Positions 1 through 55,693 of a DNA stretch of 55,693 bases are shown in pieces. The notes beneath the pieces are model-generated. The model had not been told where the DNA came from. It searched no databases and saw nothing but the letters and a program-made list of their open reading frames with translations. How positions within the stretch are numbered: position 1 is the stretch's first letter; every line of letters starts with the position of its first letter. Source of the stretch: a virus (taxonomy: Duplodnaviria > Caudoviricetes). The position numbers and the translations under genes were made by a program. The stretch spans positions 1-55,693 of IMG/VR virus record IMGVR_UViG_3300049926_000024. One strand, given 5' to 3'.

Positions 1-127
1 ACATGTCAAGCGTCCCCATGCTGCGAAGCACAATATCCCGCATATCCGGCGGAACAATGTGCGTAAGAATATACCACTGGATAACCATGTAGCCGGAAAC
101 GATAAGCGCAGCCAGTACGCGGGGCGT
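1..127. repeat. Terminal overlap identical to 55567-55693 (circular assembly overlap)
   Basis: ACATGTCAAGCG...GGGGCGT is identical at both ends; 127 nt matches a common assembler k-mer; the holin reads in frame across the join. Confidence 0.95.
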
Positions 128-418
128 GTGGTCATTCGTGGAAACTTCCCGTTGACGTGCGCTATTCCTGTCGTCGGCGTGGATTTTCTCCAGGTCAATA
201 TTATTTTGTTCCAGGGTCTTCTGGAAGTCGATTTCTGCAAGTCGAATTTTGGTAAGGGCTTCCGGGTCAGAAATGGCCGCCGTAATAGCTGATTCACTAC
301 TCCCTGGCTCTAGGCCTAATGCCCTGCAAAGAACACCCGCAGCCATGCCGCCAAGTGGTCCGCCTAATGCTGTCCCAATGGTCGGGGCAAGTGCTGCTAC
401 TGTCTGTTTCCAGTCCAT
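1..418 (-). CDS. Holin-like membrane protein, N-terminal part (continues 55566 to 55484; 166 aa in total)
   Basis: Manual translation MDWKQTVAALAPTIGTALGGPLGG...DRNSARQRE...LTYYFGSSAGSAKK; hydrophobic segments and the YYFGSS ending typical of GTA/3TM-type holins; ATGA overlap with the endolysin. Absent from the ORF track because it spans the join. Confidence 0.8.
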   Translation of the reverse strand, partial: MDWKQTVAALAPTIGTALGGPLGGMAAGVLCRALGLEPGSSESAITAAISDPEALTKIRLAEIDFQKTLEQNNIDLEKIHADDRNSARQREVSTNDHTPRVLAALIVSGYMVIQWYILTHIVPPDMRDIVLRSMGTLDM

Positions 419-810
419 TTGTTCCCCTCCTGACGCTCAAACGTCGGAATATGTGAAATAGTGTCGTAAATCTTGGCCACACCCACCGCAACGCTGCAAG
501 CTACGGTAACAGTGGCGGCCAATGCCACGAAGTAGGTTTTCCAGGTAAGTTGCTTGTCTTCGATACTTTTTAGCCTGTTATCATGGTCAGTAAGCTTTTT
601 ACGCATTTCGATTTTGTGCGCTTCGTGGTCAGTGCTAAGATGCTCAAACAACTTTAGCATATGCTTTGACTGCTCCTTAATAACCGTGATGTCGTCGCGC
701 ATATCTCCCACCTTATCGTACACCTGGCGTAATTCCTTCCTAACTTCGTCAAGTCCATCTTCTACCCGTTGCAGAAGCATTGATTCAGCGGTTGTTATAG
801 TATCTTTCAT
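397..810 (-). CDS. Coiled-coil protein with C-terminal transmembrane helix (lysis cassette accessory)
   Basis: Heptad-like N-terminal region, then YFVALAATVTVACSVAVGV; lies directly upstream of the holin. Confidence 0.6.
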   Translation of the reverse strand: MKDTITTAESMLLQRVEDGLDEVRKELRQVYDKVGDMRDDITVIKEQSKHMLKLFEHLSTDHEAHKIEMRKKLTDHDNRLKSIEDKQLTWKTYFVALAATVTVACSVAVGVAKIYDTISHIPTFERQEGNKWTGNRQ

Positions 811-825
811 GATAGCACGTTCAAG

Positions 826-841
826 GTTAATAAATCGTTAA
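826..841 (-). promoter_or_regulatory. Candidate CtrA-binding site
   Basis: Minus strand reads TTAA-CGATTTA-TTAAC, the TTAA-N7-TTAAC consensus, in the short gap before the lysis genes. Confidence 0.4.
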
Positions 842-847
842 TACGCT

Positions 848-1438
848 CTAAAAAGATAGAGCAGTTGCAAGCCCGATAATGTCGCCATAGGTGAATTCGC
901 ATATACGAATTCTTTTACTTTCGTCAGGTATGTAGTAGCTTGACCAGTAAACAACCCCCATCAGTAGAACAAGTAGCCCACTGGCAAGCGGCTGTATAAC
1001 GTTCAACCCGTAAAATGAGTTTAACACAGCGTAGAAAATAAATAAACCATAAAAGAATGTACTGCGTAGAGTCATTCCGATAAAGCCGAACTTCCGGTTG
1101 TCCCCTACGGTTCCGTCTTTTTTGCAGAAACTATCCGCCATTTTGTCGATGAAAACAATTTCCTGTTCCCCGGCAATTCGCCTGCCGGTGACGCATGCAA
1201 AATAAAGCCCCCACCCCGGAGCAAGTGCCGCCCAGAACAGCGGAAACGTTCCGCAGGCCACGTATAACCAGTAAAAGGGTTTGTCGTGGTGCGTGATAAA
1301 AACATAGCCGCCGGTTGCCAGGGCTGACAGGAAAGAGGAAGTTACCCTGTTGAACCAGAATAGCGCACCGCTTCCACGGATTGCGTGGAAGGTGGCATAA
1401 AGAAGAATTAATGGAATAGCATACATTTCATTACTCAA
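848..1438 (-). CDS. Multi-pass membrane protein, hypothetical
   Basis: 196 aa with several hydrophobic stretches; start overlaps the upstream stop. Confidence 0.65.
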   Translation of the reverse strand: MSNEMYAIPLILLYATFHAIRGSGALFWFNRVTSSFLSALATGGYVFITHHDKPFYWLYVACGTFPLFWAALAPGWGLYFACVTGRRIAGEQEIVFIDKMADSFCKKDGTVGDNRKFGFIGMTLRSTFFYGLFIFYAVLNSFYGLNVIQPLASGLLVLLMGVVYWSSYYIPDESKRIRICEFTYGDIIGLATALSF

Positions 1439-2027
1439 AACTTATAGTGTAATTGATAATATCCAAAGCAGTAGAAAGCTGTTCGATTTCTTTTTTAATA
1501 GCAAAGGATTTAGTGTATAGGTCGCTGCAATACTGCCCCGCCCCGATAACAAGCTGCTGGAACGTCAGGAAGTCCATAGGGGTGACTTCGTCTTCTCCTA
1601 TTGCTTTCCATCCAAAATCAACGGGGAAAACGTAGGCAGGGTCAAGCGATTGCTGGGCTTGAAAGCCTAAGTATTGAATCATCATGTTTGTTTTTGCTTC
1701 AGGGATGCAGGAAAACATTTTTCCGCCGAAACTATAGCCTGAATTCAGTAATAGAAGGCGTTTTGCTTCCACTTCCAGCTTACGTTTAGCCTGGAGATTG
1801 AGCAAAGGAATATCTTCAACACAGAAGCACCTTAACACCCGGTCTTCTGCAATGGTGTATCTGTCCTGAGCATTAACCGGGGAAGCCGGAGGAATGACAG
1901 TTTGATAACGTGCATCATAAGAGGGTATATCGTCATAAACAGGAAGATAAATAACCCCCTCCTGGGCGGTCATTGGTATGCTTCCATAGAGATTTAAAAC
2001 TGTGGTGTCTTGAACTGCTGCAAACAT
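1431..2027 (-). CDS. Tail fibre-associated/assembly protein (DUF4376-like C-terminus)
   Basis: Follows the fibre gene; GYSFGGKMF...WKAIGEDEVTPMD...IKKEIEQLST pattern. Confidence 0.6.
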   Translation of the reverse strand: MFAAVQDTTVLNLYGSIPMTAQEGVIYLPVYDDIPSYDARYQTVIPPASPVNAQDRYTIAEDRVLRCFCVEDIPLLNLQAKRKLEVEAKRLLLLNSGYSFGGKMFSCIPEAKTNMMIQYLGFQAQQSLDPAYVFPVDFGWKAIGEDEVTPMDFLTFQQLVIGAGQYCSDLYTKSFAIKKEIEQLSTALDIINYTISFE

Positions 2028-2028
2028 G

Positions 2029-4227
2029 TCAACCTGCTCCCATACTTGTTACTGCGTTTGTGCTAAACCCTGTAGTTGCTGTTTGAGTGATAGCTAAACC
2101 GTCCGTGGTGTAACCAAGCTTTCCAGCGTCTGAACCTAGCCAGAAATTACTGTTTAAATATTTTAAGAAACGTATCTGAGTACCGCTCATGAAATTACTG
2201 CCTGAAGCTATTTTAGTCCAGGTTGCCCCGTGGTCGGTTGACCTGGCTATGTCCCCTGTATCTGTTGCCGCAAGAATTACGGTGCTGCCATTCGTCGCAA
2301 TGTCCACAATATTCCCCGTCATACCTGCGGTAGTGAAGAATGCTGTGGTGCGTGAAGTGTATGTTCCTGCTATTGTCGTGGCTGTCGATAGTGAACCCGC
2401 AGTCCAGAACAAATACCCTGTTCCGTCCCACAAACCGCCCTGCATAATAGCAGAAGCAAGGTTACTTGTAATAGAGGTCAGTGCGGTTGCTGAAACGGAG
2501 GTTTTATAGCCTAAGTTTCCGGTAGTCCCGCTGACTACGAAGTTCCCATTTACCACACAGCACGAAGAACTAACCGCAACACCTGTATGTGTCAACCCTG
2601 TGGTTGCAGTTGCTCCCCCGTCAGTAGTGTAACTGAACTGCCCCGCAATATTGGTATGCAGGACTAACGCATTATTAGCCTGTACCGCGATACCGTTACG
2701 CTGTTTAACAGAGTTCGCACCCATAGAAAGGTTAGCAAAAGCCGTGCCATTCGTGGAGATTTGAACGTTTGTAGACGCCGCAGCCCCGCAGTCTACCAGC
2801 ATGACATTCCCGTTGGAGAAGTTAAAAAACTTCACACCAACCAAATTTGTCGGCTGCGTAGCAAAGTTATTCCACCCACTAGCCCCTGTAGCAGCACTCC
2901 AGCTTGTCCCATTCGTGCTATATTGGATAGCCGTTGCCGGTGTACCAGTTCCGTTGTCATTGACCAGGAAGAACTTACTGAACACTGAAGAATAAATAAT
3001 GTCTACAACATTATCAGAACCGGCAGGCGTAGAAGCTGAAAAGGTTGCCCCGTCACTACTCTTATTTACCTTATTGGCTGCCCCACCCACAAGAAACAAA
3101 CCTGCGGTAGCTATGTTGCCGGTTGAACTCCCTGTGTTAGTACCTTCCACAGTGGCCACCACCGCAGTAGACGCGGCAACCTGTTTCAATCTCACAACAG
3201 TAATGCTATTTGCCTGAGTATTTAAGGAAGGCGGGGTACTTGAATTTGTTGTTCCACTCCATAAGGTGATAGTTCCATTTGTAGGCCAGGTGATAGTATA
3301 ACCACCGGTTCCATTCTGGCGAAGAATCAGGATGTATTCATTTTCCTTACCACTGGCAACAGTAGGAAGGGTGAAGGTGAACGTGCAGTTCGCCGTCAGT
3401 GTTATATCATGCGCCTTGTAGGCGGTGAAGTCCAGTGTTTGCGCGGTGCTTGAAGAAGCCACCGCATTATAGACGTAAACCCCTGACGCCCCTGAACCGG
3501 TGTTCAGAATCTGAATATTAGTGCCGTCCCATTCTGCAATGTACATGACCCCCGCAACAAATTCGCCGCCGGTAAGTGCCGCGCCGTTGACCCTGGCATT
3601 TTTTACACCAATACCGTCAACGTTGATTGTTACGGCTGTTGTGTTGGCAGAACCCGCAAGGAAGTAGATAGGTTGACCCACGGTAAGCGAACCAAGCGCA
3701 GGCGAACAGGTTAAAGTAAGTGCGTTCGCTGTTCCTCCCACCGTGGCGTATTTATGCGCGTCCGCCCCATTTGTTCCGTTAGTGCCGTTTGACCCATTGG
3801 AACCGGCTGCACCGGTCGCGCCGGTCGGACCTTTCAGGCCAGCAACGGCAACATTCCAGGAAGTAATTGTCCCGCTGCCGCCGGTGTCCCCTGAAGCAAC
3901 AGTCATGATTAGGGTCTTTGTGGCTGAAGTGTAGCTGGTAACCGTGCCGTACATATAATTTGCACTGTTTGACGTATCGGTAACCCGCACGACGTCCCCA
4001 GCCTGATAGGGCAGGTCAGTCACATTTACAAAGGTCTTTGTCCCCGTCCCCACAGCCACGGAAGAAACGCTGGTAGTCCGCATCTGCTTCCCAGCATCAG
4101 CGATAGCGTCACAAAGGGCGGCCTGCCAGCGCGGCAGGGAAACACCCGTTCCGCTGGTCACTGTGGTTTTATAACCATAGTCCAGGAAGTCCGTTTCGGG
4201 GTAGGATATACCGTTGTATGTTGGCAT
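2029..4227 (-). CDS. Tail fibre / receptor-binding protein
   Basis: 732 aa, Ser/Thr/Gly-rich; short collagen-like G-X-Y run (GLKGPTGATGAAGSNGSNGTNGTNG); C-terminal Asp-box/BNR-like repeats (SSDGATF, STNGTSW, STDHGATW). Confidence 0.8.
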   Translation of the reverse strand: MPTYNGISYPETDFLDYGYKTTVTSGTGVSLPRWQAALCDAIADAGKQMRTTSVSSVAVGTGTKTFVNVTDLPYQAGDVVRVTDTSNSANYMYGTVTSYTSATKTLIMTVASGDTGGSGTITSWNVAVAGLKGPTGATGAAGSNGSNGTNGTNGADAHKYATVGGTANALTLTCSPALGSLTVGQPIYFLAGSANTTAVTINVDGIGVKNARVNGAALTGGEFVAGVMYIAEWDGTNIQILNTGSGASGVYVYNAVASSSTAQTLDFTAYKAHDITLTANCTFTFTLPTVASGKENEYILILRQNGTGGYTITWPTNGTITLWSGTTNSSTPPSLNTQANSITVVRLKQVAASTAVVATVEGTNTGSSTGNIATAGLFLVGGAANKVNKSSDGATFSASTPAGSDNVVDIIYSSVFSKFFLVNDNGTGTPATAIQYSTNGTSWSAATGASGWNNFATQPTNLVGVKFFNFSNGNVMLVDCGAAASTNVQISTNGTAFANLSMGANSVKQRNGIAVQANNALVLHTNIAGQFSYTTDGGATATTGLTHTGVAVSSSCCVVNGNFVVSGTTGNLGYKTSVSATALTSITSNLASAIMQGGLWDGTGYLFWTAGSLSTATTIAGTYTSRTTAFFTTAGMTGNIVDIATNGSTVILAATDTGDIARSTDHGATWTKIASGSNFMSGTQIRFLKYLNSNFWLGSDAGKLGYTTDGLAITQTATTGFSTNAVTSMGAG

Positions 4228-5363
4228 TATGCAATTACCTCTTTAATTTCGTAGGCCGTTCCTGTCCTGTCCAGGGTCGGGTGTTTAATCGGTTGCAGCT
4301 TCGTCATGGTGGCCAGGATTGTCCGCCGGTGCAAGTTAGTAGTGTCTTCTGGGTCGTAAACAAAAACCATTTGTCCAGAAATATCCAGCTTGCGCTGCAT
4401 TTCGTAAACGTTGGCGTAAGCCTCATCTTCCGGTATATTATCAAAGTCGAAGGCGGCTACTCTTTCACCTGGGCGGCGTTCAAAAACGTCACTACTGCCT
4501 ATCGTCTTTTCCGCCTGGGTGTTTGACTGCCAGCCAAAAGTAACGCCGTAAAGAAAATTGACCGTCGTTTGCCAGCCCTGGGAAGCAAAAAACCTACCAA
4601 GCTTAATAAAGCCTGCGCTGTTTGTGGTATCGTCAATCTCGAACCGGATATAGCGGCCTGTAATAGGGGTCGTCGCAACATAAATGAAGGGGAACGACTG
4701 CCCCACAGCATCTTCACCATTGATTTTTCCGTCATAAAAAGAGGGGTTACCGTAAGGAATCGAACCGAAGGCGTAAACAACGCGCCATACGTCAAGGAAA
4801 CCAGTATCTAGGTTAGGGGTCGTAAAGTCCCCCGTCCGGCAAATAACAGGCGCGGCTGACGCAGCACTGGCCACCAGGTTAGGGGAAATATTTATGGATG
4901 CCGTTGAACCCGCCGTAATCGTGGCCGTGGTCCCCGCAGTGTATACCGTCGTGTCCCCTGTTACCGTGAAGCAGTCCCCGGTAGTGATTGTCTGGCTGGT
5001 AGTCCCTACGTTATGGAACACCAGCGCGGAAGCCGTCGGCGCGGTAAGGGCGTTCACCTGCATGTTACTGAATTTCGCGGTGTCTGTTGCCCGAATGCGA
5101 AGTTTTCCACTCCTGGAAATATTGTTCGCATAGAAGCAAAAAAGTTTTAGCGTCCTGGAAACACCCAGGTCCACGTCGCCCTTCGTGCTGGTCAGGGTGG
5201 CGTCCGTTGACTTGGAATAGTCAACTTCCAGGGAATCCAGGGCAAGGTTAGAGAGCGGGAAGGAAGCATTCCAGGAACCGTTTGAAAAAGCCACGCCATC
5301 GTAGCCAGTAGCCAGGTAGGTACTGTCAACGAAGTTCGGGAATGCTAAAATGCAGTTACTCAA
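4227..5363 (-). CDS. Tail tip protein
   Basis: 378 aa between tail genes; RYIRFEIDDTTNSAGFIKLGRFF pattern typical of siphovirus tip proteins. Confidence 0.6.
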   Translation of the reverse strand: MSNCILAFPNFVDSTYLATGYDGVAFSNGSWNASFPLSNLALDSLEVDYSKSTDATLTSTKGDVDLGVSRTLKLFCFYANNISRSGKLRIRATDTAKFSNMQVNALTAPTASALVFHNVGTTSQTITTGDCFTVTGDTTVYTAGTTATITAGSTASINISPNLVASAASAAPVICRTGDFTTPNLDTGFLDVWRVVYAFGSIPYGNPSFYDGKINGEDAVGQSFPFIYVATTPITGRYIRFEIDDTTNSAGFIKLGRFFASQGWQTTVNFLYGVTFGWQSNTQAEKTIGSSDVFERRPGERVAAFDFDNIPEDEAYANVYEMQRKLDISGQMVFVYDPEDTTNLHRRTILATMTKLQPIKHPTLDRTGTAYEIKEVIA

Positions 5364-5367
5364 AGGC

Positions 5368-7176
5368 CTAACCCCATAACGTTAAAACGTTTTTGTTTCC
5401 GTCGTAATCTTCTTCCATGTCAATGATTACAAATTTCTTGCCACCATTCCAATCATACGCCGGTAAGTCGATTGTGACAACAGAATTCAGGTCAAGCGTC
5501 AATGTGTATCTTGTTTCACACCTGATTTTTATTGTTTCCCGCTGCTTACCCAGGTTTCCGTAAAGGACTTCTACCCTGTCCGCTTCAGTCTGGGCGTCGG
5601 TTTCGGAAGTAAAGAGGCTGTAGAAAATCCAGGGAACCGCCAGTAAATACTTCGTCACCACGTCATTATTCACGGCAGATTTTGCATTCCGGTAATCAAG
5701 CGCGGCAAAACCCATGCGGGAAAGAGCGGCGGCAGAAATATCCGTGGTGCTTTGCACGGTGTAATTCTTCCGGTAGTTCATCACGCAGTAGGGCGGCGGG
5801 ATGCCGTCATTTGCATTATTGGAACTTACCCGTTCAACCCCGTTCAGGTTGTCAATAATCATGTATTTATTAAGGGTATAAACCGAAGTTCCCGCAGGCG
5901 AAGCCATTTGTGCAAGGCTGAAAGTCCCCGCTCTATTTTGGAAAATACCCGCGCTGCATGTGTTCAGCACTTCGTCAAGGACGTCCCCTACTGTTGCTTC
6001 GTCTGGTCCTATCCATATCCCGATTACTGCGGAATTCGCAGAATCCAGGGCTGTTATGCTGCTGGCAGAGAGGTCACCACTGGAAACGCCCGCAGGGTTC
6101 AGGATGAACCACTTTGCAATCTGCGCCACGGTGCGGGCGGCTGCGTTCGCCCCTTCGGTAGCGTCTACAGTAATTTGCTTTGTTACTGCCGTCCCCAGGC
6201 GGATATATGCCCCGTCAGAACTTGACCCTAGATACCAGTCATAGGTTCCGGCAGTAGTGGCCGCCGCTTGAAGAAGCGCAATGGAGGCGTAACCTGTCCC
6301 AGGAGTAACAGCAACGCCCCCATGATAAACGGCGTCGATACTGTTTATTAGCCTATAGCTGATTTCATAGGTCTGTTTTGACGTATTGACCAGCGGCGGG
6401 CTGATATTTTCCACCTTCCCTTTCAGTAATGGCTTAGGCCTTCCCTTCAAGTCACCGGCAACACCTTCCACCCCGGCAGGAAGGGAATTACTACCGTCAT
6501 AGCGGACTGCCTGAACGGGCTTATCAAAAATACTAGCCAGGCGGTCGTTGATATTGAAGGTTATCGTTCTCCAGGAATGTTCTACTGTACCACTCACGCC
6601 GCGAAGCAGGGTAGTCAGAGAAGCATAGAGGTCTGTTTGCTTGCCCTTCTTTATGTACGCATCACGGCCAGAAAAATCCCATTTCAGGGTCTTGTCGAAT
6701 TTCCTGTCCGCATTATTCACGGTCACCGTTCCATTTCCTACGGTAGCCCTGCCATACGTGGCCCCTGGACGGAAAAGGCTGCGGTCTAAGCTGCCCTTCT
6801 TCTGAATACGCCCGTAATATTTGGCATTGGCCGGGGTTTCAGAAGCCCCCGTAACATAGCCCTTCCCAGTGCAAACCCGGAATACGCCGGTCCCGCCAAT
6901 AGTCCAGGCTGCTTGTGTTCCACTTCCTGCGGTGGACGTGATATTCAAAACAAGGGTTTTCGTGGCCGAAGTATAGCTGGTTACCGTGCCGGTCATGGTG
7001 TTCGCGCCAGCACTATCCGCATTTGCAGCGGTTACCGTATTGCCTACTTCAAAAACAATGTCTTCCGTCAGCACAAACGTCTTCGTTCCCGTACCTACCG
7101 CCAGGCTGGTAGTGCTTAGGGCCTGGACGTAATAGGTGAACTCATAAAACAATATGTCCGCTACATCTGAAGTCAT
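5368..7176 (-). CDS. Tail tip / hub protein
   Basis: 602 aa directly after the tape measure; GDLKGRPKPLLKGKVENISPPLVN motif. Confidence 0.65.
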   Translation of the reverse strand: MTSDVADILFYEFTYYVQALSTTSLAVGTGTKTFVLTEDIVFEVGNTVTAANADSAGANTMTGTVTSYTSATKTLVLNITSTAGSGTQAAWTIGGTGVFRVCTGKGYVTGASETPANAKYYGRIQKKGSLDRSLFRPGATYGRATVGNGTVTVNNADRKFDKTLKWDFSGRDAYIKKGKQTDLYASLTTLLRGVSGTVEHSWRTITFNINDRLASIFDKPVQAVRYDGSNSLPAGVEGVAGDLKGRPKPLLKGKVENISPPLVNTSKQTYEISYRLINSIDAVYHGGVAVTPGTGYASIALLQAAATTAGTYDWYLGSSSDGAYIRLGTAVTKQITVDATEGANAAARTVAQIAKWFILNPAGVSSGDLSASSITALDSANSAVIGIWIGPDEATVGDVLDEVLNTCSAGIFQNRAGTFSLAQMASPAGTSVYTLNKYMIIDNLNGVERVSSNNANDGIPPPYCVMNYRKNYTVQSTTDISAAALSRMGFAALDYRNAKSAVNNDVVTKYLLAVPWIFYSLFTSETDAQTEADRVEVLYGNLGKQRETIKIRCETRYTLTLDLNSVVTIDLPAYDWNGGKKFVIIDMEEDYDGNKNVLTLWG

Positions 7177-10100
7177 GCTGTACCGTTCTTTTTGTAAGCC
7201 ATTTTACGGATATTGTCCGCGCTTTCATGTGTTCCGTCCTTGATTTCAGTAAGGACGTCATGCAGGATTTGAGTGCCGGAAACACTGATATTATTGCCCT
7301 TACGGATTTCCCCGATAAGTTCACGTACCGCAATCGTTAAATCATCCTGGCCGCCATTATTGCCGGTCAGCATGCGGCGGGTTTCGTGAGCATTTGACAC
7401 GTAGCGCGGCTTTTTATCCCATATCATTTCTGGGCCATTTTCACCGGCGATATACGGCGCAAGTGAAGGACTGTGTCCGCCCACTGCAAATTTTACAGGT
7501 GTCCCGCCTGCGGCCTGTACAAGCTGGTTGAATTCTGCGGCTGCCGTAGGGTTAGCCTTCGCGTAAGCATTCCAACCGCCAGAACCGAAAGTTCCGGTGT
7601 AGCCTGCCAGAGTGGCAAACGTCCAGTGTTGCCTGTAGCTTACTCCTGCCCCTGTCATAGCATTAAGGTCTACCGCCGCTCCAGCATTGCGTGAAGCAAG
7701 TGCAGTATCGGTAAGCGAAGCGGCACTAACCCCAACGCCACCACCGGCGGAAGTCGCAGGCTGTGCGCTGGTAGAGTTCTGGACAGCTTCCTTCACTTGG
7801 GACAGGAGGTCTACTTGTTGCTGAAGTAGGGTAATCTGCTGGTTAGCCGCTGTCAGTTGCTGGTCAGCAATATCCGCCTGCCTGTTCGCAAGGTCCCTGG
7901 TGCGCCCCAGGACGTCCTGAACCCTGTCGAAGTCGGCTACATACCCAGCGAACATGCCGTTGTAATCTTTTGAGGCAGAAAGAAGCTGCTTTGAAACGTC
8001 CGGCAGTTTGGCCAGCGCATCCTGGTCACCAAGCAAGGCGGCCTGTGAAACAGTGTTGAACTGGTCCTTCGCTATGCCGTAGCGATCTTCTGGAGAGTAA
8101 GGAGAAAGTGAACTGTCCGTAAGCAGGGAATCCTTCGCCGCCCCCAGCGTAGTTGCAAGCTGGCGGAAGCTATCGCGGGTCTGCTGCGCTGCTTTGGCCA
8201 GGTCAGTTTGTGCGCTAATCTGGTCATTAAGGTTTTGCGTCTGAAGGTCAAACAGTTTCACCTGGTCAGCAATAATTTGACCCGCTGAACGGACAATAGT
8301 GTTGTCGTTCGCTATGATAGTAGCCTGCTGATTCGCTGCATCCTTCAGAATTTTTGCAAGGTCCAGGTTATAAAGCTGGGCTACCAGTGCCAGGTCACCG
8401 CCTGAAGCAATTGCGTCCGAACGAATCGTAGCGAACTGCGCGTCTAATTGAGCAATAGCGTAGGCCGTCGGGTCAGTGATTTGCTGAATTTGTGACTTGA
8501 TAGACTGGTTGAAGTTTACCCCCACCTGCGCGGTAGCAACTTTTTCAGCCTGGTTCACTGTATCCAGGCTATAGCCCAGCACTTTAGCTGCTTCGCGTAA
8601 ATCGTCGAAGGTCGTATGAAGGTCTTTAAGCTGCTGCTGCAATGGAGAAAGTGCCGCCGCAGGGCTTAACACCGCATCAAAGAAGGCCTTCGTGGCGTTA
8701 GTTTCGTAGGTCTTATATTTGTCAATGCTGAGGCCTAACCGGTTTGTTTTTTCTTCGCCGTCGGCAAAGGTTGCCATGAGAGATTTAGCCGCAGTTTCAA
8801 ACTGGCCTACCACTTTAGGGGCTTTCTCCATGCTATCGAAGTTCACCGCAAAATTAAGGTCCGCAAGAACGTCTTCAGCTTTCCTTCCGTCGGTCTTGAT
8901 ATTATCAAGGGCAGTCGTCAGGCTCTTGTTCGCAATGTTAGCCCCTTTCGCAAGCTCAATACCCACCTGCGCGATAGCCAGGGAAACCGAATCTGTGTTA
9001 GACGGGTCGAAAGAAAACGACTTCGCAACGTCAGTTTGTAACCCTGAAGGTCCCAGCACTTGGTACTTGTTCCCCCGGACACTGTTGACGTCACCATAAA
9101 CGGCCTTCTGGGAAAGATTTATTCCCATGTCCGTAAAGCTCTTCAGCATCGTACTTAACCCGGTGGCCAAACTCTTAGCCGTGTCAATACTGCCCCTATC
9201 CTGGCCATAGGTCAGGTCGGTCAGTGTTCCGTCACCGCCTACATTCCCCTGGAATGCGCTGGCGTGTGTTTGTGGGTGACTTGGCCCCAGGCTTCCGGCA
9301 ATCGCACCAATGACGCCACCTACAACAGCACCCCACGGACCGGCAATAGCTGCCCCTGCCATTGCGCCCTTTGCGCCGCCCATAAGCGGCCCATCCTTAT
9401 GGCCACTCATAGAATCGCTGATTATGCTGTAGGCGGCAAGCGCAGCCCCAGCAATCGGTAACGCACTGCCCGCGAAGGACGACGCACCAGAAGCGGCGGA
9501 AGAACCTAACGCGCCAGCACCTGCGCCGAAGCTTTGGCCGCCTGCTGCGGCGAACTCTCCAGTAAGGCCTGAACCTACGCCGGAAATTCCTGAAGCACCT
9601 GCCCCGCCGAATGAACCAACAGAACCAAGTGACCCGAAGCCTTCAATCCCTGCGCCGAAGCTGGTAGCCCCGGTACTTGCCGCGCCACTGCCGAATAGCC
9701 CGCCAAGGCCTGACGCCGTGCCGGAAGCAGAAGCCGTGCTGCTACCAAACAGGGAGCTTAACATGCTTGTTCCACCACCACCGGAAAAGGAATTGTACAT
9801 TCCATAGGCCGTTTTAGCCTGGCCCAGTAATCCGAAGATATTAGCTGCGCCGCTGTTTTGCTGAACCCCTAAGCTACTCCCTACCTGATTCCCTACTTCC
9901 TGCCCCTGCATCATGTTTGCGGCACTCTGCATCAACGGCGCGATAAATTGGCTGGTTATCTGGGCGGCCAGGGCATTAGAAAGGGTCTTGATTAAGGTTT
10001 CCTTAATTGTGTCCACGAAGGCTTTAATCGGGTCTTTGCCCTTGCCGAAGCCGTCCTTGATTCCCTGTTCAATACTATCCGCCAGGCCGCGCTGAATATC

Positions 10101-12545
10101 TTCTGACGCTTGAATGAATGGTTTAGCTTTCGCTTCAATCAGTTTCTTATACTGGGCGTCGAATTCTGCAAGGGCTTTTGTGGCCTTTACGCTGGTTACT
10201 TCAGTGTCTTTATAGTCCTGAATCCCCGTTTCCAGTTTATCAATATAGTCCTGGAATGCTGGAGAAGCCTGCTTATAGGCGTCGGTCATTTTGAACTGTT
10301 CAATACGTGCAGCGGCTAGCTGTCCCGCGCCGTCTTTTCCAAGCAGCCCCATCTGAGAAAGCAGGTCACTGTATTGCGCCTGTGTCTTCATGCCGGATTT
10401 TTCAGCGTCTTCTGTACCCTTCAATTTGTCGTTCAGTTCAGCCGTGGCTATGATAGTCTGGACGGTTTTATTATAGCGGTCGGTCCCAGGGACTAAGCCA
10501 AGAGAAACAGCTTTCGTTTCAGCGTTAATCTGGTTAATCATATTGTTGTATACCTCCACGCCCTGCTTCTTTGCTTCAAGCAGCTTTTGCGTATTGGTAT
10601 AGTCGGCGTTGATAGCGTCGATATTCTTCTGGAGTGTGGCCGCCCGGTTCATTTCTGACTTAGTGGCCTCCTGCACATGCGTAGTATGCGTAGCAGTTGC
10701 TACGTCAAGATTTTGCTGCACTGTAAGCCCTGTCTTCATAATAGAAAACAGGTCAGCTTCCGTACCCTTAAATTCTTTCAGCTTTGCGTCAGCATCAGCA
10801 ATTTTGTCCCCGTAGCCTCCAGCATCGAAGAAGCCGTTCTGCTTGGCAACGTCGTTCGTAAGGTCTATCTCCCCCGCCCGAAGTTTCGGGGTAGGCCGGT
10901 TCTTCAGTTCTTGCTGTTGAAGGGCATTCTGCTGTTGATACAGGACTTTCAGGTTCTTCAAACGCTCTTCAGTATCCTTAATTAATAACTGGGTACTTTT
11001 GATTTGTTCAAACTGTTCGTTACGCAGGGCGGCAGTGCCGTTTTCCCGGCCTTCTTTAAGCTGCTTCTCAATATCCACCGCACGGGCAACTACCCCGATA
11101 TGGGCTTCCTGAATCTTTTGCAGTTCGCTAGTCTGGGAAGTGTAATACACGGCGGCGGCTGCCAGGGCTGCCAGGGCTGCCACCAGTAGGGTAGCCGGTC
11201 CAAGCAACGCCGCGATTCCGGCCAGAACAGAACCCGCCAGTATAATCCCTAAGCCTGTCATTGCGGCGGCAACAATATCCGCATTCTTGCCAAGCCATCC
11301 CAGGGCGGCACTTAGCCCGTTAATTGTCCCTGTGGCAGTAGTGATTTGAGCGAAAGCCTTTGACATTTCAGTATTGAAAGACGTAAGCGAACGCGCCAGG
11401 GAAGGGGGAAGTGAAGCAAATTGTGCGTCCACGTCCTTCAAGCCCTTAGTAATGGCATTGAATAAATCCTGTGAACTAAACTGTCCCTTCTTTATCAGTT
11501 CTCTAATTTCCACCAGCGGCTTACCCAGGCCGTCAGAAATTACCTTCCCGATAGCTGGGAAGTCAAGCAGTAGCCTATTGAACTGCTGCGCCCGAACAGT
11601 TCCTTGTTCCAGGGCATGGGAAAGCTCTAAGATAGTGCTGTTTAAATGGCCCGCATCCAGTTTATTGATAGCTGCCAGCTTGTCAAAGCTTCCGATAAAA
11701 GTAACAAGCTGCGCGTTATTCACCCCTAAAGAATGTGTCACAAGTGAAAGCTGCTGGAACAGGCGAATATTGCCTTCCAGAACAGTCCCTGTTTTTACGG
11801 AAGCATCAAACAGGCCTTTGCTCACGGCCAGGTAATCCCCGGTAGTGGCAGTAATGATTTTTATTTTGGCCTGAAGCTGTGTGTATTCGTCAGCCTGTTC
11901 AAGAATATGTTTAGCCCCGAACACTAAGCCAAGGCCTCCCATAATGGAAGTCAGTGCCGCCGCGCCCTGGCCTACGTCAGCCATTGATTTTTTCACCCCG
12001 TCAAGACTTCCACCGAAGACTTTAGCAGTACGAGCGTTAACCTGGTGGGTGTTTTCTAGCTGGGCTAAAGAAGCGGTGTACTGGGCGGCGTTAATCTGGC
12101 CAGATTTATAGGCCTCTTTCAGAACACCCTGCGCCTGTGACACGGTCGCGGTGTCTTTCGCTAGGTTATTCAATTTTGAAGAGGCTTGAAGGTAGGCGTC
12201 AGTTGCTGCCCGAACGGAAGCAGAAGAAGCCCCGATTCCCTGGCCGAAACGTGTAAAAGCATCGTTAGCGGTGTTGAACCTTGCGGCGGCCTGCTGGGCG
12301 GCACTGCCTGCTTTATCCATCTGCGCGGAAAAATCGGTAAGGGTTCGGTTGTTGAAACCCCCCATTACGCGCTGGGTTGCCTGCTGGAGAGAAGAAAAGG
12401 TGCTGTTCAGGCCTGAAGACGTCTTGTTAAGATTATCCGCCGCCTTATCCGCCTGAACAGCGGATTTTGTCATCTTGTCAAGGTCAACGGCTGCTTTGTC
12501 AGCATCTGACTTAATAACAATGCCTAATTCAGCTAAATCCGTCAT
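7173..12545 (-). CDS. Tail tape measure protein
   Basis: About 1790 aa, Ala/Gln-rich helical sequence with a tape-measure-like domain (ADEYTQLQAKIK...ELSHALEQGTVRAQQFN); start MTDLAELG overlaps the chaperone stop (ATGA). Confidence 0.92.
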   Translation of the reverse strand: MTDLAELGIVIKSDADKAAVDLDKMTKSAVQADKAADNLNKTSSGLNSTFSSLQQATQRVMGGFNNRTLTDFSAQMDKAGSAAQQAAARFNTANDAFTRFGQGIGASSASVRAATDAYLQASSKLNNLAKDTATVSQAQGVLKEAYKSGQINAAQYTASLAQLENTHQVNARTAKVFGGSLDGVKKSMADVGQGAAALTSIMGGLGLVFGAKHILEQADEYTQLQAKIKIITATTGDYLAVSKGLFDASVKTGTVLEGNIRLFQQLSLVTHSLGVNNAQLVTFIGSFDKLAAINKLDAGHLNSTILELSHALEQGTVRAQQFNRLLLDFPAIGKVISDGLGKPLVEIRELIKKGQFSSQDLFNAITKGLKDVDAQFASLPPSLARSLTSFNTEMSKAFAQITTATGTINGLSAALGWLGKNADIVAAAMTGLGIILAGSVLAGIAALLGPATLLVAALAALAAAAVYYTSQTSELQKIQEAHIGVVARAVDIEKQLKEGRENGTAALRNEQFEQIKSTQLLIKDTEERLKNLKVLYQQQNALQQQELKNRPTPKLRAGEIDLTNDVAKQNGFFDAGGYGDKIADADAKLKEFKGTEADLFSIMKTGLTVQQNLDVATATHTTHVQEATKSEMNRAATLQKNIDAINADYTNTQKLLEAKKQGVEVYNNMINQINAETKAVSLGLVPGTDRYNKTVQTIIATAELNDKLKGTEDAEKSGMKTQAQYSDLLSQMGLLGKDGAGQLAAARIEQFKMTDAYKQASPAFQDYIDKLETGIQDYKDTEVTSVKATKALAEFDAQYKKLIEAKAKPFIQASEDIQRGLADSIEQGIKDGFGKGKDPIKAFVDTIKETLIKTLSNALAAQITSQFIAPLMQSAANMMQGQEVGNQVGSSLGVQQNSGAANIFGLLGQAKTAYGMYNSFSGGGGTSMLSSLFGSSTASASGTASGLGGLFGSGAASTGATSFGAGIEGFGSLGSVGSFGGAGASGISGVGSGLTGEFAAAGGQSFGAGAGALGSSAASGASSFAGSALPIAGAALAAYSIISDSMSGHKDGPLMGGAKGAMAGAAIAGPWGAVVGGVIGAIAGSLGPSHPQTHASAFQGNVGGDGTLTDLTYGQDRGSIDTAKSLATGLSTMLKSFTDMGINLSQKAVYGDVNSVRGNKYQVLGPSGLQTDVAKSFSFDPSNTDSVSLAIAQVGIELAKGANIANKSLTTALDNIKTDGRKAEDVLADLNFAVNFDSMEKAPKVVGQFETAAKSLMATFADGEEKTNRLGLSIDKYKTYETNATKAFFDAVLSPAAALSPLQQQLKDLHTTFDDLREAAKVLGYSLDTVNQAEKVATAQVGVNFNQSIKSQIQQITDPTAYAIAQLDAQFATIRSDAIASGGDLALVAQLYNLDLAKILKDAANQQATIIANDNTIVRSAGQIIADQVKLFDLQTQNLNDQISAQTDLAKAAQQTRDSFRQLATTLGAAKDSLLTDSSLSPYSPEDRYGIAKDQFNTVSQAALLGDQDALAKLPDVSKQLLSASKDYNGMFAGYVADFDRVQDVLGRTRDLANRQADIADQQLTAANQQITLLQQQVDLLSQVKEAVQNSTSAQPATSAGGGVGVSAASLTDTALASRNAGAAVDLNAMTGAGVSYRQHWTFATLAGYTGTFGSGGWNAYAKANPTAAAEFNQLVQAAGGTPVKFAVGGHSPSLAPYIAGENGPEMIWDKKPRYVSNAHETRRMLTGNNGGQDDLTIAVRELIGEIRKGNNISVSGTQILHDVLTEIKDGTHESADNIRKMAYKKNGTA

Positions 12546-12903
12546 ACCTTGGCTTCCCGCATCGTTTTTAACCACAGGTTATCAAGCCGCCGGATTATAT
12601 CCAGGTCGTAACGGCTAAACCTCACATTCATAAGAATACAATAACTATTTATTGTATTCCAGCTTAAACTTGCGGGGCCATTGACTCCCTGTTCCCTACC
12701 GGTTGCTAAATCATGAAAAACTTCCCATATATCAATCATACCGTCAGGAAAAGCAGGAGCATTTTTTAAAGCGGCTGGAGTTTCGCCCGTTTGCCTTTCG
12801 GCATTTTGCCAATGCTCCAGCGCACTATAACCGTCTTTCCCCCGAAGCGTTGAACTGAAGTAGAATTCAGCAAACGCTTCAAGGGAAGCGGCTAGCTCTT
12901 CAA
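12542..12903 (-). CDS. Tail assembly chaperone C-terminal extension (gpT-like), reached by -1 frameshift
   Basis: The -1 frame after A AAT TTT TTG is open: FEELAASLEAFAEFYF...PDGMIDIWEVF...LDNLWLKTMREAKV. Confidence 0.8.
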
Positions 12904-13302
12904 AAAATTTGCACGATTATCCACGAAAGCCTGGGCTTGTTCGCGGATAGGAGGCAATTTAGTCAGGAGCTTACGAACTTCAGCAACATTGCATTCTGGC
13001 TTCTGGCCGCCTATAAAGACGTTCCAGGAGATAGCAGCTTGCGCCAGTAATTCGATTTCTTCGTTCAAGGATTCTTCCGCAGTTCCAATAAGACGACGTG
13101 TACGGTTAGCTTTTTCAAACTTCGCGTTCGTAATTTTATTTACTGTCTTCTGATAAGTAATGGAATCTTTACCCCGGAAGATGATAAATTGTTCATTACC
13201 GGCGTCGTCAGTAAGAACTTCATTGCTGATAGGGTCACGAAGTACGAGCTTCGCGCCCTGTTCAGCGGTTTCAGAAAAGTCTAGTGCAGATAGGTCAGCC
13301 AT
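12892..13302 (-). CDS. Tail assembly chaperone (gpG-like)
   Basis: Lies between tail tube and tape measure; ends DNRANFLKS over a slippery heptamer. Confidence 0.85.
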   Translation of the reverse strand: MADLSALDFSETAEQGAKLVLRDPISNEVLTDDAGNEQFIIFRGKDSITYQKTVNKITNAKFEKANRTRRLIGTAEESLNEEIELLAQAAISWNVFIGGQKPECNVAEVRKLLTKLPPIREQAQAFVDNRANFLKS

Positions 13303-13326
13303 GTTAATACCTTATGAAAGTTAATA

Positions 13327-14514
13327 TTAAGAAAGATTTGAACGCTGGAATACAATGCTAGAAGCGTCCAGGTTCGTTGCTGACGGAGCAAGCGCAGTGA
13401 ATGCCATAGTAATAGGCAAGCCCTGTGGGTCCGCGTCGGCAATGTCACCACTGCTATATTTCAAGCGTGGAATATAGATGTGCATGAAGTCCGTGCCGTT
13501 CGGGTCGTCAAGGCGCACTTCCAGGGTAGATTCTGTTTCGTTCACGAACTTGTTAAACATGGTCGCGTCTTGGAAAAGAACCGTAAGCTGGCCGGTGATT
13601 TGCGCCCGGTTGCCCCATAACTGGTCAGGGACAAGATTAGAACCTACAACAGGCTTACCGCCTAGGTTGTTGTTCACGTTCAAGGTCAAACCGGTCACTG
13701 TTGCAAGGGAAATTCCGTTTTCACGCAATACACCAGAAACAGCGGCTAGCGGGGAGTGAGTAGAAACAACGTCGTAGGCACTATCAATAGAAGAACTGGC
13801 CAGTGCCGCCATGTCCTGGCCCATGATGCCGAAAGTAGCACGGGTCAAGCCAGTAGGTGGAAGATTCAGCGCAAGCGTATTGATACGGCAGCCTTTAAAC
13901 ACCTGATACTGGACAATGTCCGTATAGGCGCGTTCCATCGTGAAGGAACGGTAAGTGTTGCCGATTGTCAGCTTCTTACCTTGAACGGCAACGCTGAACG
14001 TGCTGTCTGGTGAAGCATCAGTAACCACAGTTTCCGCTACAGTCATGACTGTTGCAGTAAGCGCGGTAATGGTGAAGTTCTTAGCATTGTTCGCAGTAGC
14101 CGCCAGGTTAGTAAACTGAACAACGTCGCCCACTTTAAAGCCTTTCGTAATGAAAGAACCGCCTGCAACGGTGAACGCCTTTGAACCACCATTAGACGTA
14201 ATGCTGGTAAAATCAGTGTTTGAACCAGTTGCGCCGGTTGTCCAGGTTCCGCCCATTAAGGCCTGAAGGAAGTCGTCGTAAGATTGAACCGAAAGTTCGC
14301 CTTCAATGTCCCCGGTAACGTGACGCGTACCGTGGCGCATATCAGCCGTCATGCGGTCAGAACGAATTTCTTCAGATTCGTAAGAATCTTTTTTGAGGTT
14401 AAGGGAATTCTGGACACGACGAACGCGCTTCAAAACTGGCGAAGGCGGCGTAGTGCCGTAAGTTTCTTCTAGGACATAGCCTAAGTCTGAAAGACTTCCT
14501 ACTGCAATAGACAT
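13327..14514 (-). CDS. Major tail tube protein
   Basis: ETYGTTP...SEEIRSDRMTADMRHG...GDIEGELS pattern; position in the tail module. Confidence 0.88.
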   Translation of the reverse strand: MSIAVGSLSDLGYVLEETYGTTPPSPVLKRVRRVQNSLNLKKDSYESEEIRSDRMTADMRHGTRHVTGDIEGELSVQSYDDFLQALMGGTWTTGATGSNTDFTSITSNGGSKAFTVAGGSFITKGFKVGDVVQFTNLAATANNAKNFTITALTATVMTVAETVVTDASPDSTFSVAVQGKKLTIGNTYRSFTMERAYTDIVQYQVFKGCRINTLALNLPPTGLTRATFGIMGQDMAALASSSIDSAYDVVSTHSPLAAVSGVLRENGISLATVTGLTLNVNNNLGGKPVVGSNLVPDQLWGNRAQITGQLTVLFQDATMFNKFVNETESTLEVRLDDPNGTDFMHIYIPRLKYSSGDIADADPQGLPITMAFTALAPSATNLDASSIVFQRSNLS

Positions 14515-14534
14515 GTTGTAAGCTCCTTATAAAG

Positions 14535-14954
14535 TTAAATATGACAAAACCACGGTATCCAAACGGGTAAGCTATAATCGTCGTCGGTCTGGGTCGCTAC
14601 CGCTGGGTAGGGACTTTCACCGATTCGGACAGTGGCCGTTCCTGCTGTGAATGCTGTACCACGCGCAAAATACGCCATTATCGCCGCCGCCTGGGCCTCG
14701 GCATTGCCTGGCCCACCTTCTGCACTATTGCAGGCAGGAATAATAACCATTACATTAAACAAACCGTGGTATTTTGTAAAGCCTGCATTTCCAGCGTAAT
14801 TTACCGGCTGGGCTGGAAGAATCCGCGCCTGTAAATATTTCCCGTCGGCGGGCTTGGTAAAAGCAACGTTTTCATAGGCCACCGGCCACGCACCAACCGC
14901 CGCAGCTAGTGCGGTTTCCAAGGCGGCGCGAATATCCGATAGCGTGTTACTCAT
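14535..14954 (-). CDS. Tail terminator protein (DUF4128-like)
   Basis: IRAALE...PVAYENVAF...YFARGT pattern; directly upstream of the tube gene. Confidence 0.75.
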   Translation of the reverse strand: MSNTLSDIRAALETALAAAVGAWPVAYENVAFTKPADGKYLQARILPAQPVNYAGNAGFTKYHGLFNVMVIIPACNSAEGGPGNAEAQAAAIMAYFARGTAFTAGTATVRIGESPYPAVATQTDDDYSLPVWIPWFCHI

Positions 14955-15362
14955 TTAACTTTTTCCTGCTACTGCGTTATTAACTACCTGCGGAAATTCT
15001 TGAAGGGTCAACGCCACCATGCCACTAGGGGCTTGCTTGCTATGCCCGTTCTCTAACGGTAAAATATACGGTAAATTGTTCGCAAGGTAAAGGTTTTTGC
15101 TTTGAAGCGTGAAAGTATCCACTATCTTAGCGATTTCCAGGGTTGTGTGGGTTGCTTCCGGGTCAACATTCCCAGTATTAGGCTTCGGTCCCACGAAAGT
15201 TCCCACCGAAGCAAGCCAGTTAGCCCTGGCCGCGCCGGTATCCACGGGGGTCTTGAAAACTACGCGAGTAAAAATGTCATAGGCAATCTTTTTTATTACC
15301 ACTTCGGCGTTGCCTTTGGCTTTCTCTACGAACTTTTCAATATTAAGGCTGAATTGTCCCAT
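14955..15362 (-). CDS. HK97 gp10-like neck/tail completion protein
   Basis: TPVDTGAARANW and NNLPYILPLENGHSKQAPSGMV motifs. Confidence 0.85.
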   Translation of the reverse strand: MGQFSLNIEKFVEKAKGNAEVVIKKIAYDIFTRVVFKTPVDTGAARANWLASVGTFVGPKPNTGNVDPEATHTTLEIAKIVDTFTLQSKNLYLANNLPYILPLENGHSKQAPSGMVALTLQEFPQVVNNAVAGKS

Positions 15363-15733
15363 TATTTCCTTACGTGCAATTCATAAAGCAGGACTGTCCC
15401 GCCTGGGTTAAGCACTACCGGCGCAGAAACTACCACGAAAGTTTCCCCCGCAATCGTCACCGTGTCGGTGGTCCCTGGGGCCGAAGCCAAGGACGTCCCG
15501 GCAATTAAAACCTTCCTATCCCCATCCTTTATCAGGCTGCCGGGGTTGTTCGTCAGGGACTTGTTATAGTCCAGAAGAACCGCCTTGACGGAAGTATTTA
15601 CTGGCGTGTTCGTCACCTTGCCGGTGGCCGTGTTATACGCCCCTGCTGTGGTTTGGGTGTAGGTTGCTGCCTGCCCGAAGTTTGCTATCAGGTTCTTTGC
15701 AGTCGTGGCAAGTGCAGCATAGTTGAACGTCAT
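15362..15733 (-). CDS. Head closure / head-tail joining protein
   Basis: 123 aa; LIANFGQ...LIKDGDRKVLI...LYELHVRK; position in the neck module. Confidence 0.7.
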   Translation of the reverse strand: MTFNYAALATTAKNLIANFGQAATYTQTTAGAYNTATGKVTNTPVNTSVKAVLLDYNKSLTNNPGSLIKDGDRKVLIAGTSLASAPGTTDTVTIAGETFVVVSAPVVLNPGGTVLLYELHVRK

Positions 15734-15734
15734 G

Positions 15735-16244
15735 CTATGACCTCACAAGGGTAACGTCACCCTGGACAGTGCTGCCAAGGCTACGCAGTAATTCACTCAC
15801 GTAATTGTAGCGTTTTGTGCTGGGGGCAAAAGAGCGATATTTTATTTCAATCGGACCCACCTTTTCGCTTTCTGTGAAGCTGGAGCGGTCAACGTCCGGC
15901 ATGAGGTCTTCACTAAGGGCGCGAACAGCCAGTTCAGCGCATGCGTTCTTCACGGCGGGCGGAACGATGCCTGTAAGCAATGTCCCACGTTCATTATAGA
16001 CGTTCACCCGTGGCCATGCCAAAGCCTGCGCGTCCGTGGCGATAGTCCCACGGAACTTATAGTTCGCATCCAGGTAGGCCGTGGCTACGCGAATAGCCGA
16101 ATCCTTGTTAGTGCTGCTTGCTGCCGTCCATGCGGCAGCAAATGCGCTAGTAGGCCGGTTTCCCCAGTATACAGTGACGTCCGCCTGGCTTATGTAGGCG
16201 TCAGCGTTTGCTAGGCCTGTTCCATCTTCTACAACTAAAGTCAT
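15735..16244 (-). CDS. Head-tail adaptor (DnaT-like phage protein)
   Basis: LVVEDGTGLANADAYIS...QALAWPR...EKVGPIEIKY motifs. Confidence 0.8.
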   Translation of the reverse strand: MTLVVEDGTGLANADAYISQADVTVYWGNRPTSAFAAAWTAASSTNKDSAIRVATAYLDANYKFRGTIATDAQALAWPRVNVYNERGTLLTGIVPPAVKNACAELAVRALSEDLMPDVDRSSFTESEKVGPIEIKYRSFAPSTKRYNYVSELLRSLGSTVQGDVTLVRS

Positions 16245-16993
16245 TTTTCTACCTTCGTCCTTTTACGGGGCTTTGTTATTCCATTCATAGCATCCTGTTC
16301 CCGAAGCCACACGTCAGCATATTCCACATCTTGGCAACCTGGGAACCAGGGACCGCCACGGGTAAAGTGGATATTGTGAATCGGAAAATCATTTTCCTGG
16401 TAGCCTTCCAGCCAGTTCCACCCACGGTCAAGTTCACCTATGAGGTCGTCGGGTAGCCAGTTGAAGCAATGCAGGTAACGCCCTGTCATGGTGTTGATTC
16501 TATCCAGGGTCAAGGCTGCGTTCGCAGGATGCCGGGCATTCCATACGCAGAAGCTTGACCAGTTCTTGCGGGGGTAATTAGTTTGCACCTGCCCTTCCAT
16601 CTTGGCCGAACCTTCAACCACGACATGGTTATGCTTAACGCAAAACAGGGCTTTTTGTGCAGTGATTCCGTCCCAAACCTTGGCAATATCGTCCATTACC
16701 AGCATGTCACTATCCATAAACAGCGGGAACTGGGTTTTCGCAATCTTCGGGACCAGGAAGCGCGTAATGGCGAATTCGGTTGACATAGGTGCGCCGCTTA
16801 TGTCGTCGAACATGACGCCGTCACGGATTGAGGTGGGCCGGTTATAGAGTTCGTGGCCTATCATTTCGGACATGATTACAGGCTTGACTTCCACCGGGCA
16901 GGAAGCCCGCTTGCGAATGGAATATTCACAAACCTTATAGGCCTCTTCCTCTTTAGGGTCGAACCCTATAAAAATTTCTCTAAAGTCCGTCAT
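16241..16993 (-). CDS. GT-A fold glycosyltransferase (GT8/CDI-like)
   Basis: IFIGFDPKE...STEFAITRFLVP...FMDSDML (DxD motif)...YPRKNWSS...IHFTRGGPWF. Confidence 0.82.
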   Translation of the reverse strand: MTDFREIFIGFDPKEEEAYKVCEYSIRKRASCPVEVKPVIMSEMIGHELYNRPTSIRDGVMFDDISGAPMSTEFAITRFLVPKIAKTQFPLFMDSDMLVMDDIAKVWDGITAQKALFCVKHNHVVVEGSAKMEGQVQTNYPRKNWSSFCVWNARHPANAALTLDRINTMTGRYLHCFNWLPDDLIGELDRGWNWLEGYQENDFPIHNIHFTRGGPWFPGCQDVEYADVWLREQDAMNGITKPRKRTKVEK

Positions 16994-17768
16994 TGTCCCT
17001 AATTATCCTCCACGCCGTCCCGTTTTCAAATTCTTCAAGCGTGAACTGGCAATATGCCAAGCTATGCGCCCATTTCGTACGGTCAGGCATTAATGGCCGT
17101 TCTATGTCCTTCAGGTCTAAATTCCCCACCGGTGCGGCGGCACATTCAGCATCACAGAACACAGGATAGCCTTCTAGCAATGCGTCCACTGCGGCGTTAC
17201 TGCTATGGGTAACAAGGGCGTGGACATTATTGCCGTTCAAATAATCCTGCAAATTCGGCTCTTTAACCTTGGGCCTTATGTATATTTTACGCTGTGTGAG
17301 CGTAGAAAGCAAATGTTTCGTGTCCTCCTCCCACTGGTTGAGGTCAAGGCCTTTGTAACGCCCGTAATTCCCCCCAGGTTTGGCCAGTACCACATTGCGC
17401 CCGCCTACGTGGTAAGGCTTAAGGGTCAACCCCAAAGAAAGGAATCTGTCAGCAGGCCGGTCCAGTATTTTATTCTGGACAAGGGCGTTTTTCGTCACCC
17501 TGTAGTAGCCTTGCCACTTGCCCCGCGCTCCCAGGAAATAGCCGTTGTCTATCTGGTAAAAATCTACTCCCCGTTCAGCGCACTTCTTCATAATTTCGGC
17601 AGAAGCCCAGATTTGTCCCCATACTACCACGCAACCTTCCCCCCTATGCGGAAGCTGGTTTGTATCGTAAAGAAGCTGCCCGCCGCTGCCCTTCATAAGG
17701 CTTCCTACTATGCGTTCGGTCTTCTCTAAGCGTTCGGGGAGTGCGTACCCATAAATCTTTTCTGCCAT
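16980..17768 (-). CDS. GT-B-like protein resembling capsular polysaccharide (CMP/CDP-donor) transferases
   Basis: IDNGYF...IYIRPK...LVTHSSNAAVDALLEGYPVF; paralogous to 20130-21188. Confidence 0.6.
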   Translation of the reverse strand: MAEKIYGYALPERLEKTERIVGSLMKGSGGQLLYDTNQLPHRGEGCVVVWGQIWASAEIMKKCAERGVDFYQIDNGYFLGARGKWQGYYRVTKNALVQNKILDRPADRFLSLGLTLKPYHVGGRNVVLAKPGGNYGRYKGLDLNQWEEDTKHLLSTLTQRKIYIRPKVKEPNLQDYLNGNNVHALVTHSSNAAVDALLEGYPVFCDAECAAAPVGNLDLKDIERPLMPDRTKWAHSLAYCQFTLEEFENGTAWRIIRDNDGL

Positions 17769-17770
17769 AA

Positions 17771-18094
17771 TTACAGCCTTGAAATATCGTCCTCATCCAC
17801 CCGGAAACCATACTGGATTTCGATAAAATAGGCGGGTAATGGGGCCTGGTTTATAAATCTGTGCCATACCTTCGGCTTTATCTTCACACGGCTAAACCGT
17901 TTCATCTTTTGGAAACTATCCATGTAAAACATAGTTCCTTTCCAGCAATACAGGCAGAACCACAGTTCCGTCCGGCTAAAATGCCGCTGCAAAGACAATG
18001 CCCCACCTGGGTCAAACTTCAGCACCTTCACCACAAGGAACCTGGTTTTTATCAAGAAATAATACCAGCCCCAGGCGCGGAAAACCTGCCTATT
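17771..18094 (-). CDS. Cupin domain, type II mannose-6-phosphate isomerase C-terminal-like (start uncertain)
   Basis: RAWGWY...VKVLKFDPGGALSLQRHFSRTELW...WHRFIN...IEIQYG...EDDISRL; no ATG near the domain start; lies in the +1 frame of the upstream gene. Confidence 0.75.
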   Translation of the reverse strand, partial: NRQVFRAWGWYYFLIKTRFLVVKVLKFDPGGALSLQRHFSRTELWFCLYCWKGTMFYMDSFQKMKRFSRVKIKPKVWHRFINQAPLPAYFIEIQYGFRVDEDDISRL

Positions 18095-18500
18095 TTTCAG
18101 CCCAGTTAGAAAGAAGAGTGCTACTTGCTTGTAATTTTCCGCCACCGATACCAAACAGCGGAATAATACCAAGGTTGCGGCATGTAGCCAGTTCAGGCGT
18201 ATTTTCACTTTCACGGTCGCCCCCATTAGCGAAATAATCAGGTGTATAAGTCGCTAGGGTAAAACAAACCGTCCCGTCATAGTCGTTCGCGGTAATCACT
18301 TTGTCCACATAGCGGATAGATTCCAGTATGGTCTTTCTGGTGGCGAAGTCCATAAAAGGCTTACCCTTTTTCTTCGTCAGCCATTCATCAGTATTCAAGA
18401 TAACGGTAACCTTCCCGTAGGAGCTTGCCGCCTTCAGAAGGGCTATGTGTCCAGCATGAATAGGGTCGAATCCCCCACTTACAGCTACAATTTTGTTCAT
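18090..18500 (-). CDS. Cytidylyltransferase-family (HxGH) nucleotidyltransferase
   Basis: SGGFDPIHAGH, NTDEWL..KKGKPF, FANGGDR...NTPE; ATGA overlap with the upstream gene. Confidence 0.88.
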   Translation of the reverse strand: MNKIVAVSGGFDPIHAGHIALLKAASSYGKVTVILNTDEWLTKKKGKPFMDFATRKTILESIRYVDKVITANDYDGTVCFTLATYTPDYFANGGDRESENTPELATCRNLGIIPLFGIGGGKLQASSTLLSNWAEK

Positions 18501-19189
18501 TTTCTCTTCCTTTTCGGCCATATCATTATGAAGTCACCGCCTAAATCCTTGGCCCGGACCATCCCCAGGCTTTCCAGGTAGGCTATAGCGTTCTGCTTGC
18601 CCTCTCCTTCAAAATTCTTCGTGTCATTACCCTTATTTTCGCAAATAATGACCGGCTTGCAGCGCAATATCGTAGGGGTTGCCCCTTCCAGGACGTTCAA
18701 TTCAAACCCTTCCACGTCCACCTTGATAAAATCCACTTCGGCAAGCTGCGAGGTGTAACTTTCCAGGGTTGTCATGGGGACTTGACTGCCTGGCCCCATT
18801 TTTATATGGGTGTTGCCCGTGTTGCCTGCCGTATAAATCAAGTCCACCATGCCCGAACCCGCGCCCAGGGCTACTTCGTGCAGCACAACGTTCTTTGCAC
18901 CCGCGATATTGCGCCGGAACAGTTCAGCATGCAGGGCATGGGGTTCAAAGGCTATCACCTGCTCAAAATTCCGGCGTAAACTCATAGTCCAGAAGCCCAC
19001 ATGCGCCCCAATGTCCAGGGCAACCCGCCTTTTGTGGACATACCGCATGCTTGCAACGAATTTCTTGTGTTGATATGTTCCGCGCCCGTGGACTTCAGGG
19101 TTTTTGTCCATCATGGCCGGGAAGTGGGTATCTGTGGCAGGAAGCCACACCCCTTTATAAATTTTGCCAATATCTTTCTGGACGGTCAA
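18497..19189 (-). CDS. FkbM-family SAM-dependent methyltransferase
   Basis: LDIGAHVG, AFEP, FIKVDVEGFE motifs. Confidence 0.9.
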   Translation of the reverse strand: MTVQKDIGKIYKGVWLPATDTHFPAMMDKNPEVHGRGTYQHKKFVASMRYVHKRRVALDIGAHVGFWTMSLRRNFEQVIAFEPHALHAELFRRNIAGAKNVVLHEVALGAGSGMVDLIYTAGNTGNTHIKMGPGSQVPMTTLESYTSQLAEVDFIKVDVEGFELNVLEGATPTILRCKPVIICENKGNDTKNFEGEGKQNAIAYLESLGMVRAKDLGGDFIMIWPKRKRK

Positions 19190-19958
19190 TTTTTAAATCC
19201 TTCTGGTGAGATTTTCCCTGTTCTTTTCGTGTAGGCCCCTTTAAATGGTCCATCCACTTCCCCAGGACGTGAATAAAGGGGTGCTTAAATTTCGCATACT
19301 CCCCAGAGAGATTAGTTACTGGAAGATTCCGTTCTTTCTCTATGACCTGCCACCATACCCAGGAATCATGCGTCTGTTCCAGGTTCTGAACGCTGCCGCT
19401 GACGTAATATTTCAGCATGGCCGTAATCAAGTCCAGGAAGGCCGGGTGGTGTGTGTCAAACAGCAAGAAACCGCATTCGGGATAGTTGCCTTCACGTTCC
19501 AGCCAGGCCACCACGTCGCCTTCATTCAGCAACGCCTTCATTTCTTTGCTGCTGACGGGTGCATGGGTCACGGTGTCCGCATCTAACCATAGCAGGTAAC
19601 GATTCTTGTTATGCTTCAGTGCGGCTTCTGCCACCACGAAGACTTTATAGGCGAACCTGATAGCGTCCCAGTGCATGGTGTAGCCACCGTGGATTTTCCC
19701 GTTCATGTTCGGGGTATGCCTGAATGCGCCTATGAAATTGTGCAGTAGAGGAATGGCCGTAAGCGGAAGGGTTTTTACACCCCTCCGCCCGCCACCTTCA
19801 AAGAAGGTATTAACGGCTGTGTACACTGGACTATCTGCATTATCCAGGTACAAGATTAAGTTTACGTCATTTTCCCAGTGCTTGGCAAACGTTTCTATGA
19901 ACTTGCGCCCATAAAGGTCATAATGCTTGTCTGCAAAGGTGGAAACGACGGTCAACAT
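19155..19958 (-). CDS. GT-A fold glycosyltransferase-like protein
   Basis: DAIRFAYKVF...LLWLDADTV (DxD motif)...ECGFLLF...HDSWVW...DHLKG. Confidence 0.72.
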   Translation of the reverse strand: MLTVVSTFADKHYDLYGRKFIETFAKHWENDVNLILYLDNADSPVYTAVNTFFEGGGRRGVKTLPLTAIPLLHNFIGAFRHTPNMNGKIHGGYTMHWDAIRFAYKVFVVAEAALKHNKNRYLLWLDADTVTHAPVSSKEMKALLNEGDVVAWLEREGNYPECGFLLFDTHHPAFLDLITAMLKYYVSGSVQNLEQTHDSWVWWQVIEKERNLPVTNLSGEYAKFKHPFIHVLGKWMDHLKGPTRKEQGKSHQKDLKIDRPERYWQNL

Positions 19959-19960
19959 AC

Positions 19961-20140
19961 TTAAACGTTCCCTGTTGCTGGGTTACTCCATACTTTTGAA
20001 CTGCCTTGACCGCCACTTTTCGCAGGGTAAGCCTTCGCGGGAAGAGTAGGAACAGTACCTTTGCCCGTTGTAGGGACTGCGGTAGTTGTCGGGTAACAGG
20101 GTGCGCCCATGTTATAGGCTGTGTGCATATTACTTGCCAT
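19961..20140 (-). CDS. Small Thr/Pro/Gly-rich peptide (59 aa), not in the ORF track
   Basis: MASNMHTAYNMGAPCYPTTTAVPTTGKGTVPTLPAKAYPAKSGGQGSSKVWSNPATGNV; preceded by AAGGAG; fills the gap between its neighbours. Confidence 0.65.
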   Translation of the reverse strand: MASNMHTAYNMGAPCYPTTTAVPTTGKGTVPTLPAKAYPAKSGGQGSSKVWSNPATGNV

Positions 20141-21188
20141 TTTCCACTTCTCCTTCTGGTGCTACAGGGTCAGTACCTTCTTCCGCAGGAATTACTGCTT
20201 CAGGGGCGGCTTCGCCTTCAGTTGGTGTTTCTGCTTCCACAGGCGCGTCTACTTCAGCCGGGGCTGGAGTTTCTACGGGTGCTTCCACAGGTGTTTCTGT
20301 TTCAGGAACTACTTTTTCTTCTGGCATGGTGTTTTCCTCAGTGCTGGTTGTTTGTACTGGAACGCCTTGGAGGGCGGCCAGTAAGAATTTAGCAGCTAGT
20401 CCGTCTTCAATTTCTTGCAGGGTATACTGTGCATAGGCCAAGCGGGAAAAGAATTTTTCATAGGCTGCCTTTGTAGGATACACGATATTGTCGGTTAGTG
20501 TAGAAGAAATTTCTGAATAGAAGCAGCCACCAGAAACAAGCACTGGGTAACCCTGTGTAAGGGCTTCAATGCCTGAAGTGCTGTTGTATGTGGCAACAAA
20601 GAAACAGCCTTCCACCGCGTCTTTGAGTTCGTCATGTTCAGAAACTGCGTCTACTCCTGGGACCCCGTATTTCTGGCCAGGGTGTGGACGCCAGGCAATT
20701 TTATTGTCTGGGTAAACTTCCCTAAGCTGCTTCACAATGCCTGTGTAGAGTTCGATAAGCTCTTGCTCATCCAGACCGTGCGCTGCATCCTTCGCCATCT
20801 GTCCACAAATTAGGATATGTCCCTTCTTCACGCTCTTGGACTTCTGATATGGAATATCCAGTTCCTTGAAGCGGTCAGGCGGGCAGGCAAATTCAGGAAT
20901 CCAGCCTAGTGTATTGAATCCGGTCTGGTAGTAGGTTTTACCCTTTCTCACATAGCCGTAATCTGACACTAGGACAGGAACACCTTTTTCCAGGTAGGCT
21001 TGCTGGATAACTCGGTAGTGCTTACGAAGGCCGTTGACCACGACGAAAGTAAAGTCTTCTGTATCGGTAGCCGTAAACACGTCATGTCTACGCCACCGCA
21101 CGTCTACGCCTTCTTTTGCGAGGCCTTCAGCAAAGGGGACTAAAACCCCCTCGCCTTCCATTCCATAAACACCAGCCTTGATAACCAT
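20130..21188 (-). CDS. GT-B-like transferase (HP motif) with acidic Pro/Glu-rich tail
   Basis: SDYGYV...ICGQMAKDAA...WRPHP...ATYNSTSGIEALTQGYPV, resembling the KpsC/KpsS/sialyltransferase HP and S-T motifs. Confidence 0.62.
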   Translation of the reverse strand: MVIKAGVYGMEGEGVLVPFAEGLAKEGVDVRWRRHDVFTATDTEDFTFVVVNGLRKHYRVIQQAYLEKGVPVLVSDYGYVRKGKTYYQTGFNTLGWIPEFACPPDRFKELDIPYQKSKSVKKGHILICGQMAKDAAHGLDEQELIELYTGIVKQLREVYPDNKIAWRPHPGQKYGVPGVDAVSEHDELKDAVEGCFFVATYNSTSGIEALTQGYPVLVSGGCFYSEISSTLTDNIVYPTKAAYEKFFSRLAYAQYTLQEIEDGLAAKFLLAALQGVPVQTTSTEENTMPEEKVVPETETPVEAPVETPAPAEVDAPVEAETPTEGEAAPEAVIPAEEGTDPVAPEGEVENGK

Positions 21189-21206
21189 AATAAACCCCTT
21201 TAGAAA

Positions 21207-22199
21207 TTAACGTGAACGGATAATAACACCGGCCAAGTCTTTGACAGAAGCCATTGAAGAATCCCAGTTTGAAGGAGTTCCGATAGCGGAATTCGTCGGA
21301 TTTGCGCCGCCGTTTTGAATATCCCACTTGAAGCCTTCAATACCCAGGTTGTAAGCATATTCGCCCTGTAAGATAACTTCGATGTTTTCGTTACCAAGGT
21401 TCAATTGCGAAGCAACCACAGTGTCTTCTGACTGCGTAATGATACCAGCACCAGCTACTAGGCCAAGTGTCAAGTATTCAGCAACGCCAGGTGAAGCACC
21501 GTTGTCCGTTACCAGCGCAGGCGAATCCGTGATAATAACAGGGCGGTTCATCGTGACAGGTGAAGCCGTCGCAACGTTGAAGTTCGATACACCAGGAATA
21601 TTTGCTGTAATTTGGTTCTGCACCAGGTCAAAATAGGCCTTACTGTGCATAATCCAGCATGCAATTTCACCAGCATTGTCACCGAAATTAGACAGTCCAG
21701 TAATCAAGCCCGCTGTGTTCAGTGTTCCAGAAGTAGGAATCTGATACTTAAGGGCAGTTTGACCATTGATAGCTGCACAAAGTCCGATAAGGGCAGTGTT
21801 CAAGTAATCAACCTGGACAGCCTTGGCAAACTGGCCACCAAGCAAGAAAGAAAGTGTCTGGTCGTCGTCACCGGCTTGGCCAATCTTACGGAAAGAATCA
21901 AGCGTGTTGCTTACTGGTCCGATTTTACGGTTCAGCTTGACGCTGGCCAGTTCGTCCTGCGTCAATGCCAGTTTAGTAGCTGAAGACGTTGAAGTAGGGT
22001 CGCGGCGTGTTACTGCACCAGATACCAGCTTGAAGAAGCTTGTCTGTTCGTATTGACCACGGATATTACGCGGTTTAATTTGCAGGGTGTTGTTTGAAGC
22101 AGCATTGAAGGCATCACTTACCTGGGTAAGTTTCTCCACCATGCCGCCGTTAAATTGTTCTTGATAGATTTTAAAATCTGACTGTGTTCCTACGCTCAT
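21207..22199 (-). CDS. Major capsid protein
   Basis: 330 aa after the scaffold; SDFKIYQEQF...FNAASN...WIMHSKAYFDL...RPVIITDSPAL...KDLAGVII. Confidence 0.88.
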   Translation of the reverse strand: MSVGTQSDFKIYQEQFNGGMVEKLTQVSDAFNAASNNTLQIKPRNIRGQYEQTSFFKLVSGAVTRRDPTSTSSATKLALTQDELASVKLNRKIGPVSNTLDSFRKIGQAGDDDQTLSFLLGGQFAKAVQVDYLNTALIGLCAAINGQTALKYQIPTSGTLNTAGLITGLSNFGDNAGEIACWIMHSKAYFDLVQNQITANIPGVSNFNVATASPVTMNRPVIITDSPALVTDNGASPGVAEYLTLGLVAGAGIITQSEDTVVASQLNLGNENIEVILQGEYAYNLGIEGFKWDIQNGGANPTNSAIGTPSNWDSSMASVKDLAGVIIRSR

Positions 22200-22211
22200 T
22201 TAAGGCTCCAT

Positions 22212-22982
22212 TTATGCGGGAAGTTTGTAAAATTCTGAGTTCCCATGCTTGCTGATATAGTCGGATTTCTCCTTCGCTGTCATTTTTGCACGGCTCAGGT
22301 TAGGGTTGTGATTTCCGCCGCCTTGTCCATCGGACCGGCTGCCGCTGCCACTTGCTCCTGTTCCCTGAAACGCGCAGCCGAAAGTTTCGGAAGCCTTCAT
22401 TTCAGTAACCAGGTCTTTGATAGTCAGGTAGTTACCCTGTCCGTCTACTTTGGGCGTCCCTTTAGCGTCGATAATCCGAACCACGAATTCCCCTTCTTCT
22501 TCCACTACAACCGTCGAGGCCTTAATGTGAGGTAAAAGAATCGTTGTATTTCCTTTCAAGTCCGCAAGCTGGCGTACTGCTTCGGCTTCAATCAGGGTTT
22601 TTTCGAGAGTGCTTTTAAGAGATTTATTTTTCTTTTCAAAGTCTTCAAGCTCTAGCTTATGCTTTGAAACGATTTGCTCTTTCATCTTCTCAAAATCGCC
22701 CTTCTTTTCAGCATCGGCCTGTTGCCTTGCTTCAAAATCGGCCATGATTTCGGCTATCTCTTCCGGGGATTTACCCAGTTTCTCAAAGCCCTTCACCATG
22801 TCCTTGTATTTCTTTGCGTCACCTTTTTCCCGTTCGTAGGCCTGCTTTAGGCCAGAAGTATCCAGTTTCTTTTTGAGGCTATCAGAGAGTAAAAACTTTC
22901 CGTCTTTCTCTGTGTAGAGCGTCTTAAGTTCTTCGGGTACGGCGTCGAGGTTTTCTAGTTCAGCTTGAAATTCAAAAGTCAT
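22212..22982 (-). CDS. Capsid scaffolding protein
   Basis: Charged coiled-coil protein with a Gly/Ser linker and short C-terminal helix (MTAKEKSDYISKHG..FYKLP); upstream of the major capsid gene. Confidence 0.8.
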   Translation of the reverse strand: MTFEFQAELENLDAVPEELKTLYTEKDGKFLLSDSLKKKLDTSGLKQAYEREKGDAKKYKDMVKGFEKLGKSPEEIAEIMADFEARQQADAEKKGDFEKMKEQIVSKHKLELEDFEKKNKSLKSTLEKTLIEAEAVRQLADLKGNTTILLPHIKASTVVVEEEGEFVVRIIDAKGTPKVDGQGNYLTIKDLVTEMKASETFGCAFQGTGASGSGSRSDGQGGGNHNPNLSRAKMTAKEKSDYISKHGNSEFYKLPA

Positions 22983-23000
22983 GTTAAAACACCTTGTTAT

Positions 23001-23073
23001 GAAGCCTTCCGCTTCGTTGAATACTTATGCCTTCCGCATAAAGGAAATTTTATGTCCTGCATTCCGCAGCACA
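23001..23073 (-). repeat. Three tandem hairpins with GC-GGAA(G/T)-GC caps in the scaffold leader
   Basis: Minus strand: CTGC-GGAAT-GCAG, TTATGC-GGAAG-GCATAA, GAAGC-GGAAG-GCTTC. Confidence 0.7.
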
Positions 23074-23122
23074 CTAGAATTTTTATATTAACTTGATTTA
23101 TCGCTTGACACAAGAGATTTGT

Positions 23123-24226
23123 TTAACGCGCCAGGGCTTCCAATTCTTTAAGCGTACGTGTGGCTTTTCCGTTACTCTCTACCAGGTCGGTCAGGCTTAT
23201 CTTCCCCTTACGCCATAGGTCAGCGCGGCCTGGTCCTAGCAGTTCGTCCTGGAAGGCCTGGTCTTTGGTAGCCAGCCACTCCGCGAAGGTAATGTCCTGG
23301 GCTACCTGGCCGTCCATACTGGCGCGGGTGGACGGTGGGACTTCTGCTTCGTCAATCCCTAAATCCTGCCAGGTGGAAACAACCGGGACAAGGGTGCTTC
23401 TGCAATTCCAGTGCCTGGGCGGGCCGCCGTTGAAGGGCAGGGAACCCCCGATAGGCTCGTAGTCGGGAAGTGTCCAGGACATTCCAGAATAGGCTATGCA
23501 AATGTCGGACGTGCGGGAATCCAGGGTGGATATTTGCATAACGCCCTTGAACAGGCTGCTTTCCTGCTTCGCGGCGTCGGTCAGTGTTTCCAGGCGGGTC
23601 TTATTGGCCACCGTCAGCACTGAAGAGCGAACCAGGGCTTTTGCGTCCTTGGCCGAAGCTTCAATAATCCCGTCCTTGTACTGGTTCGCCGCCGTTCCGC
23701 GTATGTCGGCCACAAGCTGGGCGTTTGTTCTGCCCTCAATCATGCCCTGCCGCAGGGTATCTTCAAACCGCTGGCGTGTGGCCGTTGCCTGCCGCTCCCA
23801 CCAGGTCGCAGTCGGCGCACCGGACACAGGGACATTCTTGACAATGCCTTCCAGCCGCGCAGGACTGGGGACTTCGGTAAGGATTTCTATGCCTATGGCG
23901 TTGTTGACTGTGTTGTTGATAAAGGCCGCCTCAATGCGGGCTATGTCGCTTAGGAATACGGTATTGCTTCTGGAAATATCGGAATATGCGCTGGAGATTG
24001 TGGCCTTCGTGAACTGAAGCAATTGCTGGACACGCTTTTGTTCAAACGGTGTCAGGTTTCCCTTGCCCTCAATGCCGGACAGTAGAAGCCGATTAACCAG
24101 CTTAGTTTCAAGCTCCTTCAGGCTCTTCACAATTTCATTGCGATAGAACCCCATGCCCGTTTGCAGGAGATTTACGGCATAGGTGCGGATTTTATCCGCG
24201 ATTGTTTCGTTACTGCTGGTTACCAT
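23123..24226 (-). CDS. Head morphogenesis protein (SPP1 gp7 / Mu F-like)
   Basis: STLDSRTSDIC...PPRHWNCRSTLVP...RASMDGQV motifs. Confidence 0.88.
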   Translation of the reverse strand: MVTSSNETIADKIRTYAVNLLQTGMGFYRNEIVKSLKELETKLVNRLLLSGIEGKGNLTPFEQKRVQQLLQFTKATISSAYSDISRSNTVFLSDIARIEAAFINNTVNNAIGIEILTEVPSPARLEGIVKNVPVSGAPTATWWERQATATRQRFEDTLRQGMIEGRTNAQLVADIRGTAANQYKDGIIEASAKDAKALVRSSVLTVANKTRLETLTDAAKQESSLFKGVMQISTLDSRTSDICIAYSGMSWTLPDYEPIGGSLPFNGGPPRHWNCRSTLVPVVSTWQDLGIDEAEVPPSTRASMDGQVAQDITFAEWLATKDQAFQDELLGPGRADLWRKGKISLTDLVESNGKATRTLKELEALAR

Positions 24227-25742
24227 TTCCGCCTACCACTGTGTCCGGGTTTCCTCCGCCTGCTGTGGTATCCTGGCCGCCGGTCAGGGTGTCATTGCCT
24301 CCCATAGCGTCGAACTTCGCCAGGTTTGCGGTTTGCTCTTCGTCAAGTAGGTCAAGGGTTTCCTGCACGTCGAAGTCTTCGTTCAGAACGCCCTTAATCT
24401 TCAATTCTTCCAGGTAAACACCACGCGGCAAGTCGCCGTTCTTGCGGGCTGCTGTGATGGTGTCAATGTCATGCGTGTCTTTGGTGGACAGGCCGAAGTC
24501 AGGGTCTAGCTCAACGCTGCCCGCTGTTTTCGGGTCTTTCCCTACCCATTGGTACATGTACATGAAGGCCGTTTCAATGCCGTCTTTCAGGTTATTGGCC
24601 CAGGTGTGAAGCGGTGCTACTCCTTCGGAAGTATCAATCAGCTTTTCCGTGGCCGTTGTCTGTTTTGCACTGCCGCCCTGCTCAAATTGCAGGCCAAACA
24701 GCCGCATCTGGTCTTCTAGTTGCTTGATTTCGTCCTGTCCTGCTGCCAGGTGCGCCCCACCTGATTCCACGTAGTAGAACTTGCCTGCTGGGTCCTGGGT
24801 GGTCAGCACTTTGTTAGGGCCGAAGGAAATTTCCCCGTCCGTGTCCTTCGTCCAGCCAGAAGCGGCCAGGATAGCGAATGAGGCGAAGCTTAAGCTGGTG
24901 CGTTGGTCACTACGAACCTGCCAGTGTTCCAGGTTCATCCATGCCAGGTCTTCAAGCGGTGGTTCGCACTCAAAGAAATTAACTTTTTCGGTGTAAATCG
25001 GAATCAGCGTGATAAAATCAAGGCTGGTCGTGCCTTCCTCTATCTTCGTCCAGTTGCTGTTCTCCTGTTCCCACAGTTCATAGCTTCCAGGGCGAAGAAT
25101 TCGTTCCCGCTGGGCTGTAATTTGCGTGTTGTCGGTCTGGTCTTTGATGATTTCTTCACGAATGCGGACTTCGGTTAGCTTGTGGATGCCTCCCACCACG
25201 ACGGAATCAAATGACGTCAGGTTTTTGGCCTTCACATGGACCAGGTAAGGCCGTAGCTTCTTCGCCTTCTCCTGTTCTAGGGTCATTGCGCCCGGTGCTG
25301 TAGGATAATCCACCAGAATGTAGGAAATACCCATTGCGATAGCGTCCTTGAAGACGTCACGGGCGAAGTTTTCCAGGTGTGTCCCTGTCAGGTCGATGTT
25401 TTCCGCCCATTCCAGGATGTCTTCAGGTACGTCTTCGTCAAAGTTCACGCCCTTAGCGAACACCTTACCCACCAGTGACGTCACCGTGCGGCGGAAGTAG
25501 TTACGCAGAACCGTCCGAATCAGGCGATTGCGGTAGGCCTCTTCGGTTTCCATTGGGTGCTGTGGCAAGAACTCTTTGCCCTTCAGCCTCATTGCACGGG
25601 TTCCGCCCATCAGTGTTTCAGGAAGAAGCCAGGCCTGGCGCATGCGGTTGTAGACAATGCCGTATTGCCCTACGCCCGTATTCGTGGTTTGAAGAATCGT
25701 TGTGTTTGCCTGCGCTGTGGCGATTTCTTGGACAGTGGACAT
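24210..25742 (-). CDS. Portal protein (DUF4055-type)
   Basis: LMGGTRAMR...FLPQHPME...Y..RL; PPLEDLAWMNLEHWQ; follows the large terminase. Confidence 0.88.
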   Translation of the reverse strand: MSTVQEIATAQANTTILQTTNTGVGQYGIVYNRMRQAWLLPETLMGGTRAMRLKGKEFLPQHPMETEEAYRNRLIRTVLRNYFRRTVTSLVGKVFAKGVNFDEDVPEDILEWAENIDLTGTHLENFARDVFKDAIAMGISYILVDYPTAPGAMTLEQEKAKKLRPYLVHVKAKNLTSFDSVVVGGIHKLTEVRIREEIIKDQTDNTQITAQRERILRPGSYELWEQENSNWTKIEEGTTSLDFITLIPIYTEKVNFFECEPPLEDLAWMNLEHWQVRSDQRTSLSFASFAILAASGWTKDTDGEISFGPNKVLTTQDPAGKFYYVESGGAHLAAGQDEIKQLEDQMRLFGLQFEQGGSAKQTTATEKLIDTSEGVAPLHTWANNLKDGIETAFMYMYQWVGKDPKTAGSVELDPDFGLSTKDTHDIDTITAARKNGDLPRGVYLEELKIKGVLNEDFDVQETLDLLDEEQTANLAKFDAMGGNDTLTGGQDTTAGGGNPDTVVGGNGNQQ

Positions 25743-25745
25743 AAT

Positions 25746-27080
25746 TTAAACCAGGCTACCTTGTGTTGTTTTCGCGCCACCAATCGGGAACACCTGATTG
25801 ATATAATACCCGAAGCCGTCGCTTAAATGCGTCAGTTCCGGCGTTGCTTTCTTGTCAATCTCGCCACTGCCGCCCTTAAGCAGCGTCACCCCTTCCAGGT
25901 CTTTTACGACGTGCGGGGCTTTACGTGGGTCTATCATCATCCTAACGCGTTTATCCATTGTGAGCAAGCGCGAATTGACAGCGTTGACACGGGTACGTTC
26001 CAAGGGGTTAGCTTTCGGGACGTTCATGCTGAACTGTTCCTTGAAGTGCGGGCGTAGTATCTGGCTGATTAATTCCCAGTCGCTACCTGCCACTTTCGCA
26101 CTGCCCCTGCTGCCTCCTGTTGCGTCCCCGTAGCAAATAACGCGGCCTTGGTGATTGCCCCAGTCGGTAATGATTCGGGCGCATACGGCAGGCGTGTTGC
26201 TGTTGCGGGGGATATGCACTTCGCCTATGATTCCCGTGCCTTGTTCACCATTGGGAAGCAGTTGTTCCTGGATGATTGAGGCGGTCCCAGGGGCCACGTT
26301 GAAGTCAAAGCAAAGAATCAGGGGTTGCCGTGGGTCGTATTTGAGCGGGGCGCAGTGAATGCGGTCGTCGAACGGGTAGTAGGCACGGCCTTCAAAATTG
26401 ACAAAGCTGCCTTCATACTCCTGCAAGTACGTCAGTTCGTCCATGTCGTTCTTCGCGCTGGCAATCTCCGAAGCTGGCAGTATGTCCGCGCTTATCCAGT
26501 GGAATAAATCCCATTCCACATTGTCGGGATTCTTGGCAAATTGTGAGAGGTCGTAGTAATGATTTCGCCCTTCCGGCACTCCGATAAACCAAGCCCAGCC
26601 GCCACGGTCGGACAGTGCTGGCCTAATGTTCTCCTGCCATGCTGAAGGCTTCATGTTGCCGAACTCATCCAGCAAACAGCCGTTCCAGCTAACACCTTCG
26701 GCACGTTCCGGCTTGTCCATCCCGATAACCCAGATTTCCGCGCCGGTGGTCAGGGTAATCTTCAGTTCCGTTTCGGACGGGGGCTTTAACCACATGCCAC
26801 GGGTCAACTGCTTCAGGTCATTCCAGTAGATTTTCTTTGCTTGGCCATAGGTCGGCGCGGCGCAGAAGTAGCGGTAGTCCAGATATTTCTTCTGCTTTGA
26901 TTCCTTGATAACTTTCTTGACGAACTTGCGCTTTGCCCGTTCTGTCTTGCCCGAACGACGCCCGGCAGGGACTACCAGGAAGCGGGTTTCGGATTCCATG
27001 AAGCGTTTCTGCTCCGGGTGCGGACGCAGCTTGTACCAACGCTTGGAAAGCGCAAACTCACTGCGTTTTTTCTTCGCCAT
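25746..27080 (-). CDS. terL: Terminase large subunit
   Basis: Walker A AGRRSGKT, Walker B LLDEF, IGVPEGRNH, nuclease CFDFNV...HLSDG; start taken at MAKKK (the ORF extends to 27119). Confidence 0.95.
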   Translation of the reverse strand: MAKKKRSEFALSKRWYKLRPHPEQKRFMESETRFLVVPAGRRSGKTERAKRKFVKKVIKESKQKKYLDYRYFCAAPTYGQAKKIYWNDLKQLTRGMWLKPPSETELKITLTTGAEIWVIGMDKPERAEGVSWNGCLLDEFGNMKPSAWQENIRPALSDRGGWAWFIGVPEGRNHYYDLSQFAKNPDNVEWDLFHWISADILPASEIASAKNDMDELTYLQEYEGSFVNFEGRAYYPFDDRIHCAPLKYDPRQPLILCFDFNVAPGTASIIQEQLLPNGEQGTGIIGEVHIPRNSNTPAVCARIITDWGNHQGRVICYGDATGGSRGSAKVAGSDWELISQILRPHFKEQFSMNVPKANPLERTRVNAVNSRLLTMDKRVRMMIDPRKAPHVVKDLEGVTLLKGGSGEIDKKATPELTHLSDGFGYYINQVFPIGGAKTTQGSLV

Positions 27081-27648
27081 CTTCAGCCCCTTCTTCGGGT
27101 TCGTATTCGCTGGCTTCAAGCTCTTCCATCAGTTCCAGAGCGTCAAGGATTTCAGCCGCACGTTCGTCCGTGCCACCTCCGCCGGTGCTGTTGATTTCGG
27201 AAATAGTCTTCTGAACCGCTGCCAGGCGGCCAATGTAGGACATGAGCAAATAATCAAACTGCTTGCGCTTCTTCGTGAAACTCCTGCCTATGCCGTCCTT
27301 CGCGCTGTACGATTCGGTGTAGTCGTCCAGTATTAAACCCTTCGCGTATTTCTGGCAGGTTTCGGGGTCTTTGATGTTGATTATTGCATCAGTATGCGCC
27401 GCAGCATTGGCGATTTTCTCTTCTTCCAGAAGCCGGAATATCCGAATCCGCAGAAGCTTCACTTCGTGCGTAAGCTCGGCGGTTTCCAGTTCTTCAAAGA
27501 TTTCTTCCTCTTCGGGTGTCAGGTGGGTTGCGTACAGGAATCCCTTGAACCTGGCCGCGCTAATGTCTCCAGGTGTCTTGCGTCGTATGACCTTGCAGGG
27601 GATTTTCCCCTTCGTTTCGATTTCTTCCAGGCTCAAAACATGCTCCAA
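27058..27648 (-). CDS. terS: Terminase small subunit (probable)
   Basis: Immediately upstream of terL; GFLYA...LTHEVKLLRIRIFRLL helix and acidic tail. Confidence 0.6.
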   Translation of the reverse strand: MEHVLSLEEIETKGKIPCKVIRRKTPGDISAARFKGFLYATHLTPEEEEIFEELETAELTHEVKLLRIRIFRLLEEEKIANAAAHTDAIINIKDPETCQKYAKGLILDDYTESYSAKDGIGRSFTKKRKQFDYLLMSYIGRLAAVQKTISEINSTGGGGTDERAAEILDALELMEELEASEYEPEEGAEDGEEKTQ

Positions 27649-27738
27649 TGCTTGGTTATCTCATTCCACCATAGCAATTTTACACGGGGAGGGGAAGCGT
27701 TTTGTTTCCAGGTAGGATTTCGGTGTAGCGGCAAAACA

Positions 27739-27846
27739 CCACATAAGGATATTTTCTACAACATTGAAAAATAAAAATGAAATATTAGCAAAAATAGTGC
27801 TACAGCCGCTACAACGTTGAAATATATAGGAAAAAACACGTAACAC
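27739..27846. other. Ori-like element A (inverted homologue of 54835-54942)
   Basis: CCACATAAGGA-34nt-ATTAGCA...GCTACAG.CGCTACA...AACAC in AT-rich non-coding DNA. Confidence 0.55.
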
Positions 27847-28095
27847 CTCATACCACTACCCTATACACCTGCTACAAACAAAAATTCCCCTAAAACCACT
27901 GAAAAATAGACATAAGGTTTTTAAAATAAATTATGCAACACATAAAATTTAGTTTAGTCGCAGGAAGGCATCGTTTACTAGAAAATTTCCTTATGTGGAA
28001 AATCCAATACTGCATAAAATCCCCTGGATTCTTCCACCGTCCACCCTGGCCAAACCCCAAAGGGACCTGCCCAACTCGACACACGCTAAAGCGTC

Positions 28096-28260
28096 CTAAA
28101 ACCAACGCAACAGCACGTACATTTCCAGCCATCCAACAGGAACCATGACAAAGAAAAACCACGCCAATCCAATAGCTTCAATCATTGCCAGTTCTTTCCA
28201 TTCGGTCTTGGACAACCATAAAAACACATTCTTTTCTTCTTTCTGGAAAACGTCAAACAT
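28096..28260 (-). CDS. Small membrane protein, hypothetical
   Basis: GGAGG RBS then MFDVFQKEEK...; hydrophobic C-terminal half; downstream of the promoter at 28315-28344. Confidence 0.5.
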   Translation of the reverse strand: MFDVFQKEEKNVFLWLSKTEWKELAMIEAIGLAWFFFVMVPVGWLEMYVLLRWF

Positions 28261-28314
28261 AGCCTGGTCCCTCCACAAATATCCGCTTAATAAAGGCTCT
28301 CTGCCCTTACTATA

Positions 28315-28344
28315 AAGATACCATAAAGAACGCATAAAAGTCAA
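28315..28344 (-). promoter_or_regulatory. Sigma70-type promoter with conserved TTTATGC spacer
   Basis: TTGACT-tttatgcgttctttatgg(18)-TATCTT. Confidence 0.6.
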
Positions 28345-28601
28345 CTACAAACCGTCACCGAAAGTATTAATATTTTAACTGTTAATCTTAGTTAACAGAA
28401 AATGCTGCACTGCAACATAAAAATCCAGTTAATTTCGTCCCGAAAAAATTAAAGTTTCCGTAACAAACGAAAATTCCCAAGCCCCGAACACCTGGAAAAG
28501 CCGCATAAAAGTCACCTCAAAGGTTAAGGTCTTAACCACTTAGCTAAACCCTGACGCTACTGCCGTCCCATAATCTTCCACCATTCCGTTATATAAAGGT
28601 C

Positions 28602-29033
28602 GTCCCCGCTCACCTGGGCAGGAAAGGGCGGGGACTAAACTGACAGTAACCAACTCCGTTAAATTGGCTTTTGCCTCGCAATAAAATTGCGTGAAGGCTA
28701 AACTACTGCCAGTTATTCGATTATTTACCTGGCTATTTTACCCTCGGTCGTCCCGTGGTAAGGCCTGCCAGTTCCCGGAACAGAAGAGCAAGAACCCTCT
28801 TTCACGTCGTGTCTGTTCCCTGCTTCCGACAGTTCGGCATGTTTTGAGGCCTTACACCTGTCATTTATGCCGAAGTATTCCGTGCCACTTTATCGCAAGT
28901 GGCCAGCGGAAAGATTCCAGGGTAGCATGCTTTGTCGGTTACTTTCACCCGATACAAAAGAAGCGGCAGGACGCCCCCTTTGCTCCTAACCAGCCATTAC
29001 TGGCCGCCTGCGTTCTCTTCACCCTTCCAGGTA
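28602..29033 (-). ncRNA. Candidate large structured non-coding RNA
   Basis: More than a dozen complementary segment pairs, G-U pairs and a GUAA tetraloop favouring the minus strand, a crossing helix pair, and no credible minus-strand gene. Confidence 0.6.
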
Positions 29034-29038
29034 TTTCC

Positions 29039-29221
29039 TTATAAACTCTCTTGGTTGACCACAACACCTTCGCATTTACCGCAAAGTGACTGGTCAGTAT
29101 CGTGTTCATTGCAGGTAATTTCTCCGCAATTCTCACATTCAAAATGTTCAGTGCATGTTCCACAAGGCGGGTTATTGTGACAGTAACATGACCTTTCGCA
29201 CCCTTCAACGCAGCCTATCAT
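29039..29221 (-). CDS. Small Cys-rich (Zn-finger-like) protein
   Basis: CYCHNNPPCGTC...CENC...CGKC. Confidence 0.6.
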   Translation of the reverse strand: MIGCVEGCERSCYCHNNPPCGTCTEHFECENCGEITCNEHDTDQSLCGKCEGVVVNQESL

Positions 29222-29372
29222 AATCCCGTTCCCTCTCCCTGGCTATTGACGCATTCCTGCGGCGTTGTCGCCTGTTTTCCAGGGGAAATTCTGGCGCAGG
29301 AACTTCATAACTTCGTGTCGTTCCTTCGTCATACTTCTTCACGTATGTTCCGGTGTTATCCTCTATAACCAT
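29205..29372 (-). CDS. Hypothetical protein with Arg-rich C-terminus
   Basis: Start taken at MVIEDN after GGGAG; contains NRRQRRR. Confidence 0.5.
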   Translation of the reverse strand: MVIEDNTGTYVKKYDEGTTRSYEVPAPEFPLENRRQRRRNASIARERERDYDRLR

Positions 29373-29373
29373 G

Positions 29374-29910
29374 CTAAAAACTCCCGCTGCTATCACAGCT
29401 TCCAAAATCTGAAGAGGAACACGACGAATCACCGCATGAACTGCTATAATCCGAATAACTACTGGAACAGTCCGGCACTGACGCCGGGGAGCTATCCACC
29501 AGGGCATTGACTACAAGCATGGTCGTAAGAACGTCCATTCCCTGCGGGGTTGTTGCTATCGTGACGGCGTCCTCCTTCTGCCCGATTCCGTGAATCCTGT
29601 CTCTTTCATTCCGTGCGGCGAAGAATTCTTTCGGGTCTTTGTAGGTTTCCTTGAATTCAGACATTTCCTGCTTTTGCCTCTCGTAATCCCCCACAGTAGG
29701 GGCAGGTGGAAGTGTCCGTTTCGCTTCTTCCTCCGCCACACGCCTGGCAATAGCCCTGATTGGCTGCTGTTTCTCCAGCCCTTCGGCTATCAGGTTCCGC
29801 ATTTCTTCCCTGAACTTCTCTTCCCGTTGTTCCAGTAGCTGCGCTGCCCTCTTCTCCGCCACAGGGTCGGAAAGAAGCCACGCTGCAAATTTACCTAAAA
29901 ATGATACCAT
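29374..29910 (-). CDS. Hypothetical protein with Ser/Asp/Cys low-complexity tail
   Basis: AAAGGAG RBS; ends DCSSSYSDYSSSCGDSSCSSSDFGSCDSSGSF. Confidence 0.7.
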   Translation of the reverse strand: MVSFLGKFAAWLLSDPVAEKRAAQLLEQREEKFREEMRNLIAEGLEKQQPIRAIARRVAEEEAKRTLPPAPTVGDYERQKQEMSEFKETYKDPKEFFAARNERDRIHGIGQKEDAVTIATTPQGMDVLTTMLVVNALVDSSPASVPDCSSSYSDYSSSCGDSSCSSSDFGSCDSSGSF

Positions 29911-29931
29911 AGTAAAAATCTCCTTTCCGTT

Positions 29932-29960
29932 AAATTACCTGGCCGCTGCATAAAAGTCAA
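29932..29960 (-). promoter_or_regulatory. Sigma70-type promoter with TTTATGCA spacer
   Basis: TTGACT-tttatgcagcggccagg(17)-TAATTT. Confidence 0.75.
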
Positions 29961-29973
29961 CTGATTATTTCAT

Positions 29974-30297
29974 TTAGTGACAACAAACAGGGCATTCGTC
30001 CCAGTCTTCGTATTCATGCGGACACAGAACCGGCGGCGTAGCCTTCTTGTTGAAATAAATGCTGCCCTTCGTCTTAAAGTGCAGGCAGTCCGGCGGCCTT
30101 ACGGTGCAGCTCCACCAGAATTTCAGGAAGTCTTTGCGCGGCTCTTTATACCATTTTCGGTCAAGGTGCTTGCATACCCTGAAAGTGAAATGCAATGCCC
30201 GAATTCCGCACCACAAATAAAGGCCGAATAGTACGGCCAGTATCAGGGCAAACAACCCCCACACTAACCCGCCGGTGTAATAAAATAAGGTTGTCAT
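29974..30297 (-). CDS. Hypothetical protein with N-terminal TM helix and Cys-rich tail
   Basis: 107 aa, tightly packed with neighbours. Confidence 0.6.
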   Translation of the reverse strand: MTTLFYYTGGLVWGLFALILAVLFGLYLWCGIRALHFTFRVCKHLDRKWYKEPRKDFLKFWWSCTVRPPDCLHFKTKGSIYFNKKATPPVLCPHEYEDWDECPVCCH

Positions 30298-30300
30298 TTG

Positions 30301-30672
30301 CTATCGTTTCCTGTTAAGTTGTTCCTGGGCTTGGCCCATGAGGTCTTCGTATGAAGGCTGAACTGGGGGCTGGTCAACAGTCCCTTCTCCCTTACAGTCT
30401 TCACACATTACCCAGTTCACCGCATGAATAAGCGGGGCTTTCCCCCTTCCCTGGCAATGGGCGCAGGTGTATTGCTTCGGTTCGTCCATGCGTGACGTGG
30501 CGAACCACACTTCCCCCTTCCCTTTGACATAATTCAAGGCCTCTAAGATACTTATTGCGTCGTCCTTATGAGTGCATAACGCCATTCTTCTAGGCTGCCC
30601 GTTTATTAGCAGCAACACTTCAAACCCCTGCGGAATTTCCGCCATGCCGAAAGTAACCTGTCTATTTGTCAT
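30301..30672 (-). CDS. Protein with DnaJ-type Zn-finger repeats
   Basis: CAHCQGRG and CEDCKGEG (CxxCxGxG); start taken at MTNRQ. Confidence 0.6.
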   Translation of the reverse strand: MTNRQVTFGMAEIPQGFEVLLLINGQPRRMALCTHKDDAISILEALNYVKGKGEVWFATSRMDEPKQYTCAHCQGRGKAPLIHAVNWVMCEDCKGEGTVDQPPVQPSYEDLMGQAQEQLNRKR

Positions 30673-31219
30673 TTTTAGGCCTCGCATTCGGGAAGTTATC
30701 ATAAAATTTACTGGCGTAGGGCAAGTGGTCAACGTCCCAGGTTCCCGTCTTCCAGAAAGCATCTGGCGCATGCGCTATAACATTCAGCGCATCCATAGGG
30801 CTAGTTTCCACGTCAAAAATACCCCGTTCCACCCACCTATGAATCCAGGCCAGTTGCTCGGTCAGTTTCTTAATTCTCTCCCCTTGTACGTCGGAAGGGG
30901 GTAGTTCATTGCTGCGGTTATTCCATGCGTCCAGGGTTGCGCTAAAGTCTGGCCGGTTAAGGTAGAAGGCCTTCTTTTCCCCTGGCTGCTCAAACCTGGC
31001 AATGCGGAAGCAGTTGAACTTTACCATGGACCGGCAGGCATTACAGTCCACCGCCACGCCGCCCATGTACTCACTTAGGCCGCCAGTATCTTCAACCAGT
31101 ATTACCTTTCCCCTACAGAAGGGGCAGGGTTTAAGCAATCCGTTATTGAAGCTTTCAAAAATGAGGCGGTCGCGGCCTCTATAGTATTCGTAGAATTCTG
31201 TTGCGGTAATGAAGTCCAT
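30662..31219 (-). CDS. Lar-like (restriction alleviation family) Zn-ribbon protein
   Basis: LKPCPFCRG...CNAC...DAWNNR. Confidence 0.6.
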   Translation of the reverse strand: MDFITATEFYEYYRGRDRLIFESFNNGLLKPCPFCRGKVILVEDTGGLSEYMGGVAVDCNACRSMVKFNCFRIARFEQPGEKKAFYLNRPDFSATLDAWNNRSNELPPSDVQGERIKKLTEQLAWIHRWVERGIFDVETSPMDALNVIAHAPDAFWKTGTWDVDHLPYASKFYDNFPNARPKNDK

Positions 31220-31368
31220 TCTTTGATTCCTTGCACTATTTCAGTGAGGTCACGCTGGAAGTTCTCCGCCTTATACCTGTTCGGCTCTCCCTCCCCGCGT
31301 TGTGTTGCCTCTTCCATAAACTTGATTATTTCCTGGCGTTTTTCGCCCCTGTCCCTACTTATTTCCAT
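31102..31368 (-). CDS. Hypothetical protein
   Basis: GGAGGT RBS before MEISRD; 3' end overlaps the next gene. Confidence 0.4.
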   Translation of the reverse strand: MEISRDRGEKRQEIIKFMEEATQRGEGEPNRYKAENFQRDLTEIVQGIKEWTSLPQQNSTNTIEAATASFLKASITDCLNPAPSVGER

Positions 31369-31387
31369 GATAGTTACCTCCCATAGT

Positions 31388-31558
31388 TTAAGCGGTTCTT
31401 CCCTTATCAATTTCGGCCAAAATCTTCCTGGCTAACTCAGGGTCTGATTGAATCCGTCTTTCCAGTTCCCAGCACCTATCACATAATTTAGTCCCTAGAC
31501 TGGAAGTTAGTGTTTTACATAGTCGGCACTCACAAACTGGAATATTTCCTGTTCTCAT
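31388..31558 (-). CDS. Small Zn-finger-like protein (56 aa), not in the ORF track
   Basis: MRTGNIPVCECRLC...LCDRCWELERRI; ATGA overlap with the upstream gene. Confidence 0.55.
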   Translation of the reverse strand: MRTGNIPVCECRLCKTLTSSLGTKLCDRCWELERRIQSDPELARKILAEIDKGRTA

Positions 31559-32694
31559 GCTGCTTTCTCCTTCTCTACCGCTGCCGGTCTGTTGTCAAAA
31601 TCAAAATAATCCAGCATGTGTTCCGCTATCGTGTCTACCGCAATCCGTGCATGCTGTATCTGGAAGCAGCCCAGTAAATAAAAGAACGGGAGCTTCTTAG
31701 GCTCTGTCAAGAGCTTTGCGTTAAGCACGATGGATTTACCCGATACCCTATAATTTTCTTCCATAGCGGCAAGTGTGAGCGATTCCGGTACAAAATCAAG
31801 CATGCCGGTAAGCTTCGTCAGTTTCTTCTGGACGGCGCGGCTTAATGTGGCCTTCGGAAGCTGCGCTACAAAGGCCGGGTAGTGATTTCCATAGAACTTT
31901 TCCAAAGCTTCGGGCTTCTTCCGCATTTTATTGACAAACTGCATGAAGGTTTCTGACGGGCTATGGTACTTCTGGAAGTTCAGGCGGCCTTCCAGAAAGT
32001 CACCCTCTACTGATAGCACGGTCAGAATTGCGTCAACGTTCTTCGTAGACACTAAGGCCTTCACTATTTCCCACTCGGCGTCAAACTGGCTTACTGTCCT
32101 GTCTTCCGTCAGCGATAAATGGCCTTTGAGATTATACCCATAGAAACTTCCCAGTTCAGCAACGCGGATTCCTTTGTAGAAAATGCCCGGCTGGTGGTGA
32201 ATTTCAACGTCCCCCATCACCTGGAAAGCCTCCCCCTGAAGCAGGAATTCCGTGCGCTCGGCGTGGATTTCGTCCAGCCCGTCCACGACTATAGCCGTGC
32301 CGGTGCTCTCAAAATTGTGGCTTTCCGGTCCCAGGAGCGTCCCGCCCTCATCCTGGCAATTGCTCCACAGTTCCCGGTATGCCTGCCACAGTTTCCAGTT
32401 CTTCCCTAGTTCGGTCGTGAAGGGAAGGCGGAATTCTTCCTGGTTCAGTTCATCCACCATATAGATAAACTGGAAGTCCTTACCCCGCACCGTTTCATTG
32501 CGTACTTCAAAACTGAAAAGCCGCTGGTCAGTGCCAAGCTGAATAGCGCAGCCCTCACGAAGCAGGACAGCGATAGCATACTTCAGGCCTGTCCCGAAGT
32601 AACCTATGGGGCTGTCGGTTTGTTTCACGGATACCCCGAACGTCGTAATACATTCCAGGGGAAGGGGTGCTTCGTTGTAAAAAGTGATAGTCAT
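31555..32694 (-). CDS. GHKL/HATPase-like ATPase domain protein
   Basis: FGVSVK...IGYFGTGLKYAIA and AYRELWSNCQDEGG resemble GHKL G-box and N-box motifs. Confidence 0.65.
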   Translation of the reverse strand: MTITFYNEAPLPLECITTFGVSVKQTDSPIGYFGTGLKYAIAVLLREGCAIQLGTDQRLFSFEVRNETVRGKDFQFIYMVDELNQEEFRLPFTTELGKNWKLWQAYRELWSNCQDEGGTLLGPESHNFESTGTAIVVDGLDEIHAERTEFLLQGEAFQVMGDVEIHHQPGIFYKGIRVAELGSFYGYNLKGHLSLTEDRTVSQFDAEWEIVKALVSTKNVDAILTVLSVEGDFLEGRLNFQKYHSPSETFMQFVNKMRKKPEALEKFYGNHYPAFVAQLPKATLSRAVQKKLTKLTGMLDFVPESLTLAAMEENYRVSGKSIVLNAKLLTEPKKLPFFYLLGCFQIQHARIAVDTIAEHMLDYFDFDNRPAAVEKEKAA

Positions 32695-32747
32695 AAAATT
32701 TCCAATAAATAAAATCTATTAATTATTCCCAGAAAATAGCCTTGTGT

Positions 32748-33092
32748 CTAATTACTGGCTTTTTCGGTGGTTGCTTCGCTTATTCTACGCGCCAGCCTGT
32801 TTTTACTGGTAACCAGGCGGCCATAGAGAGATTCACAATAGAGGTGTTCGTATTCCCGTATGACGCCTGAAGTGTCCAGCATTTGGCTGGTTAGGTTCTG
32901 GGCTTCTTCACTTATTTCTTCATTCTCCACGCGGTAGCGTGTTGCACTTCTAAATAAGTCCTGCCCTGCGGCGGTCAGTTTCATCCTGTGGCTGCCTGAA
33001 GCCCCGCCGTGAGGCATGGCAACATGTTCCCCGATAACTCCCAGACCATCCCCGGCAGATTCAAGCAAATATCTTAATGGGTATGTTGTCAT
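32748..33092 (-). CDS. Hypothetical protein
   Basis: 114 aa ORF in the co-oriented cluster. Confidence 0.55.
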   Translation of the reverse strand: MTTYPLRYLLESAGDGLGVIGEHVAMPHGGASGSHRMKLTAAGQDLFRSATRYRVENEEISEEAQNLTSQMLDTSGVIREYEHLYCESLYGRLVTSKNRLARRISEATTEKASN

Positions 33093-33094
33093 AA

Positions 33095-33466
33095 TTATTT
33101 TACTCTTGAAGTTAAAAATTCTATCTCGTCGAGGGCAGAACGCCGCGTGTGGCCTCTTTCTCTAATCAAAGCCTCAATCCAGGCCTCTCTGATTTTCCAC
33201 CCTCCAGGGACGTAATTATCTAGTAGCCTGTCCGCAAACTTGAATTCCCAGTCTTTAGGGGCGTAAATAAAAACAGCCTTCCCCTGGGCTATTATTACCT
33301 GCCTCTTAAAATAGGCCACCCTCTTAACTGCAAGTGACGTAGCTGTCTTCTCAGAGGGGACGCCAAGGAAAGACGTTAGTTCTGTGTCGTCCTGCACTTC
33401 AAAATAATCTCCCCTGTCCTTCGTCTTCTGCCCGTCCCAGGGGCCGCCTATGCAAAGTAATGTCAT
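33095..33466 (-). CDS. Hypothetical protein
   Basis: N-terminal LCIGGPWDG motif, common in small phage proteins. Confidence 0.6.
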   Translation of the reverse strand: MTLLCIGGPWDGQKTKDRGDYFEVQDDTELTSFLGVPSEKTATSLAVKRVAYFKRQVIIAQGKAVFIYAPKDWEFKFADRLLDNYVPGGWKIREAWIEALIRERGHTRRSALDEIEFLTSRVK

Positions 33467-33642
33467 TTCGATTTACCGTATCCTTGTTGCTCTTCTCTAA
33501 TCATTATTGAAACGTTCATGCTGATAGCCTGGCCCCTGGCTTCCGCTTCCTGCATGAACTTATTGTTATCCCTGTGATACTGCTGGGTTAAAACAACATC
33601 ACGTTCTTTGTCCTGTCTCTCCCACTGGTCGGCCATACTCAT
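33463..33642 (-). CDS. Hypothetical protein (59 aa), not in the ORF track
   Basis: GGGGG RBS, MSMADQWERQDKE...; ATGA overlap with the downstream gene. Confidence 0.55.
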   Translation of the reverse strand: MSMADQWERQDKERDVVLTQQYHRDNNKFMQEAEARGQAISMNVSIMIREEQQGYGKSK

Positions 33643-33714
33643 AGTATACCCCCGCGTAATTGAAACTGCTTTAGAAATTCCGTTATATAATATCAGCGCG
33701 TTGCTGATTCTCTA

Positions 33715-33743
33715 ATCTTAAACCCGGACTGCATAAAAGTCAA
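33715..33743 (-). promoter_or_regulatory. Sigma70-type promoter with TTTATGCA spacer
   Basis: TTGACT-tttatgcagtccgggtt(17)-TAAGAT. Confidence 0.78.
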
Positions 33744-33778
33744 CTAACAAAATGCACTTTTATAAAAATATTTTTATA

Positions 33779-34021
33779 TCAGTCTTCATATAGTTCATTC
33801 GCGGCGGCCACCCGGTGGCAGTTTTCGCAGGTGCGCCAGGTGTAAAGCTCCCCGCCGTCCTTTATCGTCTGGCTAACATACTGCTGCCCTGGCTTTATCG
33901 TGCCTCCGCACTCTTTGACCTGGTCCAGAAGCTCCATTTCGCCGGTATTCCACACCATCCAGTAGGCTTCACAGTTATGCTTCTTTCTGGCTTTAGGCTT
34001 AGTTTCCTGTACTAAAATCAT
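33779..34021 (-). CDS. Small Zn-binding hypothetical protein
   Basis: KARKKHNC...CGGTIKPGQQY...CENC. Confidence 0.6.
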   Translation of the reverse strand: MILVQETKPKARKKHNCEAYWMVWNTGEMELLDQVKECGGTIKPGQQYVSQTIKDGGELYTWRTCENCHRVAAANELYED

Positions 34022-34431
34022 TGCTCTGCTCCTCTCATGTAAAACAGTAAATCAACAAAACGTTCAAAAACCTGGCAATCGTTGATTGAAACCCGCAGTT
34101 TTCCGTTGTCCGCGTTGCAGGGGATAGCCCAGGGAATGAAGCAAAACAGTTCTGTCCTGCCCTTTATCCTGAATACTACGAAAACTTCCCCGCCTGCGCT
34201 TCTCCTGGCCCTAGTCCAGTTGATTTGCTGGGGGTTTAGTCCGGTGTCAAAAACGCCGTTCTTCGGAATGCTGTTTAAATATTTGGCCTCAATCCATTTT
34301 TCCCCGTGGTTTCCACAGAAGTTAATATCTGGAACCCCGGAAGACATGCGGTTTTCAATCCGCTGGACATGCTCCCCATACTCCCGCAGGTTTTTGACCA
34401 GGTAATTTACCAGCGTGGTTTCGTTACTCAT
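34018..34431 (-). CDS. VRR-NUC / Holliday-junction resolvase-like PD-(D/E)xK nuclease
   Basis: RIEN...GVPDIN...WIEAK...LNPQQINW...AGG. Confidence 0.8.
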   Translation of the reverse strand: MSNETTLVNYLVKNLREYGEHVQRIENRMSSGVPDINFCGNHGEKWIEAKYLNSIPKNGVFDTGLNPQQINWTRARRSAGGEVFVVFRIKGRTELFCFIPWAIPCNADNGKLRVSINDCQVFERFVDLLFYMRGAEQ

Positions 34432-35363
34432 ACTATCCCCTTCAAAATATGCGCTATTACGTCAACCGTCCAGCCGTTCCCCACGGCAGCGTAACGCTGT
34501 GTCCGTGACAGGCTGGCGGTGTAATTATCTGGAAGCGTCTGTAGCCTCTCAAATTCCAGGGGTGTCAACTTGCGGAACCGCTTGCCGTCCCAGATTACAT
34601 GCTCCCGGCTTAGTGACGTCGTCAGGCAATTGGCCTTTCGGTCGAACCTGGCGGCCATTTCCTTACCACGGCGCGGGCTGAAGTCCCTACCATGCTCTTT
34701 CTGGAACTCACGGCGCATTTTCCTAGCCTCTTCCGTCCTTCTTTCGGTCAGCGCGTAAGGGGCCGGCCCGGTCGGAAGTATCGAACTATCTTGACCTTTC
34801 CAGAACTTCGCCCCTACTTCATATTCAGGCGGCACGGTGTCCATTTCTTCCAGTATCATATCAATGGTGACACCGTTATCGTCTGGAAGGGTGACACCCT
34901 TCATATTTGTCCAGTAAAGGCGTGGCCGCTGCTGGGCGGAAAGAAGGCTGCTGTTAATAAGGAGGGGTTCCACTCCCAGAAGCCGCGTGATAATGTCACG
35001 GTTCGCCTTCGTCATGCTGGCCACATTTTCAAACAGGAAATTTTCCGGCTGCATTTCTTCCTTCACGCGGATAAACTCAAAGAACAGGCCGCTTTTCTCT
35101 CCAGCTAAACCCTGCCGGTCCCTGGAGCAACACGAAAGGTCCTGACAAGGTGACCCCGCCAGTAGCAGGTCTATTTTCCCGTGCTTGTTTCCCTTCACCT
35201 GCCTTATGTCGCCCACCTGAACCGTCAGCGGGTAATGCTTCTGGGTCACAGAAATTGCATGCGGGTCTATTTCACTGGAGAAGTACGACGTTATCGGGAT
35301 TCCCGCCCTCTCCAGGGCAACCTGGCCGCAAGAAATACCGTCGAAGGCTGAAAACACGCGCAT
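34428..35363 (-). CDS. DNA cytosine-5 methyltransferase
   Basis: FDGISCG (motif I), GSPCQ (IV), ENV (VI), QQRPRLYW (VIII), ERLQTLP, GNGW (X). Confidence 0.92.
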   Translation of the reverse strand: MRVFSAFDGISCGQVALERAGIPITSYFSSEIDPHAISVTQKHYPLTVQVGDIRQVKGNKHGKIDLLLAGSPCQDLSCCSRDRQGLAGEKSGLFFEFIRVKEEMQPENFLFENVASMTKANRDIITRLLGVEPLLINSSLLSAQQRPRLYWTNMKGVTLPDDNGVTIDMILEEMDTVPPEYEVGAKFWKGQDSSILPTGPAPYALTERRTEEARKMRREFQKEHGRDFSPRRGKEMAARFDRKANCLTTSLSREHVIWDGKRFRKLTPLEFERLQTLPDNYTASLSRTQRYAAVGNGWTVDVIAHILKGIV

Positions 35364-35554
35364 TATTGCACCCTCTGGACACGGCACTTAGACAAGTCCG
35401 TAGTCACCCACTGCTTAAGCTGGTTATCATAGCCCACGATAGCCAATTGCTTACCGCGAACATCACATTCAATATTACTTACCTGGAAAGTGTAAACGTC
35501 CGGGCCATCTTCCACGCGGACTTTGTCACCTTTCTTCATAGCGGCTTCGGTCAT
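35363..35554 (-). CDS. Hypothetical protein
   Basis: 63 aa, overlaps both neighbours by 1-4 nt. Confidence 0.5.
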   Translation of the reverse strand: MTEAAMKKGDKVRVEDGPDVYTFQVSNIECDVRGKQLAIVGYDNQLKQWVTTDLSKCRVQRVQ

Positions 35555-36246
35555 GGCAAAACCTCATAGAGAATACGAACCGGCCCCGTACATACAGAAG
35601 GGGTAGGCTTTTCCCCGTCAGTATATTCCTGCTGGGCTTCCATAAGCCGCCGGTGTACGATGAACAGCATGCCGTTAGAACTTTCTACCTTCAGCATCCA
35701 GCCTTCTTGATAGGGGAAGCCTGCCCCGTCAGGTTCACCTTCGGCCTTCTCCCGGAACCTAATGCTGTAGACTCTCTCAAATTCCGCCGCCTTAAACTGG
35801 GTCATTTTAGGGTAGGCTACAAACCTATTCCTGTTTCTGGGGTCGATATGTAGCTCTTTCGCGTCAGGGATAAAGGCTATTGTATGCTGTGAAGCCTTCT
35901 TTAGGGATTCATTCACATTCTGCTTTTCAAGGTGACCGTCAATAGAGGCTACAGGTTTCTTATCTACAGCCATAAACCTAGCACCCAGCGCGGCGTAGCC
36001 ACAAATATCCACCAAGTTATCCCGCTTTGCGGCCCCGGTTGTTCCACGTGAAACTTTCATGAGGGTCATTATCATTGCAACGTCAATGCCGGTAAGCTCA
36101 AAGTCCACCTTGAATTTCGTTTTCAAATACCAAGTCCACAGGCTGGCCAGGGCAACGAAGCTGTCAGTCACGTCCCCGTAATCAACGCGCCTGTCCCCTG
36201 CAATAATTTTGTCGGCTTCCGCCAGAATATCGTCGTGTATTGTCAT
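35551..36246 (-). CDS. DUF6378-domain protein with C-terminal extension
   Basis: ILAEADKIIAGDRRVDYGD...ASLW...MKVSR...DNLVDICGYA. Confidence 0.75.
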   Translation of the reverse strand: MTIHDDILAEADKIIAGDRRVDYGDVTDSFVALASLWTWYLKTKFKVDFELTGIDVAMIMTLMKVSRGTTGAAKRDNLVDICGYAALGARFMAVDKKPVASIDGHLEKQNVNESLKKASQHTIAFIPDAKELHIDPRNRNRFVAYPKMTQFKAAEFERVYSIRFREKAEGEPDGAGFPYQEGWMLKVESSNGMLFIVHRRLMEAQQEYTDGEKPTPSVCTGPVRILYEVLP

Positions 36247-36558
36247 TTAAGCTACCTCTCTTACGGGTCTTGTTTGTTTCACCATGTCCTGGAACTTCGT
36301 GCCGGTTTCCTTCACAAAGGGCTTTACCGGTTCCACCTGGACACTTTCCAGTTCGGCCACGGTAGGCACTTTTTCCACTTCGTTCCAGCGTTTCCGAAAG
36401 TCGAAAACCCCTTGCATCATGGTAACAAAGGCACTTCCGAAGATAGCCACGGTCAGCGGGGAACCCTCTGGACTCGCCTGCCGGATTCCGGCGGTAATCA
36501 AAACCCCTATAGAGGTCAAAACCCGTGCTACGGGCATAATATATTTACTTCTTGCCAT
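36247..36558 (-). CDS. Small membrane protein
   Basis: Two hydrophobic segments at the N-terminus. Confidence 0.55.
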   Translation of the reverse strand: MARSKYIMPVARVLTSIGVLITAGIRQASPEGSPLTVAIFGSAFVTMMQGVFDFRKRWNEVEKVPTVAELESVQVEPVKPFVKETGTKFQDMVKQTRPVREVA

Positions 36559-36763
36559 CTTTAGGCCTCTTCTCCTGGAGTTCTCTAAGCTGCCGAAGCA
36601 GGCTATCTATTTTCCTGGTATCTTTCAGGAAGGGGGTTTTGATACGCCTGCACATACTAAGCAGCGCATCACGGGCAGCCTTAAAATCTGCTTCGCTTTC
36701 ATCCTGCCAGGTAGGCTTTCGCTGTTCGGGCAACTGGTCAAAAAGACTGTCTTGTTTACTCAT
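36545..36763 (-). CDS. Hypothetical protein
   Basis: GAGGGGG RBS; overlaps neighbours. Confidence 0.55.
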   Translation of the reverse strand: MSKQDSLFDQLPEQRKPTWQDESEADFKAARDALLSMCRRIKTPFLKDTRKIDSLLRQLRELQEKRPKDGKK

Positions 36764-36956
36764 ACATACCCCCTCTATTTTGGTTCGTAATCTCTGCTAC
36801 CCTACTGTGAATTATCTGGTTTATTTCCTGCGCCCTTTGCACTGCATTATCTATTAACACTGAATAATAGTTCACCGTGTTAGTAATCTCTTCCATTTCA
36901 AGGTGAAGATTCCTTATTTCGGCCTCTAAGTAAGCGGCAGAGTTCACAGGATGCAA
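36756..36956 (-). CDS. Hypothetical coiled-coil protein
   Basis: 66 aa, start uncertain. Confidence 0.45.
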   Translation of the reverse strand: MHPVNSAAYLEAEIRNLHLEMEEITNTVNYYSVLIDNAVQRAQEINQIIHSRVAEITNQNRGGMYE

Positions 36957-36980
36957 GAGAACAACATTGTCCTGTATAAC

Positions 36981-37178
36981 CTATTCCTCCAGTTTATCTT
37001 TCAGCCATTCGGGAAGCTGAATAGTTGCTGCGCCGCCTTCTTCTTCTACTTCGGCTTCCACCTGGCTTTTCGGAAGCCAGTGTTCGCTTCCGTCGTCTAA
37101 CTGGACCAGGTAGGCCTTGTCAGTTTCACGAATGACGGTGCATTCAATTTCTACTATGCTGTTATTGCTCTTACGCAT
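36981..37178 (-). CDS. Small beta-rich phage protein
   Basis: ETDKAYLV...HWLPKSQV...LPEWL pattern. Confidence 0.65.
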   Translation of the reverse strand: MRKSNNSIVEIECTVIRETDKAYLVQLDDGSEHWLPKSQVEAEVEEEGGAATIQLPEWLKDKLEE

Positions 37179-37404
37179 GACTTATTCCTTGTTCGTAAAT
37201 GATGAAACGGATTTCCGCCAGCTTTGCACTGTCGCTGCCTTCATCTTCCAGTATTTCCTTGACGCACTGAACCTGATTGTGCGCTTTAAAAATGTTGCGG
37301 TCAGCCCTGTCAAATGCTGGCTGTAATTGCGCCATCTTGGCAGTGATTAACTGGTCGCGCTTTACTTGAAGACGTGATTGAATATTGATAATTTTTGCTG
37401 ACAT
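37171..37404 (-). CDS. Hypothetical protein
   Basis: AGGGAG RBS preceded by the ATAACGGA box. Confidence 0.6.
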   Translation of the reverse strand: MSAKIINIQSRLQVKRDQLITAKMAQLQPAFDRADRNIFKAHNQVQCVKEILEDEGSDSAKLAEIRFIIYEQGISHA

Positions 37405-37416
37405 TTTAACTTCTCC

Positions 37417-37572
37417 CTATTTTCCGTTATTCAAGGTCGGTAAGTATGCGGCGGCAGTCACAACGTGGTAATTTTCAGTATTGATATGCTTCTTCAGTTC
37501 TTCGGTAAAGAATTCAAAAACTGCTTTCCCTGTGGCCTTGCTGACTACGATATAGCTGTCTTTCCCGCGCAT
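37417..37572 (-). CDS. Hypothetical protein (51 aa), not in the ORF track
   Basis: MRGKDSYIVVSKATGKAVFEFF...; first gene after the promoter at 37629-37657. Confidence 0.55.
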   Translation of the reverse strand: MRGKDSYIVVSKATGKAVFEFFTEELKKHINTENYHVVTAAAYLPTLNNGK

Positions 37573-37628
37573 TCTTCTCTTCCTATCTTCCGTTATATAA
37601 TCTGCTTCTATGCAGTGCTGATTCTGTA

Positions 37629-37657
37629 ACTCTAAACCCGCACTGCATAAAAGTCAA
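37629..37657 (-). promoter_or_regulatory. Sigma70-type promoter with TTTATGCA spacer
   Basis: TTGACT-tttatgcagtgcgggtt(17)-TAGAGT. Confidence 0.75.
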
Positions 37658-37683
37658 CTAGGAAAATAAAGATTCCATAAAAA

Positions 37684-37860
37684 TTATTGCCTGCGAAGAA
37701 GCCCTAATTCTTTGGACAATTCCAGGCTTGCCCGCTTTACCCGGCCTTCTTCCAGCAAGTGGCTGTCGTCCAGGCCGTCGGTCTTTTCCAGTAAATCATT
37801 CGCCCGCTCAATGAAACGCTGGGCTTCACTAACTGCTACCTTTAATTGTCCTCTATCCAT
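37684..37860 (-). CDS. Hypothetical protein (58 aa), not in the ORF track
   Basis: AAGGAG RBS; MDRGQLKVAVSEAQRFIERA...KRASLELSKEL. Confidence 0.55.
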   Translation of the reverse strand: MDRGQLKVAVSEAQRFIERANDLLEKTDGLDDSHLLEEGRVKRASLELSKELGLLRRQ

Positions 37861-38629
37861 TGTCTTTATGCTCCTTCACTGCTTGGTTATAGGCGTTCAG
37901 AATCTTCCGGCCCTTTATTTGCGCCTTGGAAAATTCCCCGGCGTCTTCGCTGTTCAGGAGCTTATCCAGCACCTTGAAAACTTTCTTCTGTTCCTGGCCT
38001 GCAATTTCAAGCAGTGACTTATAGGTAGCCGTCTGGAAATTTGTGGCGAAGTCTTTATTATACTGCTGGGCGGCCTTAAAACTTTCTTCCAGGGGCTTTG
38101 TTATTGCGTCAGCAATTTCTTCCTCTATGCGGGTGTGTAGGATTTCGCCCAGCTTAGTATCCTTTTCCTGCGCCTCTTCCAGCTTCATTTCCCAGGACAT
38201 TAGAAGGAGCATTATTTTCTGGGTTATCGTGTTGCCTTCCGTGCTGGAAAGCCCACGCGTGGCCAGGAACCCCTGGAACGCGCAAAGTTCTTTTTCCAGG
38301 TCACTTAATTGTTTCTGAAGGAGGGATACAACGTTATTGCGCTGGGCGGCTTCGTCACTCAGGTTCGCTATTTCACGTTTCCTTCTGTGGGAATCCTCTA
38401 TCAACTGGCCTATAGCAAGCGTCAGGTCTAACGGAATAGCGTAAATGTCGTCTGTCCTGAAGTTGCGAAGATTGACCACATGCCTACCTTCTGCCACGTA
38501 AACGGTAGAGAAATATTCAGTGTTCGGAATCTCCCCGGCAATAACCGTGCCGAAGTGTTTAGCGATTTCCCAGCTTGCATCAGAAGCCGGGGCTTGCTGG
38601 CAGGTGTTAGGGTTCTGTTCTTTTGACAT
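37853..38629 (-). CDS. Hypothetical coiled-coil protein
   Basis: 258 aa ORF. Confidence 0.65.
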   Translation of the reverse strand: MSKEQNPNTCQQAPASDASWEIAKHFGTVIAGEIPNTEYFSTVYVAEGRHVVNLRNFRTDDIYAIPLDLTLAIGQLIEDSHRRKREIANLSDEAAQRNNVVSLLQKQLSDLEKELCAFQGFLATRGLSSTEGNTITQKIMLLLMSWEMKLEEAQEKDTKLGEILHTRIEEEIADAITKPLEESFKAAQQYNKDFATNFQTATYKSLLEIAGQEQKKVFKVLDKLLNSEDAGEFSKAQIKGRKILNAYNQAVKEHKDNG

Positions 38630-38630
38630 T

Positions 38631-39188
38631 TTATAAACCTAATTTTTTGAGTTGAAAGAAAACAGCACGGCAGGCTTTAACGTCCGCCATTGCTCTATGT
38701 GCGCCCTTGAAGTCCTTGCCGTAAAAATGACGAAAGGCTTCGGCCAGGGAAGGCCACTTGAATTTTCCCCACTGGTTGCGAATCCGGCAAATGTCGGTTG
38801 CTACCTGCATGGTGCAATAGTGCTTCACCTGGCTAAGTGCTGGCGCGGCCAGGGGGTTACTGCGCTTCATCATAGCAAGGTCAAACTGGATATTGTGCGC
38901 TACCAGCGTCTCCGCATTAGAAAGCAGCGCGGCAAACATTTCCCAGGCCTGGGCCAGGGGAATCCCGAACTTTTCACACTGTTCTGTAGAAATACCATGC
39001 ACCGCCTGGGTTTCTGCTGGAATCGTCCAGCCGTCCGGCTTGATAAGAACGTTCATTTCCCCCATGCTCTCGCCTTCGTCGTTGGTAAGCATGGCCGCCA
39101 GTTCGCAGATTTGCGGCTGGTGGTCGGCGTTCGGGTCACCCTTAAAATCAAATTTCCCGGTTGTTTCTGTGTCAAATAATAGATACAC
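38631..39188 (-). CDS. DEDDh 3'-5' exonuclease (DnaQ-like)
   Basis: FDTETTG, VHGIS, AHNIQFD, AHRAMADV. Confidence 0.92.
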   Translation of the reverse strand: MYLLFDTETTGKFDFKGDPNADHQPQICELAAMLTNDEGESMGEMNVLIKPDGWTIPAETQAVHGISTEQCEKFGIPLAQAWEMFAALLSNAETLVAHNIQFDLAMMKRSNPLAAPALSQVKHYCTMQVATDICRIRNQWGKFKWPSLAEAFRHFYGKDFKGAHRAMADVKACRAVFFQLKKLGL

Positions 39189-39206
39189 TGCGCTATACTC
39201 CTAAAA

Positions 39207-40094
39207 TTAATTGATTTTTGCCATAAATTCCCGCCATTCTCCCGGCGAAAAGTCTTTGTAGTTCGGAATGCTGGCTTCCTGCCCGTCTGGAATCGTCAGC
39301 ACAATCTTCAAGGCCTCCATTTCCTTCCTGGAAAAACTGACAGCATGCAGCCGGTATTCTTCAAAAGCTGCGTATGCCCCAGGGACCCATTGCTTGACGA
39401 TTTCCGCTATTGCGTCAGCGTACACCCTGATTTCATACTGGGCGTGGGAGTCCATACGCAAGGCCAGGAAGTGGAAGAGGTTGTGCAGGTCAATCTTCCA
39501 AACCCATTGCGTATAATGGTTTAAGGTCAGGTTCATCCTGGCAAGTTCGCGGGCAATGCCTACGTTCTCTTCGTTGATTTTGCTGCCGTCCGCGTATTCA
39601 TTAAGCATTAATTCATAACTGGAATAACACCGCTTCGCGTCCTTTTCCAGGACAGAAAGCACAAGTTCCGCTTCCCTGTCGGAAAGTTCCCCGCCTTTGC
39701 CCTGGCCGTTCGTCTTAGATTGCGGGGCAAGCTGTTCCCTGGTCGGAAGGTAGAATTCCCTGTCCAGTATAGAGTAACGCGCCGAATATTCGTTTACGCT
39801 GGCCATGCGGTGACGTATCCACTGCCGGGCAACGAAGATAGGCATTTTCACATAGAACTTGATTTCACACATTTCAAAAGGTGTCGTGTGACGGTGGCGC
39901 ATCAGGTAATTAAGCAGCCCCTGATTGTCGGTTTTCTTCGTCGTCCCTGCGCCGTAAGAGATACGGGCGGCGTCCACGATAGCCTGGTCGTTCCCCATAT
40001 AATCTACGACTTTCAGAATGCCGTGGTCTAGGATTTTTTCGTAAACTTCGTGTTCTATGAGGCTGTCCAGTTCTGGGCTATTCGGTCGTGACAT
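39207..40094 (-). CDS. thyX: FAD-dependent thymidylate synthase
   Basis: HTTPFE, ARQWIRHR...NEYSARY signature, ARELAR, HAQYEIR. Confidence 0.96.
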   Translation of the reverse strand: MSRPNSPELDSLIEHEVYEKILDHGILKVVDYMGNDQAIVDAARISYGAGTTKKTDNQGLLNYLMRHRHTTPFEMCEIKFYVKMPIFVARQWIRHRMASVNEYSARYSILDREFYLPTREQLAPQSKTNGQGKGGELSDREAELVLSVLEKDAKRCYSSYELMLNEYADGSKINEENVGIARELARMNLTLNHYTQWVWKIDLHNLFHFLALRMDSHAQYEIRVYADAIAEIVKQWVPGAYAAFEEYRLHAVSFSRKEMEALKIVLTIPDGQEASIPNYKDFSPGEWREFMAKIN

Positions 40095-40437
40095 TTTGAA
40101 CCTCCTGGGGCTTCTTATAAATCAGGCTGTCCAACTGGCCCAGCAATTGCGGGTTATCCATGACAATACTGGAAAGACAGTTCGCCAGAAGGTTCACCGC
40201 TTTTTCTTCCTCACAGTCTTTCGATATGTCCATGTAATAATAGGCCGCATGCAGGATTTCATGAAGCAGCGTATTGAAGATTTCATTCCCGCGCCGCGCA
40301 ATATCCAGGTAAATGATTTTAGCCTGCCGGTCACAGCGGCCAAGGTAGTCACTTGAACGGTGGTCTGAAGAATCTTTCCACTGGACTATCCGGTAAATGT
40401 CACAACCTATTTTTATTTCGTCAGGTAAGTTAATCAT
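40078..40437 (-). CDS. Small zincin-like metallopeptidase-domain protein
   Basis: TLLHEILHA (HExxH) followed by EEKAVN. Confidence 0.65.
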   Translation of the reverse strand: MINLPDEIKIGCDIYRIVQWKDSSDHRSSDYLGRCDRQAKIIYLDIARRGNEIFNTLLHEILHAAYYYMDISKDCEEEKAVNLLANCLSSIVMDNPQLLGQLDSLIYKKPQEVQNVTTE

Positions 40438-40628
40438 TATTTCCCCAGCTTTTCTTTAATGATTGCATAGGCCACGTAGCCGCCCACAAATAAAACGCCT
40501 ATGGTGAACCCGAAAAACAAGGGGGAAATTACCCAGAACCACGCCCACATAATATAGCCCATTAGCTTCAAGGCTACAAACAGCACGGTTAGGAGGCCTA
40601 AAAACCCCACGTTAAGATTGATTTTCAT
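40437..40628 (-). CDS. Small membrane protein
   Basis: GFLGLLTVLFVALKLMGYIMWAWFWVISP. Confidence 0.7.
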   Translation of the reverse strand: MKINLNVGFLGLLTVLFVALKLMGYIMWAWFWVISPLFFGFTIGVLFVGGYVAYAIIKEKLGK

Positions 40629-40839
40629 TTTTCGCTTCTCCTTCTGCGATTTTCCGCAAGGCGGTAAGTTGTTTGTGGCTTAAATCGTCGGTTTCTATGT
40701 CGTCGATATTTGACTTGAAGGCCTTAAGAAACTCCTTCTGGTGCGCGTCCAGGTCTTCCCTGGCCAGTGCCTTGAAATAGAGGTCGTAAACCTCCTGGTC
40801 TATTGGATACCGGGTTTTGTCTTCCTCTTCGATTCTCAT
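40612..40839 (-). CDS. Hypothetical protein
   Basis: 75 aa; LSHKQLTALRKI. Confidence 0.55.
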   Translation of the reverse strand: MRIEEEDKTRYPIDQEVYDLYFKALAREDLDAHQKEFLKAFKSNIDDIETDDLSHKQLTALRKIAEGEAKNENQS

Positions 40840-41342
40840 TGTTCAGCCTTCACAAAGTTAAGGGTTGGAAAATATCCCTGTTCCTGGAAAATCAGGCCAA
40901 GGTCATAGACGGCCTTCAAGCCGGAACGTTCAAACTTCACGTAGTTCTGGCCTACCCTTTCTTCCAGGTGGTCGTCATAAAGTGCGCCCACAACAGTAAG
41001 GGCTTTAAAATACTGGCTGCCCTGGTCGATTTTGATCTCCCCGCACTGCCACAGCAAAGAAATAAACTGGGTCAGGACGAAAATACTTTTCCTGGTCGTA
41101 AACCTCCCCTCAATCATCCAGTCCGTAACTGCTTCGTACATGCGCTTTGCCCTCCGCTGCAAGGTGGGAGAGTTCAGCAAGCCTTCCGAATAATCATGAA
41201 TAGCCTGGATTAACTGCGTGTTTTCGTCGTCAGGTAAGTCCTTCGTGTTGTTCCACAGCATCAGCCATAAAACCATTGAAGGAACTGCCCTTTCCGCCCG
41301 TTTCCGGTCAGTTAGAAATTCTGTATCACTGTCGCCGTGCAT
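40836..41342 (-). CDS. Hypothetical protein
   Basis: 168 aa; ATGA overlap with the downstream gene. Confidence 0.6.
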   Translation of the reverse strand: MHGDSDTEFLTDRKRAERAVPSMVLWLMLWNNTKDLPDDENTQLIQAIHDYSEGLLNSPTLQRRAKRMYEAVTDWMIEGRFTTRKSIFVLTQFISLLWQCGEIKIDQGSQYFKALTVVGALYDDHLEERVGQNYVKFERSGLKAVYDLGLIFQEQGYFPTLNFVKAEQ

Positions 41343-41548
41343 ACTTCACAAGCCTTCATTCCAAAGTGGTTAAATTCCCTGGCGTACTTCAAATAAACAG
41401 TAACGCCTTCCACGTTCACATATCTTCGCAGGCTGTTCATGAGGTCAATATAGGCGTTCGTAGGATTGCCCTTTTCGTCGTAGGCAATAACACAGGCCGT
41501 AAATTGCTTCTCAAATTGCAGCTTCGTTTTCATTTCATCTTCCGTCAT
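41312..41548 (-). CDS. Hypothetical protein
   Basis: 78 aa co-oriented ORF. Confidence 0.5.
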   Translation of the reverse strand: MTEDEMKTKLQFEKQFTACVIAYDEKGNPTNAYIDLMNSLRRYVNVEGVTVYLKYAREFNHFGMKACEVCTATVIQNF

Positions 41549-41687
41549 GTCTAAAAAATTCGCTTGGCGTTATACACTTTTCCTTGTCTCTCCAGTCCGT
41601 ACAGCCGGACATAGAGTTTATAGCCAGAAAGGCGAATAATGCACCAAAAAACAAACAAGCCGCGAAAGAAAATATCCTAGTCAACAT
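41535..41687 (-). CDS. Small membrane/secreted protein (50 aa), not in the ORF track
   Basis: TAGGAG RBS; MLTRIFSFAACLFFGALFAFLAINSMSGCTDW... Confidence 0.55.
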   Translation of the reverse strand: MLTRIFSFAACLFFGALFAFLAINSMSGCTDWRDKEKCITPSEFFRHDGR

Positions 41688-41718
41688 AATGGTTTCTCCT
41701 ATATTCCGTTATCTCTTA

Positions 41719-41747
41719 AGCATAGAAAAGCACTGCATAAATGTCAA
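41719..41747 (-). promoter_or_regulatory. Sigma70-type promoter with TTTATGCA spacer
   Basis: TTGACA-tttatgcagtgcttttc(17)-TATGCT. Confidence 0.82.
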
Positions 41748-41780
41748 CTGGAAATATAAGGATTTTATAAAATCTTTATA

Positions 41781-43367
41781 TTAGGAGTGACGGGCTTCTT
41801 TCGCGGGAACTTCGATAAGAGTTTTCTTTGCGCGTGTCAGCGCAACATATACCAGGTTGTCTTCCTGCTGCTTCTGCCAGGCCTTGACGGCGTACTGCGA
41901 AGGCATAAGTTCACGGCGGCCAATGAGAAACACGCGGTCCCATTCTTTGCCCTTGGCTTTGTGGACAGTGGACAGGGTGACGATACGGCTTAGGTCACTG
42001 TCTTTCGTATCCCTGAAGGCTTTCTTGAAGAATTCCCGAAGCTGAAGGAAGGTGTCGAAGTTATAGGACAGGTCAATAAGCGTTTCGCTCTTATCCTGGA
42101 GATTATCCAGTTTCTGGAGTTCGCGCACGGACGCCGGGGTTTTTCTATCCGGGCCGGTTACTTCGGCCTTCTGCTTGTTCAGCCGGTCAAGCAGTTCTTT
42201 CCGCATGGTGGTAAGGTGGGTGTTCCCCTCAAACTGTGAAAGGACATGCAGGTAATCTTTCCCCAGGTCAGAGCCTTCTACATAGCACTGAATATCCCGT
42301 TTCAGTAAGGCAAAATAAGCCTGGACAAGCTGCTTCGTGTTCCTGCAAAGGATAGCATCACCGCCCCGGAATGTTTCAAAAGCCAGGTATTCCGAAAGGC
42401 TGAAATGTTCGGCGTCATGGTTGATAATTTCGCCGTCTTCGTTATTTTCGTGCGCCTTGATATGGGGGACGTAGAGCTTGACCCTATCAATAATCAGCTT
42501 CGGGCAACGGAATGTTACCGAAAGGCTGAATTCATTCTGACAGTCAAAATCTTCCTTGATAAGTTCCAGGCTGTCGTGATTTGCACCAGCGAAGCCATAA
42601 ATGGCCTGGTACGGGTCACCCACGGCCAGGAAACGCCCGCCGGGTTTAAGCAAGGTCTTCAGGAATTTCCTGCGGCTGTCGTTCGTGTCCTGCGCTTCGT
42701 CCACAATCACCCAGTCATAAAGCGGCGTGATTTTCTCCTGGAACTCTGGCAGGCATGCCGGTCCATAAATAACGTCTTCAAAATCAAAGTCCGTCGCTAT
42801 TTCTTTCAGCCCTTCACGCAGTAAAACCCTGGCGTTTTCTATGATGGTCAGAACATGGCGTTCCTGCTTCACTTCGTCCGTGATGCCAAAATGTTCCAGT
42901 AGGGCAATCCACCTGTCGCCGTCCGAATCCGGGGTAAGCAACCACTGGCGGCCCAGGGCAACGGCGCGGCTGACAAGGTAGCGGAACCGGTAAAAACCCG
43001 GCTCTTTAAACTCCCTGGAAAACGGGTTGTCGTCTTCCAGAATCAGCCTGTCCAGTATATCCTGGTACTTGTCCTTTGTGAGGGTAGAATTTTTATAAGC
43101 CTGGCGCATGTAGCGGAACCCCTCGGCGTGAAGGGTGTTGACCGTCACACGGCCAGGGGTTTTTAACTGGGCGGCCTTCGCCTTAATTTCGTCGGCCACT
43201 GCTTTATTGAATGCTCCGAAGAAAACATTCCCGTGCATATAGCGCAAGGCCATAAGCACGGTGCTAGTTTTTCCAGAACCCGCAACGGCGTTGATTATCG
43301 CGTTGCCCTGGCCATTTTCCACCCACTGGAAAATGGCCTTCTGCTCGTCTGTCGTGGTTTTTTTCAC
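41781..43367 (-). CDS. UvrD/Rep-like SF1 helicase
   Basis: AVAGSGKT, VDEAQD, VGDPYQAIYGFAGA, STVHKAKGKEW, YVALTRAK. Confidence 0.92.
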   Translation of the reverse strand: MKKTTTDEQKAIFQWVENGQGNAIINAVAGSGKTSTVLMALRYMHGNVFFGAFNKAVADEIKAKAAQLKTPGRVTVNTLHAEGFRYMRQAYKNSTLTKDKYQDILDRLILEDDNPFSREFKEPGFYRFRYLVSRAVALGRQWLLTPDSDGDRWIALLEHFGITDEVKQERHVLTIIENARVLLREGLKEIATDFDFEDVIYGPACLPEFQEKITPLYDWVIVDEAQDTNDSRRKFLKTLLKPGGRFLAVGDPYQAIYGFAGANHDSLELIKEDFDCQNEFSLSVTFRCPKLIIDRVKLYVPHIKAHENNEDGEIINHDAEHFSLSEYLAFETFRGGDAILCRNTKQLVQAYFALLKRDIQCYVEGSDLGKDYLHVLSQFEGNTHLTTMRKELLDRLNKQKAEVTGPDRKTPASVRELQKLDNLQDKSETLIDLSYNFDTFLQLREFFKKAFRDTKDSDLSRIVTLSTVHKAKGKEWDRVFLIGRRELMPSQYAVKAWQKQQEDNLVYVALTRAKKTLIEVPAKEARHS

Positions 43368-43813
43368 GCTGCAATACCTGAAGATGTAAATTTGTAAGAG
43401 CTATAAAGGTGCTGGATATTCTGGATAAGATACCAGTAAGGAAGGATTCCTGGACGCTTGGAGCGTGGGAGGTGCTGCTTAGTGTCAGGGAAGACTGTTT
43501 TATATTCCTGGTAGCAGTAAACACGGCTTTTTTTGTTAAACTGGATTTTGTACGTAGCAAGCAATTCCTTGAAATTTCTGCCGTCCACTTCCGAATCTGA
43601 AAACCAGAAGTCCTGCACGTCTATCAATTCAGCCATTGCGTTTTTCAACTTCATGCGATTACCCAGGTCGTCCTTTTCGCTAAGGGTGACCGTACTGGCT
43701 TCATAAGCTGGTTTTGACCTCTTCATTCCTGTCATTGAAAACCGGCTAAACGTTACTGCGGAAACAATACCTGGACGTGAGTACGCTAATGATACGAAAA
43801 CATCTTTTGACAT
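43364..43813 (-). CDS. Hypothetical protein (possible degenerate exonuclease fold)
   Basis: 149 aa, preceded by the ATAACGGA box and a promoter. Confidence 0.55.
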   Translation of the reverse strand: MSKDVFVSLAYSRPGIVSAVTFSRFSMTGMKRSKPAYEASTVTLSEKDDLGNRMKLKNAMAELIDVQDFWFSDSEVDGRNFKELLATYKIQFNKKSRVYCYQEYKTVFPDTKQHLPRSKRPGILPYWYLIQNIQHLYSSYKFTSSGIAA

Positions 43814-43870
43814 AATTATTACCTTTTATCCGTTATATAAAAATTCCATCATCAAGTGAGGACCTTTTTA

Positions 43871-43899
43871 TAAGTAAAGCATAAGTGCATAGAAGTCAA
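43871..43899 (-). promoter_or_regulatory. Promoter of the same family (weak -10)
   Basis: TTGACT-tctatgcacttatgctt(17)-TACTTA. Confidence 0.5.
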
Positions 43900-44259
43900 C
43901 TAACTTTTCAAATATTTTTCTAAATGCTGTTCGGCCCTGCCGCCTCTGCCTTTGCGCTCCACGTCCACAAGGTAAGGACGTTCGATTCCCAGCTTTACGG
44001 CTGCCTCGTGCTGGAACTCGCCATTGCGCCTTCTGGCCAAGGTAAGAAGTTCGCTGTCTGTCGGCTTTATGGTCGTTTCCAGGGTATTCAAGAGTTCGGG
44101 CGGAATAGCCGTAACGCCGGTTTCCATCCTGGAAATTTTCCACTGGGCCATTCCTATCTCTTTTGCGTACTGCCGCTGCGTCAAACCCGCACGGCGGCGG
44201 GCTAAAAACATCAGTTCTGGAAGTGTTGGCGCGATTTTCTTTTTCAATTTATACCCCAC
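43900..44259 (-). CDS. XRE-family protein with two HTH domains
   Basis: ARRRAGLTQRQYAKEIG...ISRMETG and ARRRNGEFQHEAAVKLG...LVDVERKG. Confidence 0.8.
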   Translation of the reverse strand: MGYKLKKKIAPTLPELMFLARRRAGLTQRQYAKEIGMAQWKISRMETGVTAIPPELLNTLETTIKPTDSELLTLARRRNGEFQHEAAVKLGIERPYLVDVERKGRGGRAEQHLEKYLKS

Positions 44260-44425
44260 ATGTATCTATTCTCTGTTGCTCCAGTTGTTTTTGTTCTTCT
44301 TTGCCGTAATGGTGGCCTATAATATAGGCGATTTGCAGCCACTGGAACAGCGCAATAGTGAGGCAGATACGTCCGCCCCACTTTATGACCTTGTCCCAGA
44401 AGGTTTCTACTTTGACTTCCCCCAT
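44249..44425 (-). CDS. Small membrane protein
   Basis: GGGGGAG RBS before MGEVKV; one TM segment. Confidence 0.5.
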   Translation of the reverse strand: MGEVKVETFWDKVIKWGGRICLTIALFQWLQIAYIIGHHYGKEEQKQLEQQRIDTCGV

Positions 44426-46311
44426 GACTCCCCCACTTCCGCGTCTACTTTTGAAGGCACTAGCAAGGGAACACAGTTTTCCATGATGTCTTTTGCAAGT
44501 GCAATTTCTTTTTCCGTCCATGCGGAAATTCCTACTTCGTCGTGAACAGTGACCAGTAGGGTAATCCCTGCACGGTGCAGTTCAATCATTGCCCGCTTCG
44601 TCTGGTCGGCTGCGCTGCCCTGGATAAGCCTGTTCATTGCCCGGTAAGTATATCCCCGCTCCTGGCCGCCCTCCGCGTTCGTCTGGAGAGGAAAGCGGCA
44701 ATGCCTGCCCCCTATGGTGCGAATAAAGCCCCTTCGCCTCGCTGTGACCTCGCTAACCCTGGAAAGCTCCTTCACAAACGGCATTTTAATGTCGTACTGG
44801 TTAAGAATTTCCTGGCCTACTTCTCCGGCCACTTCCATAGAACGCCCGCGCCTTGTAATAAATTGCGTCGGCAACCCCAGGGACCGGCAGAGTTTAGGCC
44901 CGCCCATGCCGTAGGCTATTCCAAGGTTGATAGTTTTGGCCTGCTTACGCGGCAGTCCTGTCAGTTCAGCCGCCAGGCTATGGTAATCCGTGTGTGGGTC
45001 ATTGTTATACTTGTCCATTGCTGTCTTGGCCCCTGGCAAGTCCAGAAGGGCGGCATAGTGGACGGTAAGGCGCGGTTCCTGCTGGCTATAGTCCATTGCT
45101 CCCCACGTGGCTCCAGGTTCTGGCAGGTAGATACTACGAACCAGGCCGCCCAGTTCCGGGTCTTTGTCCGGGGAAGGCTGTTGTTGCAGATTCGGCTTCA
45201 CACAGGAGAAGCGGCCAGAAACAGCCCCGCCGCTTTCACTTGGTAACTGGTTCAGGCTACAGTGAACCCGCCCATCTACCACAAACTGGGTAAGCAGGTT
45301 GTCCACAAACGTAGAGCGTACCTTATTTATTTTCCGTGAACGGATAACCATGCGCGGAATCTCGGCCCCTGGCTTTCCTTCCAGCGTTTCTTCCAGGCTG
45401 TCCAGAAATTCGTTTGTTACGCTTGGCTTGTTCGTTTTCTTGGTGCGCGGAAAAACAACCCCATATTGTTCCAGAACGGGAACAATAGAAGCGGATTCTG
45501 TCGGGCTAATCAGCATGCCGGAAAGCCGTTTAATTTCGGAAATATACCGGGCTTCTTCTTCCTTCAGGTATTTGGAAACACGGCTGATTTCATCCACGTC
45601 AACCGGAACACCGCGCCGCCGCATTTCAATAAGCACCGGCGTAAGGTCCATCTCCATATTGTAGCAATCAAACAGCTTCGGGGACTTGTCAGAATAGTAA
45701 CGTTCCCGGAATTGTTCGGGCAGGTCTTCCACTTCCGGAGGCCTCTTCAGCTTCGGCTGCAAAATCTTCCAGCTATCCAGGGTTACGCGCCCGTCCTGTT
45801 CCGCATATTTCTTTATCTGGTTCGGGTTCAGCCGCGCCATATTTTCCTTGATATTCTTGACGCCTAGCTGCTTGGCCAGGTCGTTAAGCTGGCTTTCCTC
45901 CTTACCCACGCCCAGGCAGTCCAGGGCAACGGCGTCCAGGTTCCACCGCTTGTTTTCGTCAAGCATGGCGGCGGCAATCAGCACGTCTTCTATTTTACCG
46001 TTCACTTTAATATTTTCCGTGGATAACCACCCCAGGTCATAGCTGGCATTAGCGAAAACAACAGTCAAGTCCGGCTTCTTCAGTTGACTTTTAAGCCATG
46101 CGATAACCTTATCCTTGTCCATATTTCCGTCAGCATGCCCGATAGGGAGGTAATCAGAACGCAAAGCGTCCGTGACTACCACGCCCAGCATGCGGCCACC
46201 GTCAGCCCTGGCCCAGCCCGCGCCCCATGTCTTCAGGAAGGGGTCGTGGGTTTCGGTATCAATGGCGATAGTGCCGGTCAATTCTCTAAATATTCCGTTA
46301 TCTGTTTCCAC
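44407..46311 (-). CDS. polA: Family A DNA polymerase with 3'-5' exonuclease domain
   Basis: IDTET (ExoI), NASYD, YAEQD; SGRFS, DYSQQEPR (motif A), KTINLGIAYG (B), VHDE (C). Confidence 0.96.
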   Translation of the reverse strand: METDNGIFRELTGTIAIDTETHDPFLKTWGAGWARADGGRMLGVVVTDALRSDYLPIGHADGNMDKDKVIAWLKSQLKKPDLTVVFANASYDLGWLSTENIKVNGKIEDVLIAAAMLDENKRWNLDAVALDCLGVGKEESQLNDLAKQLGVKNIKENMARLNPNQIKKYAEQDGRVTLDSWKILQPKLKRPPEVEDLPEQFRERYYSDKSPKLFDCYNMEMDLTPVLIEMRRRGVPVDVDEISRVSKYLKEEEARYISEIKRLSGMLISPTESASIVPVLEQYGVVFPRTKKTNKPSVTNEFLDSLEETLEGKPGAEIPRMVIRSRKINKVRSTFVDNLLTQFVVDGRVHCSLNQLPSESGGAVSGRFSCVKPNLQQQPSPDKDPELGGLVRSIYLPEPGATWGAMDYSQQEPRLTVHYAALLDLPGAKTAMDKYNNDPHTDYHSLAAELTGLPRKQAKTINLGIAYGMGGPKLCRSLGLPTQFITRRGRSMEVAGEVGQEILNQYDIKMPFVKELSRVSEVTARRRGFIRTIGGRHCRFPLQTNAEGGQERGYTYRAMNRLIQGSAADQTKRAMIELHRAGITLLVTVHDEVGISAWTEKEIALAKDIMENCVPLLVPSKVDAEVGESWGKSK

Positions 46312-46739
46312 TATAGCCCCGTACTTCCGAAGCCGCCGCTGCCACGAACTGAACCCCTAACAGCTTTCACTTCCTGGAATGTTACGGACTTGACCGGCGC
46401 AATGACAAGCTGGGCTATCCTCATGCCTGGTTCAATCGTGAAATTCTCATTGCTGACATTAAGCAGGCAAATTTTCACTTCTCCCCTATAGTCGGCGTCT
46501 ATCGTGCCGGGGCTATTTGGGATAATGATACCGTCACGGCATGCAAGTCCAGAACGGGGGCGAACCTGCCCTTCGTGGCCGTGCGGGATTTCCAGGGACA
46601 AGCCTGTTCCGTATAGGTGACGTTCGCCCGGCTTTAGAATCCAGAAGTCTACACTGAACAGGTCGTAACCGGCTGCCGAATCACTGGCACGGTAGGGAAG
46701 TTTTGCTTCGGGGTGAATTAGCTGAACGTTAATTTCCAA
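46311..46739 (-). CDS. dut: Trimeric dUTPase
   Basis: AGYDL, RPRSG, GTIDADYRGE, RIAQL, RGSGGFGSTG. Confidence 0.97.
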   Translation of the reverse strand: MEINVQLIHPEAKLPYRASDSAAGYDLFSVDFWILKPGERHLYGTGLSLEIPHGHEGQVRPRSGLACRDGIIIPNSPGTIDADYRGEVKICLLNVSNENFTIEPGMRIAQLVIAPVKSVTFQEVKAVRGSVRGSGGFGSTGL

Positions 46740-46750
46740 TTATTTTTACC

Positions 46751-47188
46751 TTATTTGTGATGTCTAAAGTTTTCAGGGGTAACAAAGTCGCTGCACTTCC
46801 AGATTCCCAGGTTTTCAGCTTTCGCCTTGTCCTGCTGGTCGTGGCAAGCCACCTGTTCGGCTTCTGTCATGTAATTGTCGTAACAGATTGCATTACCAGA
46901 ACGCACCATTTGCAGGTTGAACCCACAGTCCACCACTGGCCGCGTGTGATGAATGTCGTATTCACGGAATTTGCAAACGGTAAGGTCGTCATGCATGTAT
47001 TTATCCAGGGCGATTCTGGCATTTTCACCGATAGGGATTTCCTGGCCGCCTACGTGACAAGTCTGGTGAAGTTCTGGAGCGTCGATATAGGCAAGGCGGT
47101 AAATAACCTGCGTGATAGAATCCCCGTCACGCACTTTAAAGCCGCTGCATAAAAGTAAAAGGCCGCACAATAAAAATAGTTTCTTCAT
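46751..47188 (-). CDS. Thermonuclease (SNase-like) with signal peptide
   Basis: MKKLFLLCGLLLL signal; DGDS, RLAYIDAPE, AKAENLGIW, PENFR. Confidence 0.85.
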   Translation of the reverse strand: MKKLFLLCGLLLLCSGFKVRDGDSITQVIYRLAYIDAPELHQTCHVGGQEIPIGENARIALDKYMHDDLTVCKFREYDIHHTRPVVDCGFNLQMVRSGNAICYDNYMTEAEQVACHDQQDKAKAENLGIWKCSDFVTPENFRHHK

Positions 47189-47218
47189 GCTGTAAATCTC
47201 CCATAAGTGGTTTCTCTT

Positions 47219-47247
47219 ATGATAAGGTTAAAGTGCATAAATGTCAA
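47219..47247 (-). promoter_or_regulatory. Sigma70-type promoter with TTTATGCA spacer
   Basis: TTGACA-tttatgcactttaacct(17)-TATCAT. Confidence 0.82.
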
Positions 47248-48036
47248 CTAGTAATCGTGTCTGTTTACGCCTTTCTTATAAACGTCCGATAATTGCAAAG
47301 CCCACTGGGTAGCGTAGTAGATGCCGCAAACCCCTGTTCCCGTGCCTACCCATACGTCACGGCCTGCATTCATCAAGGCAGGTTTTTCCTGGACAACTAA
47401 GCAATCCAGTTCGGCCACCGGCGGGAAAGGCCTGCGTATTGGGGTCAGTGATAAGGTGGAAAACTTCGTCTTCCCGTCCTGGGTGACCCGCATTTCCCTG
47501 TAATCGTCGGAAAGGCTGATATTGTCGTTCTGGACTTCCGGCAGTGTTCCAGTAAAAGCACGATGCAGTTTTCCGGGCATGGCGAAGCCAAGGGGTTCAA
47601 ACACGTCATTCGTGGCCGCGCCCAGGCAGAAAATCACGGCGTCAAATTCCTTTACGTCCAAGTCGTCGGCATTGATAAACAGCTTTGGTTCGGATAAAGA
47701 AACGGGGCTAACGTCGCAGCGAATCCGGCGTTCCCCTGGAAAGGCTTTATAGATGTCATGCCGGTCGATTACCCCGAACAGGCGCAGGTTTTCATTGACC
47801 TGCACCATGCGGGTTTCCAGGGGGTAGGTTTTATGCAGGTGAAGCATGACACTATCCCCGGCTTGCTCTACGTCAACTAGGCCGGTGCATGCCCTACTGG
47901 CCCCTGGGACCTTCTGGCCGTCAAAGATTACTGTGTTGTGGCCGTCAAGGTGCATCTTCGTTGCAATAATCGTGCCAACAATTCCGCCGCCCACTACGGC
48001 AATATTTAAATCTCTCTCGTTTAATTTCTTTCCCAT
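47248..48036 (-). CDS. FAD-dependent oxidoreductase-like protein (short, divergent)
   Basis: IAVVGGGIVG Rossmann motif, GASRACTGL, VIFCLGA, WVGTG. Confidence 0.7.
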   Translation of the reverse strand: MGKKLNERDLNIAVVGGGIVGTIIATKMHLDGHNTVIFDGQKVPGASRACTGLVDVEQAGDSVMLHLHKTYPLETRMVQVNENLRLFGVIDRHDIYKAFPGERRIRCDVSPVSLSEPKLFINADDLDVKEFDAVIFCLGAATNDVFEPLGFAMPGKLHRAFTGTLPEVQNDNISLSDDYREMRVTQDGKTKFSTLSLTPIRRPFPPVAELDCLVVQEKPALMNAGRDVWVGTGTGVCGIYYATQWALQLSDVYKKGVNRHDY

Positions 48037-48037
48037 G

Positions 48038-49516
48038 TTAATACTTGAAATACCTCTTATTGGTTTTTGGGCTTAAAATATGCAGGTTCTTCTTTGCCCT
48101 GGAAGCTCCCACATAGAAAACGCGGTGTTCGTCGTCGGGGACTTGAAGAAACTGCCGGTAGCTTTGGTCAGTAATGTCGTGGATAATTACAACATTGTCC
48201 GCTTCTCCCCCTTTGGAACCGTGGATAGTGCTAATTTCCACCCGGCCAGGTCCACGAAGTGGTTCGTTATTGTGGCGCAGCAACCGGATATATTCCCGCT
48301 CCACGTCCGGCAGGAATTCAAGCGAATCCATCCAGGAAGGGAGCTTTCCTTTAAGGCCTACGTCACCGGCAAAGAATTGTTCTTTTTCTGGAGGTCTTGA
48401 CAGCTTTCTAGTGTACTTGTCAAGGGCTGCCAGGTCGTACTTGTTGATTGACTCCCCTTTTCTAAGGGCTTCCCATGCCAGAACGGCGCGGACATTGCTT
48501 TTATCATTTGACCATTCCCTGGCGGCCATCTTGTAAACCACGCCCTGATTCACGCAGGTCTTTGTCAGGTCGCGCAGTTGGTGGGAATGCCTGCCAAGCA
48601 GTAGCCAGCTTTCCCCATTCAGTAGGTTAATATGTTCCAGGCTGGTTAGGTAATTCACCGCGCCTTCTTCGTCCTTGCAGTCCCATTCTTTCGGGTAGCG
48701 CACCCCGATATTTCCCACAATACCCTGGCAAAGACTATGCACCTGGCGCGGCAGGCGGTAACTTTTTGGTAAAACCTGCCGGTTTCCCTGGATAGCCAGG
48801 AATGTCCGCAAGTCCGCACCGGCCCAGGTGAAAATAGCCTGGTCGTCGTCCCCACCTATCCATATTTCCTTAGCGTTTGCAGATACCCGTTTAGCAAAAT
48901 CCCATTGCTGGCGGGTCAAGTCCTGCGCTTCGTCAATAATGAAAACGTCCACGTCGATAGCTGCCTTTGCTTCGTCCATGAAGTCGGTGAAGTCGTAGAG
49001 GTCGTACTTATATTTATACCTGGCCAGGTTGTCCGCGAAGTCCTTAATCGTCCGGCATGGCGGGCAGGAACGGGCGGTAGACTGTAACCAGGCTTCTTCT
49101 ATACTAATTTTCTTAGCCCTGGAAAGAGCATAGATATTTAGGCACTTATCGCCCAGTTGCCCGAAGTAGGGAAGCGTCCTTTCGGTGCTTTCGTCATACT
49201 GGCCGCTGAACTCTAAGCCCAGGATATTCCCTAGCTCGGTGTAATTGTCGTTATTCATGACCTGGTTAGGCTTCAGCCCCATAATCAAGTAGGCCAGGCT
49301 GTGAAGGGTTCGGAAATACTTGAACCGTTTCTGGTCAAAGCCGAAAGCTGCGGAAGCCCTTGTTCCGGCTTCGTCGGCTGCCTTTCTGGTGAAGCTGCAA
49401 TAAGCGATTCTTTCCGGCGGAATCCCCCGGTCTAGGGCTTCTTTCACCTTTTGAATAAGCTGCGTCGTCTTTCCTGTTCCCGGTGGACCCAGGAGAATGT
49501 TTACTTCCCGGCTCAT
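48038..49516 (-). CDS. UvrD-like SF1 helicase
   Basis: GPPGTGKT, IDEAQD, GDDDQAIF, SYRLP, STIHGSKGGEAD, YVGASRAK. Confidence 0.92.
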   Translation of the reverse strand: MSREVNILLGPPGTGKTTQLIQKVKEALDRGIPPERIAYCSFTRKAADEAGTRASAAFGFDQKRFKYFRTLHSLAYLIMGLKPNQVMNNDNYTELGNILGLEFSGQYDESTERTLPYFGQLGDKCLNIYALSRAKKISIEEAWLQSTARSCPPCRTIKDFADNLARYKYKYDLYDFTDFMDEAKAAIDVDVFIIDEAQDLTRQQWDFAKRVSANAKEIWIGGDDDQAIFTWAGADLRTFLAIQGNRQVLPKSYRLPRQVHSLCQGIVGNIGVRYPKEWDCKDEEGAVNYLTSLEHINLLNGESWLLLGRHSHQLRDLTKTCVNQGVVYKMAAREWSNDKSNVRAVLAWEALRKGESINKYDLAALDKYTRKLSRPPEKEQFFAGDVGLKGKLPSWMDSLEFLPDVEREYIRLLRHNNEPLRGPGRVEISTIHGSKGGEADNVVIIHDITDQSYRQFLQVPDDEHRVFYVGASRAKKNLHILSPKTNKRYFKY

Positions 49517-51060
49517 TAGAACACCTCTTTTCCGAAGTCGATTTCTTTTTTCTCTGTTTCTGGCGCGTCAAAATCTTCAATCATCCACACACGTTCATTT
49601 TTGCCCTTTATCCTCATTTGGATAGGTTCAGCCCCTTGGTGCTTTACCATATGCCATAAGTGATGTTCTGACTTGATTTTAAATTTATGGTTTTCCAGGT
49701 ATTCTATCAGTGACCGGGATTTGAAGTAAACCTTATTATTATCGCGCCACGGCTTACCAGCTACAATTTCGTCCTGGTTCCTGGCCTGGAGCGTCCCGTG
49801 GCAAAAGCTTTCAAGCAGCCCCATAAACTGGCCTTCAGCACTGGCGTCTTCCGGCGGGGCAACAATATCCGCGCTCTTGATTTTCTCATCAAGATAGCGT
49901 TCCCACTTGGACCGGCTGACGGTTCCAGGGATTCGGTTAATGCGCTCCATGCAAAGCATGTTGAATTTACTTTGCTGCATAAGCTGCTCGGTTTCCACCA
50001 TCACGGCCACGCCTTCCAGTTCCACGCGCCATAGTACCGGCGTCCCTAAGTATTTCGTGATGCTGCTGATTTCAATAAGTTCCGCTTCCTTGTCACCTGC
50101 TGCGGCCTTCACCCCATATTTTTCCTTCGTGCAGGCCTTGCGGTCACAGTGATTGCAAATAGGGGACTTCCGGCAGGTGTAATTATATTCCCTTCTGGCC
50201 AATGAACCGGCCAGTGTGTTGATTTCGTCCAGGGAAAGTTCCGGGTCACACATGCGCCCGTTATATTTCAGTAATTCATCTTTCCAGGAATCCCCGAAGC
50301 GCAGTTTCAGGTAAACCCCGGCGTTATACATGCCGTCGTTGCGTGTCCCTTCTGGAAAACCGCCCTTCAAGGCTAGGTATTTCAAGCACGGCGGCCCATC
50401 TTTGAACCAGTCTTCTATCTGGTCAAGGTTTGCCCCACTGGCGTTAAGCTGTTCATGGGTTACTTTCTTTGATTCGGCGTAGGCAAGGAACTCTTCCAGG
50501 TTTAGGGGCTGGCCGTCCTTCAGCGCGTAACGCTGGGTATCCTTGGCGTTGAAGTAGGGCAGGTTAATCCAGTTTCCAAGGTCTTCCCTGGGGCCATCCA
50601 CCACGCGGGTAACCTGCTTCGGGAAAATCTCCACGCCGCCATAGCCCAGGATAGCGGAAAACTCTGACATTTTAGCAACGGCAAGTGTCGCGCTTATTGG
50701 TTCTACCGTGAATAAATAGAGGTGCGCCCCGCCGGATTTACTGCGGCAAAGAACCAGGGGAAGGTTATTTTCCTTGATTTTCTGTTCCAGGGCTACCAGG
50801 TCGAAGTTTGAATAGCTGTCTATATCAATGGCCGCAAAGCTTACAGTATTTTCTTCCTGGAGAGGAACCGCGCCCACGCCGTACTTGCCGCCGCTAAGAT
50901 GTTCTTCAATATCCAGGTTCCTAAGTGGTCCCCGTGAAGTATATGCTTTGCCTTCTGCCTTCAGTTTTTCGGCATGAACGCCGCCGCTTAACACATACTT
51001 TCCGTGCGCTCTTTCAAACCCTTTAAAAAGGTCTAGGAATCTATCTACTACCGTGGTCAT
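49516..51060 (-). CDS. AEP-superfamily primase with PriCT-like domain
   Basis: AAIDID, RSKSGGAHLY, EIFPKQ, INLPYF; PPCL...EGTRN; Cys cluster. Confidence 0.82.
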   Translation of the reverse strand: MTTVVDRFLDLFKGFERAHGKYVLSGGVHAEKLKAEGKAYTSRGPLRNLDIEEHLSGGKYGVGAVPLQEENTVSFAAIDIDSYSNFDLVALEQKIKENNLPLVLCRSKSGGAHLYLFTVEPISATLAVAKMSEFSAILGYGGVEIFPKQVTRVVDGPREDLGNWINLPYFNAKDTQRYALKDGQPLNLEEFLAYAESKKVTHEQLNASGANLDQIEDWFKDGPPCLKYLALKGGFPEGTRNDGMYNAGVYLKLRFGDSWKDELLKYNGRMCDPELSLDEINTLAGSLARREYNYTCRKSPICNHCDRKACTKEKYGVKAAAGDKEAELIEISSITKYLGTPVLWRVELEGVAVMVETEQLMQQSKFNMLCMERINRIPGTVSRSKWERYLDEKIKSADIVAPPEDASAEGQFMGLLESFCHGTLQARNQDEIVAGKPWRDNNKVYFKSRSLIEYLENHKFKIKSEHHLWHMVKHQGAEPIQMRIKGKNERVWMIEDFDAPETEKKEIDFGKEVF

Positions 51061-51099
51061 TGCCTGCCCCTATGTTCCGTTATTTAAATTCAGTATTAG

Positions 51100-51130
51100 G
51101 GGGAATCTGCTTCAATGAAGGAGATTCCCC
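51100..51130 (-). terminator. Intergenic hairpin after the SSB-like gene (no U-tract; attenuator or stabiliser)
   Basis: GGGGAATCT.CTTCA-t-TGAAG.AGATTCCCC. Confidence 0.45.
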
Positions 51131-51137
51131 GCCCTTA

Positions 51138-51935
51138 TTACATTACGCTGTCAGGGTCAATACCTCCGCCGTCGGTAGCATTTTCAAAGCTTTCTGTCTT
51201 GACTCTTCCGCCTATGATTGACTCATAGAAGGCCTTGCCTGCTTCATAGAACATTCTGGCGTTCTTCATTTCCAGGGTATTCTTCGCCTTACGCACTACC
51301 CAGCCGTCCCATTTACCCTTTTCGTTAGATTCAGGCATAGAAGAGAGTTCAAACACCTGGGTCCACATTGGCATAATGCTAATTTTGCCGGTCTTTGGAT
51401 TAGTGATTTTATTGGCCTGGATTAAATTGTTCAGGTTTTTGGCCTTCTTAAACTGGGTTCCTGCCATTGCAATAACTACCGGGCTGACAATCGCCGCTTC
51501 TTCGTCAACGATAAGGGCGTAGAACGTAGCCGTGCGGACAATTTCGTTGCCATTTGGCAAGGTGTCTTTGCCTTTGTCATTGCGTTTCGCGTCCAGTAAA
51601 CACGATTCGTCTTTATGAATAGCAACCAGTCCACCGCCTGCTGTCCGTGGCTTCCATTCAATATACTGTGTGTGATAGTAGCATGGAATCACGGTAACGG
51701 TGTCATACAGGTCATTGCTGGCCGTGTTGAAAATTTGACCCTTCTTAGCCCCCTGGATAAAGCCCGGCTCCTGGGCGTCTATCTGTGGTGAAAGTGCCTG
51801 GATAACCCGAAGGAACGGAATAGCTATGTCCGCGCTATTCGTGTCTTCCGTACCCATGCCCGCGTCATTAATCAGGTCGTCCAGAAATTCTGCTGGAAGG
51901 CCTGCTACTGTTGTTTTTGCAATTTCTTTACTCAT
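51138..51935 (-). CDS. Putative ssDNA-binding/annealing protein
   Basis: DIAIPFLRVIQALSPQ...YIEWKPR..GGG...NEKGKW.GW; acidic tail; next to the primase. Confidence 0.55.
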   Translation of the reverse strand: MSKEIAKTTVAGLPAEFLDDLINDAGMGTEDTNSADIAIPFLRVIQALSPQIDAQEPGFIQGAKKGQIFNTASNDLYDTVTVIPCYYHTQYIEWKPRTAGGGLVAIHKDESCLLDAKRNDKGKDTLPNGNEIVRTATFYALIVDEEAAIVSPVVIAMAGTQFKKAKNLNNLIQANKITNPKTGKISIMPMWTQVFELSSMPESNEKGKWDGWVVRKAKNTLEMKNARMFYEAGKAFYESIIGGRVKTESFENATDGGGIDPDSVM

Positions 51936-51959
51936 AATACTAACTTCCTTATTTAAAAT

Positions 51960-52526
51960 TTATTGTTCAATCACTACTTTCTTACCTATGTAAACTCCTA
52001 GAATTTCCATAGGGACAGAAGCCCCCAGGCCAAGCTGTTCCTTTACAAAGGCGGTCAAAGTGTTCCACTGTACAGCGTTCTTAAGCTCCACATTTTCTAC
52101 ACCTTGTTCTTTCAAGGCGGCTATAATTTCACGGGCTTTTTCTGTCTGGCCACGTTCTAAAGCTGCCTTAATTTCTGATTTAATGAGGCCACCGAAGCCG
52201 TTATCTTCCAGCCACTTGAAAGCCTCATTTTCATATTTTTTCGGAATATTAGCGTGGACATGGTCTTTCACCAGTACGCTTTCCCCTGTTTCCAGGTGGA
52301 AGCCTGCTACACCCATTTCCGCCATTTTCACAGGGATAAGGTTTTCTTCCAGTTCCTTCATTTCTTTGTTAATCAAGCCCACCCTGCTTTCCAGGGCTTC
52401 CTTCTCCTGGCGAAGGCCGCAAAGCTTGATAGCCAGTTCACTAAGTTTTTTCATACCCTGCGGGTCTACTTCCCTGTTTTCCGCGTCCGCTAGCATGTCG
52501 TCAAAAAATTGTTCATCGTTTTTCAT
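51960..52526 (-). CDS. Replication-module protein, hypothetical
   Basis: IPVKMAEMG...AFKWLEDNGFGGLIK...TLTAFVKEQL. Confidence 0.65.
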   Translation of the reverse strand: MKNDEQFFDDMLADAENREVDPQGMKKLSELAIKLCGLRQEKEALESRVGLINKEMKELEENLIPVKMAEMGVAGFHLETGESVLVKDHVHANIPKKYENEAFKWLEDNGFGGLIKSEIKAALERGQTEKAREIIAALKEQGVENVELKNAVQWNTLTAFVKEQLGLGASVPMEILGVYIGKKVVIEQ

Positions 52527-52543
52527 GATTCATTAATCCTTAA

Positions 52544-52933
52544 TTAGTCGTAAAGTTCATGGTCTTTTCTTGCTACGAAAAGTTCCTGTTTATTGACAGT
52601 CACAGGCATGTAAAAGCCCTTTCCTGTCCGTTCACCTTCCAGGTTTATCTGACGTTCCCAGCGTAGGACGTTGATTTGCTTGAAAGGTAATTCTGCAATG
52701 ACCAGCCCGGCGAGAAAAACGCCTGTCATATCTCCACCAGCCCACATTATAAAGTCGTCCTTTTTCATTCCTGCCAGTTTATCCCGCAGGATTTTAAGGC
52801 ATGGACCAGGCGCGTGTGTGGGTCTATCCGAAGAGGTCAGTAATGTTTCAATTCTTCCGTATTCATGGGCGGACGTCAGGTCTAAAACTGACTTCGTAGG
52901 CTCCTGAACCAGGTAAACAACTCTATTTTTCAT
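52544..52933 (-). CDS. Hypothetical protein
   Basis: VYLVQE...AHEYG...LRWER; has its own promoter and leader box. Confidence 0.65.
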   Translation of the reverse strand: MKNRVVYLVQEPTKSVLDLTSAHEYGRIETLLTSSDRPTHAPGPCLKILRDKLAGMKKDDFIMWAGGDMTGVFLAGLVIAELPFKQINVLRWERQINLEGERTGKGFYMPVTVNKQELFVARKDHELYD

Positions 52934-52962
52934 AATTCCTATTATCCGTTATATTAAGGTTC

Positions 52963-52990
52963 AGCCTATAGCACCGTTATTAAAAGTCAA
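52963..52990 (-). promoter_or_regulatory. Sigma70-type promoter
   Basis: TTGACT-tttaataacggtgcta(16)-TAGGCT. Confidence 0.55.
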
Positions 52991-52996
52991 TCGCTT

Positions 52997-54727
52997 TTAT
53001 TCTTCTGCGTCTAAAAATTCCATAAAAGTCTGGCGGTCAATGACCATATTGCTTATGGATTTCTTGCTTTTCAGGGCTGAAATTATTTTAGAATCCACGG
53101 TTGCCGGGGCGAACAGGTCTATGTAAGTGCAGGTTCCCGTCATTCCGATTCGGTGGGTTCTGTCTTCGGACTGCCACCGTGTATCTGCATTAAAATCATT
53201 GCTGTAATAAATCACAGTATTTGCAACAGCCAAGTTCAGCCCTGTCCCCGCTGCCGCAGGATTTCCAATAAAAACCCGCGTTGCTGGATTATTGCGGAAG
53301 TTTTCTATAGCGTCCGTTCTAGCCTGCTGCTTCGTTTCACCGTGATAGGTCACACACTCCACGTCTAAACGTTTCATTAGCATGCGAAGATTCGCTATAT
53401 CCCTGGTGAACCTGGCCCAGATGATTACCTTACCGTCCACCTCTTCCAGAATTTCCCGCACGGCTTCAATGCGCGGGTTCTTTTCTGGCGTGACAAGGTC
53501 GAATATTTCCGTGCCGCCGTCATTCGGCAGGAATCCACAAATAACCTGCTGCAAGCGCATGACCAGGGAAGCCCCGTTCAGAACACTAAGCTGTTCCTTT
53601 TCGTTGAACTGGGTGAAATACGTGTTCTTGATTTCTTTATACCGGGCTTTCTGTTCGTCGGTAAGTTCCACAGGCCGCTTGATATAAATCTTTGCTGGCA
53701 GGTCAAGGCAATCCTGCTTTCTTACGCGGTAGCTCCAGCCTTCAATGCGTTCCTGAAGCTGCGGCATGTTCTTATACTGGACAATCTGCCTGTCCTCATA
53801 GCCCCCCATGACGCAATAGTGATTTCTGAATGAATAATAGCTGTTGTGGCCAAGAATATCCGGGTCAAGGAAGCGGAACTGGGCGTAAAGGTCTTCTACC
53901 CCCTTAGTTACTGGCGCACCTGAAAGAATCCGGCGGTATTTGGCCAGGGCTGCCAGCTTCAGGCAGTTCTTTGTTCTGGAGCTTCCAGGGGTCTTAATGC
54001 GGATAGATTCATCAATCACAAATAAACACGCGGGGTCTTTCTTCAGGAAATTACTGACGAATTCATAGCCCCGGCTTCCGCTAAGTGCCTCCGTGTTCAC
54101 GGTGACAATGCGAAGGCCGCCGTCAAAGTTCACCACTTCTTCCAGTATTTTCTTCTGGTCTTTTGGAAGGGTTGCCTGATAGAAGGCCGCCTTGTACTTC
54201 ACCCAGTCCGGCAGGTGGACAGGTATTTGTTCGTTTATCCACTGACGATGTACGCCGTTCGGGGCCAGAATAAGCATGCTGGTAATTTCCCCCTGGCCGT
54301 AGAGATAGGCCGCAGTATCCAGGGTAACTTTCGTCTTTCCGGTTCCCATTTCCATAAACAGCCCGAAAGCGTGTTTATCCCTGGAAAGGAAGAACGCCGT
54401 TTTCTGGTGAGCATATGGCACGGTCTTCCAGTTGAAGGTAAAACTTTCTGGTGGTCCCTGGAGCTTGACTTGCTGCATGGTCTTTTCCTGGGCGCGTAGG
54501 CCTTCCACTTTCTCCAGTTCTGCCTTTGCGGCCTTTGACCAGAGTGCATGCGCCAGGTTATCCTTCAGGTGTTCCAGGTTAGACGCGGAAAGTTCAAAGA
54601 TGAATTCCTTATCCTGATAACGTTTTCTTCCAGGCATGCCCCGGATAATATCGTAGGTCGTTCCGTGTATATCGCCGGAAATTACGCCCAGCTTTCCCCT
54701 GGTCGAAACAAGTAATGGCATTTTCAA
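52997..54727 (-). CDS. SNF2-family (SF2) helicase
   Basis: EMGTGKT, IDES, LSGAP, GTGLNL, QSEDRTHRIG. Confidence 0.92.
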   Translation of the reverse strand: MKMPLLVSTRGKLGVISGDIHGTTYDIIRGMPGRKRYQDKEFIFELSASNLEHLKDNLAHALWSKAAKAELEKVEGLRAQEKTMQQVKLQGPPESFTFNWKTVPYAHQKTAFFLSRDKHAFGLFMEMGTGKTKVTLDTAAYLYGQGEITSMLILAPNGVHRQWINEQIPVHLPDWVKYKAAFYQATLPKDQKKILEEVVNFDGGLRIVTVNTEALSGSRGYEFVSNFLKKDPACLFVIDESIRIKTPGSSRTKNCLKLAALAKYRRILSGAPVTKGVEDLYAQFRFLDPDILGHNSYYSFRNHYCVMGGYEDRQIVQYKNMPQLQERIEGWSYRVRKQDCLDLPAKIYIKRPVELTDEQKARYKEIKNTYFTQFNEKEQLSVLNGASLVMRLQQVICGFLPNDGGTEIFDLVTPEKNPRIEAVREILEEVDGKVIIWARFTRDIANLRMLMKRLDVECVTYHGETKQQARTDAIENFRNNPATRVFIGNPAAAGTGLNLAVANTVIYYSNDFNADTRWQSEDRTHRIGMTGTCTYIDLFAPATVDSKIISALKSKKSISNMVIDRQTFMEFLDAEE

Positions 54728-54762
54728 ATTCCTAGTATCCGTTATATAAGCTCTATAAAAAC

Positions 54763-54791
54763 AACATAAGGGTTTTATATAAACTTGTAAA
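54763..54791 (-). promoter_or_regulatory. Sigma70-type promoter for the helicase operon
   Basis: TTTACA-17nt-TATGTT. Confidence 0.55.
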
Positions 54792-54834
54792 TATAATATT
54801 TAAAAATACCATTTGTACCAGGCTTCGTTTGCTA

Positions 54835-54942
54835 GTGTTGCAGTATATTTGTATTATATATCAATGCTGTAACACCTGTAGCGGCATTTATGCTAATTTT
54901 ATATTTTTGGAGATTTTACTATTTGTGAGGTTCCTTATATGG
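54835..54942. other. Ori-like element B (inverted homologue of 27739-27846)
   Basis: Reverse complement reads CCATATAAGGA-34nt-ATTAGCA...GCTACAG.TGTTACA...AACAC. Confidence 0.55.
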
Positions 54943-54955
54943 AAATTACCCCTGG

Positions 54956-54991
54956 AAAAGAAAATCCCCCGGTGGTAAGTCGGGGGATTTT
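54956..54991 (-). terminator. Rho-independent terminator ending the late operon
   Basis: AAAATCCCCCG-9nt-CGGGGGATTTT followed by CTTTT, just after the endolysin. Confidence 0.82.
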
Positions 54992-55019
54992 CCAAGGTTA
55001 TAAGCTATGACTAAACAAC

Positions 55020-55487
55020 TTATTTGATAAGGCCTTGCTGGTAAACTCTTCCGTCGGAAGTCGTTAAAATTGAATGCCTTAATAGCTTCTGGCTGAAGCT
55101 CACATGCACCCACCCACTACCAGGCTGGCCAGGTTTGTAGAATTCAAGAATCAACTGGTCAAACTGGATATTTTGACTTATCCAAGTGGCCAGGTCAAAG
55201 TTCGTTACCCCTGGAATTTCGATGTCCGCAGCCTCGCCTTTTGAATGCTGGCTGGTCACCGCTCCCCCGATTGCATGGTTCAGGTCAACGGACCTGTAGC
55301 CAGAAGAGGGAGTGAACGGGATGCCGTAATGCAGCCGGATAGGCTCCAGAACGTGCAAGCAAAGCATTTCCAGGTTCTTCAGGATGCCGGTATCTTCAAC
55401 AGTGTTGTTGATTCCAGAACGTTCCGCCTGCTGGCTTTTACAAAGTTCGTCCAGGGAGAAATGGGGGCTTAATTGTATATTTGTCAT
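55020..55487 (-). CDS. Endolysin, peptidase M15A family
   Basis: SSGYRS..LN..IGG...SQH..GEAAD, FDQLILE, WVHVS. Confidence 0.9.
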   Translation of the reverse strand: MTNIQLSPHFSLDELCKSQQAERSGINNTVEDTGILKNLEMLCLHVLEPIRLHYGIPFTPSSGYRSVDLNHAIGGAVTSQHSKGEAADIEIPGVTNFDLATWISQNIQFDQLILEFYKPGQPGSGWVHVSFSQKLLRHSILTTSDGRVYQQGLIK

Positions 55488-55693
55488 TTTTTGGCCGCCA
55501 TAATTGCGTCTTTCTTTGCACTTCCTGCACTGCTGCCGAAGTAATAAGTCAATACCATTCCCAGGAACATGTCAAGCGTCCCCATGCTGCGAAGCACAAT
55601 ATCCCGCATATCCGGCGGAACAATGTGCGTAAGAATATACCACTGGATAACCATGTAGCCGGAAACGATAAGCGCAGCCAGTACGCGGGGCGT
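55484..55693 (-). CDS. Holin-like protein, C-terminal part (joins 418..1)
   Basis: ...GTLDMFLGMVLTYYFGSSAGSAKKDAIMAAKK*. Confidence 0.78.
   Translation of the reverse strand, partial: TPRVLAALIVSGYMVIQWYILTHIVPPDMRDIVLRSMGTLDMFLGMVLTYYFGSSAGSAKKDAIMAAKK
55567..55693. repeat. Terminal overlap identical to 1-127
   Basis: Exact 127-nt match. Confidence 0.95.

What the first reader, a model, noticed from the sequence alone, without database searches (positions are those of the whole stretch)
28602..29033. Candidate ~430-nt structured, pseudoknotted non-coding RNA
Seen, pairings in plus coordinates: 28726-32/29027-33 closes a large domain; 28739-44/28919-24; 28758-66/28847-55 (9 bp) crosses 28833-40/28867-74 (8 bp), a pseudoknot or switch; 28777-84/28812-19 encloses two small hairpins; 28878-90/28897-911; 28932-38/28949-57; 28966-70/29007-11 encloses GGCCA-GUAA-UGGCU (GNRA loop). 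A second multiloop, 28638-48/28704-14, holds two hairpins, and 28602-09/28628-35 forms a last hairpin. Several mismatches become G-U pairs only on the minus strand, the direction of all genes. It starts right after the stop at 29039 in an otherwise gene-dense genome. I do not recognise it as tRNA, tmRNA, RNase P, a group I/II intron or a hammerhead. Inference: an undescribed phage ncRNA.
Basis: partly seen in the sequence, partly recalled or inferred. Interest (0 to 1): 0.85.

Follow-up and report, generated by a model that had tools for sequence, protein, structure and literature searches.

The report
Orphan structured non-coding stretch in phage
A 430-base gap between the early genes and the DNA-packaging genes of an uncultured soil phage folds far more stably than chance and encodes no protein, so it may be a new structured RNA, but no relative exists to prove it.

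Summary

On the gene (minus) strand, 28590-29040 folds at -167 kcal/mol, z = -3.96, with 0 of 100 shuffles as stable. It ranks 3rd of 257 windows of the genome. Most of the signal comes from a 117-nt 3' module (z = -5.6). The 308-nt 5' domain is weaker (z = -3.0). The 9-bp pseudoknot is about iso-energetic with the nested fold, so it stays open.

The stretch is non-coding. It has mixed stops in five of six frames, and the one open plus-strand ORF has non-coding codon usage and no relatives.

It matches no Rfam family, tRNA or tmRNA, and the genome has no reverse transcriptase.

No homologue was found in 197 related loci, 22 whole virus records or 155 bacterial genomes. Covariation therefore could not be tested.

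Verdict: a credible but unproven orphan structured RNA at the 3' end of the last early/middle operon. Confidence is about 0.5.

The parts
28602..29033 (-). Whole structured non-coding stretch (candidate RNA)
   Evidence: MFE -164.6 kcal/mol with 140 pairs. The 451-nt context gives z = -3.96, 0 of 100 shuffles. Rank 3 of 257 genome windows. No Rfam match.
28726..29033 (-). 5' domain of 308 nt, closed by a 7-bp helix (29033-29027 with 28732-28726). It holds a three-way junction with a GUAA-loop hairpin and a 12-bp hairpin, several further hairpins and a second three-way junction.
   Evidence: z = -3.02, 1 of 100 shuffles as good. Closing helix pair probability 0.98; 5' junction helices 0.52-0.64.
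28833..28874 (-). Hairpin with an 8-bp stem. Its 26-nt loop carries the 5' strand of the candidate pseudoknot (28855-28847).
   Evidence: z = -3.0. Pair probability 0.94.
28758..28766 (-). 3' strand of the candidate 9-bp pseudoknot or switch. With 28847-28855 it makes the two halves of a 12-nt palindrome.
   Evidence: 9/9 Watson-Crick pairs. Duplex -14.0 kcal/mol. Pseudoknot state about -164.7 kcal/mol against nested -164.6 before any pseudoknot penalty.
28638..28714 (-). 3' three-way junction: an 11-bp closing stem and two hairpins
   Evidence: z = -5.41, 0 of 200 shuffles. Pair probability 0.94.
28602..28635 (-). Terminal G+C-rich hairpin (8-bp stem), followed by only a weak U-tract
   Evidence: z = -2.84. 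Pair probability 0.98. Not called by the terminator scan.
29039..29221 (-). Upstream gene: a 60-aa, 12-Cys small protein. Its stop lies 6 nt before the structure.
   Evidence: Five small relatives (51-76 aa, E 5e-5 to 6e-4) share the Cys/His/Pro-Pro pattern. 24 viral loci encode relatives.
29205..29372 (-). 55-aa ORF with a C-terminal arginine-rich stretch, in the same operon
   Evidence: Translation. Only itself in the 5.8-billion-protein set. No Pfam match.
29947..29959 (-). Nearest upstream copy of the phage's recurring promoter motif; probable start of the operon that carries the structure
   Evidence: Motif search found 11 matches against 1.65 expected.
28584..28593 (-). Exact copy of the recurring pre-Shine-Dalgarno motif, 8 nt after the terminal hairpin
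   Evidence: 9 exact copies, all on the minus strand, against 0.37 expected. Contexts.
28557..28571 (-). Mini-ORF (start, 3 codons, stop) behind that motif
   Evidence: Read from the sequence.
28474..28498 (-). First canonical terminator-like hairpin plus T-run downstream of the structure
   Evidence: Terminator scan.
28402..28418 (-). Second terminator-like site
   Evidence: Terminator scan.
28315..28346 (-). Last copy of the promoter motif, with an 18-nt spacer and a -10-like hexamer. It is a candidate promoter for the small ORF and the late genes.
27058..27648 (-). Small terminase subunit, the first recognisable late gene, about 950 nt downstream
   Evidence: phrog_1889, E = 2e-4.

Best explanation
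The stretch is a genuine non-coding, highly structured RNA element read on the minus strand.

It is carried at the 3' end of the last early/middle operon. That operon runs from the promoter motif at 29959 through a 178-aa gene, a 55-aa arginine-rich ORF and a 60-aa zinc-type protein gene, then into the structure. The element sits just before a cluster of terminator-like hairpins and the promoter that precedes the packaging and virion genes.

Anatomy:
- A robust 117-nt 3' module: a three-way junction plus a G+C hairpin.
- A looser 308-nt 5' domain closed by a 7-bp helix. This domain can sit in two nearly iso-energetic states: nested, or a 9-bp pseudoknot together with helix 28919-24/28739-44.

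Most likely mode of action (inferred, not shown): it acts in cis as a compact 3' block that ends and protects the early/middle transcript at the early-late boundary, and it may persist as a stable RNA after the coding part decays. It belongs to no described RNA family.
For: - Folding: z = -3.96, 0 of 100 shuffles, on the minus strand, against -2.83 on the plus strand. The 3' module gives z = -5.64 on the minus strand and -4.49 on the plus strand. The 5' domain gives z = -3.02. Rank 3 of 257 genome windows.
- Flanking non-coding DNA is unstructured.
- G+C is 0.50-0.51 in the structure, against 0.34-0.42 in the adjacent non-coding DNA.
- Non-coding: mixed stop codons in five of six frames. The open plus-strand ORF scores -0.153 in codon usage, against 0.205 +/- 0.06 for genes. 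It has no Pfam match and no relative in 5.8 billion proteins. No six-frame similarity to 173 related loci.
- Context: all genes lie on the minus strand. No sigma-70-like promoter lies on the minus strand between 29217 and 28344. The nearest upstream promoter motif is at 29959. Terminator-like sites lie at 28498-28474 and 28418-28402.
- It is the largest ORF-free gap in a 93% coding genome.
Against: - No homologue was found anywhere, so there is not one covarying pair. The evidence is thermodynamic and positional only.
- Two other 432-nt windows of the same genome fold at least as well relative to G+C. One lies inside a UvrD-type helicase gene, so about 1% of windows reach this level without being RNA genes.
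- In 150-nt windows only the 3' module stands out. The 5' three-way junction alone gives z = -1.3.
- The terminal hairpin has no good U-tract, so where the transcript ends is unknown.
- Phages with related terminases (up to 62-65% identity) and phages with relatives of the upstream zinc-type protein have no such element. It is therefore not needed by that gene set.
Confidence: 0.5

Rival explanations
1. It has no function of its own. It is spacer DNA at a mosaic junction between the early and late modules, for example the remains of a lost gene or a recombination scar, and its hairpins exceed chance by luck or as leftover terminators.
For: - It is an orphan: no homologue in 197 loci, 22 virus records or 155 genomes.
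- Relatives of both neighbouring gene sets lack it.
- A complete translation-start motif followed by only a 3-codon ORF sits right behind it, which looks like debris of a lost gene.
- Two other genome windows fold as well.
- The 5' domain is only moderately significant.
Against: - z = -5.6 for the 3' module, with 0 of 200 shuffles as good, and -3.96 overall.
- G+C is kept at coding level while the neighbouring non-coding DNA is A+T-rich.
- No trace of a decayed frame or of protein similarity.
- Phage genomes seldom keep 430 nt of useless DNA (general knowledge).
Confidence: 0.27
2. It is a cis-acting riboregulator of late transcription. As part of a read-through transcript it would alter RNA polymerase, or fold alternatively (nested against pseudoknot state), to control passage through the tandem terminators into the ~27-kb late operon. 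This would resemble put-type or EAR-type processive antitermination RNAs.
For: - It lies directly upstream of two or three terminator-like hairpins and the late genes.
- The late region 1-28000 has no clear copy of the recurring promoter motif (only one 2-mismatch match at 19908-19920, inside a gene) and no convincing copy of the translation-start motif (two 1-mismatch matches only), so it looks like one long operon.
- There are two iso-energetic conformations.
- An arginine-rich small ORF lies next door.
Against: - A promoter-like site (28346-28315) lies between the element and the late genes, so late transcripts need not contain it.
- Known antitermination RNAs are much smaller and sit just downstream of a promoter (recalled).
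- Nothing here tests read-through.
Confidence: 0.1
3. It is a DNA-level element: a packaging (pac/cos) site, a replication origin or an array of protein-binding sites, with the inverted repeats acting in DNA.
For: - It is close to the terminase genes.
- The plus strand also folds better than shuffles, z = -2.83 overall and -4.49 for the 3' module.
- The 127-nt terminal repeat of the record looks like an assembly overlap (inferred), so the true genome ends are unknown.
Against: - No direct-repeat family lies within it, only single 10-11-nt chance-level pairs.
- No GC-skew turn.
- 19 of 140 pairs are G-U, which are mismatches in DNA.
- A better pac/cos candidate exists: the A+T-rich 27685-27936 directly before the small terminase gene was unchanged in related phages while the gene itself had 10 substitutions.
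Confidence: 0.08
4. It encodes protein: the 117-aa plus-strand ORF 28691-29044 or a minus-strand ORF.
For: One frame is open for 117 codons.
Against: - Codon score -0.153, within the antisense ORF range.
- No Pfam family.
- No relative among 5.8 billion proteins.
- It lies opposite to every recognised gene.
Confidence: 0.03

Closest known systems
GOLLD and ROOL: large ornate non-coding RNAs, often phage- or prophage-borne, of unknown function
   Same: It is a large (several hundred nt), multi-junction non-coding RNA candidate in a phage with no known function. Its palindromic loop sequence could in principle pair between molecules. GOLLD, ROOL and OLE form homo-oligomers (PMC12286853; search listing and start of the abstract only).
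   Different: No Rfam model matches. It is smaller. No tRNA genes lie nearby. GOLLD and ROOL rest on hundreds of covarying sequences; this is a single sequence.
cabRNA of staphylococcal phages
   Same: A structured phage RNA associated with the terminase region (PMC10686824; search listing and start of the abstract only).
   Different: cabRNA is transcribed from within the terminase genes. This element is non-coding, about 950 nt upstream of the small terminase gene, and shows no sequence relation. No host sensor is known here.
phi29 packaging RNA (pRNA)
   Same: A phage-encoded structured RNA with loop-loop pairing, functionally tied to DNA packaging (recalled).
   Different: pRNA is about 120-174 nt, occurs in protein-primed podoviruses that lack a TerS/TerL-type terminase, and is (as recalled) in Rfam. 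No hit was found here. A role in packaging is pure speculation.
Processive antitermination RNAs (HK022 put, EAR) and the lambda late leader
   Same: Its position, just before terminators at the entry to a long late operon.
   Different: Those elements are about 70-200 nt and lie just downstream of their promoter (recalled). Here a promoter-like site lies between the element and the late genes.
Candidate structured RNAs of IMG/VR phages (Fremin et al. 2023)
   Same: That survey reports cis-regulatory candidates upstream of packaging genes, among them 14 upstream of a putative large terminase (PMC10690425, passages from sections 2.1 and 2.6).
   Different: Those candidates are 29-151 nt and needed at least 3 distinct matching regions. 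A 430-nt singleton could not have been found that way.

Membership tests
Any Rfam 15 family (4227 models, including RNase P, tmRNA, 6S, group I/II introns, GOLLD, ROOL, HEARO, riboswitches and small ribozymes) | A covariance-model score at or above the family's gathering score | tested here: not met
   0 matches in the whole window at gathering score. With permissive filters on 456 nt, the best were a microRNA hairpin model at 17.1 bits (cut-off 40, E = 0.89) and three others at E of 2 or more.
tRNA / tmRNA | Cloverleaf, or tRNA-like domain plus tag reading frame | tested here: not met
   ARAGORN found 0 genes in the window.
Self-splicing intron (group I or II) | A catalytic-core match, and exons that join into one reading frame | tested here: not met
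   No Rfam intron hit. All three minus frames hit stops within about 20 codons downstream of the element. No reverse transcriptase in the genome.
Retron, DGR or defence-RT non-coding RNA | An adjacent reverse transcriptase gene | tested here: not met
   PF00078 searched in six frames over the whole record: 0 matches. The control rang in 3 of 14 genomes.
Intrinsic terminator | A G+C-rich hairpin with a small loop, followed directly by a run of U | tested here: not met
   The terminal hairpin 28635-28602 was not called by the scan. The first called sites are 28498-28474 and 28418-28402.
Structured functional RNA in general | Base pairs kept by compensatory change across homologues | not testable with these tools
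   No homologue was found.
Structured functional RNA in general | Folding energy well below dinucleotide shuffles, and below the genome background | tested here: met
   z = -3.96. 3' module z = -5.64. Rank 3 of 257.
H-type or loop-to-strand pseudoknot | A crossing helix that is more stable than the competing nested pairs, or that covaries | tested here: inconclusive
   9/9 Watson-Crick pairs, duplex -14.0 kcal/mol. Total about -164.7 against -164.6 kcal/mol before a pseudoknot penalty.

The most novel reading that the evidence does not exclude
It is the founding member of a new class of large phage RNAs, and more than a passive 3' block.

The 12-nt palindrome is split between a 26-nt hairpin loop and a downstream strand. 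This would let the RNA either switch between two folds or pair loop-to-strand between molecules into a homo-oligomer, as ROOL and GOLLD do.

The two orphan small proteins encoded just upstream (one arginine-rich, one with 12 Cys) could be its partners. Together they could form a ribonucleoprotein that times the early-to-late switch or acts on the host.
Probability: 0.1. Interest if true: 0.75.

Novelty: new variant of a known kind. Interest (0 to 1): 0.38.

Why it matters
Large structured RNAs in phages (GOLLD, ROOL) are among the least understood RNAs, and very few classes are known. A new one placed exactly at the early/late gene boundary would offer a handle on how uncultured soil phages time their gene expression, or on how they use RNA against the host.

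As it stands, the case is a single sequence. Its value is as a concrete, cheap target:
- 430 nt that can be synthesised and probed.
- A marker to look for when deeper assemblies of the same soils appear.

If the null reading holds, it is only an unusually hairpin-rich spacer.

Tried and rejected
Sequence searches for homologues, all empty:
- blastn of 1 kb against 50,697 phage records and of 451 nt against 72,556 plasmids.
- nhmmer and blastn against 80, then 160, then 173 fetched loci. The self locus was found as a positive control, and the other hits were at E = 5.8 only.
- Six-frame pieces by tblastn against 173 loci: one hit, at E = 0.076.

Covariance-model searches, all without a significant hit:
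- R1 (261 nt) and R2 (117 nt) over 173 loci near related terminases, and over 24 loci near relatives of the upstream protein. Best E values were 5.4 and 1.1.
- R1 alone over 22 whole related virus records, 4 genomes that carry related terminases and 151 genomes of one order.

Exact scans of viral contigs:
- A 20-mer from the element: 0 hits.
- The 17-nt promoter motif: 3 single hits, about the number chance gives.

Anchor proteins:
- The DNA polymerase and the 379-aa protein have no close relatives in viral contigs.
- The nearest annotated phage (MW202621.1, terminase 59% identical) has a different layout with no gap.
- ORF-free gaps in four related loci were folded (L084, L110, L114, L126). 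None was clearly structured (z +0.4 to -2.1). The script then timed out, so the rest were not done.

Sequencing runs:
- No RNA holder was listed.
- Of the four runs laid, two soil runs hold a ~97% identical phage at depth ~3, but only one 36-nt, under-90%-alike piece from a freshwater run touches 28602-29033, so they say nothing about it.

Other:
- Rejected ideas: alternative genetic code (stops of all three kinds in the frames); tRNA fragment at 28520-28560 (no ARAGORN call; it reads as a plain hairpin); transposon-like insertion (the ends are not inverted repeats, by eye).

Full report
WHAT THE WINDOW IS

The window is a whole IMG/VR virus record of 55,693 bp. Its 127-nt exact terminal repeat looks like an assembler overlap, so I treat the record as a circular assembly with unknown physical ends (inference).

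Every recognisable gene is on the minus strand. Read on that strand, the order is:
- Replication and nucleotide-metabolism genes: SNF2 and UvrD-type helicases, an AEP primase, family A DNA polymerase, ThyX, an exonuclease, and a C5 methylase.
- A run of small orphan genes.
- The small and large terminase subunits and portal, then the virion genes.

The finding lies exactly at the junction between those two halves.

THE OBSERVATION

Eight pair completely without gaps. The two with unequal arms pair with a bulge or internal loop.

The nested minimum-free-energy fold of 28602-29033 on the minus strand is -164.6 kcal/mol, with 140 pairs (76 G-C, 45 A-U, 19 G-U). It contains seven of the ten helices in whole or in part. 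Most have pair probabilities of 0.90-0.99.

Three reader helices are not in that fold: the pseudoknot 28758-66/28847-55, helix 28739-44/28919-24, and helix 28966-70/29007-11. Adding the 9-bp duplex (-14.0) gives about -164.7, equal to the nested fold before any pseudoknot penalty.

The pseudoknot remains undecided. The two strands are halves of one 12-nt palindrome, so each also contains a 6-nt self-complementary core.

IS IT MORE THAN CHANCE?

For 28590-29040 on the minus strand, z = -3.96 and 0 of 100 dinucleotide shuffles fold as well. The plus strand gives -2.83.

Against a G+C regression of 256 overlapping 432-nt windows of this genome, the target's residual is -30.5 kcal/mol (3.2 sd), rank 3 of 257. 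The two better windows are the region between the tail chaperone and the tape-measure gene, and a stretch inside a UvrD-type helicase gene. Such stability therefore does occur here without an RNA gene, in roughly 1% of windows.

The neighbouring non-coding DNA is not structured: z = +0.42, -1.95 and -1.54.

The signal is uneven:
- The 117-nt 3' module (three-way junction 28714-28638 plus hairpin 28635-28602) has z = -5.64, 0 of 200 shuffles.
- The 308-nt 5' domain has z = -3.02, 1 of 100 shuffles.
- Within the 5' domain, the first three-way junction (z = -1.3) and the second (z = -1.3) are unremarkable on their own.
- In 150-nt windows only 28601-28750 stands out.

The structured stretch keeps the G+C of coding DNA (0.50-0.51), while the rest of the gap is A+T-rich (0.34-0.42).

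IT IS NOT CODING

- Five of the six frames have mixed TAA, TAG and TGA stops, so no recoding rescues a frame.
- The open plus-strand frame (28691-29044, 117 aa) has a codon-usage score of -0.153. Real genes score 0.205 +/- 0.06 and antisense ORFs score -0.07 +/- 0.095.
- That ORF has no Pfam match and no relative among 5.8 billion proteins.
- Six-frame pieces of the whole gap find nothing in 173 related loci.

IT IS NO KNOWN RNA

- Rfam 15 gives nothing at gathering score over the window. Permissive searches give only chance-level hairpin matches, best E = 0.89 at 17 bits against a cut-off of 40.
- ARAGORN finds no tRNA or tmRNA.
- The genome has no reverse transcriptase, which removes retron, DGR, defence-RT and group II readings.
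- No frame continues across the element, which argues against an intron.

THE HUNT FOR RELATIVES

This was the decisive test and it failed for lack of material.

The terminase large subunit has relatives of at most 62-65% identity:
- In IMG/VR (80 loci).
- In JGI metagenomes (80 loci).
- In GTDB genomes (9 loci, mostly alphaproteobacterial MAGs).
- In GenBank phages (best 59%).

The DNA polymerase and a 379-aa early protein have no close relatives. The phage's own 17-nt promoter motif recurs in no other viral contig beyond chance.

None of the following gave a significant hit:
- nhmmer and blastn (the self control was found).
- Two single-sequence covariance models: R1, 261 nt, and R2, 117 nt. 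Both were run over 197 loci.
- R1 alone over 22 whole virus records and 155 bacterial genomes.

The tools may withhold records very near the window, as their outputs state.

Two soil runs hold a ~97% identical phage, but no contig of theirs covers the element. Covariation therefore could not be examined at all.

THE NEIGHBOURS

The 60-aa, 12-Cys ORF that ends 6 nt before the structure is a real gene. An exhaustive phmmer search found five small proteins (51-76 aa, E 5e-5 to 6e-4) with the same Cys/His/Pro-Pro/Cys pattern.

In the four viral loci with full-length relatives, the next gene follows at once. The RNA is therefore not a companion of that family.

The 55-aa ORF before it has a C-terminal arginine-rich stretch and no relatives.

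TRANSCRIPTION CONTEXT

A 13-17-nt promoter motif (a -35-like hexamer plus a conserved spacer start) occurs about ten times, essentially all on the minus strand. It gave 11 matches against 1.65 expected. All but one lie between 28.3 and 47.3 kb; the exception is a 2-mismatch match at 19908-19920 inside a gene.

The nearest copy upstream of the element is at 29959. No sigma-70-like site lies between 29217 and 28344 on the minus strand. The element is thus most simply the tail of the operon that starts at 29959.

A second motif occurs 9 times, all on the minus strand, against 0.37 expected. Each copy sits 10-35 nt before a Shine-Dalgarno sequence and start codon. One exact copy lies 8 nt after the terminal hairpin, followed by a start codon, three codons and a stop. 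A one-base-shorter variant spans the stop codon at the 5' edge of the structure, though that 9-mer is barely above chance (2 copies against 0.63 expected).

The element is therefore bracketed by gene-boundary signals, as a discrete module would be. Whether that motif is a translation enhancer, a processing site or a -10-only promoter is open.

Downstream lie two canonical terminator-like sites (28498-28474 and 28418-28402), another promoter-motif copy with a -10-like hexamer (28346-28315), a plausible 54-aa ORF, an A+T-rich stretch and the small terminase gene.

WHAT IT MOST LIKELY IS

Shown:
- A non-coding stretch that folds much better than chance on the transcribed strand.
- It has a very well-defined 3' module.
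- It sits at the end of an operon and before terminators.

Inferred:
- It is made as RNA.
- It blocks 3' exonucleases and marks the end of early/middle transcription.
- It may outlive the message as a stable RNA.

I put 0.5 on 'a functional structured RNA element', with the cis 3'-end role as the most likely mechanism within that.

Rivals:
- Functionless junction spacer, 0.27.
- Riboregulator of read-through into the late operon, 0.10.
- DNA-level site, 0.08. The better pac/cos candidate is the A+T-rich 27685-27936 next to the small terminase gene. It was unchanged in related phages, while the adjacent coding DNA had 10 changes in about 250 nt.
- Protein-coding, 0.03.

COMPARISON AND NOVELTY

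By kind it resembles the large phage-borne RNAs GOLLD and ROOL, which assemble into homo-oligomers (PMC12286853, listing and start of abstract). By position it resembles RNAs linked to the terminase region:
- cabRNA (PMC10686824, listing and start of abstract).
- The short candidates upstream of terminase genes in the IMG/VR survey (PMC10690425, passages). That survey could not have detected a 430-nt singleton, since its candidates were 29-151 nt with at least 3 matching regions.

It is a member of none of these; every membership feature that could be tested was not met. If real, it is a new family within a known kind of thing. On present evidence it is a reasonable candidate, not a discovery, and I score interest at 0.38.

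Noticed in passing
window 28331-47246, minus strand (copies ending at 28343, 28514, 29959, 33742, 37656, 41746, 43898, 47158, 47246): A recurring promoter motif: a -35-like hexamer followed by a conserved 8-nt spacer start, usually with a -10-like hexamer 17-18 nt on. It gave 11 matches against 1.65 expected. Apart from one 2-mismatch match at 19908-19920, none lies in the late-gene half, which suggests that half is one long operon.
   Followed up: partly
window 28584-54746, minus strand (9 exact copies): A conserved 10-nt motif sits 10-35 nt upstream of the Shine-Dalgarno sequence and start codon of genes, often preceded by a hairpin. It could be an extended translation-start signal, an RNA processing site or a -10-only promoter. 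One copy (28593-28584) heads only a 3-codon ORF.
   Followed up: partly
window 12560-12900, minus strand: This is the most stable fold in the genome (781-nt context z = -4.9). It has a long, near-perfect hairpin right after the stop of the 136-aa tail-chaperone-like gene and before the 1800-aa tape-measure gene. It is probably tied to the chaperone frameshift or to 3'-end formation.
   Followed up: partly
window 27685-27936: The A+T-rich non-coding DNA directly upstream of the small terminase gene showed 0 differences in contigs of related phages from two soil runs. A 151-nt piece (27786-27936) was also identical in a freshwater run. The adjacent terS coding DNA had 10 substitutions in about 250 nt. 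It is a candidate pac/cos site or late promoter.
   Followed up: no
window 29039-29221, minus strand; loci L175-L178 near 3001-3190: A small family of about 60-aa phage proteins with an invariant pattern of eight Cys, one His and a Pro-Pro pair. It has no Pfam or PHROG family. It is probably a zinc-binding early protein.
   Followed up: partly
window 29205-29372, minus strand: An orphan 55-aa ORF ending in an arginine-rich stretch of the kind that binds RNA hairpins in some phage regulators (recalled). It overlaps the end of the 178-aa gene by one base.
   Followed up: no
window 1-127 and 55567-55693: The 'direct terminal repeat' is an exact 127-nt overlap, a length typical of an assembler k-mer (recalled). 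The record is probably a circular assembly rather than a genome with true terminal repeats.
   Followed up: partly
window 42950-43381, minus strand: This is the second most stable 432-nt window of the genome (residual -34 kcal/mol), and it lies inside the UvrD-type helicase gene 41781-43367. It was not examined further.
   Followed up: no
loci L166-L172: The closest cellular matches of the large terminase (57-61% identity) lie in alphaproteobacterial MAGs, three of them labelled Aliidongia. This is only a weak hint to the host.
   Followed up: no
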